In this document: positions 1-64,000 of the stretch, in pieces
Layout: each line of letters opens with the position of its first letter
Numbering within the stretch: the stretch's first letter is position 1
Source of the DNA: Maliponia aquimaris
Lineage (GTDB): Bacteria; Pseudomonadota; Alphaproteobacteria; Rhodobacterales; Rhodobacteraceae
Length of the DNA: 64,000 bases
Direction: 5' to 3'
NCBI RefSeq assembly: GCF_900184945.1
Contig: NZ_FXYF01000009.1
Location: forward strand, 94,174 to 158,173
Translations under genes and position numbers: made by a program
The notes under the pieces: generated by a model
Database searches by the model: none
What the model was told of the DNA's origin: nothing
Seen by the model: only the letters and a program-made list of their open reading frames with translations

Positions 1-693
1 GTCGAGCGTCCAGTCGCCCTTGGCGTCGCGGCCGAAGAGTTGCATCGAGACCACCTGATCGACGATGCCCGGCAACTCGCGCCCGGCCTTGGTGCCCTCC
101 ATCTGCGGCTGCCAGGTCGCCGTGCCGAACTCGTCGGTCACCTTCTCGAGCACTCCGACGAAGATCACCGTCTTGCCGCGGGCGTGCTGCAGGTGCTTCA
201 GCGCCTGGATCACCTCGCGGCCCAGGAGCCCGTAGGCGCCGCGGACATCCGGCTTGCCGGTCCGCTCTGAGAAGGCCTCGGGCTGCTGGCGGGCATAGGC
301 CATGGCCTGCCGCGTCAGGTCGGTGATCGAGTCGACGAAGACGATCCGTTTCCGGGCGAGAAAGTCCTCGATGCCGGTGCCGAGATACTGCTGCTGCAGC
401 CAGGCGTGATACTCGGCGCCGTACCAGGACTTCGGATGCTGGGCCGGATCGTGCCCGCCGATCAGTACGGCGAGGTCGCGGAAATCGGTGAAGCTGCGCA
501 CCGGGATCGAGTCCCCGCGCCAGTCCTGCACCGACTTCATGCCGGCCTCGAGGTCGAGGCAGACCGTCTCCTCGGCGGGCAGCGTCTTCAGGAGCGTCGT
601 CTTGCCGACGCCGGGCGGGCCGAAGATGGCGAGGGACGTCTTGTTCTCGGCAGCCGAGAGCCGTTCGTCGGCGGTGATGATGCGGAAGGCCAT
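1..693 (-). CDS. Phage-type P-loop ATPase (AAA_24 / Sak4-like, RecA-fold), 5' end in window, C-terminus beyond window start
   Basis: Minus-strand ORF starting ATG 693..691 (RBS GGAG upstream), runs off window. N-term MAFRIITADE..SLAIFGPPGVGKTTLLKTLP..VCLDLEAG matches the Walker A layout of prophage AAA_24/Sak4 ATPases. Continues an operon with the two upstream minus-strand genes. Confidence 0.6.
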   Translation of the reverse strand, partial: MAFRIITADERLSAAENKTSLAIFGPPGVGKTTLLKTLPAEETVCLDLEAGMKSVQDWRGDSIPVRSFTDFRDLAVLIGGHDPAQHPKSWYGAEYHAWLQQQYLGTGIEDFLARKRIVFVDSITDLTRQAMAYARQQPEAFSERTGKPDVRGAYGLLGREVIQALKHLQHARGKTVIFVGVLEKVTDEFGTATWQPQMEGTKAGRELPGIVDQVVSMQLFGRDAKGDWTLD

Positions 694-797
694 GGGGTTC
701 TCCGGAAGTTGCGTTCAGGGTGCGCGGCGGCGGGGGTGACCGGGTGCCGAAGGGGAACCTGCCCGGCGTTGCCGACCGGGCGTCCCGCCGCCGCGCG

Positions 798-1319
798 TCA
801 CCGGTCTCGAGCCTCGAGCCGGAAGACAGGTTTGCCGGTGGTCTCGCTGCGCGCGTCCGCGAAGCCCTCGCGCATCGCCGCGGGCCAGGCGCCGAAGCGC
901 CGCTCGGGCACGCGGTAGGCGACCTCGAGATACTCGGTCGGATCGTCGCCGGCGGCGCGGATGCGCTCGGCCATCGCGGCGAGGCGGTCCTGATCCCAGG
1001 AGACCTTCTTCGGCAGGTCGGCGACGATGACGACGCCCTCGTCCTCGACCCGCACGGTGCCGCTGGTCTTGCCCTGCGCGGCCCGCTCGGCCGCGGCGGC
1101 GGCCTCGTAGCGCTGCGCGATGCCGGCCTCGAGCCGGTCCCGCAGCCGCTTCACGCGGGCGGTCTCGGCGAGCGCCGTCGTCTGCAGATCCAGCAGCATC
1201 TCAGGCGGCAGCGCCGCGATGTCGCCGAGGGCGAGACCTTCGAGATCAATGAGGCGGGGGGCATTGTCGGGGTGCGGCATGGCGGGGTCTCCGTTGGAAG
1301 GGAATGGCAAAGCCATCAC
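798..1319 (-). CDS. Hypothetical phage protein (coiled-coil N-terminal region)
   Basis: 173-aa ORF, codon usage typical, in the same minus-strand early operon between the Sak4-like ATPase and upstream genes. I recognise no family. Confidence 0.45.
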   Translation of the reverse strand: MMALPFPSNGDPAMPHPDNAPRLIDLEGLALGDIAALPPEMLLDLQTTALAETARVKRLRDRLEAGIAQRYEAAAAAERAAQGKTSGTVRVEDEGVVIVADLPKKVSWDQDRLAAMAERIRAAGDDPTEYLEVAYRVPERRFGAWPAAMREGFADARSETTGKPVFRLEARDR

Positions 1320-1669
1320 GCGGCGCGCTCTTCGAGGAGCAGCGCCGAGAGCGAGGCGTTGGCGGCTCTGGGTCTGGGCCGGGCGACGGCGATGTAGGCG
1401 AAGCGGTCGGGGCCCACGCGCTCCTGCACGAGGTGGACGAGGCCCTTCTCAAAGGCGCCCAGCGCGGCCTGACCGAGGTCGGCGAGCTGGCGGCGCTCGG
1501 GCTCCGGCAGGGTCGAGATCACCGGCGTGACGTCGATCCCGAGAAAGCCGCGGTGATACTCGATCCGGGCGCCAGCCTCGGCCTGTGCGATCCAGGCGTA
1601 GAGCTCGACATCGGTGAGCTTCGGCGTCGCCACGCGGGCGACGATCGGGGTTGCGGCGACCATCAGCAT
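1316..1669 (-). CDS. Hypothetical phage protein
   Basis: Start taken at internal MLMVAATP (ATG 1669..1667), which overlaps the stop of the AlpA-like gene (ATGCTGA). ATGA overlap with the downstream gene at 1316..1319. Confidence 0.4.
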   Translation of the reverse strand: MLMVAATPIVARVATPKLTDVELYAWIAQAEAGARIEYHRGFLGIDVTPVISTLPEPERRQLADLGQAALGAFEKGLVHLVQERVGPDRFAYIAVARPRPRAANASLSALLLEERAA

Positions 1670-1929
1670 ACCCGTGCGGCCCGCGCGGGGTCCGCGGTCA
1701 GCCGACGGGGCGAATGACCGACGCGCGCGACCGCCTCGCTGATTTTCAGGGCACGCTGCAGCTGGCTCTGCTCGAAGGCTTCGATATCGGCGAGCCGGTA
1801 GAGCACGCGTCCGCCGAGCTTGAGGAAGGCCGGTCCCTGGCCGTTGTAGCGCCAGCGTTCCAGCGTCCGGTGGGAGATCCCCCAGCGCCGGGCCAGCTCC
1901 TTCTGGTTCAGGCAATGCCTCTGCAGCAT
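1663..1929 (-). CDS. AlpA/Xis-family helix-turn-helix DNA-binding protein (excisionase or phage early regulator)
   Basis: MLQRHCLNQKELARRWGISHRTLERWRYNGQGPAFLKLGGRVLYRLADIEAFEQ is a textbook AlpA/MerR-type phage HTH. Start chosen at the second Met (1929). Confidence 0.7.
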   Translation of the reverse strand: MLQRHCLNQKELARRWGISHRTLERWRYNGQGPAFLKLGGRVLYRLADIEAFEQSQLQRALKISEAVARVGHSPRRLTADPARAARVC

Positions 1930-2131
1930 CGGTGTCTCCTCTCGTGTCGTCGTCGAGGAGACAGTGCGCAATTACGGTGTGGGATGTCGTGGGGACTGGC
2001 GGGGGATGCGGAGGGGGATCAGTCGGCCCTTGCGGGACAGGGTTCTGACCGCGGGTGGGGCACCATCATCCCCCACCATCCATCACCCATCCCCCTCCCG
2101 ATCCCACACGGATGGGGCGGAAGGGGATCGG

Positions 2132-2815
2132 TCAGTCGAGATTCAGACGGTAGCCGCCTCGGCGGTCGGACCGGATCAGCTGTCGCCAGTCCTTCTGCGA
2201 CTTGAAGACGTCGGCCATTCGCAGGCTCTTGGAGCCGGCGCGCGACAGGATCGCCTTGCCGTTCTGCCAGGGCGCGCCTGCCTGCACCGCCTCGTGCAGC
2301 GCGCGCACGACTTCCGCCTGGATCGGGCCCAGCTTGAACCGGCATCCGTTGCAGCGGACCTCGAAATAGTCGGCCGAGTGGATGAAGGTGGCTTCCTCCA
2401 TCGGCTGGCCGCCGGGCGAGAACCCGGTCTCGACCTCGAAACGGTCGCGTTCATCGCGCCTTAGCAGCAGGTCGCCGATCATGACGAGGACGGGCTGCGC
2501 ATCGCCCCAGGTCTCCGCGTAGTCGGCGCTCGGCGTCCGAAAACTCGCGAGATGAACCTCACCACACCGGAAGAGCTGGAACACATCGCGGGCGTGGAGA
2601 TCGAGCAGACCGCTATGGTAGCCTTGCTCCCATGGCACCTTGTATGGCTCGCCTCGATCGTCCTCCTCGATGTCGCCGAACTCCATGGGCGCGCCGAACA
2701 CGCGCACGGACAGACGCAGCTTGTCGTTCTCCGCGAGGTAGATCAGGTCGGCCTCGGTGATCTGCCACCGCTCAAGGATCTCGGGGAGCGTGAAGTACAA
2801 TTTGTCGATGTGCAT
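2132..2815 (-). CDS. Hypothetical phage early protein, divergent from the repressor (Cro/antirepressor position)
   Basis: 227-aa ORF; first gene of the leftward operon opposite the CI-like repressor. The N-terminal segment (LPEILERWQITEADLIYLAE) is HTH-like. No family assignment. Confidence 0.5.
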   Translation of the reverse strand: MHIDKLYFTLPEILERWQITEADLIYLAENDKLRLSVRVFGAPMEFGDIEEDDRGEPYKVPWEQGYHSGLLDLHARDVFQLFRCGEVHLASFRTPSADYAETWGDAQPVLVMIGDLLLRRDERDRFEVETGFSPGGQPMEEATFIHSADYFEVRCNGCRFKLGPIQAEVVRALHEAVQAGAPWQNGKAILSRAGSKSLRMADVFKSQKDWRQLIRSDRRGGYRLNLD

Positions 2816-2931
2816 TCACTGCCCTCCGCGCCGATTCCCGTGTAAGATGTTTACCTTCTGTTCTTATTCGCTTGACCGGCTTCGATCAATCCGATTTTAT
2901 CCTATTTCATCCACAGATGGGTGGGGATGAC

Positions 2932-3609
2932 ATGACCGAGCACCACACGCTTTCCGACCGCCTCAGAGCCCGGGCCAACCAGCTCGGCATCAGTCCCGCC
3001 CACGTCGCCGAGATGGCCGGCGTGAACCGTTCGTTCGTCTACGACATCCTCCGTGGCCGTTCAGCCCGCCCTGGTATAGACCGGCTGGCCGAGGTCGCCC
3101 GCGTGCTGAAGGTGGATCGCGACTGGCTGATCCATGGCATCGGCGAGGTGGAAGGGAAGCCCCCCTTCTTGGACAATCCTGACGACGCCTTTGTGGCCAT
3201 CGCCCACGCCACCCCGCGCCCGGCAATGGGCGGCGGCGCGGTCGTGACAGAGGACGGCGACACGCCCGGCCGCGTCTATCACTTCCGCCGCTCCTGGATC
3301 CGGAACAGCCTGAAGGCCAGCCCGTCGCAGCTGCGCATCATGCACGTCGAGGGCGACAGCATGGCGCCGACGCTCCTGAGCGGTGACGCGGTGCTGGTCG
3401 ACATGACCCGCCGCGCGCCCAACCCGCCCGGCATCTTCGTGCTGGACGACGGGATGGGGCTGGTCGCCAAGCGGCTCGAGCACATCCCCAACAGCGACCC
3501 GCCCGGGGTGCGCGTCATCTCCGACAACAAGCACTACCCCGAATACGAAAGAACGGCCGACGAGATCCACATCGTCGGCCGTATCCGCTGGTTCGCACGG
3601 GAGATTTAG
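2932..3609 (+). CDS. Phage CI/LexA-type repressor (XRE HTH + S24 peptidase domain)
   Basis: HTH region (LGISPAHVAEMAGVNRSFVYDILRGR) followed by the S24 signature VEGDSMAPTL with downstream VAKRL lysine region. Start ATG 2932 with RBS GGGGA; alternative ATGs at 2872 and 2917. Confidence 0.8.
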   Translation: MTEHHTLSDRLRARANQLGISPAHVAEMAGVNRSFVYDILRGRSARPGIDRLAEVARVLKVDRDWLIHGIGEVEGKPPFLDNPDDAFVAIAHATPRPAMGGGAVVTEDGDTPGRVYHFRRSWIRNSLKASPSQLRIMHVEGDSMAPTLLSGDAVLVDMTRRAPNPPGIFVLDDGMGLVAKRLEHIPNSDPPGVRVISDNKHYPEYERTADEIHIVGRIRWFAREI

Positions 3610-3611
3610 TA

Positions 3612-4958
3612 GTGGCGGCTGAAGAGGAGTTGGACGATCTTCTCGAGCTGGCGGGCTGCTGCTTTCGGGATGCCATGAGGGCCGTCGATATCGAGGCGTT
3701 CTTCTCCAGACGCGACATCCCACTTGCAGAAGGGACCAGCAAGAAGACGGTTGCCCAGAATACGCTCGCAAGCCTTTCGCGAGCAAAGGCGCTGGATCTG
3801 GTCCTCGAGTTTGCACGAGAACGGCGGAATATCGGCCTGCAGGACAGGGTTTACCTCCTGCAAGACAAGGACCAACCGGAGATCTCTGCGATCACTCGCG
3901 ACCGAGTGGCCGATCGCCTTGGTGCCGGGATCCATGGACAAGGCATTCGTCTGGGCGTGATCGAGGGGCTTTTCGATCTGAGTTCGCCTGCCGACTTCTT
4001 CGATAGCCCCACCAAGATCGAAGAGCTCCGACAACACGCGACTGGCGCGGCCCCGTTGTGGAACGCGAAGGATGTTTTCGAAGCCATCGGGGCAATAAAA
4101 TGTCCTTCGAGGAGGTTCGCGCAGCTGATCGAGACCGCTCTGGATCCTCGGTTTCGCGATGCCGACGAACAGACCATGCTGGCAGCGGACTTGACCCGCA
4201 TCCTGCAACTCGATGGCTACGAGGTTGCTCAGACAGGAGAGGTCTCGGGCCGCGCAACGTTCTCGGTACGCCCCATTCGCCGCGGCGTGGATGGGCGGCC
4301 GAAGAATCTGATCTTCGCGTCCAACGGACCAAAGCCGAGGCTCGGGTTCTCGGATGCGATCGACAACGAAGTCGTCGTGCTAGAGCATGCCGACAGCTGC
4401 CTCGTTTACGAGCGCCCCATCGGCAATGGATTGTCATGGCTCGACCTGGTCCGTTGGTGGATGGATCAGAGAGGGATCGCCGACCTCGCCGAAGCACGCA
4501 CCAGCCTCGGGCGGCGTCTACTTGCCTCGCTTGACGACGGCCCTGAGCAGGAGTTCTTCAAGGCGTACTTCCGCAATTTCGCTGAACGACTTGGAGACCG
4601 GCTGCCGGCGCTCATCCCGCAGGTCTACCTGCACTATGATCCGGAGATCGCGAGGCGTCTCCCTGACAAACGAATTCTGTTCCGGCAGCGCATGGACTTC
4701 CTGGTGCTGTTGCCGGGCCGACAGAGGGTCGTCCTCGAGATTGACGGCAAGCACCACTATGCGAAAGGCGAGCGCGCCGATCCCGGCCTGTACGCGGAAA
4801 TGGTTGCGGCTGATCGCAACCTTCGCCTTCGCGGCTACGAGGTGTTTCGGTTCGGGGGCTCGGAATTCTCTAACCCCAAGGGTTCGATGCAGGAATCTGT
4901 CGACAAGCTTGTGAAGTCATTCTTCGAGGAGCTGTTCGTCGTCCATCGCTTAGGATAG
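3612..4958 (+). CDS. Repressor-coupled two-domain protein: unknown N-terminal domain + C-terminal DUF559/Vsr-like PD-(D/E)xK nuclease-fold domain (candidate defence/exclusion protein)
   Basis: GTG start 2 nt after the repressor stop, with GGGAG RBS. C-terminal region (FRQRMDFLVLLPGRQRVVLEIDGKHHYAKGERADPGLYAEMVAADRNLRLRGYEVFRFGGSEF) has the DUF559 layout. N-terminal ~330 aa unassignable by eye. Confidence 0.6.
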   Translation: MAAEEELDDLLELAGCCFRDAMRAVDIEAFFSRRDIPLAEGTSKKTVAQNTLASLSRAKALDLVLEFARERRNIGLQDRVYLLQDKDQPEISAITRDRVADRLGAGIHGQGIRLGVIEGLFDLSSPADFFDSPTKIEELRQHATGAAPLWNAKDVFEAIGAIKCPSRRFAQLIETALDPRFRDADEQTMLAADLTRILQLDGYEVAQTGEVSGRATFSVRPIRRGVDGRPKNLIFASNGPKPRLGFSDAIDNEVVVLEHADSCLVYERPIGNGLSWLDLVRWWMDQRGIADLAEARTSLGRRLLASLDDGPEQEFFKAYFRNFAERLGDRLPALIPQVYLHYDPEIARRLPDKRILFRQRMDFLVLLPGRQRVVLEIDGKHHYAKGERADPGLYAEMVAADRNLRLRGYEVFRFGGSEFSNPKGSMQESVDKLVKSFFEELFVVHRLG

Positions 4959-5273
4959 CGCATCCCAAGAAGACCGCAGGCTTACGCAGAAGTCCCATAA
5001 GCATCTGAAAGTAATTGTTTTCGGGGCGCGCGCGGATAGCGTTTCTCCCATGCGAAACGCGCCGACATATCCGCGGCTGGGATCGAACCCGCTGCCACCC
5101 GACCAGATGACTCCTGCCGAGCGCCGCGCAGAGTTGTGCGACCTGCTGGCGCTGGGGCTGGTCCGGATGCGACTGCGCGAGCGCGGCGAACCTGCTGACG
5201 AAACTGGAGAAATTCTCCTACACTCTCCGGCCGACCAATGCCGTCATGCAACTCCAACTCACCGGAGAACCGC

Positions 5274-5726
5274 ATGACGACCCACGATCCAATTCCCGCG
5301 CGCCTGGCCGCGCTGAAGACCGCGACGACGCCGGAGCTGAAGGCGCAATGGCGCGACCTGTTCGACAGCGACCCGCCGCCGTTCAACCGCCGCTACCTCG
5401 AGAGCCGGCTGGCCTACCGCATCCAGGAACTGGCCTACGGTGGGCTGAAGCCCGAGACGATCCGGCGGCTGGAGCGGCTGGGCGAGGAACTCGACGGCGG
5501 CGACCGGAAGAAGAGCCGGATCCGCGCGGACGCCATGCCCATCGCCGGCACGCGGCTGATCCGCGAGTGGCAGGGCGTCGAACATGTCGTCACCGTCGCC
5601 GCCGACGGCTTTGAATGGCAGGGGCGGCCCTACAAGTCGCTGTCGGCCATTGCCCGCGCCATCACCGGCACGCGCTGGAACGGATGGGTGTTCTTTGGGC
5701 TGAAGAACCGGAGGGCGCGGACATGA
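5274..5726 (+). CDS. DUF2924 family protein (recombinase-associated)
   Basis: ATG 5274 with GGAGAA RBS; stop overlaps the serine recombinase start (ATGA). The motif set (WRDLF, RRYLESRLAYRIQELAYGGL, IREWQGVEHVVTV) is typical of DUF2924 proteins encoded immediately upstream of large serine recombinases. Confidence 0.6.
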   Translation: MTTHDPIPARLAALKTATTPELKAQWRDLFDSDPPPFNRRYLESRLAYRIQELAYGGLKPETIRRLERLGEELDGGDRKKSRIRADAMPIAGTRLIREWQGVEHVVTVAADGFEWQGRPYKSLSAIARAITGTRWNGWVFFGLKNRRART

Positions 5727-7048
5727 CGAAGGCCCCCTCGAAACCAGGAATGATCCGGAAACAGCGCTGCGCGATCTACACGCGCAAGTCGTCCGAGGAA
5801 GGGCTTGAGCAGGAGTTCAACTCGCTCCACGCCCAGCGCGAGGCCTGCGAAGCATTCATCGCCAGCCAGCGCTCCGAGGGCTGGGTGCAGGTCCGCGATC
5901 AATATGACGACGGCGGGATCTCGGGTGGGACTCTGGAACGGGCCGGCCTGAAGCGACTGCTGGAGGACATCGAGGACGGGCTCGTCGACGTGGTCGTCGT
6001 CTACAAGATCGACCGCCTTAGCCGCTCGCTGGCCGACTTCGCAAAGCTGGTGGAGGTGTTCGACCGTAACGGGGTGACGTTCGTCTCCGTCACCCAGTCG
6101 TTCAACACGACCACGTCGATGGGGCGGCTGACGCTGAACATTCTGCTCTCGTTCGCCCAGTTCGAACGCGAGGTGACGGCCGAGCGCATCCGCGACAAGG
6201 TCGCCGCCAGCCGGAAGAAGGGGATGTGGATGGGAGGCGTCCCGCCCTACGGCTACCGGGTCGAGAACCGGAAGCTGTTGGTCGACGAAGACATCGCCGC
6301 GCGTGTCCGCTGGATCTTCGCCCGCTTCCTCGAGATTGGGTCCTGCACGGAGCTGGCACGAGAGGTTGGCGCACGCGGCATCCGCACGCCGCGCGGGAAC
6401 AGGATCGACAAGAAATACATCTACCGGATGCTCAGCAACCGCGCCTACATCGGCGAGGCGGTCCACAAGGGCGAGAGCTATCCCGGCGAACACGACGCCA
6501 TCATCGACCGCGAGATGTGGGACCGAGTCCACGCCATCCTGCAGGAGAGCCCGCGCAAGCGCGCGGCCCGCACACGCGCCGACACGCCCGCGCTGCTGAA
6601 GGGCCTGTTGTACGGACCCGACGGCGCGGCGTTCTCGCCGACCCATACGCGTAAGGGCGACCGGCTGTACCGCTACTACGTCAGCCAGACGGTGCTGAAA
6701 CACGGCGCCGGGTCCTGCCCGGTCGGCCGCGTACCCGCGGGCGAGATCGAGGCCGCCGTCATCGACCAGCTGCGGGCGGTGTTTCGCCAGCCCGAGATCG
6801 TGGCGGGGACGTGGAAAGCAGCACGCGTCCACGTCGACGACATCACTGAGGCCGACGCCCGCGCGGCCCTGCAGCAGCTCGACCCGTTGTGGGACGAGCT
6901 GTTCCCTGCCGAGCAGGCGCGCATCGTTGCGCTGCTGGTCGAACGCGTCGACATCGGCACGGACGGGCTCAACGTGCGCCTGCGCGTCGATGGCCTCGGC
7001 AGCCTCGCGCGCGAGATGCTGGCCGGCGGAATCGAGGCTGCCGCATGA
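5723..7048 (+). CDS. Large serine recombinase (resolvase/invertase catalytic domain + recombinase domain + C-terminal extension)
   Basis: N-term CAIYTRKSSEEG (catalytic Ser region), VVVYKIDRLSRSL, GVTFVSVTQ, then recombinase-domain motifs (GGVPPYGY, YIYRMLSNRAYIGE). ~441 aa. Confidence 0.85.
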   Translation: MTKAPSKPGMIRKQRCAIYTRKSSEEGLEQEFNSLHAQREACEAFIASQRSEGWVQVRDQYDDGGISGGTLERAGLKRLLEDIEDGLVDVVVVYKIDRLSRSLADFAKLVEVFDRNGVTFVSVTQSFNTTTSMGRLTLNILLSFAQFEREVTAERIRDKVAASRKKGMWMGGVPPYGYRVENRKLLVDEDIAARVRWIFARFLEIGSCTELAREVGARGIRTPRGNRIDKKYIYRMLSNRAYIGEAVHKGESYPGEHDAIIDREMWDRVHAILQESPRKRAARTRADTPALLKGLLYGPDGAAFSPTHTRKGDRLYRYYVSQTVLKHGAGSCPVGRVPAGEIEAAVIDQLRAVFRQPEIVAGTWKAARVHVDDITEADARAALQQLDPLWDELFPAEQARIVALLVERVDIGTDGLNVRLRVDGLGSLAREMLAGGIEAAA

Positions 7049-7434
7049 CCCGAGGGACTCCAATCCCCGAGACCGTGACGCTCCATGTCCCGTTCCGTAT
7101 CGTGAAGCGCGGCGGGCGGAAGGAGATGCAACTGCCTTCGGGAGAGTCGGCCCCCCGTGCGCGTTTCGACAACACCATGATCAAAGCCATAGCGCGTGCA
7201 TTTCGATGGCAGCGGTTGCTCGACTCGGGCGAGTTCGCCACCATTGCCGACTTGGCAGCACACGAACGCATCGCAGCCCCTTACTTGACCCGGCTCCTGC
7301 GTCTCACCCAGCTTTCACCGGAGATTGTCGAGGCCATCCTTGAGGGAAGACAGCCGCCCGACCTGACGCTTGAGTCGCTGCGGGCGCAGTTTCCCATGGA
7401 TTGGAACAGTCAGCGCGCATTGCTGCGACTTTGA
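7045..7434 (+). CDS. Small recombinase-associated DNA-binding (HTH) protein
   Basis: Start overlaps the recombinase stop (ATGA). C-terminal TIADLAAHERIAAPYLTRLLRLTQLSPEIVEAILEGRQPPDLTLESL is an HTH-like segment of the kind that accompanies DUF2924/serine-recombinase modules. Confidence 0.5.
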   Translation: MTRGTPIPETVTLHVPFRIVKRGGRKEMQLPSGESAPRARFDNTMIKAIARAFRWQRLLDSGEFATIADLAAHERIAAPYLTRLLRLTQLSPEIVEAILEGRQPPDLTLESLRAQFPMDWNSQRALLRL

Positions 7435-7531
7435 ATTCCGCAAGCACTTGGTGAACACGCCTGACTCGATGGATGGCTTGTGCTTTTTAGCCAATTTGGC
7501 CAAAGTAAGCCATGCAAGAGCGGAGAGTCAG

Positions 7532-7735
7532 ATGCAGATCCTGACCGCGAAAGACGCGAAGTACGGCTTCGGGCGGCTGATTGATCTCGCCCGAGCCGAG
7601 CCTGTCGCGGTGGCGAAGCATGGACGCCCCGTTGTCGTCGTGCTGGCAGTCGAGGAATACGAGCGGCTGAAGGCGCTGGACAAGCCTGGCATCAGTCCGG
7701 GTGAACAAAACGCAGGAAAGAAAACGAGCGAATGA
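7532..7735 (+). CDS. Phd/YefM-family antitoxin-like protein (orphan; fused into the hsdM operon)
   Basis: MQILTAKDAKYGFGRLIDLARAEPVAVAKHGRPVVVVLAVEEYERLKAL fits the Phd/YefM pattern (M..I...E.........A..GPV.I...G.P..VLLS.EEY.RL). ATG 7532 with GGAGAG RBS; stop overlaps the hsdM ATG. No Doc/YoeB-like partner nearby. Confidence 0.6.
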   Translation: MQILTAKDAKYGFGRLIDLARAEPVAVAKHGRPVVVVLAVEEYERLKALDKPGISPGEQNAGKKTSE

Positions 7736-9834
7736 TTGCAGACCACCTGACCGGAATCGAACAGTTTGGCGCGGACCTATGGAAGATGGCCGACGACCTG
7801 CGGGCCAACTCCGGTCTCGCATCGAACGAGTACTTCATGCCAATCATGGGGCTCCTTTTCCTGCGCCAAGCCACGAACCGCTACTATGCTGCTCTCGCTG
7901 CGATCGAGGCGGACAAGGCCGCCGGCAAGATGCCGGATCGACCGCTGGTCGACGCCGACTTCCGCCGCCGCCGCGCAATGCTGCTGCCCGAGGCGGCACG
8001 TTACGACGTGATCCTCGACATGCCCAAGGGCGGTCAGCTTGGCGCTGCGCTCACCGCCGCCATGGAGGAGGTGGAGAAGCATTTCCCGCCGCTCGCTGGC
8101 CAGTTGCCGAAGGACTACGAGCGCTTCGACGATGACCTGCTCGAAAGCATGATGCGCAAGTTCGACACCGAGGCCCTGCGCAATGCTTCCGGCGACGTCT
8201 TCGGCCGCATCTATGAATACTTCCTCGCCGAGTTCTCCAAGCAAGGCGCGCACGACAACGGCGAATTCTTCACGCCGCCCTCCATCGTCCAGACCATCGT
8301 CAATGTGATCGAGCCAGACCACGGCATCGTTTTCGACCCAGCGTGCGGCTCGGGCGGCATGTTCGTGCAGTCCAGCCACTTCATCGAGGACGCGGGCCAG
8401 GACACGATGAAGCGCGTCACCTTCTACGGCCACGAAAAGAACGAGACGACTGCCAAGCTCGCCCAGATCAACCTGGCTGTTCACGGCTTGCAGGGTACGA
8501 TCCGAGCCGGGAATGAAGCGATCACCTACTACAAGGACCCGCACGAACTCGTCGGCAAGTGCGACTTCGTCATGGCCAATCCGCCCTTCAACGTGGACGA
8601 GGTCGACGCCGACAAGGTCAAGGGTGACAAGCGGCTTCCCTTCGGCCTGCCGGGCGTGAACAAGGCCAAGAAGGTCTCGAACGCCAACTACCTGTGGATG
8701 TCATACTTCTACAGCTACCTGAACGAGAACGGCCGCGCCGGGGTCGTCATGTCCAGCCAGGCATCCAGCGCCGGGCGGGACGAGGCGGTGGTGCGCCAGA
8801 AGCTGGTCGAGACCGGCGCCGTCGACGTGATGATCGATATCCGCGGCAACTTCTTCTACACGCGCACCGTGCCCTGTCAGCTGTGGTTCTTCGACCGGGC
8901 GATGGAGCGTGACCCCGAGCGCGCCGATCACGTCTTGATGCTCGATGCGCGCAACATCTACCGCAAGGTGTCGCGGGCCATCTATGACTTCGCGCCCGAG
9001 CAACAGAAGAATATCGCCGCCATCGTCTGGCTCTATCGCGGCCAGACGGACCGCTTCCTGAAACTCGTCGAAAGCTACATCGCGCAGGCCATCGCCGAGG
9101 GCGAGGCGGCGGCGGAACCGTTGGCAGACTATGAACAGGCGCTCGGCAAGCTGATCGATCTGGTGCAGCCCTTCGTCACCGAAAAGCGCGATCCGGATCC
9201 GCTGGCGGAGACCTGGGGCGAACTGACCGGCGCGCGGGCAACGCTGGCGGGGGATATCGCCGGGTTTGACGCCGAGGTGGCGGCGCGGGCAGCGGGCTGG
9301 CTGGGTGCCGCCCGCGACAATGCCGGGCTGCATACGGCGCGCACCGGGCTGCACCCCATGGCGGACCGCTGTCGTGACATGACCAAGCAGATAGACCTAG
9401 CCGCCAAGCTGGCCGGGCGGGTGGTGGATACAGCCATCAAAGAACTGGACGCCCGCGACCATACCCTCTGGCCCAATGCCGAGGTGACGCGCGCCCGCAA
9501 GGCGCTAGAGGGCGCGCGGGCCGCGGCGGTCGAGGCGCTGCGGTCAGCGCGGTACTTCGTGAAACAGGCCGACTGGCTGCAGGAGCGGTTCCCCGATGCC
9601 GTGCTGCGCGATGTCGAGGGGCTGGTGAAACGAATCAGCCGCGCCGAGATCGCGGCCCAGGACCACAGCCTGACGCCCGGCCGCTATGTCGGCGTGGCAC
9701 CCGAGGAGGTGGACGAGGATTTCGATTTCGAGGAGGCGCTGCGATCGATCCACATCGACCTGAAGGGGCTGAACGAGGAGGCCGAGGCGCTGGCGGCGCG
9801 GATCGCCCGGAACTTTGAGGAGTTGGGGGTGTGA
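7732..9834 (+). CDS. hsdM: Type I restriction-modification system, DNA methyltransferase subunit M
   Basis: 700 aa. N6-adenine MTase motif VMANPPFN, SAM-binding region FDPACGSGGMFVQS, HsdM N-terminal domain. Confidence 0.9.
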   Translation: MIADHLTGIEQFGADLWKMADDLRANSGLASNEYFMPIMGLLFLRQATNRYYAALAAIEADKAAGKMPDRPLVDADFRRRRAMLLPEAARYDVILDMPKGGQLGAALTAAMEEVEKHFPPLAGQLPKDYERFDDDLLESMMRKFDTEALRNASGDVFGRIYEYFLAEFSKQGAHDNGEFFTPPSIVQTIVNVIEPDHGIVFDPACGSGGMFVQSSHFIEDAGQDTMKRVTFYGHEKNETTAKLAQINLAVHGLQGTIRAGNEAITYYKDPHELVGKCDFVMANPPFNVDEVDADKVKGDKRLPFGLPGVNKAKKVSNANYLWMSYFYSYLNENGRAGVVMSSQASSAGRDEAVVRQKLVETGAVDVMIDIRGNFFYTRTVPCQLWFFDRAMERDPERADHVLMLDARNIYRKVSRAIYDFAPEQQKNIAAIVWLYRGQTDRFLKLVESYIAQAIAEGEAAAEPLADYEQALGKLIDLVQPFVTEKRDPDPLAETWGELTGARATLAGDIAGFDAEVAARAAGWLGAARDNAGLHTARTGLHPMADRCRDMTKQIDLAAKLAGRVVDTAIKELDARDHTLWPNAEVTRARKALEGARAAAVEALRSARYFVKQADWLQERFPDAVLRDVEGLVKRISRAEIAAQDHSLTPGRYVGVAPEEVDEDFDFEEALRSIHIDLKGLNEEAEALAARIARNFEELGV

Positions 9835-11051
9835 TGGCACGCACTGCTGAAATCGGCGAGTGCGTGGAAGTCGTCAGCGGCCCCGCGTTCAAGAGCGCGC
9901 AATTCACGGACAATCCTTCCGACGTGCCCTTGATAAAGGGCGAGAACGTCGCCCAAGGCTACATTGCTTGGGACAAGTCGAAGTATTGGCCCGCAAACGA
10001 CACAGAGGGCTACGAACGGTTCGGCCTCGGCGCAGGCGACATCGTCTTAGCAATGGACCGGCCTTGGATCACGGCGGGCTTGAAGTGGGCGCGCCTCAGG
10101 CCACACGATCCGCCGAGCCTGCTAGTGCAACGGGTGGCGCGGCTTCGAGCTAAACCGGGCATGCGCCAAGATTATCTCACCTATGTGATCGCCTCTACGC
10201 AGTTCTCCGATTATGTCCGAAACATCATGGGCGGCACGAATGTCCCGCACATTAGCGGCGCGCAGATCAAGGCGTTCAAGTTCAGGCTACCCGGTGAAAA
10301 CGAGCAGGCGGCAATCGCCGACATCCTCTCCGCCTATGATGACCTGATCGAGAACAACCGGCGACGCATTGCGCTGCTGGAGGAGGCGGCGCTGCTGCTC
10401 TACCGGGAGTGGTTCGTCCACTTCCGCTTCCCCGGCCATGAACACGCCCCTCTCACCGACGGCCTCCCCGAGGGCTGGGAGCGGGTGCCAGCGGCAGAAG
10501 CCTTTGAAGTAAATCCGAAGACCAGCCGAAATGACGACGGTGTAATCCGCTATATACCGATGTCCGCGCTGTCAGAGACAGGAATGGTCATCGACCGCGG
10601 GCCAGTGGAAGACCGCGATAAATCCACGAGCGTCCGGTTCCGGAACGGCGACACTCTGCTCGCCCGCATCACCCCGTGCCTTGAGAATGGCAAAACGGGA
10701 TATGTGCAGCTCCTCGCGGAAGACGAGGTTGCCTGTGGCTCGACCGAATTCATCGTCCTGCGTGGCCGGCGCGTCAGCAACTACATCGTCTATCTGACCG
10801 CGCGACAACATGATTTCAGGGAGAACGCGATTCGAAGCATGATCGGCTCATCGGGAAGGCAGCGCGTCCAGCCGAGCTGCTTCGACCGTTATCTTGTGCC
10901 AATCCCGCCTCAAGTCCTCTCGACGCTGTTTGACGAGGCGGTGGGTGGCATGTTCGCCCAGATCGGCAACCTCGATCAGCAGAACCAGAAGCTCGCCCAA
11001 GCCCGCGACCTCCTCCTGCCGCGCTTGATGAACGGGGAGATCGCGGTGTGA
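9831..11051 (+). CDS. hsdS: Type I restriction-modification system, specificity subunit S (two target-recognition domains)
   Basis: ATGA overlap with hsdM. Two TRD repeats with conserved central and C-terminal coiled regions (LLLPRLMNGEI at C-term). Confidence 0.85.
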   Translation: MMARTAEIGECVEVVSGPAFKSAQFTDNPSDVPLIKGENVAQGYIAWDKSKYWPANDTEGYERFGLGAGDIVLAMDRPWITAGLKWARLRPHDPPSLLVQRVARLRAKPGMRQDYLTYVIASTQFSDYVRNIMGGTNVPHISGAQIKAFKFRLPGENEQAAIADILSAYDDLIENNRRRIALLEEAALLLYREWFVHFRFPGHEHAPLTDGLPEGWERVPAAEAFEVNPKTSRNDDGVIRYIPMSALSETGMVIDRGPVEDRDKSTSVRFRNGDTLLARITPCLENGKTGYVQLLAEDEVACGSTEFIVLRGRRVSNYIVYLTARQHDFRENAIRSMIGSSGRQRVQPSCFDRYLVPIPPQVLSTLFDEAVGGMFAQIGNLDQQNQKLAQARDLLLPRLMNGEIAV

Positions 11052-11839
11052 CAGGCGGCTTCTTCAAAGGTCCCCGCGATTTCGACCCTGCCGCCCTGAA
11101 GGCCGGGTTGGCGGCCATGACAACGCCCCGAGACCGCACGAAGAAGCTGCTCCGCCACACCCTGCTCGACCAGCAGCTCGACGCCATCAAGGCGGTTGTG
11201 CGCAATCACGAAGCCGAGCGGGAGGGGACAGGCCACCAGTTCGAAATTCTGGATACGGACCCGCGCTGGAGAGGGGAGTTCGACGGCGGGCTGGAGGCGC
11301 GGCGTGAGGAGGCGTTCTGGCACCTGACGTTCCAGGCGTCCGCGCACAGCATGTCGGCTGTGGGGATGCTCGCCCCATTCATCGAGTCCCTGTTCGTTGC
11401 GATCTTCGCCGGATTGAGGGACCGGGTGGCGCTTCCGGCCGGCCACCCGCGCTTGACCCTGAACGAGAAAGAGCACTGGAATCCGCGGATCTATCAAGGC
11501 AGTAAGGCTGCCCGGACCGACCTGCTGAAAGGGATCATGCAGTTGTCGGAGGCGACGGGCCTCGAGCCGCACCTGCCACCCCAAACCGAGATGACGCTGG
11601 AAGCGCTTTTCCGCTACCGCAACAACATGTTCCACAACGGCTTTGAGTGGCCTGATGGCAAGATCGAGAGCTTTGCGGCCGAGAGATCGAAATGGCCGGA
11701 AGGCTGGTTCGAGATCGCGGAGAGGAACGACAAGCCATGGCTGTTTTACATGTCGCCACAGTTCTGCACCCACTGCGTGACTACGGTCGACGGCATCATC
11801 GACGGCACTGGCCGGTATTTGAAGGAGCGTGGCGGGTGA
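11048..11839 (+). CDS. HEPN-motif (Rx4H) protein embedded between hsdS and hsdR (candidate abortive-infection RNase-like effector)
   Basis: 263-aa ORF translationally coupled to hsdS (overlap 11048..11051) and 18 nt upstream of hsdR. Contains LFRYRNNMFHNGFEWP with R191-x4-H196 (nt 11618..11635), the HEPN catalytic signature. Confidence 0.5.
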   Translation: MTGGFFKGPRDFDPAALKAGLAAMTTPRDRTKKLLRHTLLDQQLDAIKAVVRNHEAEREGTGHQFEILDTDPRWRGEFDGGLEARREEAFWHLTFQASAHSMSAVGMLAPFIESLFVAIFAGLRDRVALPAGHPRLTLNEKEHWNPRIYQGSKAARTDLLKGIMQLSEATGLEPHLPPQTEMTLEALFRYRNNMFHNGFEWPDGKIESFAAERSKWPEGWFEIAERNDKPWLFYMSPQFCTHCVTTVDGIIDGTGRYLKERGG

Positions 11840-11857
11840 TTTGATGAGGGACATTGG

Positions 11858-14800
11858 ATGGCGGTAACGGGGATAAACAGCGAGGATCGACTGGTTCAGG
11901 CCACCTTCGCCGAGCATCTCGAAACGGTGCTGGGCTGGGAAAACGTCTACGCCTACAATCAGGAGGTGCTCGGGCCGGAGGGCACGCTGGGGCGCAAGGA
12001 CACGACCGAGGCGGTCCTGACGCGCGACCTGCGCGCGGGCCTCCACCGACTCAACCCCGACTTGCCGGAACCAGCCATCGAAGACGCGATCCGCGCGCTG
12101 ACCGTCTACGACGTCAGCCGCTCCATGGTGCAGCACAACCGCGATTTCTACCGAATGCTGCGCGGCGGCGTGCCCGTCACCTATCGCGACGCGCAAGGAC
12201 GCCAGAAATCCGCCCGCGCCAGGGTGATCGACTTCGACAATGCCCCCGGGGCCAACCGCTTCCTCGCCGTGCGCGAGTTGAAGCTGACCGGGATCCGGAC
12301 GCCCAACTACAACCGCCGCGCCGATCTGGTCTGCTTCGTGAACGGCCTGCCGCTGGTCTTCATCGAGCTGAAGGCCGTCTACAAGAACATCCGGGCGGGG
12401 TTCGACGGCAACCTGCGCGACTACATGGACGAAAACGTGATCGCCCATGCGTTCCATCACAACGCCTTCCTGATCGTGTCGAACGGCGACCGCGCCCGCT
12501 ACGGCTCGATCACCAGCGCGTGGGAGCATTTCAACGAATGGAAGCGGCTCGAGGAGGCGGATGAAGGCAGCGTCGATGCGGAGCGTCTGCTGAATGGCAT
12601 GCTGGCGCATGACCGTCTGCTCGATCTGGTCGAAAACTTCATCCTGTTCGACGAAAGCAAGGCGGGCGCCGCGCGCAAGGTGGTGGCGAGGAACCATCAG
12701 GTGCTGGGCGTTAACCGTGCCGTGGCCTCGGTCGCACGGCAGGAGGCGATCAAGGCCGACATCCCGCCCGGAGAACGCCTGCGGCACCGCGTTGTCGAGT
12801 TGCCGCTGGAGCGAAAAGCGCCGACGAAGCGCAGGAAAGGCGAGCAGGCGCTTGTGACGGCGGAAACGGCGCTGCCGTCTTTCATCCCCGAAGGTCCGGT
12901 CGACATAATCGAGCGGGCGCACCCCGACCTCGGCCGGTTGGGCGTGTTCTGGCACACGCAGGGCAGCGGCAAGTCCTATTCCATGGCCTTCTTCGCCGAG
13001 AAGGTGCGGCGCAAGGTGCCGGGTAATTTCACCTTCCTGCTGATGACCGACCGGAACGATCTCGACAGCCAGATCTACAAGACCTTCGTGGGCTGCGGCA
13101 TTGCCGGGAACGATACCCCGCGCGCGGCCTCCGGCGATGATCTGGAACGGATCCTGAAGGAGAACAACCAGTACGTCTTCAGCCTGATCCACAAGTTCAA
13201 CAAGGACGTGGACCCGAAGAAGCCCTACAGCGAGCGCGACGACATCATCGTGATCTCGGACGAGGCGCACCGCACGCAGGCAGGGCGGTTGGCCCGCAAC
13301 ATGCGCCTTGCGCTGCCCAATGCCGCCTTCATCGGCTTCACCGGCACGCCGCTGTTCAAGCAGGACGAAATCACCAAGCGCATCTTCGGCGAATATGTCT
13401 CGCGCTACGACTTCAAGCGATCCGAGGAGGACGGCGCTACCGTCAAGCTGGTCTACGAGAACCGGGGCGAGAAGCTGGGTGTCGCCAAGACGGATCTGAA
13501 CGACCGGATCGCCGAGAAGATCGAGGAGGCGGAACTCGACCCGGATCAGGCGGCGCTCCTCGATAAGCTGCTCGGAAAGGATTACGAGGTCATCACCGCT
13601 GATGAGCGGCTCGACAAGATCGCAGCCGATTTCGTGGACCACTGCGCAACGAGGTGGGAATCCGGAAAATCCCTCTTCGTTTGTATCGACAAGATCACCT
13701 GCGCCCGGATGCACCAGATGATCATACCGCGATGGCAGGCGAAGGCTGCAGAAGTCAGGGCGGCAGCCGATGCCAAGCAAGCCGAGGCGGATACCACGGC
13801 CGACGAAACCATGCGCGCTGTCCTCGCGGAGGAGGCGCAAGTACTGGATGCGCAGGCAACGTGGCTCCAGGAAACCATCGTCGAGATCATCATTAGCGAA
13901 GCGCAGAACGAGGTCGCGGACTTCAAGAAATGGGGGTTCGACATCATCCCGCACCGTGCCCTGATGAAGCAGGGTTTCGATACCGGGAATGGCGAACGGA
14001 TCGATGTCGAGACGGCATTTAAGAACCCCAAGCACCCGTTCCGCGTCGCAATCGTCTGTGCGATGTGGCTGACCGGCTTCGACGTGGAATGCCTGTCGAC
14101 GCTCTATATCGACAAGCCGATGAAGGCCCACACGCTGATGCAGGCCATAGCGCGCGCGAACAGGGTGTATCCTGGAAAGGATTTCGGCCTGATTGTCGAC
14201 TACAATGGAATGCTCGCCAGCCTGCGAGCAGCGCTCGCGCAGTACGCGCTCGGTGATGATGGCACAGGCGGAGAAGAGATCATCGCCCCCATCGAGGAGA
14301 GGGTGCAGGCACTGCTCGAAGCTATCGAGGCGACCGAGGCGCATCTGAGGAGCCTCGGCTTCGACCCAAGCGTTCTGCTCGGCTCGAAGGGCTTTGTGCG
14401 CATCAGGGGTCTGAAGGACGCCGTGGAAGCCGTCTATTCGACGGATGAGTCCAAGCGGCGCTTCGAGATTCTCGCACGGCAGGTGTTCATTCGCTTCAAG
14501 GCGCTGCTGATGGAACCCAGCGCTTGGGCATACGCCGAACGACACGACAACATCGAAGCAATCTACAAGAAGCTGACCGAGCGGCGCGACACGGCTGACG
14601 TGACAGAGCTGTTGAAGGAGTTGCACCGGATCGTCAACGAAGCCATCCGGACGCAGGCGCCAGGAGACGACCAAGCCGAGGGACTGACCTTCGACCTCAG
14701 TCAGATCGATCTTGAGAAGCTGCGTGATGAATTCGCAAAGAAGGTCAGACGCAAAGCGACCGCGCTTCAGGACATTCGAGACATCGTCGAACAGAAACTC

Positions 14801-15283
14801 GCCGAGATGCTGGCGCGCAATCCCGCAAGAATGGACTATCAGGTGAAGTACGAGGCAATCATCGCCGACTACAATCGGGAGAAAGACCGAACCACCATCG
14901 AGGAGACATTCCGTCGACTGGTCGAGCTCGTGAACAGTCTGGACGAGGAACAGAAGCGCGCAACGAAGGAGGGGCTTGGCGAGGATGAACTCGCGCTCTT
15001 CGACCTGCTGCTCAAGGATAACCTGGACAAGACGTCTCGTGAGCGGGTGAAGCAGGCGAGCCGCGACCTCTTGGCATCCATAAAGGCGCGCCTGGCTGAG
15101 CTCGATCGCTTCTGGGAGAAGGAACAGACCAAGGCAGACGTCGAGGTCTTCATCTTGGACGAAGTCTTCGCAAGTTTGCCGTCACCGCCGTTCACGCCCG
15201 ATGAAAAGAAAGCGCTTGCGGCAAGCGTCTACGCCCATGTGTGGCAGCAGGCCGTGAACGGTGGCTTCGCGCAGGCGGCCTAG
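11858..15283 (+). CDS. hsdR: Type I restriction enzyme, R subunit (helicase/endonuclease)
   Basis: 1141 aa. SF2 helicase motifs (VFWHTQGSGKS Walker A, VISDEAHRTQ DEAH box), HsdR N-terminal nuclease region, long coiled-coil C-terminal extension. Confidence 0.9.
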   Translation: MAVTGINSEDRLVQATFAEHLETVLGWENVYAYNQEVLGPEGTLGRKDTTEAVLTRDLRAGLHRLNPDLPEPAIEDAIRALTVYDVSRSMVQHNRDFYRMLRGGVPVTYRDAQGRQKSARARVIDFDNAPGANRFLAVRELKLTGIRTPNYNRRADLVCFVNGLPLVFIELKAVYKNIRAGFDGNLRDYMDENVIAHAFHHNAFLIVSNGDRARYGSITSAWEHFNEWKRLEEADEGSVDAERLLNGMLAHDRLLDLVENFILFDESKAGAARKVVARNHQVLGVNRAVASVARQEAIKADIPPGERLRHRVVELPLERKAPTKRRKGEQALVTAETALPSFIPEGPVDIIERAHPDLGRLGVFWHTQGSGKSYSMAFFAEKVRRKVPGNFTFLLMTDRNDLDSQIYKTFVGCGIAGNDTPRAASGDDLERILKENNQYVFSLIHKFNKDVDPKKPYSERDDIIVISDEAHRTQAGRLARNMRLALPNAAFIGFTGTPLFKQDEITKRIFGEYVSRYDFKRSEEDGATVKLVYENRGEKLGVAKTDLNDRIAEKIEEAELDPDQAALLDKLLGKDYEVITADERLDKIAADFVDHCATRWESGKSLFVCIDKITCARMHQMIIPRWQAKAAEVRAAADAKQAEADTTADETMRAVLAEEAQVLDAQATWLQETIVEIIISEAQNEVADFKKWGFDIIPHRALMKQGFDTGNGERIDVETAFKNPKHPFRVAIVCAMWLTGFDVECLSTLYIDKPMKAHTLMQAIARANRVYPGKDFGLIVDYNGMLASLRAALAQYALGDDGTGGEEIIAPIEERVQALLEAIEATEAHLRSLGFDPSVLLGSKGFVRIRGLKDAVEAVYSTDESKRRFEILARQVFIRFKALLMEPSAWAYAERHDNIEAIYKKLTERRDTADVTELLKELHRIVNEAIRTQAPGDDQAEGLTFDLSQIDLEKLRDEFAKKVRRKATALQDIRDIVEQKLAEMLARNPARMDYQVKYEAIIADYNREKDRTTIEETFRRLVELVNSLDEEQKRATKEGLGEDELALFDLLLKDNLDKTSRERVKQASRDLLASIKARLAELDRFWEKEQTKADVEVFILDEVFASLPSPPFTPDEKKALAASVYAHVWQQAVNGGFAQAA

Positions 15284-15561
15284 GGCCGTTCGCTGATCGT
15301 TCGATCCGGGTTCCAGCGGCTTAGCGAACGGAACTGCGAACCCCGCCCAGTGAGCCCCCACTCTAAGCCTAATGATTTCAGTAGCATGGCGCTCTGAACC
15401 GAACCTCGCGCGGTTAATAGGTCCGGAGAATATTGGCCCTGAGAGACTGCTTCCGAGGCTCTTGGCACCGGGGCCGGTTAACTGCCCGTCCCGCATAACC
15501 CTCGAAAACAACGGGAAAATCTGGCCGCATCCGGATCGGGAGAACGCTTTCGCGAGGGCAA

Positions 15562-15652
15562 GTGGCGGAGACGAAGGGATTCGAACCCTCGAGACGGTTT
15601 CCCGTCTGCACCCTTAGCAGGGGTGTGCCTTCGACCACTCGGCCACGTCTCC
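15562..15652 (-). tRNA. tRNA-Ser (anticodon GCT)
   Basis: RC reads GGAGACG-TG-GCCGAGTGGTCGAAGGCA-CACCC-CTGCTAA-GGGTG-long variable arm-GAGGG-TTCGAAT-CCCTT-CGTCTCC-G-CCA. 3-bp D-stem and long extra arm typical of Ser; CCA encoded. Confidence 0.85.
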
Positions 15653-16351
15653 GCTGATCGGTATACCTGCCCGATCCTTGGAAATACAAGGCGAAAAAAC
15701 GTGGCGTTGTCCCAAGACGAGGTGCGTCCCCAAGCCATTGACGCCGCGCGGCGAACCGAGCGCATTCGCTTTCCGGATCAAGACCTTGGCCGTGCCTTCG
15801 CGCGCGTGGATCGCGCGACATATCCTATCTGCTCGCCAAGCCGACAACTGCGTCGCGTCTTGACCCGGGGGATGCAGGCATACCGGAACGGGAGAAATGC
15901 ATCGCGGTTGGAGACGCCAACCAACCTTTGGTCTGGCGTCATTTTCCTGCGGCTTTGCACCTCGGTCGCGGTTCACATCGCCCAGCCCCAAGCGGTCTCG
16001 AAATGCGCGCTTCCTACAGCACCCGGGTCTGCGCGTTGGTGACAGGACCATTCGCAGGACCCGTTGCACCACCCGTTCCGCCCCACGAAGCCTTTGTGCG
16101 CAGACCAACGCGGTTTGCCGGCGGGCCACCGGTCTGGAGGATGACGCGCCTTGATCGGTGGACATGCCATAGACCCCGCGATCGGAAAGACCCCCGGGAT
16201 CGGCGAAATTGGCCAACGAGATAACCACGGCTCACAAACCTTTCCTCGACGGTTCGTGCCAAGCGCGCGCCAGAACGGCGCAAAGGTCCGAACCATGGCA
16301 GGCAAACTCCAAGTGGACACCACCGCCGCGGCAAAGAACTAGACCGAGACC

Positions 16352-16879
16352 ATGGTCCGCAGCGGTTTCGAGGGCGTTTCGGCCAACGACTCCGGTATTG
16401 GGTCGGCTTATGCCATCCAGAGCCAAGGAGGCACCGTCGCGCCGGATCCGACGCCTTCGGACAGCGCTGTCATCCTGTCCACCGGCAAGGCGATGAGAGG
16501 CACCAGCGGCCTGGCAAAGGTCAATGCCGCCGCCGGCACGAGGACCGTGCACAAAACGTCAGGCGATGAAACTCTGACCGAGGATTCCGGGCAGCGGACC
16601 CTTGATGCTGTCGTCGGCAAGGAGACCCTCGTGCCGGAGGGTAACACGCTGGCGATGCAGGGCGTGGTCCCGTTCGAAGTGTCCCTGAACCCGGTCAGTG
16701 CCGGGTTCTCCGTCGCGCTGACGGCAGCGCTCATCCGGGGCGCGGTCAACACCGTCAAGTTCGGCATCGCGGATGGCGGCGGTGGCTCCTGCGACGGCAA
16801 CCTGCTGACCGCGGAAACAGCAGCCGGTCCGCGCCGGTTGCCGGGGACGACGGCGCCGTGTTTCGTTGCGGCACCTTGA
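16352..16879 (+). CDS. Questionable hypothetical protein (Gly/Ala/Thr-rich) in otherwise gene-poor stretch
   Basis: 175-aa ORF with host-like GC3 codon usage but low-complexity sequence, no recognisable domain, no clear RBS. May be a decayed gene fragment. Confidence 0.25.
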   Translation: MVRSGFEGVSANDSGIGSAYAIQSQGGTVAPDPTPSDSAVILSTGKAMRGTSGLAKVNAAAGTRTVHKTSGDETLTEDSGQRTLDAVVGKETLVPEGNTLAMQGVVPFEVSLNPVSAGFSVALTAALIRGAVNTVKFGIADGGGGSCDGNLLTAETAAGPRRLPGTTAPCFVAAP

Positions 16880-17281
16880 CGGCCGCACCTTCGGGTCCGC
16901 GTCCGGTCACGAGCCGGCCCCCGGCACCCCGATGAGCCCTCGGACCACGGCTCGCAACGCCTGCGTTGGGTGGGTCTCTCCGCGCGCCTTATGCCAGGCA
17001 ACGACGCTCCGGTGAAGATCGCCAGATGCGCCTTCGGAGCACGGCGCATCACCCTGGCTCGCCGCACCACAGACTGTTGCGGCGAGCCCCTCGCGCGACC
17101 CTGCTGTTTGACCGGCATCAGATCACGGCCGCCAATGGCGTCCCCTGCGAAAGCTCCCTGCCCTGTCCGGAAACCACGCAATGCTCCGAGCCGAAGGTCC
17201 GGAATGCCTTGCTGCGTCTCCTTCGGCACGAGGGACGCGGGCCTGCCGCCCACGTCCATGCGGCGCGTTGCGGCCTAAGGC

Positions 17282-18379
17282 TCAGGTGTTGAAGAGGAAG
17301 TGCAGGACGTCGCCGTCCTTGACCTCGTAGGTCTTGCCCTCGGCGCGCAGCTTGCCCGCGTCGCGCGCCCCGGCCTCGCCCTTGCAGGCCAGGTAGTCGT
17401 CGTAGGCGATGGTCTCGGCCCGGATGAAGCCACGCTCGAAGTCGCCGTGGATCACGCCCGCCGCCGCCGGCGCCAGCGTGCCCTTGCGGATCGTCCAGGC
17501 GCGGGCCTCCTTCGGCCCCACGGTGAAATAGGTCTGCAATCCCAGCAGCTCGTATCCCGCCTTGATCAAGCGGTCGAGCCCGGCCTCGCTCAGCCCCAGT
17601 TCGGTCAGGAACTCGGCGGCCTCGTCCGGCGCCAGCTGGCTGATCTCTTCCTCGATCTTGGCCGAGATCACCACATGCGCATTGCCCTGCGACGCCGCCA
17701 TCTCGCCTACCTTGGCCGACAAAGCGTTGCCCTCGGCGGCGTCGGCCTCGTCGACGTTGCAGACGTAGAGCACCGGCTTGGCGGTCAGCAGCTGCATCAT
17801 GCGCCAGGCCTTGCGGTCCTCGTCGGCCACTTCGACCACCCGCGCCGGCTTGCCCTCTTCCAGCACCGCCAGCGCGGCCTTCATCAGGCGTTCCTGCTGG
17901 ACGGCTTCCTTGTCGCCGCCGCGCACCTTGCGCACGATGTTCTGCAGGCGCTTTTCCAGCGACTCCATGTCGGCGATGATCAGCTCGGTCTCGATGGTCT
18001 CGGCGTCGGCCACCGGGTCGACACGACCGTCCACATGCGTCACGTCCGGGTCTTCGAAGCAGCGCAGCACATGGGCGATGGCGTCCACCTCGCGGATGTT
18101 GGCCAGGAACTGGTTGCCCAGCCCCTCGCCCTTGGACGCGCCCTTCACCAGGCCCGCGATGTCGACGAAGGTCATGCGCGTCGGGATCACCTGCTTGGAC
18201 TTGGCGATCGCGGCCAGCGTGTCCAGCCGCGGATCGGGCACCGCCACGTCACCGACGTTGGGTTCGATCGTGCAGAAGGGAAAGTTGGCCGCCTGCGCCG
18301 CGGCGGTGCGGGTCAGCGCGTTGAACAGCGTCGACTTGCCCACGTTGGGCAGCCCCACGATTCCCATCCGAAAGCCCAT
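17282..18379 (-). CDS. ychF: Redox-regulated ribosome-binding ATPase YchF (Obg-family GTPase)
   Basis: MGFRMGIVGLPNVGKSTLFNALT.., G-domain motifs, TGS C-terminal domain (TYEVKDGDVLHFLFN). Confidence 0.9.
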   Translation of the reverse strand: MGFRMGIVGLPNVGKSTLFNALTRTAAAQAANFPFCTIEPNVGDVAVPDPRLDTLAAIAKSKQVIPTRMTFVDIAGLVKGASKGEGLGNQFLANIREVDAIAHVLRCFEDPDVTHVDGRVDPVADAETIETELIIADMESLEKRLQNIVRKVRGGDKEAVQQERLMKAALAVLEEGKPARVVEVADEDRKAWRMMQLLTAKPVLYVCNVDEADAAEGNALSAKVGEMAASQGNAHVVISAKIEEEISQLAPDEAAEFLTELGLSEAGLDRLIKAGYELLGLQTYFTVGPKEARAWTIRKGTLAPAAAGVIHGDFERGFIRAETIAYDDYLACKGEAGARDAGKLRAEGKTYEVKDGDVLHFLFNT

Positions 18380-18518
18380 GCGCCCGTCTCCCTCTTGCGT
18401 GACGGGCCGCTTCTAGTCGGGCACCGGCATGGGCGCAAGCGGCGTGGACCCCGCACAAACGCAAAACCCCTCTTCCTTGGGGGAAGAGGGGTCAGACGTG
18501 CCTTCGGTGGATGAGGGA

Positions 18519-18860
18519 TCAGCCGAAGCGGTTGGGCCCCGGGGTCGGGGGCTGCACAAAGAAATAGATCAGCACGAGAAAGCCGACAAGCGGCACGAGG
18601 CCGATCAGCAGCCACCAGCCCGACTTGTCGATGTCATGCAGCCGGCGCACGCCGAGCGCGATGCCCGGAACCAGCGTCGCCAGCGAAAAGATCATGCCCA
18701 GGATCGGCATCCCGCCGCCGGCGGTCAGCATGCCGTCCACGACCCCCAGCACCACCGAGACGAGGATGATGGCCAGGAAGGCCCACCAGTATTCGCCGCG
18801 GTTCGACCGGCCTTCGAAGTTGATGTAGTTGCTGAAGAATAGCTTGAACGCCTCGACCAT
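18519..18860 (-). CDS. DUF805 family inner-membrane protein
   Basis: FEGRSNRGEYWWAFL ... RRLHDIDKSGWWLLIGLVPLVGFLVLIYFF is the DUF805 (YhaH-like) signature. Start uncertain (upstream in-frame Mets to 18995). Confidence 0.6.
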   Translation of the reverse strand: MVEAFKLFFSNYINFEGRSNRGEYWWAFLAIILVSVVLGVVDGMLTAGGGMPILGMIFSLATLVPGIALGVRRLHDIDKSGWWLLIGLVPLVGFLVLIYFFVQPPTPGPNRFG

Positions 18861-19060
18861 GCCGACCTTGCGGTTGTAGCCGCCGGCGGGCATCCTCGTG
18901 TCCATTGCCGTATCCATAATTCCGTCTCCTGAAATTCCGTGTGTCCCTTGAGTGGCGCGGATCGTGTTCGCCGCTCCTGGAAAACACTTAAACACCAGTC
19001 AGGTTTACCCTCAATGGGGGAATTCCACCACCGAGCCGGGGATCTGCCCGCCGAAGGCGG

Positions 19061-20434
19061 TCAGCCCGAATGCGCCGCATGGCGCGACAGGATCGCCTGG
19101 CCGCAGGTCCAGAACCGCTGCGCCAGCAATCCACCCGCCGCGGCCAGCCCCAGCACCAGGCCAAACCAGATGCCCTCACCGCCCCAGCCCTGCACGAAAC
19201 CGAAATACCAGGCCGAGGGCATGCCGACGCCCCAGTAGGCGATGGCCGCAATGACCATCGGCACCCGCGTGTCGTGCAACCCGCGCAGCAGGCCAAGGTG
19301 GATCACCTGCGCCGCGTCCACTGCCTGGAACAGCGCCGCCATCAGCAGCAGCCCCCGCCCCGCGGCGATGATCGCATCGCGGTCGGGGTCGGCGGGGTCG
19401 ATGAACAGGCCCATCAGCGTCTCGGGCAGCGCGACGAAGACCGCGATGGTCAGCGCCGCCGCCACGCCGCCCAGCACCAGCACCACCCGCGCGCCGCCCA
19501 GCAGGTGCGGCAGATCTCCCCGGCCCAGCGCCGATCCCGCGCGCACGGTGGCCACGTTCGACAGGCCCAACTGGACCGTGAAGGCGGCCGAGACGATCTG
19601 GATCGCCACGCCGTGCGCCGCCAGCGGGATGGTCCCCAGCCAGCCCATCATCACAGCCGACCCGGCGAACAATGCGACCTCGGCCAGCGTCGTCAGCCCG
19701 ATCGGCCAGCCCAGCTGGAACACCCGGCCGAACATGTCCCAGTCCGGCCGCCAGAACCGCACGAACAGGTCATGCTCGGGCAGCACCCGCAGGGCGTAGG
19801 CGATCACCAGGCCCAGCGTGACCACCTGCACCAGCACCGAGGCGATGGCCGCCCCGGCGATGCCCAGTTCCGGCGCGCCCCAGTTGCCGAAGATCAGCAC
19901 GTAGTTGCCCAGGCCATTGGCCAGCGCCGCCACCAGCGTCACCCACAGCACGACCCGCGTGTGTTCCAGCCCGGCGAGGTAGTTCTTCAGCGTGACGACG
20001 CCCAGCGCCGGCAAGAGTCCCAGCCCGGCGAACCGCAGGTAGTCCTGCGCCAGCGCCGCGACCTCTTCGGTCTGACCGATGGCGCGCAGGATCGCGCCCG
20101 AGTGCCAGAACAACGGCAAGGTCAGCGCGACGTAGATCAGCGACAGCCACAGCGCCATGCGGGTGGCCCGGCGCACCTGCACGTGGTCGTCGCGCGCCGC
20201 GTAGGTCGCCACCATCGGCATGATCGCCCAGCCGAAACCGGAGCCGAACAGGAACAAAGTGAAAAAGAACGACCCCGCCAGAGTCAGCGCCGCCAGTTCC
20301 GGCACCCCGTACCAGCCCACCATGACCGTATCGGTCAGCCCGATGGCGAATTGCGCCAGGTTGCCGCCGATCAACGGCAGGCCCAGGCGCAGAACGGCGC
20401 GGGTGTGGTCGGCGTGGCGGACGGGCTGGGTCAT
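19061..20434 (-). CDS. MATE family efflux transporter
   Basis: 457 aa, 12 predicted TM helices, MATE N-terminal motif (LPLIGGNLAQFAIGLTDTVMVG). Confidence 0.8.
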   Translation of the reverse strand: MTQPVRHADHTRAVLRLGLPLIGGNLAQFAIGLTDTVMVGWYGVPELAALTLAGSFFFTLFLFGSGFGWAIMPMVATYAARDDHVQVRRATRMALWLSLIYVALTLPLFWHSGAILRAIGQTEEVAALAQDYLRFAGLGLLPALGVVTLKNYLAGLEHTRVVLWVTLVAALANGLGNYVLIFGNWGAPELGIAGAAIASVLVQVVTLGLVIAYALRVLPEHDLFVRFWRPDWDMFGRVFQLGWPIGLTTLAEVALFAGSAVMMGWLGTIPLAAHGVAIQIVSAAFTVQLGLSNVATVRAGSALGRGDLPHLLGGARVVLVLGGVAAALTIAVFVALPETLMGLFIDPADPDRDAIIAAGRGLLLMAALFQAVDAAQVIHLGLLRGLHDTRVPMVIAAIAYWGVGMPSAWYFGFVQGWGGEGIWFGLVLGLAAAGGLLAQRFWTCGQAILSRHAAHSG

Positions 20435-20537
20435 GTTCCGGCCTTACTCAGCGCACCGCCCTGTGACAAGGCCACAGGTGCGCTCTGGAAAGGCCTGTGC
20501 TACACTAAAGTATAATACAATTCGTTGGACTCATTTC

Positions 20538-21179
20538 ATGGCAGACCCTGTCGATCCAAGCCGGCTCCTGCCGGACGCCCGGGCCTTTCTTCGGGACCTC
20601 GAACTGAACAACAACAGGGCCTGGTTCCAGGCCAACAAGGCGCATTATGACAGTGCGCTGAAACGGCCATCGGAAAAGCTGCTGGCGCAGATTGCCGCCT
20701 GGCTGGGCGAAACAGGGGGCACCGTGCCGCGGACCAAGCTGTTCCGCCCGCACCGCGATGTCCGTTTCACCGAGGACAAGACACCCTATCACGCACATCT
20801 GCACATGATGTGGTCACTGCCGGACGGGCGTGCCTGGATGCTGGGCATCTCGGGCAGTTACGCCACCGCCGGCGCCGGCCTGATGCGCCTTGAGGACGGC
20901 CAGCTGGACCGCTGGCGCGAGGCCGCAGCGTCCGAACGCGGCGAGGCGCTGGAGACCATGGTGCGCGAGGCGGGCTGGCGCGTCGATGCGCCGGCGCTGA
21001 AACGGGCGCCACCGCCCTACCCCGCCGATCACCCGCGCGAAGAACTGCTGCGCCACAAGGGGTTCGTCGCCTGGCGCGACAACCTCGAGGACGAGTTGTC
21101 CGCCGATCCGGAACAGGCCCTGAAAACGGTGTTTGCCGCATTCGCGCCGCTGATGGACTGGCTGGGCGAGATCGCCTGA
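20538..21179 (+). CDS. DUF2461 / TIGR02453 family protein
   Basis: FLRDLELNNNRAWFQANKAHYDSAL and FRPHRDVRFTEDKTPY are characteristic of TIGR02453. ATG 20538. Confidence 0.7.
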   Translation: MADPVDPSRLLPDARAFLRDLELNNNRAWFQANKAHYDSALKRPSEKLLAQIAAWLGETGGTVPRTKLFRPHRDVRFTEDKTPYHAHLHMMWSLPDGRAWMLGISGSYATAGAGLMRLEDGQLDRWREAAASERGEALETMVREAGWRVDAPALKRAPPPYPADHPREELLRHKGFVAWRDNLEDELSADPEQALKTVFAAFAPLMDWLGEIA

Positions 21180-21200
21180 CCCCGCCCGCCGGGGATGCGC

Positions 21201-22238
21201 CTAGACCCGCCGCGCTTCGGGGTGCAGCGCCTTGCCCAGGATGTGGTCGGAGCGGTGGATGACGTGATTCGCCCCGCCGACGATCAGCGGGTCGGGATGG
21301 CCCACCAGCTTGAAATCCTTGCCGGGATAATCCAGCGTCGACAGGAAATGCCGCATGCAGTTCAGCCGCGCGCGTTTCTTGTCGTCGGACTTGATCACCG
21401 TCCAGGGCGCATCGGCGGTGTCGGTATAAAAGAACATCGCCTCCTTGGCCTCGGTGTAGTCGTCCCACTTTCCCAGGCTCGCCATGTCGATCGGCGACAG
21501 CTTCCACTGTTTCAGCGGGTCGGTTTCGCGGCTGGCAAAGCGGCGGCGCTGTTCGTCCTGGGTGACCGAGAACCAGTACTTGTAGAGATGGATGCCCGAG
21601 CGCACCAGCATCTGCTCGAAGTCGGGCGTCTGGCGCATGAATTCGAGGTAGTCGTTGGGCTCGCAAAAGCCCATCACCCGCTCGACCCCGGCGCGGTTGT
21701 ACCACGACCGGTCATACAGCACGATCTCGCCCGAGGTGGGCAGGTGCTGGACGTAGCGCTGGAAATACCACTGGCCGCGCTCCTGCTCGGTCGGCTTGTT
21801 CAGCGCGACGACGCGGGCGGTCCGCGGGTTCAGGTGCTCGGTGAACCGCTTGATCGTGCCGCCCTTGCCGGCGGCATCGCGGCCTTCGAAGATCAGGACG
21901 AACTTCTGCCCGGTGTCCTGCGCCCAGAGCTGCACCTTGAGCAGTTCGGCCTGAAGCCGCGCCTTTTCACGCTCGTACGTCCGCCGCGACAGCCGGTCCA
22001 CATAGGGGTACTCGCCGCTCTCGAAGGCGCGCCGGATCTCGTCCGAGGTCGGGTGGCGGCGGGTCGAGGCCGGGCGTGCCCCAGTGGGCAGCGGCGCTTG
22101 CGGCTCTGTGGTGGCGGTCCTGGCGTCGCCGTCGGCGGGTCCCACCGCAGTCTCCGGGGCCGGAGACACATCGGCGCCGTTTGCGCGCGGCTCGGAAACG
22201 TCGGTCGTGTCGAGATTGGCAGTATCGGCTGGCGGCAT
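21201..22238 (-). CDS. ppk2: Polyphosphate kinase 2 (PPK2) with low-complexity N-terminal extension
   Basis: Walker A FEGRDAAGKGG, then YFQRY, LYDRSWYNRAGVERVMGF, lid region. N-terminal ~60 aa Pro/Ala/Thr-rich. Confidence 0.8.
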   Translation of the reverse strand: MPPADTANLDTTDVSEPRANGADVSPAPETAVGPADGDARTATTEPQAPLPTGARPASTRRHPTSDEIRRAFESGEYPYVDRLSRRTYEREKARLQAELLKVQLWAQDTGQKFVLIFEGRDAAGKGGTIKRFTEHLNPRTARVVALNKPTEQERGQWYFQRYVQHLPTSGEIVLYDRSWYNRAGVERVMGFCEPNDYLEFMRQTPDFEQMLVRSGIHLYKYWFSVTQDEQRRRFASRETDPLKQWKLSPIDMASLGKWDDYTEAKEAMFFYTDTADAPWTVIKSDDKKRARLNCMRHFLSTLDYPGKDFKLVGHPDPLIVGGANHVIHRSDHILGKALHPEARRV

Positions 22239-22400
22239 TGGAAATCCCTTCGCGTTTTTCGTTGCGCGCAGTATGGCACAAAGGGCCGAAACCGTCCTTG
22301 CGGCAGGTCAAATGAAGGCCGGGAAACGCCCTCTCGCCCAGTGGCATTGATTTTCCCTGCCCGATCCTGCAAGACGCGAAAGCCCTGATCGGAGTGAGAC

Positions 22401-23192
22401 ATGACACGCATCGAATCCACCTTCGCCCGGCTGAAATCCGAAGGCCGCAAGGCCTTTGTTTCCTACATCATGGCCGGGGACCCGGATGTCGAAACCTCGC
22501 TGGCGATCATGAAGGGCCTGCCGGCGGCCGGCGTCGACGTGATCGAGCTGGGCCTGCCCTTCACCGATCCGATGGCCGACGGCCCGACCATCCAGTTGGC
22601 TGGGCAGCGCGCGCTCGAGGCCAGGATGACGCTGGACAAGACCCTGGCGATGGTGCGCGACTTCCGCGCCGGCGATCCGGACACGCCGATCGTGCTGATG
22701 GGCTATTACAACCCGATCTATTCGCGCGGCGTCGACCGCTTCCTGGAACAGGCGCGCGAGGCCGGGATCGACGGGCTGATCATCGTCGACCTGCCGCCCG
22801 AAGAGGACGATGAGCTGTGCATTCCCGCGCAGAAGGCCGGGCTGAACTTCATCCGCCTCGCCACGCCGACAACGGACGATCGCCGCCTGCCCAAGGTGAT
22901 GCAGAACACCTCCGGCTTTGTCTATTACGTGTCGATCACCGGCATCACCGGCGCCGCCGCCGCGCAGGCGACCGATGTCGGGCCCGAAGTGGCCCGCCTC
23001 AAGGCCGCCACGGACCTGCCCATCGTGGTGGGTTTCGGCATCCGCACCCCGGAAACCAGCCGCGCCATCGCGCAGGTGGCCGATGGCTGCGTCGTCGGCT
23101 CGGCCATCGTGGCCGAGATCGCCTCGGGCAAGCCGGTGGACCAGGTGTTGTCCTTTGTCGCCAGGCTGGCCGAGGGCGCGCATTCCGCCTGA
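22401..23192 (+). CDS. trpA: Tryptophan synthase alpha subunit
   Basis: [43 protein letters not shown]: canonical TrpA motifs. No trpB adjacent (trpB is at 35150..36394 on the opposite strand). Confidence 0.9.
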
Positions 23193-23282
23193 GCCGGAGG
23201 CGGTATCTTGGCCTGAGCCGGAGGCGGTGTTCCAACCTGAGCCGGAGGCGGTGTTCCAGCCTTAGCCGGAGGCGATCAATCC
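23187..23282. repeat. ~3.5 tandem copies of a 24-bp unit (GCCTGAGCCGGAGGCGGTGTTCCA) filling the trpA/histidine-kinase convergent intergenic space
   Basis: Units at 23187..23210, 23211..23235, 23236..23259 and a degenerate copy at 23260..23282. Overlaps both stop codons (trpA TGA 23190..23192; kinase stop 23276..23278). Confidence 0.7.
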
Positions 23283-24631
23283 GTCCCGAGCGTTGCACTC
23301 AGCAGGCGGCCCATGCAGGCCGCCAGCTCCTCGCGCCGGATGGGCTTGGCCACGTGGGCGTCGATGCCCTGCGTCAGGTAGCTGGACACCTGGTGGGTCA
23401 TCGCGTTGGCGGTCAGCGCAACGATCGGAACCCGCGCCAGGTCGCGCGCGAACTCGACCTGGCGGATCATCGCCGCCGCCTCCAGCCCGTTCATGACCGG
23501 CATGTTCACGTCCATCAGGATCAGGTCGTAGGGCGCCGCGCAATGCGCCTCGACCGCGGCGGCCCCGTCGCCGACCATGTCCAGGATCATCCGGTAACGG
23601 CGCAACAGCAGGCGCAGGACCCGCTGGTTGGTATCGCTGTCCTCGGCGACCAGCACGCGCCAGCGCCGGGCGCGCAGGACCACCTCCGCCATGTCGGAGC
23701 GGTGCGGCGCAGCCGCCGTCCTTGGCCGGGCATCCGCGACCCTCAGACTGGCGACAAAACAGGCCCCGCCCCCCGGCGCCGGCGCATAGACCAGGTCGCC
23801 GCCCAGCAGCCGGCAGATGCGTCTCGAGATGGTCAGCCCCAGCCCGGTGCCGCCGAACTTGCGGGTGATCGACGCGTCGGCCTGGGTGAAGGCTTCGAAC
23901 AGGCGGCCGCGCCGTTCGGGCGGCACGCCGGGGCCGGTGTCGCGCACCTCGACGCGCAGCAGGTCGCCGTCGCGCACCAGGTCGATCTCCACATGGCCGC
24001 GCGACGTGAACTTGAGCGCATTTGACAGCAGGTTGATGACCACCTGGCGCAGCCGCGTCGGATCGCTGCACAGCCAGCCGCGCGCCCCCTCGCCCTGCCG
24101 CAGCTCCAGGCGCAGGCCCTTGCTCTCGGCGCGCGGCGCGTAGACCCGGAGGATTTCGTGGCACAGCGCGTCGAGGTCGAAATCACGCTCTTCCAGCTCC
24201 ATCTTGTCGGCTTCGATCTTGGACAGGTCGAGCAGGTCGTTCAACAGCTCCAGCAGCGACAGGCCGCAGTTCTGGATGATCTCGGCCATCTCGCGCTGTT
24301 CACGCGGCAGATCGCATTCCGCCAGCGCGGTGGCCATGCCCAGCACCCCGTTCAGCGGAGTCCGGATCTCGTGGCTGATCATGGCGAGGAAGCCGCTCTT
24401 GGCGGCGCTGGAGGATTCCGCGGCGGTCTTGGCGCGCTCCAGTTCCAGCGTGCGGTCGCGCACCGCCTGTTCCAGCGCCTGCGCCTGCACCTTCAGTTCG
24501 GCGTTGGCCTCGAACAACGCGCGGCTTTTCGCCTCCAGCAGGCGTTCGGCCTCCTTGCGCGCCTGCCGCTCCCGTTCGTAGCGGCGACGCGAGACGCTGT
24601 CATCGCCCGCGCTGCGCGGGACCGTCCCCAT
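23276..24631 (-). CDS. Hybrid sensor histidine kinase/response regulator (HisKA + HATPase_c + REC; H-NOX-associated, HnoK-like)
   Basis: H-box ISHEIRTPLNGV, N/G boxes (LLSNALKFT, GGTGLGLTI), C-terminal receiver domain (VLVAEDSDTNQ..LMDVNMP..KP). Coiled-coil N-term, no TM or periplasmic sensor. Stop-start 3 nt from the H-NOX gene. Confidence 0.85.
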   Translation of the reverse strand: MGTVPRSAGDDSVSRRRYERERQARKEAERLLEAKSRALFEANAELKVQAQALEQAVRDRTLELERAKTAAESSSAAKSGFLAMISHEIRTPLNGVLGMATALAECDLPREQREMAEIIQNCGLSLLELLNDLLDLSKIEADKMELEERDFDLDALCHEILRVYAPRAESKGLRLELRQGEGARGWLCSDPTRLRQVVINLLSNALKFTSRGHVEIDLVRDGDLLRVEVRDTGPGVPPERRGRLFEAFTQADASITRKFGGTGLGLTISRRICRLLGGDLVYAPAPGGGACFVASLRVADARPRTAAAPHRSDMAEVVLRARRWRVLVAEDSDTNQRVLRLLLRRYRMILDMVGDGAAAVEAHCAAPYDLILMDVNMPVMNGLEAAAMIRQVEFARDLARVPIVALTANAMTHQVSSYLTQGIDAHVAKPIRREELAACMGRLLSATLGTD

Positions 24632-24634
24632 GCC

Positions 24635-25171
24635 TCATCGCTCCAGCCGGACGTCAAAGACGGCCTCGCGGTCAGACGCCTGCTCCACCGTGATGCGGGC
24701 CGGTTGCCCGAAGTGGCCGACGCAGGCTTCGACCATCCCGTGGCAGAAGGCCGCCAGCGGCCGTTCGGACCGGTAGATCATCTCCAGCCGGTCAGCGCCA
24801 TGGCGGCGGGTCCGGAACACCGGCAGCTCCGCGTCCGGGTAGAGCTTGCGCACCTCCACGTGAACCTCGGTCTCGATCGCATCCAGCATGTCCAGCGCCG
24901 TCGCCTTGTCGCGAAAGAACTCCGGGTAGCTGTCGACAAAGCGCCGGTGCATCCAGACACCGAACCGGCGTTGAAGATCGGCGTCGGGCACGCCGGTCGC
25001 CTCGCCCAGCGCCGAGACGATCTGCAACAGTTCGGAGCAGGGGTAGTGCCCGACCGCCGTGTAGACCCCGCCCGAGCCAAGATCGAGCCGGTCAAGGATC
25101 GCGTCGACGGCCTCTTCGCCGACCGCCGTTTCTGCCATTTCCAGCAGTTCCGTGAACACGATGCCCTTCAT
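24635..25171 (-). CDS. hnoX: H-NOX (heme nitric oxide/oxygen binding) domain protein
   Basis: MKGIVFTELLEMAE start, proximal His in VHVEVRKLYPDAELP, Y-x-S-x-R motif (IYRSERP). Aligns by eye along its length with Shewanella H-NOX. Confidence 0.8.
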   Translation of the reverse strand: MKGIVFTELLEMAETAVGEEAVDAILDRLDLGSGGVYTAVGHYPCSELLQIVSALGEATGVPDADLQRRFGVWMHRRFVDSYPEFFRDKATALDMLDAIETEVHVEVRKLYPDAELPVFRTRRHGADRLEMIYRSERPLAAFCHGMVEACVGHFGQPARITVEQASDREAVFDVRLER

Positions 25172-25301
25172 CCCGGCGCTCCGACTGACTTCCGCACTCC
25201 GCGATAGCGCAATGCGGTGAACGCGGGCTTAAAAGTCGCATTGCGCCAACCAGGCTTCATTGGTAATCGAACCTTACCAATTTCAACAGAAGGCTGTCCC
25301 C

Positions 25302-26465
25302 ATGCCCGTCATTGCCGAAATCGAGGACCTCAAGCGCCTGTACCGCCGCCGGGTCCCGAAGATGTTCTACGACTATTGCGAGTCAGGCAGCTGGTCCGAG
25401 CAGACCTTTCGGGAAAATTCTTCGGATTTCGACAAGATCTACCTGCGCCAGCGGGTCGCCGTGGACATGGCGGGGCGCTCGACGAAAACGCAGATGATCG
25501 GCCAGGACGTGTCCATGCCGGTGGCGCTGGCGCCGGTCGGGCTGACCGGGATGCAGCACTTCGACGGCGAGATCAAGGCCGCCCGCGCGGCCGAAACCTT
25601 TGGCGTGCCCTACTGCCTGTCGACGATGTCGATCTGCTCCATCGAAGATGTCGCCGCCAACACCTCCAAGCCGTTCTGGATGCAGGTCTACACGCTGAAG
25701 GACAACGCCTTCATGCAGAACCTGTTCGACCGGGCGAAAGAGGCGAAATGCTCGGCGGCGGTCATCACCGTTGACCTGCAACTTCTGGGCCAGCGCCACA
25801 AGGACGTCAAGAACGGCCTCTCCGCCCCGCCCAAGCTGACGCCCGCCTCGGTCGCCAACATGATGACCAAGGTGCAGTGGGGCCTTGGCATGTTGCAGAC
25901 CAAGCGGCGGTTTTTCGGCAACATCGTCGGCCATGCCAAGGGGGTGACCGATCCCTCCTCGCTGTCGACCTGGACGGCGGAAAGCTTTGACCAGTCGCTG
26001 AACTGGGACCGCATCCGCGAGTTCCGCAAGATGTGGGACGGCCCGCTGATCATCAAGGGCATCATGGACCCGCGCGACGCGCGGGAGGCCTGCAACGTGG
26101 GCGCCGACGCGATCGTCGTCTCCAACCACGGCGGCCGGCAGCTGGACGGCGCGCTGTCATCCATCCGCGCGCTGGAGCCGATCGTGGATGCCGTCGGCGA
26201 CAAGATCGAGATCCACATGGACGGCGGCGTACGCTCGGGCCAGGACGTGTTGAAGGCGCGCGCGCTGGGGGCCAAGGGCGTCTGGATCGGCCGCGCCTAC
26301 GTCTACGGCCTGGGCGCGATGGGCCAGCAGGGCGTGACCCGCGCGCTGGAGGTCATCCACAAGGAGCTGGAGCTGTCCATGGCGCTGTCCGGCCGGACCG
26401 ACATCGAGAAGGTGGACCGCGATATCCTGATGGTGCCCAAGGGCTTCGCCGGCGACTGGAGCTGA
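25302..26465 (+). CDS. FMN-dependent alpha-hydroxy acid dehydrogenase (L-lactate dehydrogenase / glycolate oxidase family)
   Basis: Family motifs PVALAPVG, VSNHGGRQLDG, GVRSGQDVLKARALGA. ATG 25302. Confidence 0.85.
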   Translation: MPVIAEIEDLKRLYRRRVPKMFYDYCESGSWSEQTFRENSSDFDKIYLRQRVAVDMAGRSTKTQMIGQDVSMPVALAPVGLTGMQHFDGEIKAARAAETFGVPYCLSTMSICSIEDVAANTSKPFWMQVYTLKDNAFMQNLFDRAKEAKCSAAVITVDLQLLGQRHKDVKNGLSAPPKLTPASVANMMTKVQWGLGMLQTKRRFFGNIVGHAKGVTDPSSLSTWTAESFDQSLNWDRIREFRKMWDGPLIIKGIMDPRDAREACNVGADAIVVSNHGGRQLDGALSSIRALEPIVDAVGDKIEIHMDGGVRSGQDVLKARALGAKGVWIGRAYVYGLGAMGQQGVTRALEVIHKELELSMALSGRTDIEKVDRDILMVPKGFAGDWS

Positions 26466-26526
26466 CACCCCGGATTAACCGACTGTTAACAAAAGAAATG
26501 TTTCGCACGCGAAACACCCCGCCGGG

Positions 26527-27690
26527 TCACTTGGCGGGGATAGCGCCCCTGGTGGCGGCGCGCGCCGCCATCGGCACCAGCACCAGCGGCACCACCAGCA
26601 TCAGCCCGCCCACCACGGTAAACGACGCGGCCAGGCCAAAGGCTTCGGACAGACCGCCCATCAACGGCGGGCCGACGAAGAACCCGGCGTAGCCCATCAC
26701 CGCCACCCGGCTGATCGCCAGCGCCTTGTGTTCCGACGGCACCAGCCGCCCGCACCAGGAAAACGCCATCGGCGCCACCACCGACACGCCGAACCCCAGC
26801 ACGGCAAAGCCGATGTAGGCCACGGCCAGCCCCGGCGCCCAGGCCGCCACGACCGCGCCCACGGCGGTCATCACCGCCGCGCCGCGCAGCATGACCGCCT
26901 CGGACACCCGCTGCGCCACCATCTGCCCGCCAAAGCGGCCCGCCGCCATGGTCAGCCCCAGGATCGCCGGACCCAGCGCCCCGGCCGCCGCCCCCGCGCC
27001 CAGGCCGCGTTCGAGGTGCAGCGCCGACCAGCCCTCGGTCCCCTGCTCGGCCATGAAACCCAGCAGCACGATCAGCCCCAGCGGCGCCAGCAGCGCCCAG
27101 GACAGCGGGGCGGCGGGCAGCGCATCGGCGGCGCGCGGCGTCTCGCGCACCGGTGCGCGCGCCATCTGCACGCAGAGCGCCAGCACCGGCACCCCCAGCG
27201 CGGCAAAGACCATGAAGGGCGTCCACCCCGCCTCGCGCGCCAGCCCCGTGGCCAGCGCCGAGACCGCGTAGCCGATGGAAAACAGCCCGTGGTTGAGGTT
27301 CATCAGGGACCGCCGGCTCTGCTCTTCCAGCATCGACAGGCGGGCGTTCATGGTCACGTCCAGCGTGCCCGAGGCCATCGCAGCGCCCATCATGCACAGC
27401 GCAAAGACCACGCCATCCGGCGCCAACCCCGGCAACAGGAAGGCCGCAGCCATCGCCAGCCCCGCCAGAGGCAGGTCACGCGCGCCCAGACGGCGCTGCA
27501 CCAGCGGCGCCAGCCACATGGCCATCACCGCCCCGACCGCCGAGACCAGCATGGCCAGGCCGAATTCGCCATCGGTCAGCCCGACCTGCGGCTTGAGATC
27601 GGGCACAAGCGCGGCAAAGGCGCCCCAGTACAGCCCCACGGCAACGAAACCGGCGGCGGGGCCCCGGCTGATATAGAGATCACGCAGCAT
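26527..27690 (-). CDS. MFS transporter
   Basis: 12-TM hydrophobic profile, MFS signature region (G..MA.GRFGG). Start taken at MLRDLYISRG; upstream in-frame extension to 27747 possible. Confidence 0.75.
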   Translation of the reverse strand: MLRDLYISRGPAAGFVAVGLYWGAFAALVPDLKPQVGLTDGEFGLAMLVSAVGAVMAMWLAPLVQRRLGARDLPLAGLAMAAAFLLPGLAPDGVVFALCMMGAAMASGTLDVTMNARLSMLEEQSRRSLMNLNHGLFSIGYAVSALATGLAREAGWTPFMVFAALGVPVLALCVQMARAPVRETPRAADALPAAPLSWALLAPLGLIVLLGFMAEQGTEGWSALHLERGLGAGAAAGALGPAILGLTMAAGRFGGQMVAQRVSEAVMLRGAAVMTAVGAVVAAWAPGLAVAYIGFAVLGFGVSVVAPMAFSWCGRLVPSEHKALAISRVAVMGYAGFFVGPPLMGGLSEAFGLAASFTVVGGLMLVVPLVLVPMAARAATRGAIPAK

Positions 27691-27858
27691 GACCCCCGGG
27701 TGGCACGCCGCGCAGGCGCCGTCCAGCGGGAAACGACATCGCGGCAACGCGGGCCCAGAATCGCCTTGCCAACCTGGGCGATCCGGTTTAGGCGCTCAGG
27801 CCTCAACGCGGGGTGACAGCCTTGGAGGCACCCTGCCCTGATCATATGGAGAAACAAC

Positions 27859-28491
27859 ATGGCTGGTGAGATTCCTGATCTCAAGGCCCTGGAACGGACG
27901 GGGACAGGCAAGGGCGCCGCTCGTCAGGCCCGCCGCGCGGGCATGGTTCCGGGCATCGTTTTCGGTGGCGAGAAAGAGCCGCTGCCGATCCAGATCCCGT
28001 TCAACGTGCTGCTCAAGCGCCTCAAGCAGGGCCGCTTCAAGTCCACGCTGTTCAACCTGCAGGTCGAAGGCCAGGAGGACGTGCGCGTCATCTGCCGCGA
28101 CGTGCAGCGCGACGTGGTCAAGGACCTGCCGACGCATGTCGATTTCATGCGCCTGCGCCGCACCACCAAGGTCACGCTCTACATCCCGGTCGAGTTCATC
28201 AACGAAGACGAAGCCCCCGGCCTGCGCCGCGGCGGCGTGCTGACCGTGGTGCGCCCCGAAGTCGAGCTGCTGGTGACCGCGGGTGACATTCCCGAGAAGA
28301 TCACCGTCGACCTCACCGGCCTCAAGATCGGCGACATCGTCCACATCAACGACGTGACGCTGCCCGAAGGCACCAAGGCGACGATCGACCGGAACTTTGT
28401 CATCGCCAACATCTCGGCTCCGTCGGGCCTGCAGTCGCAGGACAACGAAGCGGCCGAAGAAGCCGCGGCCGACGAGGGCGACGAAGACTGA
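27859..28491 (+). CDS. rplY: 50S ribosomal protein L25 / general stress protein Ctc
   Basis: L25/Ctc N-terminal beta-barrel ([29 protein letters not shown]) and acidic C-terminal tail. Confidence 0.9.
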
Positions 28492-28570
28492 GTTTGCCGG
28501 ACCGTTCCGGAAATCGGACCCCCTGCCCATCGGGCGGGGGGTTTTCGTTTGTGCCGCGCGGCACGTCGCG

Positions 28571-28873
28571 TCAGGCGTTCAGCACCTGCACCGCCTCGAA
28601 GATCTCCAGCTCCGGCGGCGCCAGGTACATGTGTGCCGAGCTTTTCGCCCCGCCATGCGCGGCGCGAAACGCCTCGGAGCGGGTCCAGGCGGTGAAACTC
28701 GCCGCGTCCTTCCACAGCGTGTGCGAGGCATAGAGAACGTGGTCGTCCCCCTCCGGCCCCCGCATCAGCGCGAAACTGCGAAAGCCCGGCACCGTCTTGA
28801 GGTGACTGTCGCGGCTCTTCCACAGCTCCTCAAAGGCTTCGGCCTCGGATTTGACCACCTTGAAGCGGTTCAT
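28571..28873 (-). CDS. Antibiotic-biosynthesis-monooxygenase (ABM) family protein
   Basis: ~100-aa ferredoxin-like ORF (NRFKVVKSEAEAFEELW...). Start could be 28885 (MYLTM). Confidence 0.55.
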   Translation of the reverse strand: MNRFKVVKSEAEAFEELWKSRDSHLKTVPGFRSFALMRGPEGDDHVLYASHTLWKDAASFTAWTRSEAFRAAHGGAKSSAHMYLAPPELEIFEAVQVLNA

Positions 28874-28956
28874 GGTGAGGTACATTCCGCTCTCCCGTTG
28901 TGAATGATGCCCGCTCTGGCCTAGATAGGGCGGCAGGCAGGATCCCGGAGGACACA

Positions 28957-29649
28957 GTGCAGATATTCGTTGGTCTCGGCAATCCCGGCACGAAATACGC
29001 GGGCAACCGGCACAACATCGGCTTCATGGCGGTGGAGCGGATCGCCGAGGAACACGGCTTTGGCCCGTGGAAGGCGCGGTTCCAGGGCCAGTGCGCCGAA
29101 GGCCGGCTGGGCGACGACAAGGTGCTGCTGCTCAAGCCCGAGACCTACATGAACCTGTCCGGCCAGTCGGTGGGCGAGGCGATGCGGTTCTACAAGCTGG
29201 AACCGGGCGACGTGACGGTGTTCCACGACGAGCTGGACCTTGCCCCGGGCAAGTGCAAGGTCAAGATGGGTGGCGGGCACGCGGGGCACAACGGGCTGCG
29301 GTCGATCCACGCCCACATCGGCGAGGCGTACCGCCGCGTGCGGCTGGGCATCGGCCATCCCGGCCGCAAGGAGCTGGTGGCGGCCTATGTGCTGCACGAT
29401 TTCCACAAGGCGGACCAGGACTGGCTGGACGACCTGCTGCGCGGGATCGCGGACGGCGCGCCGCAGCTGGCCGATGGCGATGCGGGCAAGTTCATGAACG
29501 CCGTCGCGCTGCGCACCGCGCCGCCCCGGTCGTCCAGGACCCCTGCGAAGGCGCCGGAGACGCCGCCTGACGCCGCCTCGGAGCCACCAACGGAAGCCTC
29601 CCCGCCCCGCTCTCCGCTACAACGGCTGGCCGACAAGTTCCGATCATGA
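28957..29649 (+). CDS. pth: Peptidyl-tRNA hydrolase
   Basis: GTG start at 28957 gives [24 protein letters not shown]; conserved HNG ([11 protein letters not shown]). Pro/Ala-rich C-terminal extension. Conserved rplY-pth adjacency. Confidence 0.85.
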
Positions 29650-30794
29650 AACGCTGGCTCACCCTCGTGCCGCTGGTGCTGCTGGCCGGGGTGGCCGGGG
29701 TTGGCGTCAGCTACCGCGAGCCGCTGATGCGGCTGGGCGCGACGGTGACGCTGTTCGACGAGGACAGTATCGTCCAGAACTTCAGCCACATGGACCGGCT
29801 GTTCGAGTCGGTGCCGATCCCGGTCCACACCACGGCTGTCCCGCTGCCCACGGGCCCCGCGATGGCGCTGCCGGGTGACTGGCAGGACTGGCTGGTGCGG
29901 CGCGCGGTGACCGGCGTGATCGTGCTGAAACAGGGCGCGGTCGTGCACGAAAGCTATCGCCTTGGCACCGGCCCCGAGGATCTGCGCATCTCGTGGTCGA
30001 TCGCAAAATCCTACCTCTCGGCGCTGGTGGGGATCGTTCATGCGCAGGGCAAGATCGCCAGCCTCGACGATCCGGTGACGACCTACGCGCCCCGACTGAA
30101 AGGCACCGCCTATGACGGGGCGACGTTGCGCAACGTGTTGCAGATGTCCACCGGGGTCGTCTTTGACGAGGATTACCTGGATTTCTGGAGCGACATCAAC
30201 AAGATGGGGCGCGTTCTTGCGCTGGGCGGGTCGATGGACGGATTTGCCGCCGACCTGACCGAGACGGACACCCCGCCGGGCACGGCCTGGCGCTACGTCT
30301 CGATCGACACGCATGTGCTGTCGATGGTGGTGCGCGGCGCGACTGGGCAGCCCCTGCCGGACCTGCTGGCCGAAGAACTGCTGGACCCCATGGGGACAGT
30401 CGGAAAACCCTATTATCTGACAGACGGTTACGGCGTGGCCTTCGCGCTGGGTGGTCTGAACATGACGCTGCGCGACTATGCCCGGCTGGGCGAGATGTTC
30501 CGCGATGGCGGGCGGATCGAGGGCCGCCAGGTGGTGCCCGAGGCCTGGGTGATCGAAAGCACGACGCCTTCGGCCCGGACCGACCCCGGCAAGCTGAAGT
30601 ACGGTTACCAGTGGTGGATGCCCGCCGATGCCCGCGCCGGTGAATTCATGGCGCGTGGCATCTATGGGCAATATGTTTATATCGACAGGCAGAGCGGCAC
30701 GGTCGTGGCCGTGACCGCGGCAGACCTGCACTTTCGCGAGGCCGGCGCATTCGACGACGCGTTGCAGATGTTCCGCCGTCTCGCGGCGTTGTGA
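29646..30794 (+). CDS. Serine hydrolase, beta-lactamase/transpeptidase-like family (signal-anchored)
   Basis: ATGA overlap with pth. N-terminal hydrophobic anchor, SxxK motif (SWSIAKS), class-C beta-lactamase-like fold features. Confidence 0.8.
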
Positions 30795-30810
30795 CAGAGG
30801 ATCGGATAAC

Positions 30811-31191
30811 ATGAAGAAAGACCCTTCTTCCAACGTTCTGGGCGGCAAACTTGAAGTCTGCTCGCAGAAGCCTCTGACCGGGTTCTTTCGCGACGGGCAC
30901 TGCAACACCTGCGCCGAGGACCGCGGCAGCCATACCGTCTGCGCGGTCATGACGGCCGAGTTCCTGGCCTTTTCCAAGTATGTCGGCAACGACCTGTCGA
31001 CGCCGCGGCCGGAATTCCAGTTCGCCGGGCTGAAACCGGGCGACCAGTGGTGCCTCTGCGCCGCGCGCTTTCTCCAGGCGCACAACGAGGGCTGCGCGCC
31101 GAAGGTGAACCTGGCCGCAACCCACGCGCGCGCGCTGGATATCGTGCCGCTGGACGTTCTCGAAGCCAACGACATCGCGGCCGGGGACTGA
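30811..31191 (+). CDS. DUF2237 family protein
   Basis: NVLGG.L.VCS..PLTGFFRDG.C.T...D.G.H.VCA..T..FL.F....GNDL.TP...F.GLKPGD.WCLCA.R matches the DUF2237 Cys-rich pattern. Confidence 0.7.
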   Translation: MKKDPSSNVLGGKLEVCSQKPLTGFFRDGHCNTCAEDRGSHTVCAVMTAEFLAFSKYVGNDLSTPRPEFQFAGLKPGDQWCLCAARFLQAHNEGCAPKVNLAATHARALDIVPLDVLEANDIAAGD

Positions 31192-31426
31192 TCGCCGGGT
31201 CACGGTCCGGTCCAGTGACGTTCACGGCGATGTCAGCGATGTTTGGCAAGAATTTACCGATCGTTAACTCTTATCCGATTACAACATAAGGACAGGCTGG
31301 TTGCCTCTCAAACGCCCTGCCACTTAAGGCAAGGCAATCTATCCCCAGACTTTTCCTCCGGTCCGGGGCCCCACTCACGAAACTGCCGCCCCGGTTTCCC
31401 GGAGCGGCTTTTTCGTGTCTCGCAGG

Positions 31427-32575
31427 TCAGTCGCGCAGCCGCGCGATGTCCTGCAGCAGGCCCTGCGTCCCGTTGTGCACGGTCAGGTGATCCACCTTCG
31501 CGGCGATGGCCTCGAGCGCCTCCAGTTCCTTGAGCCGCAGCATTACGGGGTTGTTCTCCATCACCTTGGCGGTGTTCAGAAGCGACCGCATCGCGTTCGT
31601 TTCCTCGCGCCGCAGGATCACGTTGGCCTCGGCCGCCTTTTCGGCCTCGACCACACGGTTCAGGATCTCGCGGATCTCGCCGGGCAGGATCACGTCCTTG
31701 AGGGCGATTTCCTGCAGTTCGATCCCGATCCGGGCCATCTCGGCCCGCAGGGTTTCCCCCGCCTCGACGTCCACGGCCCCCTTTTCGGCCAGCAGCTGGT
31801 CCAGCGTCAGCGCCCCCAGGCGCCGGCGGAAGACCAGTTGCACCGCGCGGTGCAGCGCCTCCTCGAAGTCGGTCACCGTGGTCACCGCAAGCTCGGGGTC
31901 GGTCACGCGGTAGACCGCCGTCAGGTTGACCCGGATCGTCACGCGGTCCCTGGTCAGGATCTCCTGCCCGGCGACCTCGTGCGCCCGCTGGCGCAGGTCC
32001 ACCAGCTTGACCGTCGCGGCGGGGCGCTGCGCCCAGAAGGCATGCACCCCCGGCGCCAGCCGGCCCGCCAGCACCCCGTCAAGGAACAGCATCCCGACCA
32101 TCCCGTCCGGCACCCGCAGCGTGGTCAGCGCCCGCGACAGGCCCGCCTGTTCCAGACGCCGCGCCAGCGTGGGCGCCACGCGGGGCTGCTCGGCCAGGTC
32201 GAAGCGTTCGACCGTGAAGGGCCCCGCGTCGGTCCAGTAGACCACCCGCTCTTCGGGAAAGAGCACCTCGACGGGCCGTCCGTCCCGCGCGACCACGGCG
32301 ACCTCGCCGGGTGCGGTGCGCACTTCGGTCAGGTGCCCCTCGGCCAGGTCGGGCCGGGTGCGGAACAGCGCCCGGTCGTAGGTCGAGGTGAAGCGGAGAC
32401 GCTCGATGCTGTGCAGTTCGCGCGTGCTGTCGTCGCGGCGGATCAAGTGGTCCCCGGGGCCAAGCAGCGCGTCGAACCGCCCGTTGACGAGGACGAGCAT
32501 GCGCTCGTTCTCGGACAGGGTGATGCGTTCGCGCCCGGCCAGGGTCCGGGCTATTCGGATCAGCACGTTGGTCAT
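31427..32575 (-). CDS. SPFH/band-7 (stomatin-like) domain protein with N-terminal extension
   Basis: C-terminal ~200 aa have SPFH core plus coiled-coil tail (QEILTRDRVTIRVNLTAVYRV ... IELQEIALKDVILPGEIREIL ... AEKAAEANVILRREETNA). No TM segment. Confidence 0.7.
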   Translation of the reverse strand: MTNVLIRIARTLAGRERITLSENERMLVLVNGRFDALLGPGDHLIRRDDSTRELHSIERLRFTSTYDRALFRTRPDLAEGHLTEVRTAPGEVAVVARDGRPVEVLFPEERVVYWTDAGPFTVERFDLAEQPRVAPTLARRLEQAGLSRALTTLRVPDGMVGMLFLDGVLAGRLAPGVHAFWAQRPAATVKLVDLRQRAHEVAGQEILTRDRVTIRVNLTAVYRVTDPELAVTTVTDFEEALHRAVQLVFRRRLGALTLDQLLAEKGAVDVEAGETLRAEMARIGIELQEIALKDVILPGEIREILNRVVEAEKAAEANVILRREETNAMRSLLNTAKVMENNPVMLRLKELEALEAIAAKVDHLTVHNGTQGLLQDIARLRD

Positions 32576-32962
32576 CTCATGTCTCCTTCTTCGTCGCGCC
32601 TATCGTCGTCGCAATGCGATGTTCCTTTGGTTGCAGAGGGTTGGAGGCAGCAATGCCCCGCAGGTGTAAAGGGGTGAGCCCGGAACGCCCCCCTGCCGCG
32701 ACCGCGGGCGGGAGACCGGCGAGAGGGGCGCGGAGCCCCGGCGCGCCACCGCCCCGAGGGGCGCGCAGCGGACCGGAACCCGGTGGAACCGTCATCCGGC
32801 GCTCCGGACCATGGCCGGAGCAGGCGAAGCCCGTGCCGCCCCCCGCCCGTTGCCGGACAAGGGTTGGCTGGGGCCCCTCCTGCGGAGGACGCCCCGGACC
32901 CGTGAAGTTTGGACCGCTTTCGCGGACCGGCGTTTAAGGCCGGCGCCCCCATGAGGGACGTT

Positions 32963-33037
32963 TGGAGCAAAAGGCAGGAGTCGAACCTGCTACACTTCGG
33001 TTAACAGCCGAATGCTCTTCCCATGAGCTACGTTTGC
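32963..33037 (-). tRNA. tRNA-Asn (anticodon GTT)
   Basis: RC: GCAAACG-TA-GCTC-ATGGGAAGA-GAGC-A-TTCGG-CTGTTAA-CCGAA-GTGT-AGCAG-GTTCGAC-TCCTGC... anticodon loop CT-GTT-AA; T-arm GCAGG/CCTGC; one C-U mismatch in acceptor stem. Confidence 0.8.
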
Positions 33038-33041
33038 GGTG

Positions 33042-33114
33042 TGACACTGGAGGGATTCGAACCCCCGACCGGCAGGCAAAGGCCCGCTGCTCTACCAGGC
33101 TGAGCTACAACGTC
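33042..33114 (-). ncRNA. tRNA-like sequence adjacent to tRNA-Asn (possible degenerate/pseudo-tRNA)
   Basis: Clear D-arm (TA-GCTC-AGCCTGGTA-GAGC), T-arm (GGGGG-TTCGAAT-CCCTC) and a pairing acceptor stem with two G-U wobbles. The anticodon arm (GCGGG-CCTTTGC-CTGCC) does not pair in any register I tried. Confidence 0.35.
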
Positions 33115-33360
33115 GACCCGGGGTCCGGACAGGCCCTGGCATACAGGAACGGCAGTGCCGACTGCACCGGGGGAGGTTTGGAAGCTCCGCCCGCTAGGGT
33201 CCGATCCATGATGGCCGGGACTGCTGGATAGCCGGGGTTGGGTGACTCGCTCCAGTCAGGAATTCCTGCCCCTGCGGCCGCGTGTCGCGCGCGCAACAAT
33301 ATTACGCATCAAGGCAACAAATGCAAAGATACGTGGCGGATGCCCGATCTTTTGTGGCGT

Positions 33361-33966
33361 TCAAAGTGATTGCGGATTTGCGGAAATTGCCGGTTTTGAG
33401 GGCGGGTCCGGGACGCTGTCCGGCTCGGCCTCCGGCTCCGGTGGGCTCATGATCCGGAGTTCGGGGGCCGGGGTGACCCCGGGCAGGGCATCGCCCATCA
33501 GCTCGTCGATGAACAGGCTGAGCAGTTGCGGCCGCCCGCTGACCTGGGCCTTGCGGTAGATCGCGTTGGTCTGCGCCTTGACGGTGCCTTCGGAGGTGGA
33601 CCGCAGACCGGCGATCTCGGAGATCGACAGGCCCTTGATCGCGAACAGGGCGACATCCCGCTCTGCCGGGGTCAGCCGCCAGGCGGTGAACTTTTCGTCC
33701 AGCACCTGCATGAAGGCGCCGGACGCCACGCGCAGGCTGGCCTCGGCGCTGCGTTGGCGGCGCAGAGACTGGCGCAACAGGAGGCCGCTGGCCACGACGC
33801 CGAACAGCAGGCCCAGGATGGCGCCGACCTCGACCAGTTCGACCAGCGCCCAGGAGACCGGCTCAAACCGCAGCGCAAAGACCGAAGCGATGACTTCACG
33901 CAGCAGGAAGCCGCCGCACAACAGCTGCAAGGCCATGAGCAGGGCGAAGATCGCCGAAGCCTTCAC
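33361..33966 (-). CDS. Membrane-anchored LuxR/GerE-family HTH transcriptional regulator (2 N-terminal TM helices, Pro/Glu-rich C-terminal tail)
   Basis: Two hydrophobic helices (SAIFALLMALQLLCGGFLL; ALVELVEVGAILGLLFGVVASGLLL), then LuxR-type HTH (LTPAERDVALFAIKGLSISEIAGLRSTSEGTVKAQTNAIYRKAQV). Confidence 0.7.
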   Translation of the reverse strand: MKASAIFALLMALQLLCGGFLLREVIASVFALRFEPVSWALVELVEVGAILGLLFGVVASGLLLRQSLRRQRSAEASLRVASGAFMQVLDEKFTAWRLTPAERDVALFAIKGLSISEIAGLRSTSEGTVKAQTNAIYRKAQVSGRPQLLSLFIDELMGDALPGVTPAPELRIMSPPEPEAEPDSVPDPPSKPAISANPQSL

Positions 33967-33993
33967 CGGGCCGCTCCGATGCCGCGGCGACGG

Positions 33994-34395
33994 TCAGTCA
34001 TCGTCGTCATCCTTGTCATCGTCGTCCTTGTCGTCGTCCTTGTCTTCCTTGTCGTCGTCATCGTCGTCGTCGTCATCCTCGGGGTCATCCGCCTCGGGGG
34101 TGTCGTCTTTGCGGCGGTCGTCCCGGGTCCTGACCTTGTCGTCGCGGTCGTCGTCGTCGAGGTAGTCGCGCAGGATGGCCCCGGTGGAGGGGTTGAGGAT
34201 GATCTCGCGCCTGCCCCGTGACCCGCTGGCCGTGATGCGAATGCGGCCCAGGAAGGTGCGGGACACCGCGATCTGCCTGTAGCCTTCGCGCGAGAGTTGA
34301 CCGACGATCCGCTCCTCGACGGTTTCCGCACGGGCGGCAGGGACGCCTGCGACCAGGCAGGCCACCACGCCGCACAGCAGGCGTCTGCGCATCAT
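33994..34395 (-). CDS. Secreted PepSY-like protein with poly-Asp/Lys-Asp C-terminal tail
   Basis: Signal peptide (MMRRRLLCGVVACLVAGVPAARA), PepSY-like core (GYRQIAVSRTFLGRIRITASGSRGRREIILNPSTGAIL), then ~55 aa of D/E/K-rich sequence ending DDDDDDDDKEDKDDDKDDDDKDDDDD. Confidence 0.6.
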   Translation of the reverse strand: MMRRRLLCGVVACLVAGVPAARAETVEERIVGQLSREGYRQIAVSRTFLGRIRITASGSRGRREIILNPSTGAILRDYLDDDDRDDKVRTRDDRRKDDTPEADDPEDDDDDDDDDKEDKDDDKDDDDKDDDDD

Positions 34396-34446
34396 CTGCG
34401 CTGTCCTCCAAAAGGGCCGCGGACCGGGAGGTCCGCGGCGGTTGGC

Positions 34447-34881
34447 TCAGTCGTCATCGCCATCGTCGTCGTCGTCGTGATCGTCATCGTGATCGTCATC
34501 GTGATCGTCGTCGTGATCGTCGTCGTCCCGATCGTCGTGCATGTCGTCATCCTGATGATCATCGTCCCGGAGATCGTCATCGTCCAGAGAGTCTTCGGTC
34601 CGGTCGCGCGTCACCACGCCCGGTTGCGAGATGTCGCCGGGCTCGGCGGTTTCGACCTCCTGCTTGAGCAGGTCGCCATTGGTGCGGGACCAGACCTGTT
34701 CCAGTTTCTCTGTGCCGCGGATGGCCTCGACCTTGATCTGCGACGGGCCGCGCTTGATCTCGATGTGAGTATAGCCCGCGGCGGTCAGGTCCGAAACGAT
34801 CTGGTCCGTCAGAACATCGGCGGTGGCGATGGAAGCAGACAGCAGGCCCGCAAGGGCGGTGACAAGAAGAGTGGGTTTCAC
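34447..34881 (-). CDS. Secreted PepSY-like protein with poly-(Asp/His) C-terminal tail (paralogue of the preceding gene)
   Basis: Signal peptide (MKPTLLVTALAGLLSASIATA), PepSY-like core (AAGYTHIEIKRGPSQIKVEAIRGTEKLEQVWSRTNGDLL), tail DDDHQDDDMHDDRDDDDHDDDHDDDHDDDHDDDDDGDDD. Confidence 0.6.
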   Translation of the reverse strand: MKPTLLVTALAGLLSASIATADVLTDQIVSDLTAAGYTHIEIKRGPSQIKVEAIRGTEKLEQVWSRTNGDLLKQEVETAEPGDISQPGVVTRDRTEDSLDDDDLRDDDHQDDDMHDDRDDDDHDDDHDDDHDDDHDDDDDGDDD

Positions 34882-35149
34882 GGTAAATATCCTTTGGTCA
34901 GGGGTGGAACCGACGACACCGCACGAGGCTGTGTCGCCTGCCCTGTCCTTGCCGCGGGAACGGCGGCCGGGAAATGGACCCTCGGTTTATCCCGGCGCCG
35001 ATAAACCTGCGGACCACGCGCATAAACCTGGGTTTATGCGGGGTTTTGGGGGCCTTTTGCCCGGTTTCGGGGTCTCACCTGCGATGAAAAAGGCCCGGCG
35101 ATCCTATTGACCTGCCGGGCCCTGTTCGGGTCGATGCGCAGGGAACCCG

Positions 35150-36394
35150 TCAGCCGGCCTTGCGGCCCTCGGTACCGGACATGTCCACGCCGAGGTGCTT
35201 GGCCACGGTAAAGATGTCCTTGTCGCCCCGGCCGCAGAGATTCATGCAGATGATGTGATCCCTGGGCAGATCGGGCGCGATCTTGGCCACATGCGCGAGC
35301 GCATGGCTGGGCTCCAGCGCGGGGATGATGCCTTCGGTCTCGCAGCACAGCTGGAAGGCGGCCAGCGCCTCCTTGTCGGTGATCGAGACGTACTTGGCGC
35401 GGCCCACGTCGTGCAGCCAGCTGTGTTCCGGGCCGATGCCGGGATAGTCGAGCCCGGCGGAGATCGAAAAGCCCTCGAGGATCTGGCCGTCGTCGTCCTG
35501 AAGCAGGTAGGTGCGGTTGCCGTGCAGCACGCCGGGGCGGCCGCCGGTCAGCGAGGCGCAGTGTTCCATGCGGTCGTCGACACCCTTGCCGCCGGCCTCG
35601 ACGCCGATGATGTTCACCTCCTTGTCGTCGAGGAAGGGGTAGAACAGGCCCATGGCGTTGGAGCCGCCGCCGATCGCGGCGACGAGGGTGTCGGGGTTGC
35701 GGCCCTCGGCCTCCATCATCTGGACCTTGGTTTCCTTGCCGATGATCGACTGGAAGTCGCGCACCATGGCCGGGTAGGGGTGCGGGCCGGCGACGGTGCC
35801 GATGCAGTAGAAGGTGTCTCGCACGTTGGTCACCCAATCGCGCAGCGCGTCGTTCATCGCGTCCTTGAGCGTGCCGCGCCCCGACGTCACGGGGACCACC
35901 TCGGCGCCCAGCAGCTTCATCCGGAAGACGTTGGGCTGCTGCCGCTCAACATCGTGCGCGCCCATGTAAACCACGCATTTCAAACCGAATTTTGCGCAGA
36001 CGGTGGCGGTGGCGACGCCGTGCTGGCCGGCACCCGTCTCGGCGATGATGCGGGTCTTGCCCATGCGGCGGGCGAGGATGATCTGGCCGAGGACGTTGTT
36101 GATCTTGTGCGCGCCGGTGTGGTTGAGCTCGTCGCGCTTCATGTAGACCTTGGCGCCGCCGAGGCGGTCGGTCAGCCGTTCAGCAAAGTAGAGCGGGCTG
36201 GGGCGGCCGACGTAGTGCTTCCAGAGGAACTCCATCTCGTCCCAGAAGCTCTTGTCCGTCTTGGCTTTTTCGTATTCCGCCTCAAGCTCGAGGATCAGCG
36301 GCATGAGGGTTTCCGAGACGAAGCGCCCGCCGAATATGCCGAAGCGGCCCTTTTCGTCCGGGCCGGTCATGAAGCTGTTCACCAGGTCGTCCAT
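35150..36394 (-). CDS. trpB: Tryptophan synthase beta subunit
   Basis: PLP-lysine motif [17 protein letters not shown], full-length TrpB (414 aa). Confidence 0.9.
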
Positions 36395-36556
36395 ATCGCC
36401 TCTCCCTTGCGCTCTCGGGGCCTGAATATGGCATGTGCGGCGGGAAAGGCCAGAGGCAAAACCGGGCGGCGGGTTTGGTACAAAAGGTACGTCCTGTACG
36501 CGAAAAATGTCGTTTTGTACAAATTCCGGGCCGGCGCAGCGGGTGGGCTGGGGGTC

Positions 36557-36668
36557 AAGGCGCTTCGAAGCGCCTTGGGAAGCGGCCGCGCGGCCGCTTG
36601 CAAGCGCGTTGCAACGCGCTTGGCAACGCCCTTGGAAGGGCGTTGGAAAGGGCCTTCGAAGGCCCTTT
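36557..36668. repeat. Array of five consecutive ~20-22-bp perfect or near-perfect palindromes (AA-N16-18-TT units separated by G-rich 2-3-nt spacers)
   Basis: A 36557..36576 AAGGCGCTTCGAAGCGCCTT; B 36580..36599 AAGCGGCCGCGCGGCCGCTT; C 36602..36621 AAGCGCGTTGCAACGCGCTT; D 36625..36644 AACGCCCTTGGAAGGGCGTT (9-bp arms, GG centre); E 36647..36668 AAAGGGCCTTCGAAGGCCCTTT. Upstream of trpB on the minus strand. Confidence 0.8.
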
Positions 36669-36898
36669 CAGCGCACCCGACGGATCGGGGCGCCGTTGCA
36701 GAAGATGACGAAGTGCCGCCCGTTCTCGACCGCCTGGAAACCGCGGTGCGCGAGGGCCTCGACAAAGGCGCGGCGGCCGACCAGGCGTTCGACATCGCGG
36801 ACCTGGCGTTTGACCACGCCGCCGCGCCGCGCCTCGGCGGAGGAGAACAGCTGGTCGAGCCAGAGGTCGGAGGTGAGATGATCGGGTAGCTGGGCCAT
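36668..36898 (-). CDS. Small hypothetical protein (76 aa), uncertain
   Basis: ORF with host-like codon usage between the MATE gene and the palindrome array. No recognisable domain; the stop overlaps palindrome E. Confidence 0.3.
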   Translation of the reverse strand: MAQLPDHLTSDLWLDQLFSSAEARRGGVVKRQVRDVERLVGRRAFVEALAHRGFQAVENGRHFVIFCNGAPIRRVR

Positions 36899-36934
36899 CT
36901 TCGGGATATCACACCCGGTCTGGTTAATGCGCGG

Positions 36935-38257
36935 TTAAGCCGCCCGGACCGCCCGTTCCAGCGCCGGGTAGCGTGCCGCCAGGGTCACGGCGCGGACGAC
37001 GTAGGCGACCATCAGCGCCGCCCAGAGGCCATGCGCGCCCCAGAGCGGGATCAGCGCCGACACGGCGGCAAAGTAGACCAGCGTGGAAATGGCCATCATG
37101 TTGCGCATGTCGCGGGTGCGGGTGGCGCCGATGAAGATGCCGTCGAGCATCCAGGACGGCAGGCCCAGCACCGGCGTGGCGACGATCCAGGGCAGGAAGC
37201 GGCGCGCGGTGTCCTGCACCTGCGGTTCGCGCGTCATGGCGTCGATGATCGCGCTGCCGAGCAACGCGAAGCCCAGCGCGAAGACGAGGTTGGTCACGAA
37301 CCCCCAGAGGCTGGTCAGCGCCACCGCGCGGCGCAGCGCGGCGATGCGGCGCGCGCCGACCGCCTGGCCCACCAGCGCCTCGGCCGCGAAGGCAAAGCCG
37401 TCGAGCGCGTAGGCCATCACGGCGATGAACTGCATCAGCACCTGGTTGGCGGCCAGTACCACCACGCCGAAACCGGCGCTGTAGTAGACGATGAAGGACA
37501 GCATGATCGCCTGGAGCAGCAGCGAGCGCAGCAGGATGTCGGCGTTCACCATCGCCATGTGGCGCAGGCGGGCGCGGTCGGACACGCGCGGCCAGTCGCG
37601 CCAGGCGGGGGTGGCGAAGGCGGGGCGGCAGAGCCAGAGGCCCAGCGCGAGGCCGGTCCAGTCGGCGATCACGGTGGCCACGGCGACGCCTTCGACGCCC
37701 CAGCCCAGGCCCAGCACGAAGAGCGCGTTCAGCGCGACGTTCAGGCTGACCATCCAGAGTTGCAGCGCCAGCATGGCGCGGGTGTTTTCCAGCGCGCCGA
37801 GCCAGCCGTTGATGCCGTAGATCGCCACGGCGGCGGGGGCCGACAGGATGCGGATCTGCATGTAGGCCGCGGCCAGTTCCTCGACCGCCGCATCGGCGGG
37901 CGAGACGGCAAAGCCGATCCCGGCGATCAGCGGCAGCAGCGGGACCAGCAGCAGCCCCCCTGCCCCGCCGATCATCAGCGCGCGGGTCAGCAGCGCCGCC
38001 ACCTCGGCCCGGTTGCCCGCGCCCTGCGCCTGCGCCGTCAGCCCGGCGGTGCCCATGCGCAAAAAGCCGAAGATCCACAGCACGGCGGTGATCAGCGCCG
38101 CCCCCACGGCGACGGCGGCGATCGGCGTGGCGTCGGGGATCTGGCCGATCACCGCGGTATCGGCCACGCCTTGCAGCGGGATGGTCAGGTTCGACAGCAC
38201 GATCGGCAGCGCGATGCGCAGGACGCGGGCGTGGGTGATGGACGTGGCGTCTTGCAT
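36935..38257 (-). CDS. MATE family efflux transporter (DinF-like)
   Basis: Start taken at MQDATSITHARVLRIALPIVLSNL (ATG 38257). The 240-aa upstream in-frame extension in the ORF track is Pro/Arg-rich junk. 12 TM helices. Confidence 0.75.
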   Translation of the reverse strand: MQDATSITHARVLRIALPIVLSNLTIPLQGVADTAVIGQIPDATPIAAVAVGAALITAVLWIFGFLRMGTAGLTAQAQGAGNRAEVAALLTRALMIGGAGGLLLVPLLPLIAGIGFAVSPADAAVEELAAAYMQIRILSAPAAVAIYGINGWLGALENTRAMLALQLWMVSLNVALNALFVLGLGWGVEGVAVATVIADWTGLALGLWLCRPAFATPAWRDWPRVSDRARLRHMAMVNADILLRSLLLQAIMLSFIVYYSAGFGVVVLAANQVLMQFIAVMAYALDGFAFAAEALVGQAVGARRIAALRRAVALTSLWGFVTNLVFALGFALLGSAIIDAMTREPQVQDTARRFLPWIVATPVLGLPSWMLDGIFIGATRTRDMRNMMAISTLVYFAAVSALIPLWGAHGLWAALMVAYVVRAVTLAARYPALERAVRAA

Positions 38258-38391
38258 CGGCGGTGGCTCTGGCGGCGGGCGCCGGGGGGCTGTCTGCCCC
38301 CCGGACCCCCCGAGGATATTTCTGGCCAGAAGAAACGCAGCTGTGCTTCGGGCGTGTTTCGGGCGTGTTTCGGGCGGCGGGTCGGGGTGTG

Positions 38392-38901
38392 TCAGCCGTC
38401 CTTGCGCGGCATCAGGAAATGCGCGGTGGCCTGGGCGAAGGGGCGGTCGCGGTTGTCCTGCCAGGCCTCGGTGTGGACCGAGGCGTAGCGACGGCCCGAG
38501 CGGTTGACCCGGGCGCGGGCATAGGCGTCGCGCGGCAGGCCGGTGCGCAGGTAGTCCACGGTGAAGTCGATGGTTTTGGGCAGGCGCGGCAGGTTGCCCA
38601 CGGTCATGGTCTCGGGGTCGAGCGCGCCGGATTCGATGTCCTCCCACAGCCAGAACCAGTTCAGCGTGATCATGGCGGTGATCTCGAGAAACGCCGCCGT
38701 CACGCCGCCGTGGATGGCGGGCAGGAAGGGGTTGCCGATCAGCTTGTCGTCGAACGGCAGGAGGGCGGTCAGTTCGTCGCCGCGGCGGTCGAAGCGGACG
38801 CCGAGGTACTGGATGTAGGGCACGCCGGAGACCAGCGCCGAGAGCGCGGCGTCGCGGCGCTGCTTGATCACCTGGACGGGTTCGGGCGGTTTGCGGGCCA
38901 T
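38392..38901 (-). CDS. Hotdog-fold thioesterase (PaaI/DUF4442-like)
   Basis: Start at MARKPPEPVQ (ATG 38901) overlapping the upstream gene's stop (ATGA). Hotdog-like length and pattern. The ORF-track N-terminal extension is low-complexity. Confidence 0.6.
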   Translation of the reverse strand: MARKPPEPVQVIKQRRDAALSALVSGVPYIQYLGVRFDRRGDELTALLPFDDKLIGNPFLPAIHGGVTAAFLEITAMITLNWFWLWEDIESGALDPETMTVGNLPRLPKTIDFTVDYLRTGLPRDAYARARVNRSGRRYASVHTEAWQDNRDRPFAQATAHFLMPRKDG

Positions 38902-39323
38902 CACGCGCCCTCCACCGTGAAGGCGCCGGTGGCGGTGGCGACCGGGCGGGCGGTGTCCTCGTCGGTGGCGGTGGCGTGGACAAAGGCGACGGAGCGGGTG
39001 ATGTGGTAGCAGGTGGCGCGCGCGGTGATGGTCTGGCCGGGCGTGGCGGGGCGCATGTAGTCGATCCGCAGGTTGATGGTGGCGGTGCCGGCGGGCGAAT
39101 TGGGGTGGCTCATCACCGCCGCCCCGCCGCAGGTGTCCATCAGCGCCGAGACCGCGCCGCCGTGAATCACCCCGGTTTCCGGATCGCCGACAATGCGGAG
39201 GTCGTAGGGCATGCGAATCTCGGCCACGCCATCGCCGATTTCGGTGATGGCCATGCCGAGGGCGCGGGAATGCGGGATGGTTTCGATGAACTGCCGCGCG
39301 ATGCGGGCCTTGTCTGCGGTCAT
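38901..39323 (-). CDS. PaaI-family thioesterase (4HBT hotdog fold)
   Basis: GVIHGGAVSALMDTCGGAA and other motifs typical of PaaI/YbgC-type acyl-CoA thioesterases; 140 aa. Confidence 0.7.
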   Translation of the reverse strand: MTADKARIARQFIETIPHSRALGMAITEIGDGVAEIRMPYDLRIVGDPETGVIHGGAVSALMDTCGGAAVMSHPNSPAGTATINLRIDYMRPATPGQTITARATCYHITRSVAFVHATATDEDTARPVATATGAFTVEGA

Positions 39324-39441
39324 GCGGTGTCTCCTTGGCGGTCTTTATGGGCGCGGGCCGGGAGAGCTGCAAGCCGTGTTGCCGGCGGCTTGTCTCGCCC
39401 GCGGCATCGGCCTAGGTTTGAACAAGTGACCGGGGGGAGAG

Positions 39442-39825
39442 ATGGCCATGCCCGACACACGCCTGAGCTTCAAGGAGATGTGCGCCAAGTTCGATGTGAC
39501 GCCGCGCACCTTGCGGTATTACGAGTACATCGAGCTGCTCGCGCCCGAACGCGACGGCCGCAGCCGCAGCTACGGCCCGCGCGAGATTGCCCGGATGACG
39601 CTGATCCTGCGCGGCCGCAAGTTCGGCTTTCAGCTGGAGGACATCCGGCAGTGGCTGCTGATCTACGAGAACGAGGGCACCGAGGCGCAGATGCGCGCCT
39701 GGCTGGAGATGGCGGACCGGCAGCTGGCGCAGCTGGCCGAGGAGCTCGCGCAGCTGGACGCGGCCATGGACGAGCTGAAGGCGCTGCGCGACCAGACCGC
39801 CGAGTCGCTGGGCCGGGCCGGCTGA
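39442..39825 (+). CDS. MerR-family transcriptional regulator (LiuR-like, acyl-CoA dehydrogenase-associated)
   Basis: N-terminal MerR HTH (FKEMCAKFDVTPRTLRYYEYIELL), coiled-coil C-term. Divergent and upstream of the acyl-CoA dehydrogenase cluster. Confidence 0.8.
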   Translation: MAMPDTRLSFKEMCAKFDVTPRTLRYYEYIELLAPERDGRSRSYGPREIARMTLILRGRKFGFQLEDIRQWLLIYENEGTEAQMRAWLEMADRQLAQLAEELAQLDAAMDELKALRDQTAESLGRAG

Positions 39826-39926
39826 ATCGTGTGATTCCCCGAACGGCGCGACGCCCGCGTGCCGGGATTCGGCCAAAGCGCTTTGGAAAGAATGTTTCAC
39901 GACAAGACGATTGACCTTGCCTTATC

Positions 39927-39968
39927 TTACGTCAATCCTGAAATGACGTAGCGTATGAGTTACGTCAA
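39927..39968. promoter_or_regulatory. Overlapping inverted repeats TTACGTCAA-N8-TGACGTA-N10-TTACGTCAA (candidate LiuR/MerR operator set)
   Basis: TTACGTCAA at 39927..39935 and 39960..39968 with TGACGTA at 39944..39950. ACGTCA/TGACGT arms are reverse complements. Lies between the two MerR paralogues, in a lower-GC intergenic region. Confidence 0.5.
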
Positions 39969-40049
39969 CGATAATTCCCGTTGTATGGACTCCCGGAAAG
40001 CCTCACTTCCCGTTTCGTGAATGTGTGACAACACGGCAGGGAGCCGAGG

Positions 40050-40460
40050 ATGCGAGACATGACAGAAGAGCAACTGATGACGATCCGGGAAATGTGCGAC
40101 CAGTTCGAGGTGACGCCTCGGACCTTGCGCTTCTACGAGCAGAAGGAACTGCTATTCCCGATCCGCGAGGGCCAGAAGCGGCTGTTCACCCGGCGCGACC
40201 GGGCGCGGCTGAAGCTGATCCTGCGCGGCAAGCGCTTTGGCTTCAGCCTGGAGGAAATCCGCCAACTGCTGGACCTCTACCACGTCGGCGACCAGCAACG
40301 CACCCAGCTGTCGGCCGCCTACGCGGTGGCGCGGAGCAGGTTGCAGGACCTGATCCGGCAGCGCGACGAACTGAACGCCGCCATCGGCGAGCTCGAGGCA
40401 CAGATGAAATGGGGCGAGAAGATGCTCGGCTCCATGGAAAACAAACGCGCGGCCGAGTGA
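40050..40460 (+). CDS. MerR-family transcriptional regulator (paralogue; LiuR-like)
   Basis: [26 protein letters not shown] ... [19 protein letters not shown], with parallel architecture to the regulator at 39442..39825. Confidence 0.8.
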
Positions 40461-40494
40461 CCCCGGCCGCAGGCAGGACCTGAGGGAGACAGAC

Positions 40495-42276
40495 ATGCCC
40501 ACATACACGGCGCCGACACGGGACCAGATCTTTGTCCTGGACGACGTTCTGAAGCTCAGCACGGCGGATATCCCCGGCTACGAGGACCTTGACCGCGACA
40601 CGCTCGAGGCGATCCTTGGCGAGGCCGCGAAGATGGCCGAGAACGTGCTGGCGCCGCTCAACCAGGTGGGCGACACGCAGGGCTGCGTGCTGGAAAACGG
40701 CGTGGTGCGCACGCCGGAGGGCTTTCACGAGGCCTTTGACCAGATGCGCGAGGGCGGCTGGACCGCGCTGGACTGCGATCCCGAATACGGCGGCCAGGGC
40801 CTGCCCTATGTCCTGGCCACCGCGGTGGGCGAGCAGTTTTCCGCCGCGAACATGGCGTTCAACATGTACCCGGGCCTGACGCACGGCGCCTACTCGGCGA
40901 TCCATGCGCACGGGTCGGACGCGCAGAAGGCGCTGTACCTGCCGAAGATGGTCAGCTGCGAATGGACCGGCACCATGAACCTGACCGAGCCGCACTGCGG
41001 CACGGACCTGGGCCTGATGCGCACCAAGGCGGTGCCGCAGGACGACGGAAGCTACCAGATCACCGGGCAGAAGATCTTCATCTCGGCCGGCGATCACGAC
41101 ATGGCGCAGAACGTGATCCACCTGGTGCTGGCCAAGATCCCCGGCGGGCCGGAGGGCATCAAGGGCGTGTCGCTGTTCATCGTGCCGAAATTCCTGGTGA
41201 ACGAGGATGGCTCGGTCGGCGAGCGCAACGCCGTCTCGGTCGGCAAGATCGAGGAAAAGATGGGCATCCACGGCAATTCGACCTGCGTCATGAACTACGA
41301 CGCGGCCACCGGCTACCTGCTGGGCGAGGCGCACAAGGGCATGCGCGCCATGTTCACCATGATGAACGAGGCGCGGCTGGGCGTCGGCCTGCAAGGCTAT
41401 GCCCAGGCCGAGGTCGCCTACCAGAACGCGCTGGCCTACGCCAAGGACCGCCTTCAGGGCCGCGACGTGACCGGCGCCAAGAACCCCGACGGCCCGGCCG
41501 ATCCGCTGATCGTGCACCCGGACATCCGCCGCAGCCTGATGGACCAGAAAAGCTTTGTCGAAGGGGCGCGCGCCTTTGTCTACTGGGGTGCCTCGATGAT
41601 CGACCGCGGCCACCGCGCCGAGGACGCCAAGGCCGAGGGGCTGATTTCGCTGCTGACGCCGGTGATCAAGGGTTTCCTGACCGACAAGGGCTTTGACTAC
41701 GCCACCGCGGCGCAGCAGGTCTACGGCGGGCACGGCTACATCGAGGAATGGGGCATGTCGCAGTTCGCCCGCGACGCCCGCATCGCGATGATCTACGAGG
41801 GCGCGAACGGCGTGCAGGCGCTGGACCTGGTGGGCCGCAAGCTGGCGCAGGACGGCGGCAAGCACGTCATGGCCTTCTTCGACATGGTCAAGTCGTTCGC
41901 CACCGAGCACAAGGGCCAGGACGAGGAGTTCGACGCGCAGTTCCTCGAACCGCTCAAGGCAGCGTCGAAGGATCTGCAGGCGGCGGGCATGTATTTCATG
42001 CAGAACGGGGTGAAGAACCCCAATGCGGCGCTGGCGGGGTCCTATGACTTCATGCACCTGTTCGGCCATGTCTGCCTGGGGCTGATGTGGTGCCGGATGG
42101 CCTGGACCGCCAAGACGAAACTGGCCGCCGGCGAGGGTGACCACGATTTCTACGCCGCCAAGCTGGCGACCGGGCGCTACTACATGGTGCGGCAGCTGCC
42201 GATGACGGCCGTCCACCTCAAGCGGATCGAATCCGGCGCCGAGCCCGTCATGGCCCTTGAGGCGGACGCGTTCTGA
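40495..42276 (+). CDS. Long-form acyl-CoA dehydrogenase (ACAD with C-terminal domain, FadE/ACAD10-11-like)
   Basis: 593 aa, ACAD N, middle and C domains ([15 protein letters not shown]; [21 protein letters not shown]). C-terminal extra domain. Confidence 0.85.
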
Positions 42277-42336
42277 GGGAATGGTGGGGCGGCGGGCCCC
42301 CCCCCCCGCCCTGCACCAACGGCCGAAGGAGCCTTC

Positions 42337-42549
42337 ATGCCCAAGCGTTTTCGTCTGACCCGCCGGTTCCCGGTCGCCATGACCGAGGACGGCTATCGCA
42401 AGCTGAAGAAATTCGCGCACGAGGCGGGGCTGGACGAGGGCGAGGCGCTGTCGTTCCTGTTCGAGCACTTCGACAGCGTGACGGACGCCGACGCGCTGGC
42501 GCACCGGCTGCGCCTGTTCAACGCCGAGCTGGACGACAGAAAGAGATAA
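42337..42549 (+). CDS. Small ribbon-helix-helix-like protein (70 aa), uncertain
   Basis: [43 protein letters not shown] resembles a CopG/RHH beta-alpha-alpha layout. Sits between two ACAD genes. Confidence 0.4.
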
Positions 42550-42559
42550 GGGAGGGATC

Positions 42560-43699
42560 ATGCCGCGGGACTGGATGACCGAAGAGCATGAAATGCTGTC
42601 CGAGATGACCGCGAGGTTCATCGAGACGGAATGGCAGCCGCTGTACGGCAAGTGGCGCAAGCAGGGGCAGATGGACCGCGAGACCTGGGCGCAGGCGGGT
42701 GCGCTGGGCCTGCTCTGCCCCTCGGTCCCCGAGGCCTACGGCGGGCCGGGCGGCGATTTCGGCCACGAGGCGGTGATCCTGATCGAGGCGGCGCGCGCCA
42801 ACCTGGCCTCCTGGGGGCACGGCATCCATTCCGGGATCGTGGCGCATTACATCCTGGCCTATGGGACGGAAGAGCAGAAACAGCGCTGGCTGCCGAAGAT
42901 GGTCAGCGGCGAGCTGGTCGGCGCGCTGGCGATGACCGAACCGTCGGGCGGGTCGGACCTGCAACGGCTCAAGACCCGCGCACTGAAGGAAGGCAACGCC
43001 TACCGGCTGAGCGGGCAAAAGACCTTCATCACCAATGGCCAGCACGCCAACCTGATCGTGGTGGCGGCCAAGACCGACCCCAGCGAAGGCGCCAGGGGCA
43101 TGTCGCTGATGGTGGTCGAGACCGACAAGGCCGAGGGATTCACCCGCGGGCGCAACCTGGAAAAGATCGGCTGCCACGCGGCGGACACCTCCGAGCTGTT
43201 CTTCGACAATGTCGAGATCCCGCCCGAGAACCTGCTGGGCGGAGAAGAGGGCCAGGGCTTCTACCAGATGATGCAGCAGCTGCCGCAGGAACGGCTGATC
43301 ATCGGCTGCGGCGCGGTGGGCGCGATGGAGGGCGCGGTGTCCCGCACCATCGCCTACTGCAAGGAGCGCGAGGCTTTCGGCGGCCCGCTGACCCAGTTCC
43401 AGAACACCCGGTTCAAGCTGGCCGAATGCCAGACCAAGACGGTGGTGGCGCGCAGCTTTCTCGACCAGTGCATCGCCGAGCACCTGGAGGGCAAGCTGAG
43501 CGTCGAAAAGGCGGCCATGGCGAAATACTGGCTGACCGACACCCAGGGCGAGGTGCTGGACGACTGTGTCCAGCTGCACGGCGGCTACGGCTTCATGCAG
43601 GAATACGCGGTGGCCGAGATGTGGGCGGATGCAAGGGTGCAGCGCATCTACGGCGGCACCAACGAGATCATGAAGGAACTGATCGCGCGCAAATTGTGA
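42560..43699 (+). CDS. Acyl-CoA dehydrogenase (short/branched-chain type)
   Basis: 379 aa, ACAD motifs ([26 protein letters not shown], catalytic E in [17 protein letters not shown] tail). Confidence 0.85.
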
Positions 43700-44020
43700 C
43701 GGCGGTGCGGGTGGCAAGCACGGAATTGAGTATTTGAACCAAGAAGAAACAGGAAGGTCGCACATCGGACCCAAAGGCCAGGGCAGCAGTCGACCTTCCT
43801 GCGGTGCCCGCTCCTCTGGCTAGGGGCGGGGCTTCTCCTTGGGCGGTCATCGGCTCTCCAGCCTGTACCGCACCTACAAGAGTGGCGCGTTAACCTTAAC
43901 GCGCAGTTACCAAATGAGGTGCCTGCTGCTTCTTCTTGGTGAAAATACCTCCACGGGGGTGCGGGGGTGTGAAACCCCCGCTCCGACGGGGCAAACGGGA
44001 ACGACGGGAGACAAGTCGCG

Positions 44021-44659
44021 ATGACCATGACACTCTACTGCTTCGGCGAATCCGGGCATTCCTACAAGGCCGCGCTGGCGCTGGAACTGGCCGGGCTCGA
44101 CTGGGCGCCGGTCAAGGTCGACTTCTTCAACGGCGAGACTCGCGGAGAAGCCTACCGGACCACTGTCAACGAGATGGGCGAATGCCCGGTGCTGGTCGAT
44201 GGCGAGGTCAAGCTCACCCAGTCCGGCGTGATCCAGCAGTACCTGAGCGACACCTACGGCCATTTCGGCGGCAAGACCCCGGAAGAGGCGCGCGAGGTGC
44301 TGCGCTGGGTGCTGTGGGACAACCACAAGCTCAGTGCCAACGCCGGGATCGCGCGGTTCCTGATGAACTTCCTGCCAGAGGACAAGCGCCCGGCCGAGGT
44401 GATCGGCTTTCTGCAGGCGCGGCTCAAGGGCGCCTACGCGCTGCTCGACGGGCACCTGAAGGGGCGCGACTGGATCGTGGGCGACGGTCCCACCAACGCC
44501 GATCTGACCTGCTGCGGCTATCTCTTCTACCCCGAGCCCTTCGGTTTCACCCGTGCCGATTGGCCCGAGATCGACCGCTGGCTTTCCAACATCCAGGCGC
44601 TTCCCGGCTGGAAGCACCCCTATGACCTGATGCCCGGCTCCCCCGCGGACCGGGCCTGA
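44021..44659 (+). CDS. Glutathione S-transferase
   Basis: N-terminal thioredoxin-like GST domain (LYCFGESGHSYKAALALELAGLDW..ECPVLVDG) and C-terminal alpha domain. Confidence 0.8.
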   Translation: MTMTLYCFGESGHSYKAALALELAGLDWAPVKVDFFNGETRGEAYRTTVNEMGECPVLVDGEVKLTQSGVIQQYLSDTYGHFGGKTPEEAREVLRWVLWDNHKLSANAGIARFLMNFLPEDKRPAEVIGFLQARLKGAYALLDGHLKGRDWIVGDGPTNADLTCCGYLFYPEPFGFTRADWPEIDRWLSNIQALPGWKHPYDLMPGSPADRA

Positions 44660-44674
44660 CGAAAAGGACATCCC

Positions 44675-45886
44675 ATGACCGAAGCCTATATCTACGACGC
44701 CGTCCGCACCCCGCGCGGCAAGGGCCGCGCCGACGGGGCGCTGCACGAAGTGACCAGCCTGCGCCTGTCGGCACAGGTGCTGAACGCGGTCAAGGCGCGC
44801 AACGGGCTGGACGGGCACGCCGTCGAGGACGTGATCTGGGGCAATGTCACCCAGGTCGGTGAACAGGGCGGCTGCCTGGCGCGGTCCGCCGTGCTGGCCA
44901 GCGACCTTGACGAGTCGATCCCCGGCCTCGCGATCAACCGCTTTTGCGCCTCCGGCCTTGAGGCGGTGAACCTGGCCGCGAACCAGGTGCGCGGCGGTGC
45001 CGGTGAAGCCTATATCGCCGGCGGGGTCGAGATGATGGGCCGGGTGGCCATGGGCTCGGACGGGGCGGCCATCGCCGTGGACCCGAGCATCGCCATGGAG
45101 CGCTATTTCGTGCCGCAGGGCATCAGCGCCGACATCATCGCCACCGAGTACGGGTTCAGCCGCGACGACGCCGACGCGCTGGCCGTCGAGAGCCAGCGCC
45201 GCGCCGCCAAGGCCTGGGCCGAGAAGCGGTTCGAAAAATCCATACTGACGGTGCGCGACATCAACGGCCTGCCGATCCTGGAGCAGGACGAATACATGCG
45301 CCCGGGCACCGACATGCAGTCGCTGGGCGCGCTGAGGCCGTCGTTCAAGGATATGGGCGAGGTCATGCCCGGGTTCGACGCCATCGCGCTGATGAAGTAC
45401 CCGCACCTCGAGCGGATCGAGCACATCCACCATGCCGGCAACTCCTCTGGGATCGTCGACGGCTCGGCCGCGATCCTCGTCGGCAACAAGGCCTTTGGCG
45501 AAAAGTGGGGGCTGAAGCCGCGCGCGCGCATTCGCGCCACCTGCAAGATCGGCACCGACCCGACCATCATGCTGACCGGCCCCGTGCCGGCGACCGAGAA
45601 GATCCTCAAGGACAGCGGCATGTCGATCGGCGACATCGACCTCTTCGAGGTGAACGAGGCCTTTGCCTCGGTGGTGCTGCGCTTCATGCAGGCCTTTGAC
45701 GTGGATGCCGACCGGGTGAACGTGAACGGCGGGTCGATCGCCATGGGGCACCCGCTGGGCGCGACCGGGGCGATCATCTTGGGCACCCTGCTGGACGAGC
45801 TGGAGCGGACCGGCAAGGGCACCGGCCTCGCCACGCTGTGCATCGCCTCGGGCATGGGTGCTGCGACGATCATCGAACGGGTCTGA
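44675..45886 (+). CDS. Acetyl-CoA C-acyltransferase (3-ketoacyl-CoA thiolase)
   Basis: Thiolase motifs INRFCASGLEAVNLAA (active-site Cys region), NVNGGSIAMGHPLGATG, C-terminal GxG (CIASGMGAA). Confidence 0.85.
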   Translation: MTEAYIYDAVRTPRGKGRADGALHEVTSLRLSAQVLNAVKARNGLDGHAVEDVIWGNVTQVGEQGGCLARSAVLASDLDESIPGLAINRFCASGLEAVNLAANQVRGGAGEAYIAGGVEMMGRVAMGSDGAAIAVDPSIAMERYFVPQGISADIIATEYGFSRDDADALAVESQRRAAKAWAEKRFEKSILTVRDINGLPILEQDEYMRPGTDMQSLGALRPSFKDMGEVMPGFDAIALMKYPHLERIEHIHHAGNSSGIVDGSAAILVGNKAFGEKWGLKPRARIRATCKIGTDPTIMLTGPVPATEKILKDSGMSIGDIDLFEVNEAFASVVLRFMQAFDVDADRVNVNGGSIAMGHPLGATGAIILGTLLDELERTGKGTGLATLCIASGMGAATIIERV

Positions 45887-45895
45887 GGCAGGACG

Positions 45896-46813
45896 GTGAC
45901 GACCGCGCCGGACAGCGCCGCCGAGGTGGCCACGCAACTCCTGGAGATCACCGGGGAGGCGCTGCTGTCCGGCGCGTTCGACCGTTTTGCCGAGTGTTTC
46001 CGGCTGCCGCAGGTGGTGGCGACGATGGACGGCGCGCGGGTGCTGCGCACGCGCGACGACCTGCGGCGGGTGTTTGACGAGGTGCGCGGGCTCTATGCCG
46101 AGCTGGGCGTGGCGCGGCTGGACCGCTGGGTCGAGGCGGCGCTGTTCGACGGGCCCGACCGGATCCGCCAGGCGCATGTCACGCACCTGCTGTCGAAGGA
46201 AGGCGCGCTGTTGCGGCCGCCCTTTACCGATCTTGCCGAGATCGTGAGGGAGGACGGGCGCTGGCAAGTCGTCGGCAACCAGTACACGGTCGAGACGGAC
46301 ACCGACCATGGCCGCGCGCTGCTGAGCGCGGGCGTGCGGCCCGAGGCCGAAGCCGGACCGGACAGCCCGGCGGCGGCGGTCTTTCAGGGCATCCTGGACC
46401 GGGTGACACGGGCCTTTCTGACCGGCGATTTCGAGACGATGTTCGCCGCCGTGCAGCTGCCGCTGTTCGTGCAGGCCAGCCAGGGCACGCGGGTCTTTGC
46501 CACCCGGGACGAGGTGGAGGCCGACTTTCGCCGCTACGTCACGGAATTCCGCGTCCACGGGGTGACGGATGCCGTGCGCAAGGTGACCAGCGCCGAGATG
46601 GTGGGCGCACGGCGCATCACCGGCGGCTATCGCACGCATATCCTGAGCGGCGCGCAGCTGGTCGTTCCGGCCTACAAGAGCGCGATGACGGTGGAACAGG
46701 GCGACGACCTGGCCTGGCGGATGACGTCGATCATCCACCCGATGGGGCACCTGACGCTGACGGACAAGTCGGAGGCGCGGAACCTGCCGTGCCCCGGGGA
46801 CGGCAGGTCATGA
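45896..46813 (+). CDS. Hypothetical protein with internal tandem duplication of an NTF2/SnoaL-like ~130-aa module
   Basis: Halves align: FDRFAECFRLPQVVATMDGARVLRTRDDLRRVFDEV vs FETMFAAVQLPLFVQASQGTRVFATRDEVEADFRRYV, and so on. Embedded in the beta-oxidation operon. Confidence 0.55.
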   Translation: MTTAPDSAAEVATQLLEITGEALLSGAFDRFAECFRLPQVVATMDGARVLRTRDDLRRVFDEVRGLYAELGVARLDRWVEAALFDGPDRIRQAHVTHLLSKEGALLRPPFTDLAEIVREDGRWQVVGNQYTVETDTDHGRALLSAGVRPEAEAGPDSPAAAVFQGILDRVTRAFLTGDFETMFAAVQLPLFVQASQGTRVFATRDEVEADFRRYVTEFRVHGVTDAVRKVTSAEMVGARRITGGYRTHILSGAQLVVPAYKSAMTVEQGDDLAWRMTSIIHPMGHLTLTDKSEARNLPCPGDGRS

Positions 46814-46895
46814 GCGGGGTGCGGAACCGGCGTCCGGCCGTTGCCGCCGGACTGACCTGCAAGACCGGCGGCGACCGGACAAAGAGAGGAGCGGC

Positions 46896-47366
46896 GTGAT
46901 GCCCAAGATCGACCTGTCCCGCGTGCCGGTATCCACCGGGTCCTCCTACCCGCCGCCGCATGACGCGGCGATGGCCGGGCGCAGCGCGCAGCGGCTGGGC
47001 GACGCCTCGGGGCTGACCCAGTTCGGCGTCAACCTGGTGCGGTTGGCGCCGGGCGCGATGTCCTCGCTGCGGCACTGGCACGAACGGCAGGACGAATTCC
47101 TGGTGGTGACCGAGGGCGCGCTGGTGCTGGTGGATGACACCGGCGAGACGCCTCTGGTGCCCGGCGATTGCTGCGCCTTTCCGGCCGGCGACGCCAACGG
47201 GCACCACATCGTCAACCGCGCGGAGACCCCCGGCGCCTTTGTCGTGGTCGGCACAAGGACCGAGAGTGAGACGGGCTGGTATTCCGACGTCGACATGAAG
47301 GTCGAGATGGCGGACGGCAGGATGCGGTTCCTGCGGCGCGATGGAGGGGAGCTTGACCCGTCATGA
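46896..47366 (+). CDS. Cupin domain protein
   Basis: Cupin motifs (LRHWHERQDEFLVVTEGALVLVDD; PGDCCAFPAGDANGHHIVN). Confidence 0.65.
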   Translation: MMPKIDLSRVPVSTGSSYPPPHDAAMAGRSAQRLGDASGLTQFGVNLVRLAPGAMSSLRHWHERQDEFLVVTEGALVLVDDTGETPLVPGDCCAFPAGDANGHHIVNRAETPGAFVVVGTRTESETGWYSDVDMKVEMADGRMRFLRRDGGELDPS

Positions 47367-47800
47367 CCGACCCCACCTTTACCGATGCCGAATTCGAGCG
47401 GTTCCTCAAGGACATCTCGGTCGCCTTCATGCGGCCGGAGTTCACGCTATGGCGGCGCCGCCTGCTGTTGCCGTTCAGCATGGTGACGGCGGACGGCCCG
47501 GTCACGCTGCACACCGACGCCGACGTGGCGCGGAACTTTGCGCTGTACCTCAAGGCCTGCGAGGCGATGGGGCTGAACCTGGTGCACCGCGAACCGATGG
47601 GGATCGAGCAGTGCCCGGACGGCACCGTGCTGGCCACCTACCGCACCCACCTGATGCACAACGCGACGCGGCTTGCCGACCCCTATACCTCGACCGCGCT
47701 GCTGCATCCCTGCCCTGACGGCTGGCGCATGTCGGCCATCCTCAACGCCCGTGGCCACCATACCTGGACCGGGCGCCCGCCAACAAACTCTGGAGAGTGA
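47363..47800 (+). CDS. Hypothetical protein (145 aa)
   Basis: ATGA overlap with the cupin gene and with the fadB-like gene; operon member. I recognise no family. Confidence 0.5.
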   Translation: MTDPTFTDAEFERFLKDISVAFMRPEFTLWRRRLLLPFSMVTADGPVTLHTDADVARNFALYLKACEAMGLNLVHREPMGIEQCPDGTVLATYRTHLMHNATRLADPYTSTALLHPCPDGWRMSAILNARGHHTWTGRPPTNSGE

Positions 47801-50001
47801 CAATGACTGATTTCACGATGGAAAAAGGCGCCGATGGCGTCGCGGTGATCACCTGGGACGTTCCCGGCAAGTCGATGAACGTGATGACGCTGGAAGCCTG
47901 GGACGTGCTGGAAGGGCTGGTCGACGAGGCGCTGGCCGATGAGGCCGTCAAGGGCATCGTCATCACCTCGGGCAAGGACAGCTTTGCCGGCGGGATGGAC
48001 CTGAACGTGATCGCGAAGATGAAGGAGATGGCCGGCGACGACCCGGCCAGGGGGCTGTTCGACGGGATCATGAACGCCCACCGCATCCTGCGCAAGATCG
48101 AGCGCGCCGGCATGGACCCCAAGACCCTGAAGGGTGGCAAGCCGATCGCCACCGCCCTGCCCGGCACCGCGCTGGGCATCGGGCTGGAAATCCCGCTGGC
48201 GACGCACCGGATCTTTGCCGCCGACAACCCCAAGGCCAAGATCGGCCTGCCCGAGATCATGGTCGGCATCTTTCCGGGCGCGGGCGGCACCACGCGGCTG
48301 GTGCGCAAGATGGGGGCGATGGCGGCCTCGCCCTTCCTGCTGGAGGGCAAGCTGTCGGACCCGAAGAAGGCCAAGGCGGCGGGGCTGATCGACGAGGTGG
48401 TCGCGGATCCGCTGGCCGCTGCGAAAGAGTGGGTTTTGTCGGCCAAGGATGCCGATATCGTCAAGCCCTGGGACGCCAAGGGCTACAAGATGCCGGGCGG
48501 CGCGCCCTATCACCCGGCGGGCTTCATGACCTTTGTCGGGGCCTCGGCCATGGTGAATGGCAAGACCAAGGGCGTCTACCCGGCGGCCAAGGCGCTGCTG
48601 TCGGCGGTCTACGAAGGCGCCTTGGTGCCCTTTGATACCGCGCTGAAGATCGAGGCGCGGTGGTTCACCCACGTGCTGATGCACCCGTCGTCGGGGGCGA
48701 TGATCCGGTCGCTGTTCATCAACAAGGAGGCGCTGGAAAAGGGCGCGGTGCGTCCGGCGGATGTGTCCGACCAGCGGGTCAGGAAACTGGGCGTGCTGGG
48801 CGCGGGCATGATGGGCGCGGGCATCGCGCTGGTGTCCGCGCAGGCGGGCATCGAGGTGGTGCTGCTGGACCGCGAGCTGGCCGCCGCCGAGAAGGGCAAG
48901 GCCTACAGCGCGGATTATGCCGCCAAGGGGGTGAGCCGCAAGAAGATCACCCAGGACAAGGCCGACGAGATGCTGGCGCGGATCACCGCGACCGCCTCGT
49001 ATGACGATCTGAAGGGCTGCGACCTGATCGTCGAGGCGGTGTTCGAGGATCCGAAGGTCAAGGCCGAGGTGACCAAGGCCGTGGACGCGGTGACGGACGC
49101 CGACTGCATCTTTGCCACCAACACCTCGACCCTGCCGATTTCCGACCTGGCCAAGGCGTCGAAGAACCCGGAGCAGTTCATCGGCATCCACTTCTTCAGC
49201 CCGGTGGAAAAGATGCTGCTGGTCGAGATCATCAAGGGCAAGGCGACCGGCGACCGCGCGGTGGCCAAGGCGCTGGATTTCGTGCGCCAGATCCGCAAGA
49301 CGCCGATCGTGGTGAACGACGCGCGCTTCTTCTACGCCAACCGCTGCATCATTCCCTACATCAACGAGGGCATCCGCATGGTGGCCGAGGGCGTCGCCCC
49401 GGCGCTGATCGAGAATGCCGCCAAGATGGTGGGGATGCCGCTGGGTCCGCTGCAACTGGTGGACGAAACCTCGATCGACCTGGGGGCCAAGATCGCCCGC
49501 GCGACCAGGGCGGCGATGGGGGACGCCTATCCCGATGGCGCGGTGGACGAGGTCATCTTCTGGATGGAGGGCGAGGGACGGCTGGGCCGCAAGGCCAGGG
49601 CCGGCTTCTACGACTACGACGAGAAGGGCAAGCGCGCGGGCCTGAGCGCGGCCGTGTCGGCGAAGTACCCGCAGGCGGCCGAGCAGCCCGACGTGACCGA
49701 GGTGCAGCACCGGCTGCTGTTCGTGCAGTCGCTGGAGGCGGTGCGCGCGTTGGAGGACGGCGTTCTGATGGACATCCGCGAAGGCGACGTGGGGGCGATC
49801 CTGGGCTGGGGCTTTGCGCCCTGGTCGGGCGGCCCGCTGTCCTGGCTGGACATGATCGGCGCGCCCTATGCCGCCGAACGCTGCGACGAGTTGGCCGCGA
49901 CGTTCGGGCCGCGCTTTGCCTGCCCTGCCCTGCTGCGCGACCTCGCCGAAAGCGGCGAAGGGTTCTATGAGCGGTTCGGCGGCGCGAAGGCGGCGGCCTG
50001 A
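47797..50001 (+). CDS. fadB: Fatty-acid oxidation complex alpha subunit (enoyl-CoA hydratase / 3-hydroxyacyl-CoA dehydrogenase, FadB/FadJ-like)
   Basis: 734 aa. N-terminal crotonase fold, central NAD-binding (VLGAGMMGAGIA), C-terminal 3HCDH domains. Confidence 0.85.
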   Translation: MTMTDFTMEKGADGVAVITWDVPGKSMNVMTLEAWDVLEGLVDEALADEAVKGIVITSGKDSFAGGMDLNVIAKMKEMAGDDPARGLFDGIMNAHRILRKIERAGMDPKTLKGGKPIATALPGTALGIGLEIPLATHRIFAADNPKAKIGLPEIMVGIFPGAGGTTRLVRKMGAMAASPFLLEGKLSDPKKAKAAGLIDEVVADPLAAAKEWVLSAKDADIVKPWDAKGYKMPGGAPYHPAGFMTFVGASAMVNGKTKGVYPAAKALLSAVYEGALVPFDTALKIEARWFTHVLMHPSSGAMIRSLFINKEALEKGAVRPADVSDQRVRKLGVLGAGMMGAGIALVSAQAGIEVVLLDRELAAAEKGKAYSADYAAKGVSRKKITQDKADEMLARITATASYDDLKGCDLIVEAVFEDPKVKAEVTKAVDAVTDADCIFATNTSTLPISDLAKASKNPEQFIGIHFFSPVEKMLLVEIIKGKATGDRAVAKALDFVRQIRKTPIVVNDARFFYANRCIIPYINEGIRMVAEGVAPALIENAAKMVGMPLGPLQLVDETSIDLGAKIARATRAAMGDAYPDGAVDEVIFWMEGEGRLGRKARAGFYDYDEKGKRAGLSAAVSAKYPQAAEQPDVTEVQHRLLFVQSLEAVRALEDGVLMDIREGDVGAILGWGFAPWSGGPLSWLDMIGAPYAAERCDELAATFGPRFACPALLRDLAESGEGFYERFGGAKAAA

Positions 50002-50059
50002 CATTGCAGCGGGGAGGCCCCAAGGCTGGCCTCCCCTAGCGCCCCCGCAGGAGCCCATC

Positions 50060-50563
50060 ATGCCCGAACCCGTGTTCACCGCCCTGAAACCCGGACCGCC
50101 CAGGCTGGAGGAGACGGCGGCGCTGGCCGGGCATCTGCACGCGGGCCAGGTGGACAAGGCGGGACAGCCCTACATCGGTCACCTGGTGCGGGTGTCGCGG
50201 CACCTGCTGCGGCTGTTTCCCGACGCCACCCCGGACGAACGCCACGCCGCCTGGCTGCATGACGCCGTGGAGGACACCGCGACCACGCCGGAGGACCTGC
50301 GCGCGCTGGGGTATTCCGAGACGGTCATCGCCATCGTGCGGGCCGTGACCAAGACCGACGCGGCGATCAGCTATGCCGAGCGGATCGACCTGATGGCCCG
50401 CGAGGCGCCGCTGGGCGCGCTGCGGGTGAAGCTGGCCGACCTGTCGGACAATTCGGACCCGGCGCGGCTGGCCACGCTGCCGCCCGAGCGTGCCGCGAGC
50501 CTGGGCGCGCGGTATCGCGCCGCCATTGCCCGCCTGACCGAGGAACTGGCCGCGCGCGGCTGA
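50060..50563 (+). CDS. HD-domain metal-dependent phosphohydrolase
   Basis: HLVRVSRHL ... AAWLHDAVEDT fits the H...HD....ED pattern of small HD proteins. ATG 50060. Confidence 0.65.
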   Translation: MPEPVFTALKPGPPRLEETAALAGHLHAGQVDKAGQPYIGHLVRVSRHLLRLFPDATPDERHAAWLHDAVEDTATTPEDLRALGYSETVIAIVRAVTKTDAAISYAERIDLMAREAPLGALRVKLADLSDNSDPARLATLPPERAASLGARYRAAIARLTEELAARG

Positions 50564-50572
50564 ACCGTGGTG

Positions 50573-51106
50573 TCAGACGCCCGGCGGCCCCGTGTCGAGA
50601 TGGCCGGAATAGGCGATGAGGCGGGGCCCGCCCAGTGGCAGCGCGATGGAAATGTCAAAGCGGTAGCGCCCGCCCTCGGCCCATTCCCGCGCGGTGACCC
50701 GGGGCCACAACAGGCGCGGCAGCGGCAGGCCCAGCACGCGCACCCAGGCGGTCTCCAGCGCCAGCCCCTGCGGCCCGGGGCGCAGCCATGCGGCCAGGGT
50801 CAACGGCCCCAGCCGCTCGGCCAGTGTGCCATCGGGCATGGCGGTCTGATGCGAGGCCATGACATGCGCCCCGATGCGCCGGGTCCAGCGCGCGCCGCCG
50901 CCTTCGGGTGCGGTTTCGAACACCAGCGGGGCATCGGTGACCGCGCCGGGCAACCCCGCCAGCCGCGCCAGCAGGCGCAGCGGGGCCAGCGGGGCGGCCA
51001 ACACGGTGATCCGCCCCTGAAACCGGCCGAAACCGCCATGCAGCGCCCGGCACGGCCCTGGCAGATCGGCCAGCGCCGCGCCCAGCAGCTGGGCATAGGG
51101 GGTCAC
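50573..51106 (-). CDS. DUF4166 domain protein
   Basis: 177 aa. ATGA overlap with the upstream DCC-family gene, a pairing commonly seen for DUF4166. Assignment by pattern only. Confidence 0.5.
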   Translation of the reverse strand: MTPYAQLLGAALADLPGPCRALHGGFGRFQGRITVLAAPLAPLRLLARLAGLPGAVTDAPLVFETAPEGGGARWTRRIGAHVMASHQTAMPDGTLAERLGPLTLAAWLRPGPQGLALETAWVRVLGLPLPRLLWPRVTAREWAEGGRYRFDISIALPLGGPRLIAYSGHLDTGPPGV

Positions 51107-51564
51107 CCGACCAGCCTGCGGCGCACTTCGGCGTCCGGCAGGCCGCAGAGATCGCCGCCGCCGAACAGCCGGTAGCGATTGCGCGCGACGCGGGCGTAGA
51201 GCCAGTCCTGCACACGGCGCGGCAAGAGGTGCAGCAGCCGCAGGGGCACAAAGGCGCGGTGGAGAAGGGGAAACAGCGTCGCCGCCGCGTCGAGCGAGCC
51301 CTGGGCCCGGCCGTCACGGATCAGCAGCCAGGTGTCGGGGTCCTCCGGGTCGAGGCCGAAGTGCGCCAGCAGCCCCTGCCCCAGCGCCGATTGCGCGGTA
51401 CACAGGCGCACCGCGTCGCCGCGGTCCAGCCGCGCAATGCGCCGCGCCGTCGCCGAGCACAACCCGCAGGCGCCATCCAGCACCACCAGCATGCGGGTTT
51501 CGTCGAACGCCGGCACCGCGGGATCGTCGCGCCAGGAATAGGGCTGTCTGTCGATGGGGCGCAT
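51103..51564 (-). CDS. Thiol-disulfide oxidoreductase DCC (DUF393) family protein
   Basis: Start at MRPIDRQ (ATG 51564). LVVLDGACGLCSATARRIARLD carries the CxxC DCC signature. The ORF-track N-terminal extension is low-complexity. Confidence 0.6.
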   Translation of the reverse strand: MRPIDRQPYSWRDDPAVPAFDETRMLVVLDGACGLCSATARRIARLDRGDAVRLCTAQSALGQGLLAHFGLDPEDPDTWLLIRDGRAQGSLDAAATLFPLLHRAFVPLRLLHLLPRRVQDWLYARVARNRYRLFGGGDLCGLPDAEVRRRLVG

Positions 51565-51903
51565 GTGGAACCTCCGGATGGTGGTATAGCCGGGGTCGCG
51601 GCGCGCGCCAATCGAAAGGCGCGGCCCGGGGCAATGGCTAGAATTGTCGGTTTTCCGGCGCCTGCGCGCCACGGTCCGGCCCGGCCCGGGTGCATTCCGA
51701 TTTTCAGAACGAAACCATGCAGTTGACGACGCGCACAACCCCTGATGGCACCGGGCGGACATTTGCCCCCGTGGCGGTTGGGGGCGCCGGGGCGGCCGGA
51801 CCGGCTTTTGGAACGCTTTGTTAATTTCGCGTCCGTAATCCTGCGGTCCGTCAGATGTGCCGTGACGACGCACATGCCGTGCCACCGAGGATGCCATATC
51901 GCG

Positions 51904-52188
51904 ATGTCAGACATCAGTTTCCATGCCCTGGGTCCGGCCCGGGCCCGATCCGGCGAAGATCCACTGGTTTCTTTCCTGCTCGACGCCCGGCGGATGCCGG
52001 TGACCGTCTCGGCGCGCAATGTCGCGCGACTCGACTCGCACCGGCTGCAACTGCTGCTGGTGGCGCAGAGGCAATGGGCGGTCGACGGCATCGGCTTTGA
52101 GGTGACCGAGATGGCGCCCAGTTTCCGCGAGGGGCTCGAAAGGCTTGGTCTCTCCCCCGATCATTTCGACAAGGAACAGCTGCAATGA
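51904..52188 (+). CDS. STAS-like small chemotaxis-operon protein (CheS-like)
   Basis: 94 aa. ATG 51904 with GAGGA RBS; stop overlaps cheY start. LDSHRLQLLLVAQRQWAVDGIGFEV is STAS/anti-sigma-antagonist-like. Same position as cheS in the Sinorhizobium che operon. Confidence 0.5.
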   Translation: MSDISFHALGPARARSGEDPLVSFLLDARRMPVTVSARNVARLDSHRLQLLLVAQRQWAVDGIGFEVTEMAPSFREGLERLGLSPDHFDKEQLQ

Positions 52189-52559
52189 CGACAAAAGTCC
52201 TGGCAATCGACGATTCACGAACGATCCGGAACCTGCTGCGCGTGTCCCTCGAAGGCGCGGGGTTCGAATTCCACTCGGCCTGCGACGGGCAGGAAGGGGT
52301 CGATGTCTTTCCCGACGTGGACCCGGATGTCGTCATCACCGACATCAACATGCCCAAGATGGACGGCTTTGGCGTGATCGACACCCTGCGCAGCGGGCCG
52401 AACCGCACCAACGTGCCGATCCTGGTGCTGACCACCGAAAGCTCGGACGCGCTGAAGGCGCGGGCGCGGGCGGCCGGGGCGACCGGCTGGATCGTGAAAC
52501 CTTTCGACGATGCCTCGCTGGTGTCGGTGCTGCGGCGTTTGACGGGGCATATGGGCTGA
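52185..52559 (+). CDS. cheY: Chemotaxis response regulator CheY
   Basis: Receiver domain with DD (LAIDDS), phospho-acceptor D (VITDINMP), T (LVLTT), K (IVKP). Confidence 0.85.
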   Translation: MTTKVLAIDDSRTIRNLLRVSLEGAGFEFHSACDGQEGVDVFPDVDPDVVITDINMPKMDGFGVIDTLRSGPNRTNVPILVLTTESSDALKARARAAGATGWIVKPFDDASLVSVLRRLTGHMG

Positions 52560-52560
52560 A

Positions 52561-54720
52561 ATGTCAGGCAATTCCATCAAGGACACCTTCTTCGAGGAAT
52601 GCGAAGAGCTTCTCGAAGCCCTGGTCGAAGGGCTCGCCCAGATGGAGGCGAGCCCCGACGACATGGAGGTGATCAACGCGGTCTTCCGGTCGGTCCATTC
52701 GATCAAGGGCGGCGCCGGGGCCTTTGGCCTGGACCGGCTCGTGTCCTTTGCGCATTCGTTCGAAACGGTGATGGACAAGGTCCGCGACCGCGAGCTTGCC
52801 GTCGATGCCAAGCTGATGAGCCTGTTCCACAGGTCCGGCGACCAGCTGGCCGACCTTGTCGCCGCCGCGCGGGACGACAGCCCGCTTGACGACGACGCGG
52901 AAACCGCACTGCTGAAGGAGCTGGAGGCCTATCTCGGCACCGAGAGCGCCGAGGAAGAATTCAGCTTTGAAGCGGTGACGCTGGATTTCGACGGCCCCGA
53001 GGTGGCGCTGCCGCCGGCCGACGACGCCGCCGGGCTGCGGGTGTTCGACATCCGCTTTGCCCCGACACGGGCGCTGTACGAGAACGGGCACGAGCCGCTG
53101 CTGATCTTCGACGCGCTGGCCGAACTGGGCACGCTGGAGGTCGAGGCGGACCTGGGCAAGCTGCCGGAGTTCGACAGCTTTGACCCGTCGGACGCGGTGC
53201 TGTCCTGGACGCTGCGCCTGACCACCTCCGAGCCGGAAACGACGCTGCATGAGGTGTTCGAATTCGTCGAGGGGCTGTGCGCGCTCGAGGTGTCGGTGGA
53301 TGCCTCCGCCCTGCCCCTGCCGGCCGTGCCCGTGGCGGTGCCGGAAACCGATGACGACGTCGCCGAGGACGAGAGCAGCCCGGCCGCGTCGGCAGAGGCC
53401 GGGCCATCGCGCCCCGAGCCGCGCAGCGGGCCGGAGCCGGACCGCAAGGCCGCCGCCGGGTCTGCCGCCGCGGCATCCGCCTCCAAGGAGGCGCGTGGCC
53501 CCAAGCCGACGCTGCGCGTCGATCTCGACCGGGTGGACCGGCTGATCAACACCGTGGGCGAGTTGATCATCAACCAGGCGATGATCTCGCAGCGGATCGA
53601 GGAACTGGACCTGCCGACCGTCGCCCATCTGACCAACGAGCTGGAAGCCTACAAGCTGCTGGCGCGCGACATCCAGGAAGGCGTGATGGCGATCCGCGCC
53701 CAGCCGGTCAAGCCGCTGTTCCAGCGCATGTCGCGGATCGTGCGCGAGGCCTCGGACGCCACCGGCAAGAAGGCGAAGATGGTGACGGTCGGCGATTCGA
53801 CCGAGGTCGACAAGACGGTGATCGAACGGCTGGCCGATCCGCTGACGCACATGGTGCGCAACGCGGTGGACCACGGCCTGGAACAGCCCGAGGTCCGCAC
53901 CGCCGAAGGCAAGGACCCGACCGGCACGATCCGCCTCTCGGCCGCGCACCGCTCGGGCAGCGTGTTCATCGAAATCGCCGACGACGGTGCCGGGCTCAAC
54001 CGCGAACGGATCCTGCAGAAGGCGGTCGAGAAGGGGCTGGTGCCGCCGGAGGCCGAACTGTCCGATGCCGAGATCGACAACCTGCTGTTCCTGCCCGGCT
54101 TTTCCACCGCGGGCCAGGTCTCGGCCCTGTCCGGGCGCGGCGTGGGCATGGACGTGGTCAAGAACGCGGTCCACGCGCTGGGCGGGCGGGTGTCGATCAC
54201 CTCGACCCCGGGCAAGGGCACGACCTTTGCCATCGTCCTGCCGCTGACGCTAGCGGTGATGGACGGCTTCGTGATCTCCGTCGGCGACCAGACGATGGTG
54301 ATCCCGATTTCGTCGATCCTGGAGACGATCCGACCCAACCCGCGCGACATCCACGTGGTGGGGACCGACAGCGAGGTGGTCAGCGTGCGCGGGTCCTACG
54401 TGCCGATCGTCGACGTGGCCGAGAGCCTGGGCCTGCACGGCAGCGGCGACGACAAGGGCACCGGCATCCTGCTGCTGGTCAGCACCGAGATGCAGGGGCT
54501 GACCGCGCTGCGGGTGACGGCCATCCACGACCAGCGCCAGGTGGTGATCAAGAGCCTGGAAAGCAACTATGCCGCGATCCCCGGCGTCTCGGCCGCGACG
54601 ATCCTGGGCGACGGCAAGATCGCCCTGATCCTGGACCCGGAAGAGCTGATCAGGCTCGCCCACACCTCGGGCACCGACCCCTTTGCACAGCACAGCAGAA
54701 TGGAGCTTCGTCATGGCTGA
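52561..54720 (+). CDS. cheA: Chemotaxis histidine kinase CheA
   Basis: Hpt domain with phospho-His (FRSVHSIKGGAGAFGL), long Ala/Pro/Glu-rich linker, dimerisation, HATPase (HMVRNAVDHG, GRGVGMDVV), C-terminal CheW-like domain. Confidence 0.9.
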   Translation: MSGNSIKDTFFEECEELLEALVEGLAQMEASPDDMEVINAVFRSVHSIKGGAGAFGLDRLVSFAHSFETVMDKVRDRELAVDAKLMSLFHRSGDQLADLVAAARDDSPLDDDAETALLKELEAYLGTESAEEEFSFEAVTLDFDGPEVALPPADDAAGLRVFDIRFAPTRALYENGHEPLLIFDALAELGTLEVEADLGKLPEFDSFDPSDAVLSWTLRLTTSEPETTLHEVFEFVEGLCALEVSVDASALPLPAVPVAVPETDDDVAEDESSPAASAEAGPSRPEPRSGPEPDRKAAAGSAAAASASKEARGPKPTLRVDLDRVDRLINTVGELIINQAMISQRIEELDLPTVAHLTNELEAYKLLARDIQEGVMAIRAQPVKPLFQRMSRIVREASDATGKKAKMVTVGDSTEVDKTVIERLADPLTHMVRNAVDHGLEQPEVRTAEGKDPTGTIRLSAAHRSGSVFIEIADDGAGLNRERILQKAVEKGLVPPEAELSDAEIDNLLFLPGFSTAGQVSALSGRGVGMDVVKNAVHALGGRVSITSTPGKGTTFAIVLPLTLAVMDGFVISVGDQTMVIPISSILETIRPNPRDIHVVGTDSEVVSVRGSYVPIVDVAESLGLHGSGDDKGTGILLLVSTEMQGLTALRVTAIHDQRQVVIKSLESNYAAIPGVSAATILGDGKIALILDPEELIRLAHTSGTDPFAQHSRMELRHG

Positions 54721-55180
54721 GCCCGCGGAAGCGCTTGTCGATACGCAATTCGAATTCATCACCTTTTCGGCCGGCGGCCAGAGCTACTGCCTGGAGATCA
54801 CCCAGATCCGCGAGATCCGCCGCTGGACCCCGGTCACCGCCCTGCCGCACACCCCGGACGACGTGCTGGGAGTGATGAACCTGCGCGGGGCGGTGATCCC
54901 GATCTTTGACCTCTCGGCGCGCTTCGGCCTGGGCCGCACCCCGGCGAACGAACGCAACGTGGTGATCGTCGCCGCGGTGGAGGGGGCCACCATCGGGTTG
55001 CTGGTGGAGTCGGTGTCGGAAATCCTGTCGGTGGAAAAAGGCGCCATCCAGGAAACCCCGGACATCAAGTCCGAGGCGACGCGCAACAGCATCCTGGGCA
55101 TGATCTCGGTGGATGACGCCATGGTGCGCGTGGTCAACCTGGGCGCGGTGATCGACTCCGGGAAAGGCCTGCCTTCATGA
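54713..55180 (+). CDS. cheW: Chemotaxis coupling protein CheW
   Basis: CheW-like domain (FITFSAGGQSYCLEITQIREI ... VMNLRGAVIPIFDL). Overlaps the cheA stop. Confidence 0.85.
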   Translation: MAEPAEALVDTQFEFITFSAGGQSYCLEITQIREIRRWTPVTALPHTPDDVLGVMNLRGAVIPIFDLSARFGLGRTPANERNVVIVAAVEGATIGLLVESVSEILSVEKGAIQETPDIKSEATRNSILGMISVDDAMVRVVNLGAVIDSGKGLPS

Positions 55181-56058
55181 GCACGCCGCCGCCGGGCGCC
55201 TTCATGCGCGACATTCCCTTCAGCGACGCGGATTTCCGGGCCATCGCGGAACTGGCGCAGGCCCGCTTTGGCCTCAACCTCGCCGAAAGCAAGAAGCCGC
55301 TGGTCTATTCCCGCCTCTCGCGGCGGTTGAAGTCGCGGCAGGTGACCAGCTTTTCCGACTACCTTGCGCTGCTCAACCGGCGCGACGAGGAAGCCGAGCG
55401 GCTGGAGCTGATCTCGGCCCTGACGACCAATGTCACCAGCTTTTTTCGCGAAAGGCACCATTTCGACACGCTGCGCGAGGCACTGGCCGGCGACCTCGGC
55501 AAACGCGCGCGCGACGGCGGCCGGGTGCGGATCTGGTCGGCCGGGTGTTCCTCGGGCCAGGAGCCCTATTCGATCGCGATGACGGTGCTGGAGGCGGTCC
55601 CCGAGGCCGCGCGGCTGGACCTGCGGATCCTCGCCACCGACATCGACCCCAAGATCGTCGAGAAGGCCCGCGCCGGGGCGTACCCGGCCGAGGAGGTCGC
55701 CGGCATCCCGGCCGGTCCGCGGGGAAAATGGCTGTCCGCCCTGCCCGGCGACGAGACGCGCCATGCCGTGTCGGCGGACCTCAAGGCCCTGATCACCTTC
55801 AACGAGCTGAACCTGGTCAACAGCTGGCCGGTCAAGGGGCCTTTCGACGTCATCTTTTGCCGCAACGTGGCGATCTATTTCAGCCAGCAGACCCAGCAGA
55901 CGCTCTGGCAGAGGTTCATCGCGATGCTGCCACCCGGGGGCCTGCTGTTCATCGGTCATTCCGAGCGGGTCTCCGGCCCCGCCCTGCAAGACGTCCAGGG
56001 CGTCGGGATCACCAGCTACCGCAAGCTGCAAGGCGCGGCAAAGCCGCCGCTGCAATAG
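55177..56058 (+). CDS. cheR: Chemotaxis protein methyltransferase CheR
   Basis: CheR N-terminal helical domain and SAM-dependent MTase (ETSFFRE-like TTNVTSFFRERHHF; IWSAGCSSGQEPYSIA). Confidence 0.85.
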   Translation: MSTPPPGAFMRDIPFSDADFRAIAELAQARFGLNLAESKKPLVYSRLSRRLKSRQVTSFSDYLALLNRRDEEAERLELISALTTNVTSFFRERHHFDTLREALAGDLGKRARDGGRVRIWSAGCSSGQEPYSIAMTVLEAVPEAARLDLRILATDIDPKIVEKARAGAYPAEEVAGIPAGPRGKWLSALPGDETRHAVSADLKALITFNELNLVNSWPVKGPFDVIFCRNVAIYFSQQTQQTLWQRFIAMLPPGGLLFIGHSERVSGPALQDVQGVGITSYRKLQGAAKPPLQ

Positions 56059-56067
56059 GAGAGCAAG

Positions 56068-56454
56068 ATGGGATTGAAGGACCAACTCAGGGTCATGGTC
56101 GTCGACGACATGGCGACAAGCCGTGGCCTGATCACCCAGGCGCTCGATGACATCGGCGTCAAGAACTACGTCACCGAGAACGACGGCCGCGCCGCGCTGG
56201 AACGGATGGCGACGAACCCGGTGCACCTGGTGCTGTCGGATTTCAACATGCCCGGTCTCGACGGGCTGGGCCTGCTGAAGGCGGTGCGCAGCCATCAGGC
56301 GACGCAGAAGATCGGCTTTATCCTGGTGACGGGACGGCCGACACCGGAGATCGTCGCCGAGGCAAAGCGCCTGGGCCTGAACAACATGATCAAGAAGCCC
56401 TTTACCTCGGCCTCCATGAAGCAATGCATCGAAAGCGTGGTTGGGCGCCTATGA
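56068..56454 (+). CDS. cheY: Second CheY-like response regulator
   Basis: Receiver domain (VMVVDDMATSR ... LSDFNMP ... ILVTG ... IKKP). Confidence 0.85.
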   Translation: MGLKDQLRVMVVDDMATSRGLITQALDDIGVKNYVTENDGRAALERMATNPVHLVLSDFNMPGLDGLGLLKAVRSHQATQKIGFILVTGRPTPEIVAEAKRLGLNNMIKKPFTSASMKQCIESVVGRL

Positions 56455-56810
56455 GTTTCGGCACGGGGACCGTTCTGCCGCTGCGCGTCGCGACGCAGCG
56501 CGCATCGTCCGAACTGGAGGGGCTGTACATGCGCCTGGAACGGCTGGAGCGCGGGCTTGACGCGGTGCTGGTGGCGACGCCCGCGGCGCTGGACACCCAG
56601 TCCATCGGGATGTTGCAGGAGCTGGACATGCTGCGGCAGTCCATCGGCGCCCTGGCCGACTACCTTGGGCAGGTCGCGGCCGAGACCGGGTCCGACGGCC
56701 TGGTGAACACCGCCGATGCGCTCAGCGCCGTGCCCCTGCGCGACATGGCCGAGCGGCTGGGCGGCCGGCAGAAACCCGCCGCGGCGGCCGGCCATCCCGA
56801 ACTGTTCTGA
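56451..56810 (+). CDS. Hypothetical chemotaxis-operon protein (119 aa)
   Basis: ATGA overlap with cheY2. Predicted helical (LEGLYMRLERLERGLDAVL...). Sits between cheY2 and cheB. Confidence 0.45.
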   Translation: MSFGTGTVLPLRVATQRASSELEGLYMRLERLERGLDAVLVATPAALDTQSIGMLQELDMLRQSIGALADYLGQVAAETGSDGLVNTADALSAVPLRDMAERLGGRQKPAAAAGHPELF

Positions 56811-56866
56811 CACCGCGCGCGGCTGCTGTGCGCGGTGAGGTCGATTGTTGTCCAGGTGCCAGTCCC

Positions 56867-58054
56867 ATGAAGAAGACCGTCGTCATCGCCTCACCAGATG
56901 CCCGCCAGCGGACCCTGATGGAGCAGTTGGTGGACACTCTGCCGGAGTTCCGGATCGTCGCCCGGACCGCGGACCTGATGAACACCTACAACGAGGTCGA
57001 AGAGCGGCAACCGCAGGCTGTGCTGATCTCGGACGTGCTGGCGACGCTGCCCGAGTTCGAGGTCATGCGGGCGCTGTTCGCGACGCTGGACGTGCGCTGG
57101 CTGGTGATGACCTCCGCGCATCGCAGCGGCGGCGTGGCTGGCGGCAAACAGGTCTTTGGCGGCCGCGAAGCCGGGTCGGACCTGTTTTCGATCGGCGCGG
57201 ACGCCTCTGACGAGGCATTTGCCCAGCAGATGTACGCCCTGACCCGCACCGAACGGCGCGCCGTGCCGGCCGCGACGCCGGACGCGACACCGGACATGGC
57301 CCCGCCACCCCGTGCCGCCGTGTCCACGCCGCGGCCTGCCGTCGCCGACCGGCTGGCCGCCGGCCCCGTGCAGCCGCTTTCGGCGCGCCGTTCGCCGGCC
57401 TTGGCGGCGGTCCCGGCGATGACGCGGCCGCCGCCTCCGGCCCCGGTGCCGCCGGAGGGTGAGGATCGGGTGATCCTGATCGGGGCGAGCACCGGGGGGG
57501 TCGATGCGCTGCTCACGGTGCTGTCGCGCTTTCCGGCCGACTGCCCGCCGACCCTCGTCGTGCAGCACACCGGGTCCGGTTTCGGCGAAAGCCTTGCCGG
57601 GCTGCTGAACCGGCAATGCCTGCCGCAGGTGCGGCTGGCGACCGGGACCGAGAGCGTGGGGCGCGGGCAGGTCCTGATCGGCGCCGGGACCAGGGCGCAC
57701 CTGGTCCTGCAAAAGGGATCGGCCACCCGGGCCTGCCTGCTGGAGGACGGGCCGGTTTCCGGGCACGTGCCCTCGGTGGACATGCTGTTTTACTCTGCCG
57801 TGCCCGTCGCGGCCCGGGTGACGGCGGCGCTGCTGACCGGCATGGGGCGCGACGGCGCGGCCGGGATGAAGGCGCTGTTCGATGCCGGGGCCTGCACCAT
57901 CGCCCAGGACCAGGCAAGCTGCGTCGTCTACGGCATGCCGCGGGCGGCGGTGGACTGCGGCGCGGTGCAAAGAGTGCTGCCTCTCGACCGGATCGGCGAT
58001 GCGCTGCTTGCCGCCCGGGCATCCGACAGACGCCATGGCAGGGAGTTGCACTAA
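56867..58054 (+). CDS. cheB: Chemotaxis protein-glutamate methylesterase CheB (N-terminal REC-like domain appears degenerate)
   Basis: C-terminal methylesterase domain (VILIGASTGGVDAL, HTGSGFGES, TGMGRDGAAG, CVVYGMP). Long Pro/Ala linker. N-terminal domain lacks an obvious DD pair. Confidence 0.8.
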   Translation: MKKTVVIASPDARQRTLMEQLVDTLPEFRIVARTADLMNTYNEVEERQPQAVLISDVLATLPEFEVMRALFATLDVRWLVMTSAHRSGGVAGGKQVFGGREAGSDLFSIGADASDEAFAQQMYALTRTERRAVPAATPDATPDMAPPPRAAVSTPRPAVADRLAAGPVQPLSARRSPALAAVPAMTRPPPPAPVPPEGEDRVILIGASTGGVDALLTVLSRFPADCPPTLVVQHTGSGFGESLAGLLNRQCLPQVRLATGTESVGRGQVLIGAGTRAHLVLQKGSATRACLLEDGPVSGHVPSVDMLFYSAVPVAARVTAALLTGMGRDGAAGMKALFDAGACTIAQDQASCVVYGMPRAAVDCGAVQRVLPLDRIGDALLAARASDRRHGRELH

Positions 58055-58590
58055 TGACAAAAGACCAGGAACAGGTGATCAACGTCGTGCAGGGGGAATT
58101 CAGCATATCCGAGCAGGCGGAGGTCATGCTCACGACGGTGCTGGGCTCCTGCATCGCCGTCTGCATGTTTGACCCGATGCGCCGGATCGGCGGCATGAAC
58201 CACTTTCTGTTGCCCAGCCGCGAGGGTGAGCACGTTGCCAACGTGCGCTACGGCGCCTACGCGATGGAGCTGCTGATCAACGGGCTGCTGCGGCAGGGCG
58301 CGGACCGGAGCGAACTGCGGGCCAAGATGTTCGGCGGGGCCAGCATGATGGGCAACCTGCGCGACATCGGCGCCTCGAACGCCGCCTTTGCGCGGAAATT
58401 CCTGTCCGACGAGGGGATCCCCTGCGTCGCGGAAAGCGTGGGCGGCACCTCGGCCCGGCGCATCCGCTTCTGGCCGACAACCGGGCGGGTGCGGCAGCTG
58501 ATGGTCTCGGGCGACGTGGCGGCGCTGCCGGTGGAAAAGCCCGCGCCGATCCCGCGCCCGAAACGTGCGGAGGAAATCACGCTTTTCTGA
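58054..58590 (+). CDS. cheD: Chemoreceptor glutamine deamidase CheD
   Basis: TVLGSCIAVCMFDP (catalytic Cys), NHFLLP, GGASMM: CheD signature. ATG overlaps the cheB stop (TAATG). Confidence 0.8.
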   Translation: MTKDQEQVINVVQGEFSISEQAEVMLTTVLGSCIAVCMFDPMRRIGGMNHFLLPSREGEHVANVRYGAYAMELLINGLLRQGADRSELRAKMFGGASMMGNLRDIGASNAAFARKFLSDEGIPCVAESVGGTSARRIRFWPTTGRVRQLMVSGDVAALPVEKPAPIPRPKRAEEITLF

Positions 58591-58673
58591 CCGGGCGTTC
58601 GGCGCTATCCCGACCTGCGGCGGTGCGGCGTCCCAAGGCAGGACCTCGCCCGCGCCCAGTCAGGAAGGCCGGA

Positions 58674-60800
58674 ATGCAGAACAGCGCACATCCCTTCACC
58701 CGTGACCTGGTGCTGATCGGCGGCGGGCACACGCATGCGCTGGTGCTGCGGATGTGGGGCATGAACCCGCTGCCCGGCACGCGGGTCACGGTGATCAACC
58801 CGGCACCGACCGCACCCTATTCGGGCATGTTGCCGGGCCACGTGGCGGGACACTACCTGCGGGACGCGCTGGAGATCGACCTGGTGCGGCTGGCGCGGTT
58901 CGCCGGGGCGCGGGTGGTCATCGGCGCGGCCACGGGGATCGACCGCGCCGCGCGGCTGATCCATGTCCCCGGGCGCCCGCCCGTCGCGTATGACATCGCG
59001 TCGATCGACATCGGCATCACCACGGACCTGCCCGACCTGCCCGGCTTTGCAGACCATGCCGTGCCGGCCAAGCCGCTTGATGCCTTTGCCACGGCCTGGC
59101 AGGCCTACCTGTCCGGGGACGGACCGGCCGAGGTGGCGGTGATCGGCGGCGGCGTGGCGGGGGCCGAGCTGGCGCTGGCCATGGGGCACGCCTTGCGCGC
59201 AAAGGGGCGGGCGGCGGTGATCCACCTGGTCGAGAAGGGCACCGCGCTGAGCGCCTTGCGCCCGGCCGCGGCACGGCGCCTGCGGCGCGGCCTGGCGGAG
59301 GCCGGTGTCTGCTTGCGCGAACAGGCCGAGGTCACGGCTGTCACCGCCGAAGGCCTGGCGCTGTCGGACGGGACGATCCACGCGGGCTTTGTCTGCGGGG
59401 CGGCGGGCGCACGGCCGCACCCCTGGCTGGCGGAGACCGGGCTGACCCATTCGGCAGGGTTCCTGACGGTGGACCCACAGCTGCGGACCTCGGACCCGCG
59501 CGTCTTTGCCGCCGGAGACTGCGCGCACATGGCCTATGCGCCGCGCCCCAAGGCCGGGGTCTACGCCGTCCGGCAGGCCCCGGTCCTGCACCGGAACCTG
59601 TTGGCCGCGCTGCGCGAAACCGGGCCGTTCAAGACGTACCGGCCACAGAGCGACTACCTCAAGCTGATCTCGCTGGGCGAAAAATCCGCGATGGGCGACC
59701 GCTTTGGCCTGACATTCTCAGGCCCCTGGGTCTGGCGCTGGAAGGACCGCATCGACCGCAGCTTCATGGACAAGTTCAAGCGCTTGCCGAAGATGGCCGC
59801 GCCCGCCCTGCCCCGGCCGCGCGCCGCCGGCAGCGCGGAGCTGGGCGACAAGGTGCTGTGCGGTGGCTGCGGCGCCAAGCTGGGCCAGGGCGCGCTGAAC
59901 GCCGCGCTGGGCTGCGGGCTGCTGCCGGGCGACGACGCGGCGGTCATCGAGATCGGCGGCGTGAACACCGTGCTCAGCACCGACCACCTGCGCGAGATGG
60001 AGGCCGATCCGGTGGTCATGACGCGGATCGCGGCGCAACACGCGCTGAGCGACATCTGGGCCATGGGCGCGCGGCCCCGGGCGGCGGTCGCCAGCGTGAT
60101 CCTGCCGCGCATGGCGCCGACTCTCGCCGCGCGCAGCCTGACCGAGATCATGACGGCGGCACGCGAGGTCATGGCGGAGGCCGGGGCCGAGATCGTCGGC
60201 GGCCACAGCTCGCAAGGGGCGGAACTGACGATCGGCTTTACCGTGACCGGGATATGCGAGGGCGCACCGATCCGCCTGTCCGGCGCCCGGCCGGGCGACG
60301 CGCTGATCCTGACCAAGCCGATCGGATCCGGCGTGGTCATGGCCGCCGAGATGGCCGGCACGGCGCGGGGCGACGAGGTGGCGGCGGTGCTGGAGGCGAT
60401 GCAGGTGTCGCAGGGGGCGGCCGCTGCGGTGTTGCGGGGGGCCCATGCGATGACCGATGTCACCGGCTTTGGCCTGCTGGGCCACCTGCGCAACATCTGC
60501 CTGAACTCCGGCACCGGCGCCGAGATCAAGCTGGAAGCCGTGCCGGTCCTGCCCGGGGCGCTGCGGCTGGCCGCGGAAGGCGTCCGCTCCAGTCTCTACC
60601 CTGACAATCGCGCGCCCTTCCCCGACCTGGCCGACACGCCCCGGCATGACCTGCTGATCGACCCGCAGACCTCCGGCGGCCTGCTGGCGGCGGTGCCCGG
60701 CGACCCGGCGGCGCTGTTGGCAGAGTTGGCGGCGGCGGGCTACGGCGCGGTCTGCATCGGCCGGATGACCGACGCGGCGGGTCAGATCCGGATCGTGTGA
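58674..60800 (+). CDS. selD: Bifunctional FAD-dependent pyridine-nucleotide-disulfide oxidoreductase-like domain / selenide, water dikinase SelD
   Basis: N-terminal ~370 aa Rossmann FAD/NAD fold (LVLIGGGHTHALV; VAVIGGGVAGAELA; AAGDCAH). C-terminal ~330 aa SelD/PurM-like with Cys in Gly-rich loop (VLCGGCGAKLG), AIR-synthase-related domains. Confidence 0.8.
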   Translation: MQNSAHPFTRDLVLIGGGHTHALVLRMWGMNPLPGTRVTVINPAPTAPYSGMLPGHVAGHYLRDALEIDLVRLARFAGARVVIGAATGIDRAARLIHVPGRPPVAYDIASIDIGITTDLPDLPGFADHAVPAKPLDAFATAWQAYLSGDGPAEVAVIGGGVAGAELALAMGHALRAKGRAAVIHLVEKGTALSALRPAAARRLRRGLAEAGVCLREQAEVTAVTAEGLALSDGTIHAGFVCGAAGARPHPWLAETGLTHSAGFLTVDPQLRTSDPRVFAAGDCAHMAYAPRPKAGVYAVRQAPVLHRNLLAALRETGPFKTYRPQSDYLKLISLGEKSAMGDRFGLTFSGPWVWRWKDRIDRSFMDKFKRLPKMAAPALPRPRAAGSAELGDKVLCGGCGAKLGQGALNAALGCGLLPGDDAAVIEIGGVNTVLSTDHLREMEADPVVMTRIAAQHALSDIWAMGARPRAAVASVILPRMAPTLAARSLTEIMTAAREVMAEAGAEIVGGHSSQGAELTIGFTVTGICEGAPIRLSGARPGDALILTKPIGSGVVMAAEMAGTARGDEVAAVLEAMQVSQGAAAAVLRGAHAMTDVTGFGLLGHLRNICLNSGTGAEIKLEAVPVLPGALRLAAEGVRSSLYPDNRAPFPDLADTPRHDLLIDPQTSGGLLAAVPGDPAALLAELAAAGYGAVCIGRMTDAAGQIRIV

Positions 60801-61840
60801 AGACGCTCGGCAAGCCGGTCGGCGAGATCGTCCAGCGATGCGGGATCCAGCGCCGCGGTCTCCTCGCGGTGCAGCACCTGCGGCGCGGTCGCGCGCATCG
60901 AGGTGCGGTATGCCGGATCGTAGTGATCCTCGGCCAGCGAGCGGCAGAGGGCCAGGCGGTCGCCATCGGCGATCAGCGTCTCCCAGGCGTCGACCAGCGC
61001 GTGGCCACGGTGAAAGCGCAGCGGCGCGAGCTTTGCCTTCAGCCGTTCGCCGTCGGCCAGGATATCCTCGTAGGCCTCGGCCAGGTAGCGCGCGCGTGCC
61101 TTCAGCGGGGCCGCGATCTCGACCCAGGGGGCGGTTTTCATCGCGTCCCAGAGCGCGGGCGGCAGGTTGATCTGGCCGATCTTGCTGCTTTCCGCCTCGA
61201 CCACGACCGGTCGCGCCGGATCGAGATGATGCAGGGCCTGCGCCAGGTCCGATTCGAATCCCTTCTGCGCCGGCTGCCCGCCCGGCATGTCCCCCAGCAG
61301 AGATCCGCGGTGCCGCGCCAGCCCTTCGAGGTCCAACACCTGAACGCCGCGTCGGGCCAGCCGCGGCAACAGGGCCGTCTTGGCGGTGCCGGTATAGCCG
61401 CCCAGTTGCACCAGCCGGTGCGGCAGCGGCATGTCGTAGAGACAGGCGGTCACCAGCCGGCGATAGGTGCGGTAGCCGCCCTGCACCACGTCGGCGCGCC
61501 AGCCGATCTCGCGCAGCATCCAGGTGAAGGCGCCGGACCTCTGCCCGCCGCGCCAGCAGTAGACCAGCGGCCGCCAGGCGCCGTCGTGATGCGACAGACG
61601 CTGCTCGATATGGTTGGCGGCGTTGCGGAACACCAGCGCGGCGCCCAGTTTGCGCGCCTTGAACGGGCTTTCCTGCTTGTAGATCGTGCCGACCCGGGCG
61701 CGTTCGTCGTTGTCGAGGACGGGCAGGTTGATGGCCCCGGGCACCCGGTCCTCGGCGAACTCGGCCGGGCTGCGGACGTCGATGACGGCGTCGAAGCCGT
61801 GCGTGTAGAAGGTATCGAGGCTGTCGGCGGCGAGGGTCAT
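60782..61840 (-). CDS. selU: tRNA 2-selenouridine synthase (SelU/MnmH)
   Basis: Rhodanese domain with active Cys (VYCWRGGQRSG), P-loop (GGYTGTAKT). Convergent with selD; 3' ends overlap by 19 bp. Confidence 0.8.
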   Translation of the reverse strand: MTLAADSLDTFYTHGFDAVIDVRSPAEFAEDRVPGAINLPVLDNDERARVGTIYKQESPFKARKLGAALVFRNAANHIEQRLSHHDGAWRPLVYCWRGGQRSGAFTWMLREIGWRADVVQGGYRTYRRLVTACLYDMPLPHRLVQLGGYTGTAKTALLPRLARRGVQVLDLEGLARHRGSLLGDMPGGQPAQKGFESDLAQALHHLDPARPVVVEAESSKIGQINLPPALWDAMKTAPWVEIAAPLKARARYLAEAYEDILADGERLKAKLAPLRFHRGHALVDAWETLIADGDRLALCRSLAEDHYDPAYRTSMRATAPQVLHREETAALDPASLDDLADRLAERLHTIRI

Positions 61841-61975
61841 TCCGACGGTCTATCCCGCCCCGTCGGGGTTGAAAAGCGCCCTGCACGGGTGGTTCGATTT
61901 CCGCTGCAAAACCCGCTGGACACCGGCTGAGACCTCGGCTAAACCGCCCGCACCCGAAGGACTTCCTTCTCCCGT

Positions 61976-62050
61976 GCCCGGGTAGCTCAGGGGTAGAGCA
62001 GTGGATTGAAAATCCTCGTGTCGGTGGTTCGATTCCGCCCCCGGGCACCA
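61976..62050 (+). tRNA. tRNA-Phe (anticodon GAA)
   Basis: GCCCGGG-TA-GCTC-AGGGGTAGA-GAGC ... anticodon loop TT-GAA-AAT ... GGTGG-TTCGATT-CCGCC-CCCGGGC-A-CCA. Closely resembles E. coli tRNA-Phe. Confidence 0.85.
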
Positions 62051-62140
62051 CTTCCTGAGCGCATCATGTGATTTCAACGGGTTGCATGTCGGTTCTGTCC
62101 CACCCGTTCGCACCGCCCCCAAAAGTGGGACACTTTCGTT

Positions 62141-62908
62141 CTAGTTCTGTCCATCTGTAAGCCTCCTGAGAGCGGACTCCGCGCGTGTCTTCTGTCGCGC
62201 TGCGCATGTGTAGCGCGTCACTTCTTTCAAGGTCCGGTGCCCGGTGATCGCCATGATCTCGAATTCCGTGCAGCCAAGTTCGGCCAGCCGCGCAGCCGCC
62301 GCCTTCCGCAACCCATGCAGGGGGCAATCTTCAAGCCCCGCTTCACGCGCCCACTTTCGGAATCGGTTGCCAAAGCTGCCCGCCGTCCAGGGCGTGCCAC
62401 GCTCGTTCACAAGATAGGTGAGATCGCCGGTTGGGGTTGCTTCGATGATCCGTTGAAGTTCGGGAATGATCGGAATTTCCATGCGCACAGGATTGCGGTT
62501 CCGCCCCTTGTGCTGAATGAAGGTCAGGCCCCGGCTTTCAGCCTCGATCTGGCGTTGCTGTCGGATCAGCTCAGCGAGGACCAATTCATTCGCCCCCGAC
62601 TTTCCAAGGGCACGCGCCTTCCCAATGGCCTCGCGATATTCCCAAAGAGACACGGGCGGGAATTCCAGGTTGCGATACCGCGCCTCAACGTATCAGCCAT
62701 CGTCCAGTTCGACCCAGATCACCGAAAGATCGCGAGGGTCATAGCGAACGACCACCTTTCTTTCCCCGCGCCCAACACGGCCTGCAAGGGCATCGGACCA
62801 GTGCCGTATCTCGAAGAGATGGATGCCGTCACGCCAGGCCTTGCGCAGTTCGCTGGGCAGGAAGCTCACCTGAAAGGCTTCAATCTCGAAGGGGATGTCG
62901 CCCATCAT
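62141..62908 (-). pseudogene. Tyrosine recombinase (phage integrase) remnant downstream of tRNA-Phe, interrupted by an in-frame TGA and N-terminally truncated
   Basis: C-terminal catalytic region (LHGLRKAAAARL, ITGHRTLKEVTRYT with catalytic Tyr) at 62141..62653. Same-frame upstream fragment 62693..62908 (..VIWVELDDG) separated by TGA at 62693..62695. Total length too short for an intact integrase. Confidence 0.6.
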
Positions 62909-63036
62909 CTCCGATGAGAGCGCCTCCCATTTGGTGACAGGGAAAGTGCGGCACTGCGCCTCTCTTGACGGTTCCGGGCGCGACTTCGACTGTGACCTTG
63001 CACAGGAAACGGACCAGAGGCTTCAAAGGGGGCACC

Positions 63037-63459
63037 ATGTCGTATCTCGATGCTCGGATCAAGGAACTGGCAACCGACACCGAACAGCACCTGCTGCGGT
63101 CCTCGCAGCCGCATGGGTGGCTCGGGTTGGTGAGGGCCATGCGGGCCGGGCGGCTGGCCTGGATATTCTGGATCAGCTGGGTGGTCCAGTTGGCGCTCTT
63201 CGTTCTGGCCGTAATCTGGGGGCTGCGCTTTTTCGCGGCGACCGATGCACTGGCGGCGCTGAAATCCGGCTTGCCCGCGACGACGGCGCTGATCCTGGCG
63301 GTGCAGATCAAGACCAGCATGGCGCCGCATCTTCACAGCGAACGCATCCTGCGCGCCCTCAAACGTATCGAGATCCTGGTCCTGGCGCGGCACGAAATCG
63401 AAGCGCAGGCCGGGGCCGATCCGTCTGCGGCGATGCAAACCACCGAGGGCGACAGCTGA
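63037..63459 (+). CDS. Hypothetical membrane protein
   Basis: Start at MSYLDARIKEL. Two hydrophobic helices (LAWIFWISWVVQLALFVLAVIWGL; TTALILAVQI). No family assignment. Confidence 0.45.
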   Translation: MSYLDARIKELATDTEQHLLRSSQPHGWLGLVRAMRAGRLAWIFWISWVVQLALFVLAVIWGLRFFAATDALAALKSGLPATTALILAVQIKTSMAPHLHSERILRALKRIEILVLARHEIEAQAGADPSAAMQTTEGDS

Positions 63460-63487
63460 TGCAATTCGCCTCACCGAGGCGGCGCGG

Positions 63488-64000
63488 TTAGTGCTTCGCA
63501 GGCCGCGCGGGGGGTGCCTCGGCCAGCACGGCGCGGAAAAAACCGATCGTTTCCAGCAGCCCGGTTCTCAGATCGGTCACCGGTTGCCAGTCGAGAAGAT
63601 CCCGGGCCAGCCGCAGGTCGGGTTGCCTGCGGCTCGGGTCGTCGCTCGGCCGGGCGACGAAATCCAGCGGCGCGGTCGAGCCGGTCAGATCGCGGATCAG
63701 GACCGCGAGATCCTTGATCGAGGATTCCCGCGCGCTGCCCAGGTTGACCGGCCCGCAGATCCCGTCCGGGGTGTCCATCAGGCGCCGCAACCCGGTGACG
63801 AGGTCATCGACATAACAGAAGGTCCGGCTCTGCGCGCCCGTCCCGTGCACCGTGATGCGCGCGCCCGACAGCGCCTGGACGATGAAGTTCGACACGACCC
63901 GGCCATCATCGGGGGTCATCCTTGGCCCGTAGGTATTGAAGATCCGCGCGATCTTGATCTTTACCCCGTGCTGCCGGTGGTAGTCGAAGAACAGGGTTTC
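63488..64000 (-). CDS. NAD-dependent epimerase/dehydratase (UDP-glucuronate decarboxylase-like), C-terminal part; N-terminus beyond window end
   Basis: GSARESSIKDLAVLIRDLTG ... LDWQPVTDLRTGL, a C-terminal layout typical of extended SDR sugar-nucleotide epimerases/decarboxylases. Reading frame open to the window end. Confidence 0.6.
   Translation of the reverse strand, partial: ETLFFDYHRQHGVKIKIARIFNTYGPRMTPDDGRVVSNFIVQALSGARITVHGTGAQSRTFCYVDDLVTGLRRLMDTPDGICGPVNLGSARESSIKDLAVLIRDLTGSTAPLDFVARPSDDPSRRQPDLRLARDLLDWQPVTDLRTGLLETIGFFRAVLAEAPPARPAKH

Follow-up and report, generated by a model that had tools for sequence, protein, structure and literature searches.

The window, i.e., the whole 64,000-nt stretch of DNA that was analyzed, carries a type I R-M operon headed by a small Phd/YefM-like gene; all genes and promoter elements described here lie on its plus strand. 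The Phd-like gene (7532-7735) begins with ATG, behind a sequence that reads as a Shine-Dalgarno element (GGAGAG, 7522-7527), and encodes 67 aa (MQILTAKDAKYGFGRL...KKTSE). In the upstream comparison, GGGGAG or GGAGAG is kept at the same position in the other loci. Downstream lie hsdM (7732-9834), for a 700-aa type I methyltransferase subunit with Pfam matches to HsdM_N and N6_Mtase, of which the N6_Mtase match reaches to residue 446 and leaves a C-terminal extension of ~250 aa without a Pfam match; hsdS (9831-11051), for a 406-aa specificity subunit (Methylase_S); an embedded gene (11048-11839) for a 263-aa protein that has a HEPN-like fold and in which an R-x4-H motif is conserved; and hsdR (11858-15283), for a 1141-aa restriction subunit (HSDR_N, SWI2_SNF2, T1R_D3-like, and T1RH-like_C). 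The gene order is phd-hsdM-hsdS-HEPN-hsdR. As the original prediction had stated, the stop codon of the Phd-like gene (TGA, 7733-7735) overlaps the start codon of hsdM (ATG, 7732-7734) within an ATGA at 7732-7735. This 4-nt overlap is retained in the class-A loci that have an intact hsdM. Upstream lies the backbone of a serine-recombinase island (5615-7434), consisting of a large serine recombinase (5615-7048; Pfam Resolvase, Recombinase, and Zn_ribbon_recom) and a 129-aa ParB-HTH-like protein (7045-7434; a weak ParB match).

The 67-aa product had been assigned to the Phd/YefM antitoxins from its sequence pattern, and the profile searches bear this out. Specifically, PF02604 (PhdYeFM_antitox, Pfam) matches residues 1-50 at E 2.8e-12 with 46.6 bits (cut-off 29.8), and TIGR01552 (phd_fam, NCBIfam) matches within the same residues with 32.6 bits (cut-off 20.8). 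Solved Phd and YefM structures have the fold order beta-alpha-alpha-beta-beta-alpha. The AF2 monomer of the Phd-like protein has a pLDDT of 61, with elements E3-5, H6-10, E23-29, E32-38, and H40-50. The top Foldseek matches of this low-confidence model are YefM structures (3d55 and 7v5y) at a non-significant E of ~0.4, and the sole match of the protein in a PDB sequence search is weak (2odk, E 0.11). Since the model is poor and these structural matches are non-significant, the family assignment rests on the profile HMMs. PADLOC holds no model that matches the Phd-like, embedded 263-aa, 129-aa, or AbiJ-like proteins, and the 64-kb window contains no second Phd copy.

The survey proposed in the original prediction was run on 80 species-level genomes; the upstream comparison covered 81 loci, and 74 loci have at least 1.5 kb of downstream sequence. 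The N-terminal domain of the Phd-like protein is under strong purifying selection across several phyla (pN/pS of 0.12 at a pS of 0.59; 78 homologues, 3003 pairs), and the gene is therefore a real, functional coding gene. In the 80 genomes, conservation is confined to residues 1-50, where 28 columns are invariant. In the window, codons 1-50 (7532-7681) thus hold the conserved N-terminal Phd/YefM domain, of the dimerization and DNA-binding type according to Pfam, TIGRFAM, and conservation, and codons 51-67 with the stop (7682-7735) form a variable tail that is specific to the cargo class. These tails differ by R-M class, are of low complexity, and contain many Pro, Gly, and charged residues; in the window, the tail is predicted to be disordered (AF2 pLDDT below 50 for residues 53-67).

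The original prediction had also noted that no Doc-, YoeB-, or RelE-like toxin gene follows. This holds both in the window, where the next gene is hsdM, and in the survey: hsdR and hsdM fragments aside, a toxin-sized ORF adjoins the Phd-like gene in none of the 74 loci. The refuting observation named in the original prediction, a canonical toxin behind every homologue, applies only to more distant relatives and not to close ones. Those distant relatives, whose identity is about 50% or lower, are longer (86-104 aa, compared with 60-72 aa in the window family) and precede RelE/ParE toxin genes. The C-terminal toxin-binding segment of these canonical relatives is absent from the conserved part of the Phd-like family. 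Like canonical Phd/YefM antitoxins (Phd-Doc, YefM-YoeB, and those with RelE/ParE partners), the window family has a homologous N-terminal domain, is encoded first in its operon by a gene overlapping the next one, and has a palindrome in its own promoter region. Unlike them, it has neither a toxin gene nor a conserved toxin-binding C terminus, its next gene is a large R-M or other defense gene, and conditional cooperativity with a toxin is impossible for it. Altogether, the 67-aa protein belongs to the Phd/YefM family as a toxin-less member that keeps only the N-terminal domain.

A palindrome, the inverted repeat noticed in the original prediction, lies upstream of the gene at 7489-7501 (no strand assigned) and, from its conservation, is a putative operator. 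Its sequence in the window is AGCCAATTTGGCC, with the family consensus GGCCAAnTTGGCC; the same bases can also be read as two neighboring 8-bp palindromes, TTAGCCAA (7487-7494) and TTGGCCAA (7496-7503). Of the 81 loci, 77 carry the palindrome, with up to two mismatches, at positions -49 to -42 relative to the start codon of the Phd-like gene. It accompanies the Phd-like gene, not the recombinase or the 129-aa gene, which are found in only 25 to 27 of 64 loci. Within the window by itself, the palindrome is not significant (11 copies with up to two mismatches, 4.5 expected); its weight comes from being conserved at a set spacing from the ATG. The single further one-mismatch copy in the window, at 16202, is attributed to chance: it lies outside the island, beyond a tRNA-Ser gene, and no Phd-like gene follows it.

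The protein and its site co-vary. A divergent subgroup of Phd-like proteins (60-70% identity) has GGTCACnGTGACC in place of GGCCAAnTTGGCC. Proteins with AKDAKYGFGRL pair with GGCCAAnTTGGCC, those with ARDAKHQFGLL pair with GGTCACnGTGACC, and intermediate proteins have intermediate sites, e.g., GGCCATTTTGGCC and AGCCATTATGGAC.

The sequence around the palindrome resembles a promoter. Among 75 distinct upstream blocks, a "Ttg" is conserved 10-11 nt 5' of the palindrome, and the position-frequency profile shows a conserved "AAAA.t". In the window, these correspond to a -35-like hexamer, TTGTGC (7478-7483; family consensus TTGC), and an A-rich -10-like element, AAAGTA (7502-7507; family consensus AAAAnT), placed right after the palindrome; the first has a putative promoter role, and that of the second is suggested by its spacing of 17-18 nt from the first. 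DNA farther upstream is unrelated among the classes. The region had earlier been taken for the operon promoter because of its look, and the conserved block around 7489-7501 supports that reading, but a strict sigma-70 scan of 7000-15800 returned zero promoters, so that the assignment is made by conservation only. An Rfam scan of 7300-7800 gave zero matches; the low-GC leader is therefore not a known RNA element.

The proposal that Phd-like genes might recur upstream of hsdM is borne out by the survey, which extends it to operons with hsdR first, type III-like systems, helicase/methylase operons, and BREX-3. Restriction-type methyltransferase or helicase genes lie on the same strand within 10 kb in 71 of the 74 loci and begin within 700 nt of the Phd-like gene in 63 of the 74. 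The first genes fall into six unrelated types: the first gene is HsdM-like in 33 loci, an EcoEI-type HsdR in 24, and a DEAD/MZB helicase in 3, with one locus each for SNF2/NOV_C, PLD-SNF2, and ResIII-type genes. Most of the operons led are type I, in three gene orders; type III-like and helicase/methylase operons make up others. On plasmids, the Phd-like gene stands ahead of BREX-3 and two further type I systems. In IMG/VR contigs, it likewise leads into a defense operon at most of the loci whose downstream sequence is long enough. The family is found in Alphaproteobacteria, Acidobacteriota, Gemmatimonadota, Binatia, and others. It is thus a widespread family whose gene, together with a palindromic site, heads many unrelated restriction and phage defense operons. 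Throughout, residues 1-50 remain ~80-94% identical ahead of partners that are 21-35% identical or unrelated, a pattern that speaks for a conserved target on the DNA and against one in a partner protein. In the full-text literature searched, most subscription journals lying outside it, no Phd/YefM-like leader of R-M or BREX operons is described; within that reach the family is so far undescribed, and an earlier description may exist.

Phd and YefM bind palindromes in their own promoters and thereby repress themselves, and these antitoxins are typically unstable, with disordered tails. We consider it probable, from the comparative sequence data, that the window gene is a toxin-less Phd domain exapted as an autorepressor of the promoter of a defense operon. 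We infer that a dimer of the 67-aa protein binds the palindrome GGCCAAnTTGGCC (7489-7501 in the window). Since the palindrome fills the spacer between the -35-like TTG(C) and the A-rich -10-like element, in the only recognizable promoter-like block ahead of the operon, such binding would repress a transcript that starts at the Phd-like gene and runs into hsdM-hsdS-HEPN-hsdR. In the window's class, the ATGA overlap would couple translation of the Phd-like gene to that of hsdM. Upon entry into a new host cell, the operon would be expressed in a burst and then shut down to a low, buffered level. Given the typical instability of Phd/YefM antitoxins, the Phd-like protein may likewise be labile, and a block of host protein synthesis, e.g., by a phage, would be expected to de-repress the operon. 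Of the original suggestion that a relic antitoxin had been retained as an autoregulator of the R-M operon, the comparative data thus favor the autoregulator, and the strong purifying selection speaks against the word "relic." A repressor at the leader position lowers M and R together, and methylation before restriction during establishment is unexplained by the repressor alone.

The Phd-like gene may instead belong to the mobile element, regulating integration, excision, or maintenance of the serine-recombinase island or merely marking its edge, with the cargo adjoining by position. Of 64 loci, 25 have the recombinase and 27 have the 129-aa gene ahead of the Phd-like gene. The Phd-like gene is contiguous with the backbone in ~40% of loci, and part of its conservation may therefore reflect the mobile element. 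Among loci with several different types of cargo, DNA identity of 75-90% runs unbroken from the start of the recombinase to phd codon 50 and is random thereafter. The tails are cargo specific, and in one locus (L023) a scar of the class-A hsdM 5' end precedes an unrelated helicase gene. In many loci, the Phd-like gene is the last conserved gene of a backbone with swappable cargo. No att-like site was found at the backbone/cargo junction, where homology ends exactly at codon 50 with zero conserved nucleotides rightward, and no convincing direct repeats that could be island ends were found in 1-16000; in a megablast of the operon against plasmids, the recombinase part alone matched (83%). Against a role confined to the island, however, 39 of the 64 loci and three plasmid loci without the recombinase keep the palindrome, the Phd-like gene, and the defense operon. 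In addition, the Phd-like gene always points into the defense operon and abuts or overlaps it, and the conserved promoter block, which lies ~90 nt past the 129-aa gene, belongs to the Phd-like gene itself. We therefore regard this explanation as distinctly unlikely, while noting that it is partly compatible with the autorepressor, given that a backbone could supply the regulated promoter of its cargo.

It is very unlikely that the protein acts on other proteins instead of DNA, whether by inhibiting the restriction complex, chaperoning it, or helping it to assemble, i.e., as an "antitoxin" for the restriction enzyme. Such a role would fit the translational coupling to hsdM in class A, and R-M systems are generally known to behave like addiction modules. 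Nevertheless, the N-terminal domain is ~80-94% identical before HsdM proteins of four unrelated lengths, two kinds of HsdR, SNF2, PLD, and DEAD helicases, and the BREX-3 BrxF, which leaves no common protein partner; the DNA palindrome is the only other feature conserved across these loci.

Descent from a toxin-antitoxin pair is suggested by the closest toxin-linked relatives, which are Phd-RelE/ParE pairs at ~50% identity, and the gene could be a decaying relic of such a pair or an antitoxin against the toxins of incoming elements. Decay is excluded by the strong purifying selection and the multi-phylum spread. For the anti-addiction role, also raised in the original prediction, we found no positive evidence, and the C-terminal toxin-binding segment that it would use has been lost. 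Since both versions leave the tight linkage to defense operons and the conserved operator unexplained, we judge them highly improbable. Least plausible of all, and close to negligible, is the earlier suggestion that the Phd-like protein serves the embedded HEPN-like protein (11048-11839) as its antitoxin, the two forming a toxin-antitoxin system split across the operon: although that protein has its R-x4-H motif and no visible MNT-type partner, and although the two genes share an operon in the window and 13 surveyed loci, each occurs without the other, the Phd-like gene in L003 (which has a different 424-aa gene), L022 and L028 (which have none), and all other R-M classes, and the embedded gene without any Phd-like sequence in L097-L099 and, outside an R-M context, in L095, and the tail that would bind the toxin is not conserved. 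The embedded gene is thus cargo independent of the Phd-like gene. Conversely, the Phd-like gene is accessory to the R-M operon, since the operons of L097-L099 are nearly identical without it (HsdM 81-86% identical, HsdM and HsdR together 81-87%).

Within the autorepressor reading, a broader version is conceivable but doubtful, namely that the operator and Phd residues 1-50 form a standardized, horizontally shared control cassette. This cassette would be the conserved edge of the serine-recombinase islands and would also occur free of them, with cargos exchanged behind it (type I in three gene orders, type III-like, helicase/methylase, and BREX-3). Because the protein and operator are near-identical everywhere, all copies in one cell would obey one labile repressor, and they would form a defense regulon that a phage switches on by blocking protein synthesis in the host. 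The cassette would then be a toxin-less heir of toxin-antitoxin logic, in which a whole defense operon replaces the "toxin."

Regulation of defense systems is a young question. Type I R-M systems were long believed to be controlled only post-translationally, and the first dedicated operon repressor, RptR (RMS-proximal transcriptional regulator), was reported in 2025. In EPEC, this 79-aa repressor is the first gene product of a type I R-M island with the order rptR-hsdM-hsdS-darTG-hsdR; its binding sites are palindromes that cover the -10 box, regulator and site alike are conserved, and its commonest neighbor is a type I R-M system (54/117) (PMC12255303). It is an all-alpha HTH-/bZIP-like dimer of four helices for which the PDB has no closely similar structure (PMC12255303). 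Both RptR and the 67-aa Phd-like protein are small and lead a type I operon with an accessory module between hsdS and hsdR, and both are conserved with their sites across many genomes. RptR acts as its own repressor at short palindromes that overlap its core promoter, and the Phd-like sequences suggest the same. In contrast, the all-alpha RptR differs from the alpha/beta Phd/YefM family, a comparison made with RptR by its description, and its site consists of two to three TAGCTA copies rather than the 13-bp GGCCAAnTTGGCC palindrome; TAGCTA, TAGATA, TATCTA, and TATATA are all absent from 7435-7531. Moreover, RptR is reported mainly from Gammaproteobacteria and its role has been tested by experiment, whereas the Phd-like family is found mainly in Alphaproteobacteria and several further phyla and its putative role is deduced from sequence.

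C proteins of type II R-M systems are small autoregulators that head R-M genes, have palindromic operators in their own promoters, and are credited with timing or limiting restriction (PMC12707154, PMC12255303). They share with the Phd-like protein the position at the operon head and the palindromic site, but they have an Xre/lambda-cI-type HTH, whereas the Phd-like protein matches PF02604 only, with no HTH family at E <0.01 in Pfam. C proteins usually precede the endonuclease gene; the Phd-like gene precedes hsdM in the window, where hsdR is the last gene, and in 24 of 74 loci it stands right before an EcoEI-type hsdR. In addition, C proteins activate when scarce and repress when abundant, whereas for the Phd-like protein we infer only repression. 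BrxR/CapW are WYL-domain regulators found upstream of many defense systems and islands (PMC9122601, PMC9122589). Like them, the Phd-like protein is a generic "defense leader" rather than a subunit of any single system. Unlike these large wHTH-WYL proteins with a ligand-sensing domain, it consists of one 50-aa domain and lacks a sensor, and it has no sequence relationship to them, Pfam returning neither a WYL nor an HTH match. By analogy, the Phd-like protein would be a functional counterpart of RptR, C proteins, and BrxR, built on a different fold.

If true, the Phd-like family would be a second regulator family, structurally unrelated to RptR and of far wider reach, covering at least six first-gene types of methylation-based defense operon, as well as BREX-3, in several phyla. 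It would also be a clean example of an antitoxin DNA-binding domain exapted after loss of its toxin, and it points to serine-recombinase islands whose backbone-encoded, regulated promoter would drive interchangeable defense cargo. A testable candidate operator is at hand, with a natural specificity swap between GGCCAA and GGTCAC half-sites, and the combination of GGCCAAnTTGGCC followed by a Phd-like gene of 60-70 aa could be used as a flag for new defense cargo.

The Phd-like open reading frame starts with an ATG at 7532, just 3′ of GGAGAG (7522–7527), and its TGA (7733–7735) overlaps the ATG of hsdM at 7732, exactly as originally predicted. The predicted Phd/YefM membership of its 67-codon product (MQILTAKDAKYGFGRLIDLARAEPVAVAKHGRPVVVVLAVEEYERLKALDKPGISPGEQNAGKKTSE) also holds by profile, since residues 1–50 match Pfam PF02604 with 46.6 bits (curated threshold, 29.8) and the curated threshold of TIGR01552 is exceeded as well. 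Downstream lie the genes for HsdM (700 aa), HsdS (406 aa), a 263-aa protein without a family match (11048–11839, here the embedded protein), and HsdR (1141 aa), which overlap or are separated by 18 nt. No toxin-like gene was found downstream in the window, hsdM being next as had been claimed, and a search across the window returned no second Phd-like copy. Within HsdM, about 250 residues past the N6_Mtase domain (residues ~447–700, 9070–9834) have no Pfam match, and residues 552–635 give a faint match to the NCBIfam “Saro_0803 family transcriptional regulator” model.

Database relatives of the protein number more than 3,000. We scanned one genome per species, which gave 80 loci (numbered with the prefix L) from Alphaproteobacteria, from Acidobacteriota, Gemmatimonadota, and Binatia, and from some Beta- and Gammaproteobacteria. 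Downstream genes were counted in the 74 loci whose sequence continues for at least 1.5 kb downstream, using greedy longest-ORF calling and names assigned by similarity to Pfam-checked representatives; because the loci were collected via the Phd-like protein, the counts say nothing about the share of R-M systems led by one. In 71 of the 74 loci, a restriction-type methyltransferase or helicase gene lies within 10 kb in the same orientation, and in 63 it starts no more than 700 nt from the Phd-like gene; methylation-based defense operons thus nearly always follow, and their kinds are numerous and unrelated. The first gene of these 63 loci is HsdM-like in 33 (about 500, 600, 700, or 820 aa, with 21–35% identity to the window HsdM outside its own operon class), an EcoEI-type HsdR in 24, and a DEAD/MZB helicase (1200–1737 aa) in 3; single loci begin with an SNF2/NOV_C helicase ahead of a DUF1156 methylase, a PLD-SNF2 protein ahead of an Eco57I-type methylase, or a ResIII-type protein. 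The 210-aa ORFs that follow the Phd-like gene in L044 and L054 share their N-terminal sequence with the EcoEI-type HsdR of L042 and are thus read as hsdR fragments, and a 146-aa ORF in L077 is similar to the HsdR-like N-terminus of L076. Other Phd-led type I operons contain extra genes, encoding an AAA_13 ATPase (L040:14649–15788), an M78-peptidase-like protein (L029:15732–16637), a DUF4411 protein (L051:14447–14953), or an AAA ATPase and an HNH endonuclease (L092:12449–14393).

No toxin gene was found next to the close homologues in the surveyed loci (74 with downstream sequence). On annotated plasmids, short homologues (67–71% identical) stand ahead of three defense operons, namely BREX-3 in Roseomonas, a type I system on pSymB of S. 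meliloti, and, in Ketogulonicigenium, a type I system in which AAA and HNH genes are embedded. Since close homologues head defense operons, while those of ~50% identity have greater lengths (86 and 104 aa) and RelE/ParE toxins downstream, the close family is a branch of the ordinary Phd-type antitoxins that lacks toxins.

Conservation of the protein is confined to residues 1–50, with 28 invariant columns. The final 10–20 residues vary and differ by downstream operon type, with an abundance of Pro, Gly, and charged residues; this tail is predicted to be disordered, and the structural model of the protein is poor. Over codons 1–50, synonymous differences average 0.59 and non-synonymous ones 0.07 (ratio, 0.12; 3003 pairs), which indicates that the loci are old and independent and that strong purifying selection acts on the protein. 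The protein of L010 (Paracoccus marinaquae) is 100% identical to that of the window. The genes of three relatives occupy nine places, all with the window's operon type (Phd-like gene, 4-nt overlap, 700–704-aa HsdM, HsdS, a variable embedded gene, and 1141-aa HsdR) between unrelated flanks of prophage, recombinase, or Tn7-like genes.

The inverted repeat of the original prediction, AGCCAATTTGGCC at 7489–7501, shows no excess over chance within the window alone; its meaning comes from comparison with other genomes. The upstream consensus reads T-T-G-(C), ~6 nt, GGCCAAATTGGCC, AAAAnT, ~20 nt, GGGGAG, and ATG, with the palindrome occupying the 17–18-nt spacer between −35-like and −10-like elements; it can equally be parsed as two adjoining 8-bp palindromes, TTGG(n)CCAA, spaced by one helical turn. 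Allowing up to two mismatches and with a start 42–49 nt 5′ of the ATG, it tracks the Phd-like gene (77 of 81 loci) and not the upstream recombinase (25 of 64) or 129-aa gene (27 of 64), and DNA further 5′ is unrelated from class to class. Protein and site also co-vary. A divergent subgroup of ten IMG/VR loci (L116–L122, L126, L128, and L129), whose Phd-like proteins are 60–72% identical, has ARDAKHQFGLLIDT in place of AKDAKYGFGRLIDL and the palindrome GGTCACnGTGACC or a close variant, the perfect form lying ~31 nt 5′ of the ATG; proteins intermediate between the two types have intermediate sites. All ten have an HsdM-like match downstream, and in the two examined an 824–828-aa ORF overlaps the Phd-like stop. 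Another one-mismatch copy in the window, GGCGAAATTGGCC at 16202–16214, lies outside the island and is probably due to chance, since no Phd-like gene is nearby.

Besides the Phd-like protein, the palindromic site alone is common to all loci. A protein partner is argued against by residues 1–50 being ~80–94% identical ahead of partners that share nothing. The Phd-like protein is thus likely to act as an autorepressor of the defense-operon promoter, and the survey supports the original suggestion of an R-M operon autoregulator and extends it to other defense operons. As the simplest account, we propose that the dimeric DNA-binding domain would occupy the palindrome and repress its own promoter, and with it the whole operon, presumably co-transcribed from there. 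Such negative autoregulation by a leader gene predicts that expression would surge when the operon enters a naive cell and then settle at a low, buffered level. Phd and YefM are degraded by ClpXP and Lon, and the disordered-tailed protein may plausibly be short-lived too, in which case translation shut-off would lead to de-repression. In the Gemmatimonadota MAG RHO3_bin_72, two Phd-like genes on two contigs of the bin (L075 and L087) have a common operator variant, GGCCAAACTGGCC, and copies within one cell could therefore cross-regulate.

Precedents for this role are the C proteins of type II systems, the BrxR/CapW WYL regulators found upstream of many defense systems, and, the closest, RptR, a 79-aa repressor described in 2025 whose gene opens a type I operon that carries DarTG2 between hsdS and hsdR (PMC12255303). 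RptR binds to TAGCTA palindromes overlying the −10 box, with protein and site both conserved, and hsdM transcripts in that system rise upon phage infection (PMC12255303). Layout and logic are common to RptR and the Phd-like protein, whereas fold, site, and taxonomic range differ. Judged by sequence comparison, which gives an unusually clear signature, the latter would be a structurally distinct form of a known kind of element, the defense-operon-proximal autorepressor. It lacks two defining features of type II antitoxins, the toxin-binding tail and the toxin gene, and its annotation as a working antitoxin is therefore unwarranted. It matches no PADLOC model, and searches of an incomplete full-text library found no account of Phd-like genes leading R-M or BREX operons, which is no proof that none exists.

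Part of the gene's distribution reflects a recombinase element. A large serine recombinase (5615–7048) and the 129-aa ParB-HTH-like gene (7045–7434) precede the Phd-like gene and R-M operon (7532–15283), as they do in ~40% of loci, and a DUF2924 gene (5238–5726) lies directly 5′ of this backbone in the window. Across ten recombinase loci with several different R-M cargo types (window 5238–7681, L018, L032, L038, L042, L051, L055, L057, L078, and L081), DNA identity is 75–90% over the stretch that begins with the recombinase and takes in the promoter and phd codons 1–50. The fall to random level comes precisely where codon 50 ends, and nothing to the right is conserved. In L023, ATGATTGCTGACCACCTGACAGGC just past the Phd-like stop (10196–10290) matches the first codons of the window's class of hsdM and is followed by an unrelated 1723-aa DEAD/MZB helicase gene; this remnant looks like a scar of cargo replacement. 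The backbone of these recombinase elements thus ends with the Phd-like gene, and the cargo downstream has been swapped. The regulator reading fits with this arrangement, as any cargo would receive a regulated promoter from the backbone.

The original prediction also considered an antitoxin for the embedded protein. That protein does look like a HEPN domain, as predicted, given a confident model (pLDDT 89.9) and an R-x4-H motif (R191, N192, and H196) invariant or nearly so in 38 homologues. Each gene nevertheless occurs without the other, so that a toxin–antitoxin pair is not supported. L003 has a different 424-aa gene at the embedded position, L022 and L028 have none despite their Phd-like gene, and the embedded gene is absent from all other Phd-led operon classes. 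Conversely, Phaeomarinobacter and Roseibium operons with HsdM and HsdR 81–87% identical to the window's contain the embedded gene, and neither Phd-like sequence nor palindrome was found in them; one homologue, from Chloroflexi, is not part of an R-M operon. The suggested anti-addiction module is unsupported, since the toxin-binding part of the Phd-like protein is missing.

The Phd-led operon may share its island with a second, damage-responsive defense module (2872–4958), in which a gene for a LexA- or CI-like S24-peptidase/HTH protein (2872–3609) is immediately followed by one for a 448-aa AbiJ-like protein with AbiJ N-terminal domain 3 (3612–4958). No flanking direct repeat was found at the island; its right end is probably marked by tRNA-Ser(GCT) (15563–15652, minus strand), 280 nt past hsdR, and housekeeping genes (ychF and MatE) begin at 17282. 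Elsewhere in the window, an odd tRNA-like gene called by ARAGORN at 33041–33114 (minus strand) has an “anticodon” of two bases (tt) and adjoins tRNA-Asn (32963–33037).

Follow-up and report, generated by a model that had tools for sequence, protein, structure and literature searches.

HEPN ribonucleases nested in restriction-modification (R-M) operons have been a familiar theme from PrrC onwards and through the HEPN census of 2013, and the concept is not new. PrrC, which belongs to the type Ic R-M system EcoprrI, is encoded between hsdS and hsdR (hsdM-hsdS-effector-hsdR), is about 400 aa long with an N-terminal regulatory ABC-ATPase domain, and is nearly always embedded in R-M. Genes embedded in type I R-M systems are usually defence genes, and HEC-08, a HEPN protein nested in the multi-gene defence system Hma, depends on the histidine of its Rx4-6H motif for defence (bioRxiv 10.1101/2024.01.29.577857). 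Precedents for single-protein HEPN anticodon nucleases are HepS (PMC13043305) and ApeA (bioRxiv 10.64898/2026.01.26.701840). HepS (PDB 9oik) is a single-protein HEPN abortive infection system of the Gifsy-1 prophage, triggered by a siphovirus tail-tip protein. ApeA, which is sometimes embedded in R-M operons (Anantharaman et al. 2013), assembles into large rings that deoxydinucleotides activate and is the paradigm of auto-inhibition followed by ligand activation. In the HEPN-MNT pair HepT/MntA (DUF86; PDB 5yep, 8xdj, 7ae2), HepT, of about 130 aa, always comes with an antitoxin, an MNT nucleotidyltransferase.

The window (the whole 64,000-nucleotide stretch of Maliponia aquimaris DNA that was analysed) contains a type I R-M operon in which an additional gene, here called X, occupies the same slot as prrC, as is also the case in 17 to 18 related loci. 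The features of the operon are:

7532..7735 (+): Phd/YefM-type antitoxin-like gene, 67-aa core (MQILTAK...), overlapping the start of hsdM
7732..9834 (+): hsdM, 700 aa, Pfam HsdM_N and N6_Mtase
9831..11051 (+): hsdS, 406 aa, Pfam Methylase_S
11048..11839 (+): gene X, 263 aa, unnamed family, predicted HEPN-like RNase
11339..11395 (+): second invariant block of X, AHSMSAVGMLAPFIESLFV, covering residues 98-116 within helix 2, a long predicted helix, and holding invariant S101 and E113
11618..11635 (+): R191-N192-N-M-F-H196 of X, candidate catalytic Rx4H motif, closing the predicted third core helix (180-197) at its C-terminus
11858..15283 (+): hsdR, 1141 aa, HSDR_N, SWI2_SNF2, T1R_D3-like and T1RH-like_C

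The genes hsdM, hsdS, X and hsdR follow one another on a single strand, and the signature domains of all three Hsd proteins were found by Pfam, which identifies the neighbours of the 263-aa open reading frame and confirms its placement between hsdS and hsdR in the original prediction. A C-terminal extension of HsdM of about 250 aa has no Pfam matches. The start codon of X is GTG, preceded at 6 nt by the Shine-Dalgarno-like sequence GGGGAG and supported by the homologues, whose starts ('MT...') fall in the same column of the alignment; the overlap of 4 nt with the stop codon of hsdS is accordingly GTGA, a minor correction to the ATGA of the original prediction, which had rightly placed the end of X 18 nt before hsdR (11840..11857). 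This start/stop overlap is retained in 12 of 14 embedded loci, and X is translationally coupled to the 3' end of hsdS. A scan of the + strand from hsdM to hsdR found no promoter consensus or terminator, and Rfam, promoter and terminator scans left the operon interior empty, with only a tRNA in the flanks. An antisense open reading frame of 1232 aa (10976..14674, - strand) overlies hsdR and X; judging by the Pfam matches and homologues of the + strand, it appears to be a high-GC shadow of these genes.

The R191-x4-H196 motif was confirmed at the predicted position, nt 11618..11635. By itself, an Rx4H motif in X is not more than chance: the protein has seven Rx4-6H matches, and 57% of shuffled X sequences hold at least one Rx4H, with 8.6% holding R[NDH]x3H. 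The conservation of R191 and H196, unlike the bare motif, exceeds chance. These two residues alone among the Rx4-6H matches of X are invariant in 47 homologues (35-84% identity), N192 is retained in 98% of them, and all three residues are within the block YRNNMFHNGFEWP. The Arg/His pair is the invariant core of the family, and the 47 homologues present the motif expected of HEPN domains, a conserved Rx4-6H whose arginine is directly followed by a polar residue (N, D or H). Also invariant are E113, S101 and Y190, as well as features beyond the HEPN definition, namely the AHSMSAVGMLAP block and five tryptophans. The context of E113 is ESLFV, not the usual Ex3[KR], but the residue is invariant and lies in a predicted helix (80-123), and it is a candidate for the helix-2 acidic residue of HEPN sites. 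X is under purifying selection, with dN/dS of 0.24-0.43 overall, 0.02-0.05 in the motif block 98-120, and 0.13 in block 180-202 in the one comparison for which it was computable.

In the AF2 model of X (pLDDT 91), helices 1 to 4 span residues 40-69, 80-123, 180-197 and 237-260. The invariant Glu113 lies in helix 2, and helix 3 closes with the invariant R191-N-x3-H196. Helices 2 and 3 are separated by a long insert (124-179), and helix 4 is preceded by a further helix and a Trp-rich beta-hairpin (203-235). A second structure model has the same order of secondary structure. HEPN domains are described as having the motif at the end of helix 3, an acidic residue in helix 2, an insert between helices 2 and 3, and a polar residue after the arginine (PMC3710099), and the AF2 secondary-structure order of X agrees with this description in motif, acidic residue, insert and polar residue, the motif at the end of helix 3 or start of the loop and the helix 2-3 insert being matched at the level of secondary structure only. 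A Foldseek search of the model against the PDB gave no significant match (best E 0.2), and HEPN-superfamily chains, including Csm6, HepS, AbiA, MtlR and the integron HEPN 3jrt, account for 18 of the 60 best structural matches. The secondary-structure order and the HEPN chains among the structural matches are consistent with a four-helix HEPN core in the predicted structure.

Sequence searches did not connect X with any established HEPN family. Pfam yielded no matches for X or any of the 47 family members at E<=1, and NCBIfam, PADLOC, PHROGs, PDB sequence and PDB profile searches with X were all empty. Profile-profile comparison with HEPN families covered HepT/DUF86 only, as an alignment of 51 bona fide PF01934 proteins, and gave an hhalign probability of 0.2% in local, permissive and global modes. 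Assignment of X by sequence to an established HEPN family was rejected after the failure of the Pfam, PDB profile and hhalign comparisons, and the original prediction, which could place X in no named HEPN family, was borne out in this by Pfam, NCBIfam and PADLOC. The core of X is most likely a divergent HEPN domain, to judge by its models and invariant residues. The HsdR protein of one related locus (L016) carries a DUF4145 N-terminus and was considered as a possible 'fused HEPN-HsdR' Rosetta stone.

Close homologues of X comprise 209 matches, and the family extends to 564 clusters at 50% identity (E<=1e-3), all of 240-330 aa and none of them fusions, in Alphaproteobacteria, Acidobacteriota, Planctomycetota, Chlorobi, Nitrospirota, Chloroflexi, Desulfobacterota and CPR. 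By these searches the family is compact, single-domain, unnamed and widespread. X adjoins hsdS or hsdR in 18 of the 80 genomic loci, and about one copy in four lies immediately downstream of hsdS. The HsdR of these type I systems shares 37-98% identity with that of the window, and hsdS-X adjacency with start/stop overlap recurs in several lineages and phyla; 60 of the 80 loci have no type I genes within 10 kb of X. Free copies adjoin GmrSD with an EcoEI-type HsdR, a TPR-GreAB-C-PIN system, AbiJ_NTD3 and Schlafen proteins, and other neighbours match models for MzaB, HmaC, GajB, AbiEi, DRT and HerA. A Ti-plasmid copy is within a PIN/TIR/ABC-3C island, and a copy on an Aminobacter plasmid adjoins a cluster of proteins with the annotations restriction endonuclease, PAPS reductase-family, ATP-binding and DUF4007; we take this cluster to be Dnd/Ssp-like. 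These neighbourhoods show a strong association of X homologues with type I R-M systems and with defence islands. In a neighbour-joining tree the embedded copies are interspersed with the free ones, and X therefore appears to be an autonomous module that, unlike a PrrC-like protein, has no obligate dependence on the restriction complex.

The 119 open reading frames adjacent to X included no recurrent family, small open reading frames within 1.5 kb were only lineage-specific neighbours, and a regular-expression search of the retrieved X loci for DUF86-like open reading frames found none, in keeping with the original observation that X lacks a partner antitoxin. Carriage of X by phages was rejected: a collection of phage genomes contained no matches, and the single IMG/VR match was the same R-M operon.

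In related R-M systems, alleles of X that are 38-67% identical stand beside HsdM and HsdR proteins that are 96-98% identical, and dS is about 1.3-1.5 for X versus 0.12-0.22 for hsdM and hsdR. The target-recognition domains of hsdS, together with X, are a variable cassette whose parts are swapped together. Positive selection was rejected as an explanation for the divergence of X; dN/dS below 0.5 with saturated dS indicates allele replacement, not fast evolution in situ. HsdS of the window is 65-71% identical to HsdS of three loci (L010, L030 and L031) whose X proteins are only 37-43% identical to that of the window, whereas another locus (L001) has 36% identity in HsdS and 60% in X. Thus X and HsdS alleles assort independently, with no sign of co-evolution.

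Of the described systems, PrrC resembles X in its operon slot, in an Rx4H-type HEPN-like catalytic motif and in a presumed role as a second line of defence, but X is only 263 aa, shares no sequence similarity with PrrC that could be detected, and occurs for the most part outside R-M; with 18 of 80 loci embedded, X was rejected as a member of a PrrC-type family found almost exclusively in R-M operons. ApeA, like X as predicted, is a single HEPN-domain antiviral protein, but nothing comparable to its ligand-activated rings is known for X, and the Pfam ApeA HEPN model matched neither X nor the 47 family members at E<=1. There is likewise no sequence similarity between X and HepS, which is prophage-encoded, whereas no match to X turned up in the phage genome collection. 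X is twice as long as HepT, with large inserts, and the neighbours of X in the window are hsdS and hsdR, with no adjacent MNT antitoxin gene of the HEPN-MNT kind. HEC-08 differs from X in architecture (DUF3644 and zinc ribbons) and X has no PADLOC model, but the 'guilt by embedding' logic applied to HEC-08 and other embedded candidates (Payne et al. 2024) extends to X.

The original prediction also suggested that the restriction complex may keep X silent or set it free. X would then be a latent RNase, masked by the type I complex as PrrC is and freed once a phage anti-restriction protein has disabled that complex. X is in the exact position of prrC, hsdS-X-hsdR, and linkage to R-M is known for at least 16 clades of HEPN proteins (PMC3710099 for both); moreover, the recurrent hsdS-X start/stop overlap would give stoichiometric co-expression with HsdS. 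The distribution of the family does not favour such a guard, however, as about three quarters of its members are outside R-M operons (60 of 80 loci lack type I genes within 10 kb) and the tree intersperses free copies with embedded ones, whereas PrrC is almost exclusively embedded (bioRxiv 10.1101/2024.01.29.577857). X also has no counterpart of the ABC-ATPase regulatory domain of PrrC, being only 263 aa with no Walker A motif and no ATPase Pfam match that would indicate an NTPase domain of the PrrC/RloC type, and its alleles assort independently of those of HsdS. We consider a PrrC-like guard fairly unlikely. A minimal, NTPase-free version, in which X is made in step with HsdS, docks on the methyltransferase or on the restriction complex and is switched on as an RNase when an anti-restriction protein or HsdR failure disturbs the complex, while acting as a self-contained sensor-effector outside R-M, would explain the exchange of X as a cassette with hsdS; it is a doubtful proposition but, if true, would be a second, far simpler solution to the problem that PrrC solves.

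Whether X is a HEPN protein at all bears on a different alternative, that it is a defence-island protein with a generic helical bundle and a convergent Arg/His pair, serving in ligand or nucleic-acid binding or as a sensor or adaptor. The absence of a profile link to HEPN families and the extra invariants, five tryptophans and the AHSMSAVGMLAP block, that fall outside the HEPN definition are in its favour, but the signature published for HEPN domains is the one seen here, an invariant R-N-x3-H ending the third core helix together with an invariant glutamate of helix 2, and this alternative seems unlikely. It is quite improbable that X serves the type I enzyme as an accessory or regulatory subunit, involved in assembly, restriction alleviation or HsdR control, and is not a toxin: the tight translational coupling to hsdS, the short spacing to hsdR and the joint exchange with the specificity cassette would fit such a subunit, but most family members have no R-M partner, X alleles of 38-67% identity are tolerated beside HsdM and HsdR of 96-98% identity, and the invariant polar residues are enzyme-like. 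The Phd/YefM-type gene that heads the operon (7532..7735; Pfam E 1e-11) overlaps the start of hsdM with no adjacent classical toxin, and could be the antitoxin of a split toxin-antitoxin pair with X as the toxin. Apart from the window, such a gene heads the operon only in L001, L003, L011 and L024, which are 4 of the 80 loci and the nearest relatives in R-M; the other loci, embedded or free, do not have it, and no recurrent small open reading frame accompanies X anywhere. The Phd/YefM-like gene was therefore rejected as a general antitoxin of X, and a split pair is very improbable indeed.

The preferred reading, to which we give about an even chance of being correct in its entirety, is that X represents a family of autonomous, mobile abortive-infection RNases with a divergent HEPN domain, some copies of which are embedded in type I R-M systems. 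X would be a putative metal-independent endoribonuclease, which by analogy with other single-protein HEPN defences would probably cleave tRNA anticodon loops or mRNA and probably act as an abortive-infection effector. As a conserved antitoxin or partner is absent from most X loci, X must presumably keep itself inactive, and the same need for self-control follows from the three quarters of the family outside R-M and the interleaved tree; an auto-inhibited oligomer may be the silenced form, on which a phage-derived trigger would act through the fast-diverging, non-catalytic parts of the protein. The family behaves as a horizontally mobile defence gene, with most copies alone in variable defence islands. 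Embedded copies, coupled to hsdS and co-transcribed with hsdR, recombine and travel with the specificity cassette and may give the R-M operon a second, RNA-directed layer of defence.

X is thus a good new candidate anti-phage gene of a well-known kind. The family itself is new in that Pfam, NCBIfam and PADLOC searches found no model for it, and it is encoded by one gene of about 260 aa, without a partner, in many phyla and on Ti-type conjugative plasmids. Being compact, partnerless, model-less and widespread, it is a clean, testable candidate for a single-gene abortive-infection system. Two points of interest are the self-silencing of a HEPN toxin that has no partner and the joint swapping of X and hsdS as a hypervariable cassette between near-identical hsdM and hsdR genes. 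Addition of the X family to the databases of defence-finding programs would annotate several hundred genes now called 'hypothetical'.

The gene that had been described between hsdS and hsdR (hereafter X), an ORF of 263 residues, is present as predicted at 11048..11839 (+), and its 4-nt overlap with the hsdS stop, its 18-nt distance from hsdR and the position of R191-H196 (11618..11635) were likewise correctly placed. The overlap, originally read as ATGA, is actually GTGA, and the start codon of X is GTG, which is supported by its homologues starting at the same alignment column.

Features of the R-M operon and its surroundings in the window
2872..3609, + strand: CI/LexA-like repressor (HTH plus Peptidase_S24)
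3612..4958, + strand: AbiJ_NTD3 protein, 448 aa, directly after the repressor
5238..5726: DUF2924, upstream of the R-M operon
5615..7048: large serine recombinase, upstream of the R-M operon
7532..7735, + strand: Phd/YefM-type antitoxin-like gene (Pfam E 1e-11), overlapping the hsdM start and heading the R-M operon
7732..9834, + strand: hsdM (Pfam HsdM_N and N6_Mtase, E 2e-68)
9831..11051, + strand: hsdS (Pfam Methylase_S)
11048..11839, + strand: X, 263 aa, no Pfam model
11858..15283, + strand: hsdR (Pfam HSDR_N, SWI2_SNF2, T1R_D3-like, T1RH-like_C)
15563..15652, - strand: tRNA-Ser(GCT), just downstream of the R-M operon

Neither terminator-like nor promoter-like sites were found on the + strand from hsdM to hsdR, and the flanking tRNA was the sole match of an Rfam scan; thus, a single hsdM-hsdS-X-hsdR transcript is plausible. 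An antisense ORF (10976..14674) is probably a high-GC shadow of hsdR and X. HsdM has 700 residues, unusually many for a type I methyltransferase subunit, the final ~250 without a Pfam domain. The GC content is 0.60-0.65 over ~2-16 kb of the window, compared to 0.68-0.73 in the flanks, and DNA identity to a Tropicibacter locus (L001) extends to the tRNA; with the recombinase upstream, the region resembles an integrative defence island next to a tRNA gene. The Phd/YefM-like gene is an orphan with no classical toxin adjacent, is found in the same place (79-100% identical) only in L001, L003 (Paracoccus), L011 and L024 (Palleronia), and possibly regulates transcription of the R-M operon.

The X family has no name, and none of the Pfam, NCBIfam and PADLOC libraries searched contains it: no Pfam model at E<=1 matches X or any of 47 members, and no model of NCBIfam, PADLOC-DB 2.0 or PHROGs, nor any PDB entry by sequence or by profile, matches X. 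There are 209 close relatives, and among 1.84 billion cluster representatives the family comprises 564 clusters at 50% identity with E<=1e-3 (263 with E<=1e-30). All members are single-domain proteins of ~240-330 aa, with no fusions, from Alphaproteobacteria (roseobacters, Rhizobiales, Sphingomonadales), Acidobacteriota, Planctomycetota, Chlorobi, Nitrospirota, Chloroflexi, Desulfobacterota, Latescibacterota and one CPR bacterium. Relatives are also carried by conjugative Agrobacterium and Aminobacter plasmids, the octopine Ti plasmid among them. The phage genome collection contains no X, and the sole IMG/VR match, on a contig classed as viral (L084, UViG_3300048930_001257), is the same hsdM-hsdS-X-hsdR operon; this contig probably represents an integrated island, not a phage.

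The Rx4H motif on which the original prediction of a HEPN RNase was based is uninformative in X by itself, which has seven Rx4-6H matches, and at least one Rx4H occurs in 57% of shuffled versions; the signal is conservation. Among 47 aligned homologues, with 35-84% identity to X, R191/H196 is the only invariant pair among these matches, N192 is kept in 98% within YRNNMFHNGFEWP, a second invariant block, AHSMSAVGMLAPFIESLF, includes S101 and E113, and five tryptophans are invariant. The AlphaFold2 model made with the family alignment is confident (pLDDT 91, pTM 0.86), with helices at residues 40-69, 80-123, 159-170, 180-197, 203-213 and 237-260 plus two small hairpins. HEPN domains are defined in five parts: an up-down bundle of four helices, an insert that is frequent between helices 2 and 3, an Rx4-6H motif where helix 3 ends, continuing into the loop preceding helix 4, a polar residue (N/D/H) next after the Arg, and a conserved acidic residue in helix 2 (PMC3710099). 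At the level of predicted secondary structure, X appears to fit each.

Candidate HEPN elements of X in the AlphaFold2 secondary structure
Helix 1: residues 40-69
Helix 2: residues 80-123, with invariant E113
Insert: residues 124-179
Helix 3: residues 180-197, ending in R191-N-N-M-F-H196
Helix 4: residues 237-260

HEPN-superfamily chains account for 18 of the 60 top matches, including HepT toxins, KNTase, Csm6/Csx1, HepS, AbiA, MtlR, AF0298, TTHA0636, Roquin and the integron HEPN 3jrt. Foldseek against the PDB returned nothing (best E 0.2), and hhalign of the X family with 51 bona fide HepT/DUF86 proteins, all PF01934, gave a probability of 0.2% in every mode. X is probably, though not certainly, a divergent HEPN domain.

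Eighty genomic loci encoding X relatives were searched with the HsdM, HsdS and HsdR of the window by tblastn and iterated jackhmmer. In 17 of them hsdS is immediately 5' of X, and a contig that begins at X with hsdR directly after (L007) brings the embedded copies to 18; a type I system is nearby in two more (L016, L060). The start/stop overlap of hsdS and X (4-11 nt) is kept in 12 of the 14 loci with both ends visible. HsdR is 98% identical to that of the window in the closest embedded loci, and 37-38% in Chlorobi and Nitrospirota. Distant type I loci have extra embedded genes between X and hsdR, including AAA_15/AAA_21 ABC ATPases, a Schlafen-HATPase_c_4-Fic-like protein, a cytidine-deaminase-domain protein, DUF3800, DUF488, and a RecQ-like helicase with a PRTase-like tail together with a DprA/SLOG protein.

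Genes between the X homologue and hsdR
L037: 10783..14212
L043: 10861..14433
L040: 2729..6150
L041: 3194..3898
L064: 2642..3538

Comparison with L001, L003 and L024 indicates that recombination has replaced hsdS and X, which lie between hsdM and hsdR arms that are conserved. HsdM and HsdR of the window are 95-98% identical to theirs (92-95% in DNA), HsdS merely 36-42% and X merely 38-67%; DNA similarity is lost at the hsdS target-recognition domains and regained within or after X at 11235, 11339 and 11846. The target-recognition domains and X (9831..11839) make up a hypervariable cassette, with breakpoints inside X at ~11235 and ~11339, and at 11846. Within X, 75-95% identity holds only at residues ~100-120 and 180-200. 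The dS of X is saturated (1.3-1.5) compared to 0.12-0.22 for the flanking hsdM and hsdR, and its dN/dS is 0.24-0.35 (0.02-0.03 in motif block 98-120 in two comparisons in which dS of block 180-202 was not computable), so X is a constrained functional gene with alleles older than its flanks. The window HsdS is 65-71% identical to those of L010, L030 and L031, whose X proteins are only 37-43% identical, and L001 has the reverse pattern; X and HsdS alleles, by these identities, assort independently, and thus nothing points to co-evolution of X with any one HsdS.

The remaining copies (~60 of 80 loci) are free. No neighbour of X is recurrent (Pfam on 119 adjacent ORFs found no family in more than two loci), and the small ORFs lying up to 1.5 kb from X, compared all against all, include no conserved partner. 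The tightly coupled neighbour of a free copy is typically a defence gene.

Neighbourhoods of free X homologues
L016, 4456..10738: GmrSD (type IV restriction), then EcoEI-type HsdR with N-terminal DUF4145, then X
L019, 22..5936: TPR-GreAB-C-PIN conflict system (Pfam PIN-TPR-GreABC, Permuted_GreAB-C), X directly downstream
L062: AbiJ_NTD3 protein directly overlapping the start of X
L068: Schlafen AlbA_2 protein coupled to X
L081, octopine Ti plasmid of Agrobacterium (NC_002377.1), 119291..124717: X homologue 36% identical over residues 94-262

In L016 the X homologue overlaps the hsdR stop, and so lies 3' instead of 5' of hsdR. The X and AbiJ_NTD3 families co-occur twice, in L062 and in the window (3612..4958). 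In L081 putative defence genes stand in the order ATP-binding protein (ATPase), PIN protein, X, trypsin-like peptidase, TIR protein and ABC-three-component system. On Aminobacter pUSP2, X abuts an annotated restriction endonuclease, a PAPS reductase-family protein, an ATP-binding protein and a DUF4007 protein, which we read from these annotations as a Dnd/Ssp-like cluster. PADLOC matches among other neighbours are MzaB, HmaC, GajB, AbiEi, DRT reverse transcriptase, HerA, DUF499 and type I REases. A protein of 271-294 aa with no Pfam match adjoins X upstream in L047, L049, L051 and L052 (9109..9924) and downstream in L020 (4599..5483); it shares an 'FMESLF' stretch with X, has no significant profile match to it, and is possibly a clade-specific partner. 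Embedded and free copies interleave in a neighbour-joining tree built from the conserved core of X (embedded L003/L007 with free L004/L005, L011 with L006, L037 with L044/L048), and thus X moves in and out of type I loci repeatedly.

Masking of X by the R-M complex in the manner of PrrC, as the original prediction allowed, would suit its coupling to hsdS and its gene slot, which is that of PrrC, but is unlikely given that X is mostly free-standing, has no NTPase domain and assorts independently of HsdS alleles; it is doubtful that X guards type I restriction in a minimal form that needs no NTPase. That X is a defence-island protein but not a HEPN RNase is rather improbable, and that it is an accessory subunit of the R-M enzyme is very unlikely. 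A split pair, with X as toxin of the Phd/YefM-like gene at the operon head, is extremely improbable, as that gene accompanies X in only four of the 80 loci.

The chances are about even that X is a self-contained HEPN-like endoribonuclease acting as an abortive-infection effector. Being mostly free-standing and lacking a conserved partner, X would have to keep itself inactive until switched on by an infection cue, for which the Trp-rich hairpin and the parts of X that diverge fast, outside the two motif blocks, are candidates for the sensing surface. By analogy, its proposed working would be nearest to two recently described single-gene HEPN abortive-infection systems, the single-protein anticodon nucleases HepS, whose activator is a phage tail-tip protein (PMC13043305), and ApeA, whose activators are deoxydinucleotides (bioRxiv 10.64898/2026.01.26.701840). 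The kind of system is well known. Nesting after hsdS, a pattern of 'embedded defence' that Payne et al. have documented (bioRxiv 10.1101/2024.01.29.577857) and that Anantharaman et al. (PMC3710099) have proposed for at least 16 HEPN clades, would give X co-expression and co-transfer with the R-M system, and add a second, RNA-directed layer behind DNA restriction.

Follow-up and report, generated by a model that had tools for sequence, protein, structure and literature searches.

Three co-oriented genes on the minus strand of the Maliponia aquimaris genome (positions 33361-34881 of the 64-kb stretch of DNA that was analysed, hereafter the window) encode two small proteins, F3 and F2, each ending in an extremely acidic tail, and a membrane-anchored regulator. 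The question that this locus raises is whether such a combination constitutes a system and, if so, what it responds to. All three open reading frames of the preliminary description are present, and their features are collected in Table 1. The individual parts are annotated merely as 'hypothetical protein' or 'helix-turn-helix transcriptional regulator'. Literature searches that covered membrane-bound LuxR proteins of Rhodobacterales, roseobacter PepSY proteins, periplasmic poly-Asp proteins of bacteria and LIC13292, the nearest family name for the regulator, returned no description of the trio; LIC13292 was mentioned in no paper. The trio is apparently an undescribed module, as had been supposed.

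Table 1. Features of the locus in window coordinates.
Feature	Position	Strand	Basis
Candidate operator, four half-sites	34984..35038	.	sequence, 64-kb scan, multi-locus recurrence
Operator site 1, CATAAACC-tg-GGTTTATG, perfect inverted repeat	35021-35038		
Operator site 2, GGTTTAT-N10-ATAAACC, everted repeat	34984-35007		
F3, exported PepSY_2-like protein (predicted), 144 aa	34447..34881	-	ORF list, sequence, family profile
F3 signal peptide (predicted), aa 1-21	34819-34881	-	read from sequence
F3 acidic core, aa 22-76	34654-34818	-	
F3 Asp/His tail, aa 77-144	34450-34653	-	
F2, exported PepSY_2-like protein (predicted), 133 aa	33994..34395	-	ORF list, sequence, family profile
F2 RRxLL-type signal peptide (predicted), aa 1-23	34327-34395	-	
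F2 basic core, aa 24-78	34162-34326	-	
F2 Asp/Lys tail, aa 79-133	33997-34161	-	
Membrane-anchored LuxR/GerE-type regulator, 201 aa	33361..33966	-	Pfam, NCBIfam, orthologues, model
Regulator transmembrane hairpin, ~aa 2-62	33781-33963	-	
Regulator HTH, aa 98-158	33493-33675	-	
Regulator Pro/Glu tail, aa 159-201, non-conserved	33364-33492	-	
tRNA-Asn	32963-33037		
Degenerate tRNA-like gene	33041-33114		

Both the tRNA-Asn gene and the tRNA-like relic noted earlier near the trio were confirmed, and an Rfam search of the locus gave no RNA element beyond these two. A sigma-70 promoter scan of the locus yielded no match and a terminator scan nothing useful. Compared with Sagittula stellata and Roseovarius pacificus, the extra DNA in M. 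aquimaris is a stretch that carries a Band_7 gene and two tRNA genes, lies downstream of the regulator and excludes the trio.

The arrangement was compared over 82 loci from related Rhodobacterales. Three of these are cut by contig ends, and in each of the 79 intact ones F2 is the gene immediately upstream of the regulator. The gap between F2 and the regulator, measured from the start of the regulator's longest open reading frame, ranges from a few to ~115 bp, and the reading frames overlap in a few loci. F3 is present in 58 of the 82 loci (~70%), trpB is found upstream of the module in 64 of the 82, from many genera, and the order trpB-F3-F2-regulator is likewise conserved across many genera. 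The three genes thus co-occur in other genomes, and the regulator itself is encoded in at least 588 species genomes. Because the F2-regulator pair, F3 and the upstream trpB recur in these proportions, the trio is vertically inherited and not a tRNA-adjacent island. Under the opposite reading, the cluster would have arrived by horizontal transfer as an islet beside a tRNA gene, or would consist of unrelated genes that lie together by chance and whose low-complexity expansions are neutral. The two tRNA features 250 bp downstream would fit this, as would the 3-, 12- and 15-base tandem repeats that encode the tails, but the trpB synteny, a G+C content of the trio typical of the window and the acidity kept in most orthologues despite unalignable tails make it extremely improbable. 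Horizontal transfer of the trio, which the preliminary description had raised, was accordingly rejected on synteny and composition, the extra DNA of this genome lying elsewhere.

The regulator passes the Pfam GerE model (PF00196, residues 98-150) with 24.1 bits against a cut-off of 23.5, and PF00196 is present in most of the listed regulator orthologues. In the structural model, the N-terminal part forms two helices long enough to span the membrane (residues 2-30 and 39-95), joined by a loop of residues 31-38, with a periplasmic part of ~8-20 residues. The second transmembrane helix and the linker form one continuous helix (39-95) that joins the HTH, which has four helices in the model (100-110, 115-121, 126-140 and 145-158). 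The Pfam match and the modelled helices together bear out the initial reading of a membrane-anchored LuxR/GerE protein with two transmembrane helices. The Pro/Glu-rich C-terminal tail that had also been described is present here (159-201) but is not conserved in the orthologues and is lineage-specific. Residues Q14, P36, W39, E43, G48, A49, G52, L53 and G56 are invariant among the orthologues, as are the transmembrane hairpin motif GAxxGLxxG and the recognition helix GTVKAQ..AIYRKA; Q14 and E43 are polar residues within the transmembrane hairpin. No kinase or receiver domain was found in the regulator or among the neighbouring genes. The best named family for the regulator is NCBIfam NF047608, 'LIC13292 family transcriptional regulator' (residues 69-157, E 7e-15), and this match spans the linker helix and the HTH. 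Since it scores 55.5 bits against a cut-off of 200, the regulator is not a LIC13292 member.

F2 and F3 are small, stand-alone proteins that are predicted to be exported, with hydrophobic N-terminal segments and AxA-type cleavage sites read from the sequence. The signal-peptide-like N-termini are MKPTLLVTALAGLLSASIATA/DV in F3 and MMRRRLLCGVVACLVAGVPAARA/ET in F2. An RRxFL-like Tat motif, searched by regular expression only, occurs in the window F2 (RRRLL) and in 54 of 79 F2 orthologues, and in 2 of 60 F3 orthologues. Each protein continues into a core of ~55-60 aa, shorter than the ~80 aa first assigned to it, for which a helix and four strands are predicted. A word-indexed homologue search with the F3 core returned one relative only, and the F3 orthologues were collected from the fetched loci by a purpose-built HMM. 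BLASTP gives zero alignment between F2 and F3 and is blind to their similarity, so that paralogy is demonstrated by profiles: an F2-orthologue profile matches F3 proteins at E-values from 1e-5 to 1e-18, and the aligned cores have L, GY, I, A, E and G positions in common. The relationship surmised earlier is therefore real at the level of sequence profiles, and F2 and F3 are best described as divergent paralogues. The small proteins conserve the core motif RTxLGRxRI...REIxxNPxTGxILRD. F2 cores have a median charge of +4 (84% positive), whereas F3 cores have a median charge of -2 (85% negative), and F3 orthologues carry one to three domains, with tandem PepSY in some.

The assignment of these cores to the PepSY type holds for the family and not for the window proteins, since F2 and F3 of the window match no Pfam PepSY model even at E<=1. 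Among family cores, PF13670 was matched by 17 of 32 (best E 4.4e-5) and PF03413 by 6 of 32; for full-length family members, the corresponding numbers were 8 and 5 of 28. F2 is named 'PepSY domain-containing' in UniRef. Taken with the matches below threshold, this indicates that the F2/F3 family is a divergent relative of PepSY and PepSY_2 (PF03413, PF13670) that does not reach the gathering score. Fold searches with the F2/F3 core were not discriminating, and matches to PDB sequences (phmmer and profile) were discarded as short and spurious, all being to the uS3 KH domain.

The tails of both small proteins are dominated by aspartate to the extreme degree that had been described. The F2 tail has 34 Asp in 55 aa and a net charge of -26, and the F3 tail has 36 Asp and 6 His in 68 aa and a net charge of -35, so that the window tails are 53-62% Asp. 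In all six frames of the window, these two tails are the only segments with at least 60% D+E over 30 residues. Orthologue tails, 40-140 aa long across the family, cannot be aligned, but most keep the acidic composition, with a median Asp content of 47% in F2 and 56% in F3 and net charges of about -29 and -45. Tails are not Asp-rich in 7 of 79 F2 orthologues, so the polyanion is not strictly required; in orthologues whose tail is not acidic, the core is close to neutral and F3 is missing. Core charge and tail charge are correlated (Spearman -0.25, p=0.026, uncorrected for phylogeny). No report of such poly-Asp tails on PepSY proteins was found in literature searches. These polyanionic tails may be cation-responsive or electrostatic elements.

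The composition of the tails raises the possibility that F2 and F3 bind, chaperone or store trace metals (Zn, Ni, Fe, lanthanides or uranyl), with the His tail adding affinity for Zn and Ni. LanP (lanpepsy), a periplasmic Asp/Glu-rich protein with two PepSY domains, binds lanthanides, and UipA binds uranyl and Fe3+, as reported in the same paper (PMC9988556). The F3 tail also has a weak compositional match to the zinc-uptake protein ZrgA (NCBIfam NF047873; 14.8 bits, E 0.016), although it covers the low-complexity tail only and lies far under the cut-off of 185. The special weight first placed on the His-containing tail is not sustained by the orthologues, as just 8 of 60 F3 tails, and none of the 79 F2 tails, contain more than 8% His, and (DDDR)n is commoner than the His-rich pattern. 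Given also that the neighbourhood in related loci contains no conserved metal transporter or metallo-regulator and that F2 cores are basic, a trace-metal role is improbable.

The module also has a candidate operator of its own, with the consensus TAAAC-N4-GTTTA followed by GTTTA-N12-TAAAC. It has a single match in the window, where 0.02 were expected, and precedes the first gene of the module in almost all loci and in many genera, with a half-site layout (offsets 0, +9, +30 and +47) that is fixed across genera. In 638 kb of loci, TAAAC-N4-GTTTA has 76 matches with up to one mismatch, 58 of them within the 22 kb that separate trpB from the module; almost all of the others likewise lie shortly upstream of the module. 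The earlier suggestion of a self-contained module is firmer for this conserved operator, which is seen solely upstream of the module. A metagenome scan with GCATAAAC-N4-GTTTATGC for a regulon was swamped by low-GC chance matches; 12 of its 19 high-GC matches are the module itself. No regulon members beyond the operon were found in the window scan or the metagenome scan. The candidate operator could instead be the target of a different transcription factor.

The perfect inverted repeat of the operator, which lies downstream of trpB, might alternatively form an RNA hairpin or a terminator in the interval from trpB to the module, with no protein bound to the DNA, and flank complementarity at positions 3-6 is indeed slightly greater than in shuffled controls. 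Against this, the 5+5 core is invariant across genera and so provides no covariation, the flanks are paired in only 40-60% of sites, and a second, everted repeat of the same half-site occurs at fixed spacing. Moreover, trpB has its own GC hairpin and T-run further upstream (~35113-35075, identified by eye and absent from the terminator scan). After the flank-complementarity test, the hairpin reading of the palindrome was judged very unlikely.

The explanation that we favour, tentatively and as somewhat short of probable, is that the trio is an autoregulated envelope-signalling module, widespread in Rhodobacterales. We propose an operator-binding protein, a contact between F2 and the regulator and the kind of signal as follows. 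The regulator would sit in the inner membrane with a cytoplasmic N-terminus, a two-helix hairpin and a short periplasmic loop, would dimerise, probably through a glycine-zipper in the second transmembrane helix, and would bind the TAAAC/GTTTA operator upstream of its own operon by means of its invariant GerE-type recognition helix. As it has no periplasmic domain, perception is proposed to be delegated to the exported PepSY-like proteins. F2, with its basic core, would dock on the regulator at its acidic periplasmic face, in a way similar to that of DbfQ on the kinase DbfS, and F3, with its acidic core, would modulate F2 or compete with it. Through the poly-Asp tails, the F2-regulator interaction would respond to ionic conditions or divalent cations in the periplasm (Ca2+/Mg2+, or polycations), or would depend on electrostatic self-inhibition of the basic F2 core.

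The small proteins could, however, be the regulated output rather than the sensor. In that case, F2 and F3 would be effectors, periplasmic polyanions that buffer or sequester divalent cations (seawater Ca2+/Mg2+) or set the Donnan/osmotic balance, and the regulator itself, by means of its polar residues inside the membrane, would sense the state of the membrane or the ionic conditions and set the output of F2 and F3 accordingly. Such a role is consistent with the conserved extreme composition of the tails, the polar and invariant Q14 and E43, the operon's own operator and the marine host lineage. It leaves unexplained the high conservation of the core motif, the opposition of basic F2 and acidic F3 cores, and the lineages that retain the core but swap the acidic tail, and we consider it possible but on the unlikely side. 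Within autoregulated signalling, a more specific and bolder version would be a lineage-wide, hitherto unrecognised, three-part Rhodobacterales envelope sensor, in which disordered polyaspartate tails sense Ca2+/Mg2+, ionic strength or polycations electrostatically. F2 would switch, through its basic core, between its own or the F3 polyanion and the acidic face that the regulator exposes to the periplasm, with the four-half-site operator as the readout. This full version is unlikely as it stands.

Roseobacter-group bacteria are among the most abundant heterotrophs of coastal seas and on algae, and several hundred species of this group, at the least, carry the module at a fixed place in the chromosome. 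If the signalling model is true, the newly recognised PepSY control of membrane sensors would reach beyond two-component systems to a LuxR regulator of the one-component, membrane-tethered kind that lacks a periplasmic domain, some of the most extreme bacterial poly-Asp tracts would gain a function, and a ready operator-regulator pair would be at hand for experiments. The electrostatic version, if true, would be a new form of one-component signalling across the membrane, and homopolymeric Asp would acquire a new biological use. The system is small, three genes and one 55-bp DNA element, and directly testable.

Among known membrane-tethered regulators, the activity of ToxR and of TcpP is modulated by a periplasmic partner encoded beside the regulator, ToxS and TcpH, respectively. 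CadC is a further membrane-integrated one-component transcription regulator (PMC7888679, PMC6320335). As in ToxR-ToxS, TcpP-TcpH and CadC, the DNA-binding domain of the trio regulator is predicted to be anchored at the inner membrane, from where it has to locate its operator. In ToxR, TcpP and CadC, an OmpR-type winged helix at the N-terminus is followed by one transmembrane helix and, at the C-terminus, a periplasmic domain, whereas the order is reversed in the trio regulator, which has an N-terminal two-helix hairpin, a C-terminal GerE-type HTH and no periplasmic domain. Like LanP and UipA, F2 and F3 appear to be exported proteins of the PepSY-domain type with strong negative charge, and some F3 orthologues share the tandem PepSY arrangement. 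The carboxylates of LanP and UipA line folded domains, while F2 and F3 carry their charge in a disordered tail, with a basic core in F2.

The closest parallels are DbfQ-DbfRS of Vibrio cholerae, in which DbfQ, a periplasmic PepSY protein, binds to DbfS at its sensor domain (Kd 30 nM), and Pseudomonas aeruginosa, in which two PepSY genes (PA2658/PA2659) precede bqsRS (PMC12714742). In these systems, as in all 79 intact loci here, one or two small PepSY-type genes with a signal peptide lie adjacent to, upstream of and co-oriented with a membrane transducer, and the operon apparently feeds back on itself; the tandem of two paralogous PepSY genes is shared with PA2658/PA2659. Unlike DbfQ-DbfRS and BqsRS, the trio has no histidine kinase, receiver domain or periplasmic sensor domain. 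Its transducer is a one-component, membrane-tethered GerE/LuxR protein with a short periplasmic loop, and its PepSY proteins combine cores that are sub-threshold to PepSY_2 with poly-Asp tails.

The three minus-strand genes of the trio are consecutive and were found as open reading frames exactly at the places claimed for them in the preliminary description, with intergenic gaps of 51 bp (F3-F2) and 27 bp (F2-regulator). F3 and F2 are signal-peptide proteins with a PepSY_2-like core and an Asp-rich tail, and the regulator is a LuxR/GerE-type helix-turn-helix (HTH) protein. The upstream neighbour gene, trpB, is followed by a GC-rich hairpin and T-run that the terminator scan did not report; if this is a trpB terminator, the upstream region belonging to the trio alone is ~190 bp. 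By exact sequence, F2 is WP_094022122.1 (record name 'hypothetical protein') and the regulator is WP_306456461.1, both of Maliponia aquimaris. A 15-billion-protein collection that includes F2 and the regulator of the same genome contains no exact copy of the 144-aa F3, and F3 was not returned as a self-hit in its own homologue search; it may be unannotated, or differently annotated, in the public Maliponia record. Two plus-strand reading frames with V/I/L runs (33526-34221 and 34297-35004) are Asp-codon repeats read in reverse complement and were rejected as genes.

Coordinates of the trio, of parts of the regulator (aa) and of neighbouring features
Feature	Position	Strand	Basis or detail
F3	34447-34881	-	ORF, 144 aa
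F2	33994-34395	-	ORF, 133 aa
Regulator	33361-33966	-	ORF, 201 aa
Regulator, helix	aa 2-30		structure model
Regulator, loop	aa 31-38		structure model
Regulator, single continuous helix	aa 39-95		structure model
Regulator, four-helix HTH	aa 100-158		structure model
trpB, end	35150
Hairpin and T-run after trpB	~35113-35075		read by eye
Site 1, perfect palindrome CATAAACCTGGGTTTATG	35021-35038		sequence read
Site 2, GGTTTAT-N10-ATAAACC, after the palindrome	34984-35007		sequence read
AGGGTCC	34972-34979		just downstream of site 2
F3 tail	34450-34653
tRNA-like gene	33041-33114	-	4 bp from tRNA-Asn
Stretch with Band_7 gene and both tRNA genes	31427-33114		between regulator and DUF2237 gene

Regulator homologues number 5718 at E<=1e-3, the top matches being roseobacter proteins of 55-70% identity, and at least 588 loci encode a relative in a scan of one genome per species. 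Co-occurrence of the three genes was checked in 82 non-redundant loci, drawn from the best 80 of these and from other related loci. An F2 orthologue lies directly upstream of the regulator in 79 of them, the remaining three being cut by contig ends, and its distance from the regulator's longest ORF is a few to ~115 bp, with overlap in a few loci. F3 orthologues, whose domain occurs in one to three tandem copies, are present in 58 loci, and trpB lies upstream on the same strand in 64. The proximity of tRNA genes had been taken as a possible sign of horizontal acquisition; the module is instead ancestral and vertically inherited, because this synteny recurs, the G+C content of the trio equals the window mean and the extra DNA in Maliponia, relative to Sagittula stellata and Roseovarius pacificus, is the Band_7-gene stretch downstream of the regulator and not the trio. 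In those two species (loci L002/L003 and L005) a convergent DUF2237 gene directly follows the regulator, and the Band_7 gene between them in Maliponia thus marks an insertion downstream of the trio. The tRNA-like gene scores 49.3 bits against the Rfam tRNA model (gathering score 29) and is given no anticodon by ARAGORN. Read by eye, its anticodon loop is CCUUUGC, with C at position 33, and most of its acceptor stem is mismatched; it has the look of a degenerate tRNA, perhaps tRNA-Lys(UUU), in keeping with its first description as a relic.

The N-terminus of F3 is a Sec-type signal peptide, and that of F2 reads MMRRRLL..ARA; 54 of 79 F2 proteins carry a twin-arginine-like RRxFL motif, vs only 2 of 60 F3 proteins. 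BLASTP finds no similarity between F2 and F3. Their proposed paralogy is nevertheless borne out, and the two are old paralogues, since a profile of F2 orthologues detects F3-type proteins (E 1e-5 to 1e-18) and the cores can be aligned across ~57 columns. The PepSY-like label comes from the family as a whole; neither window protein itself matches a Pfam PepSY model, even at E<=1. When 32 core sequences of both subfamilies were scanned singly, 17 matched PF13670 (PepSY_2; best E 4.4e-5), 6 matched PF03413 and no other family recurred, so F2 and F3 are best described from sequence as divergent PepSY_2-like proteins, not threshold-passing members. The core family is large: its profile, run with HMMER against all of 1.84 billion cluster representatives, matches 2024 clusters at E<=1e-3, of which 1318 reach E<=1e-10. 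The cores differ in charge, those of F2 being basic (median charge +4, 84% positive) and those of F3 acidic (median charge -2, 85% negative). F3 proteins also conserve a post-core segment, E.ER....DT.PGVE..R.R.F, that F2 lacks. In Marivita and relatives (L008, L011, L013, L016, L019, L020, L023 and others), two or three tandem PepSY-like domains precede the acidic tail of F3; one representative, P0179 (393 aa), has four.

The tails are dominated by Asp, as first described: 34 of 55 residues in the window F2 (net charge -26) and 36 of 68, with 6 His, in F3 (net charge -35). Across all six frames, the 64-kb window has no further strongly acidic stretch. Their DNA consists of imperfect tandem repeats of 3, 12 and 15 bases, and the excess of GAT among Asp codons in the F3 tail (14/36, vs 4/29 in trpB and 1/21 in the Band_7 gene) stems from a GAC-GAC-GAT-CAC (DDDH) repeat unit. 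Across orthologues the tail sequences are not alignable and the composition is kept, with medians of 71 aa, 47% Asp and net charge -29 for F2 (n=79) and 88 aa, 56% Asp and -45 for F3 (n=60); (DDDR)n is frequent. Such composition is what the main rival to a signalling role would build on: in that view F2 and F3 are the output of the regulation and would serve in the periplasm as polyanions or to buffer cations. Alternatively, the proteins may handle trace metals as LanP and UipA do (PMC9988556), but the F2 core is basic and His is not conserved, exceeding 8% in 8 of the 60 F3 tails and in none of the F2 tails; the special weight given to the His-containing tail is not supported. Seven of the 79 F2 tails are not Asp-rich, including that of Sagittula (Gly, Ser, Asn and Lys rich); where the tail is not acidic, the core is close to neutral and F3 is missing (Spearman -0.25, p=0.026, not phylogeny-corrected). 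Many metagenomic representatives (P0184, P0185, P0186, P0217) carry TTTMTT... or RRRPRR... tails, which come from reading the GAC/GAT repeat in a different frame and reflect either assembly or sequencing frameshifts or real frameshift variants; in some, F3 and F2 are fused into a single ORF. Eight F2-family members weakly match the C-terminal end of Pfam DUF2076 (best E 0.004), probably a compositional match to another Asp/Gly-rich tail.

The regulator passes the Pfam GerE cut-off, as its initial assignment implied; among named families NCBIfam LIC13292 scores best, but its 55.5 bits fall far short of the 200-bit cut-off. In the structure model (pLDDT 83) the segment after the HTH is disordered, and the Pro/Glu tail noted earlier is present but not conserved across 22 orthologues. 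Invariant among these are Q14, P36, W39, E43, the GAxxGLxxG motif in TM2 and the recognition helix T124-A140. An RQSLRRQR cluster follows the second hydrophobic helix, which by the positive-inside rule would place the HTH in the cytoplasm; periplasmic exposure is confined to a short loop.

A candidate operator surfaced as CATAAACC/GGTTTATG from k-mer counting in the trpB-module spacers. The Maliponia palindrome is the sole match in 64 kb at <=3 mismatches (0.02 expected). Its core, TAAAC-N4-GTTTA, occurs 76 times at <=1 mismatch in 638 kb of related loci; 58 matches fall inside the trpB-module spacers, which total 22 kb, and almost all of the rest directly precede a module outside the set of delimited spacers. 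Four half-sites at offsets 0, +9, +30 and +47 recur in Marivita, Mameliella, Celeribacter, Thioclava, Roseivivax and others. Among the matches (<=1 mismatch by construction) the 5+5 core varies little in sequence and shows no covariation, and flank pairing is seen at only 40-60% of sites, which makes a protein-binding site likelier than an RNA hairpin. The most economical candidate binder would be a GerE-type dimer or dimer pair of the regulator, given its invariant recognition helix and its encoding in the same operon. A metagenome scan was mostly noise, 12 of 19 high-GC matches being the module, and revealed no other target. Many human-gut metagenome contigs of ~44-46% G+C (L086-L205) contain the 20-bp GCATAAAC-N4-GTTTATGC, which may be a conserved site of an unrelated gut organism or chance. 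The short conserved element AGGGTCC, which adjoins the operator in the window, precedes site 1 in loci of the Marivita type.

We favour reading the trio as a putative autoregulated signalling module, because the regulator lacks a periplasmic domain, F2 is its constant neighbour and PepSY precedents exist. Periplasmic PepSY proteins are known to bind and control neighbouring membrane sensors, DbfQ binding DbfS with a Kd of 30 nM, and bqsRS is preceded by two PepSY genes (PMC12714742). In such a module, F2 would dock onto the regulator at its acidic periplasmic face, F3 would modulate this docking, and the polyanionic tails could confer dependence on cations or electrostatics. The preliminary description did not recognise a described system, and literature searches likewise returned no description of this three-gene module, of LIC13292 or of bacterial poly-Asp-tailed PepSY proteins. 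In its proposed working the trio resembles PepSY-plus-two-component modules, although it has no kinase or receiver, and ToxR/CadC-type membrane-integrated regulators with periplasmic partners, although its regulator has the reverse domain order and a GerE-type HTH; the defining features of both are lacking.
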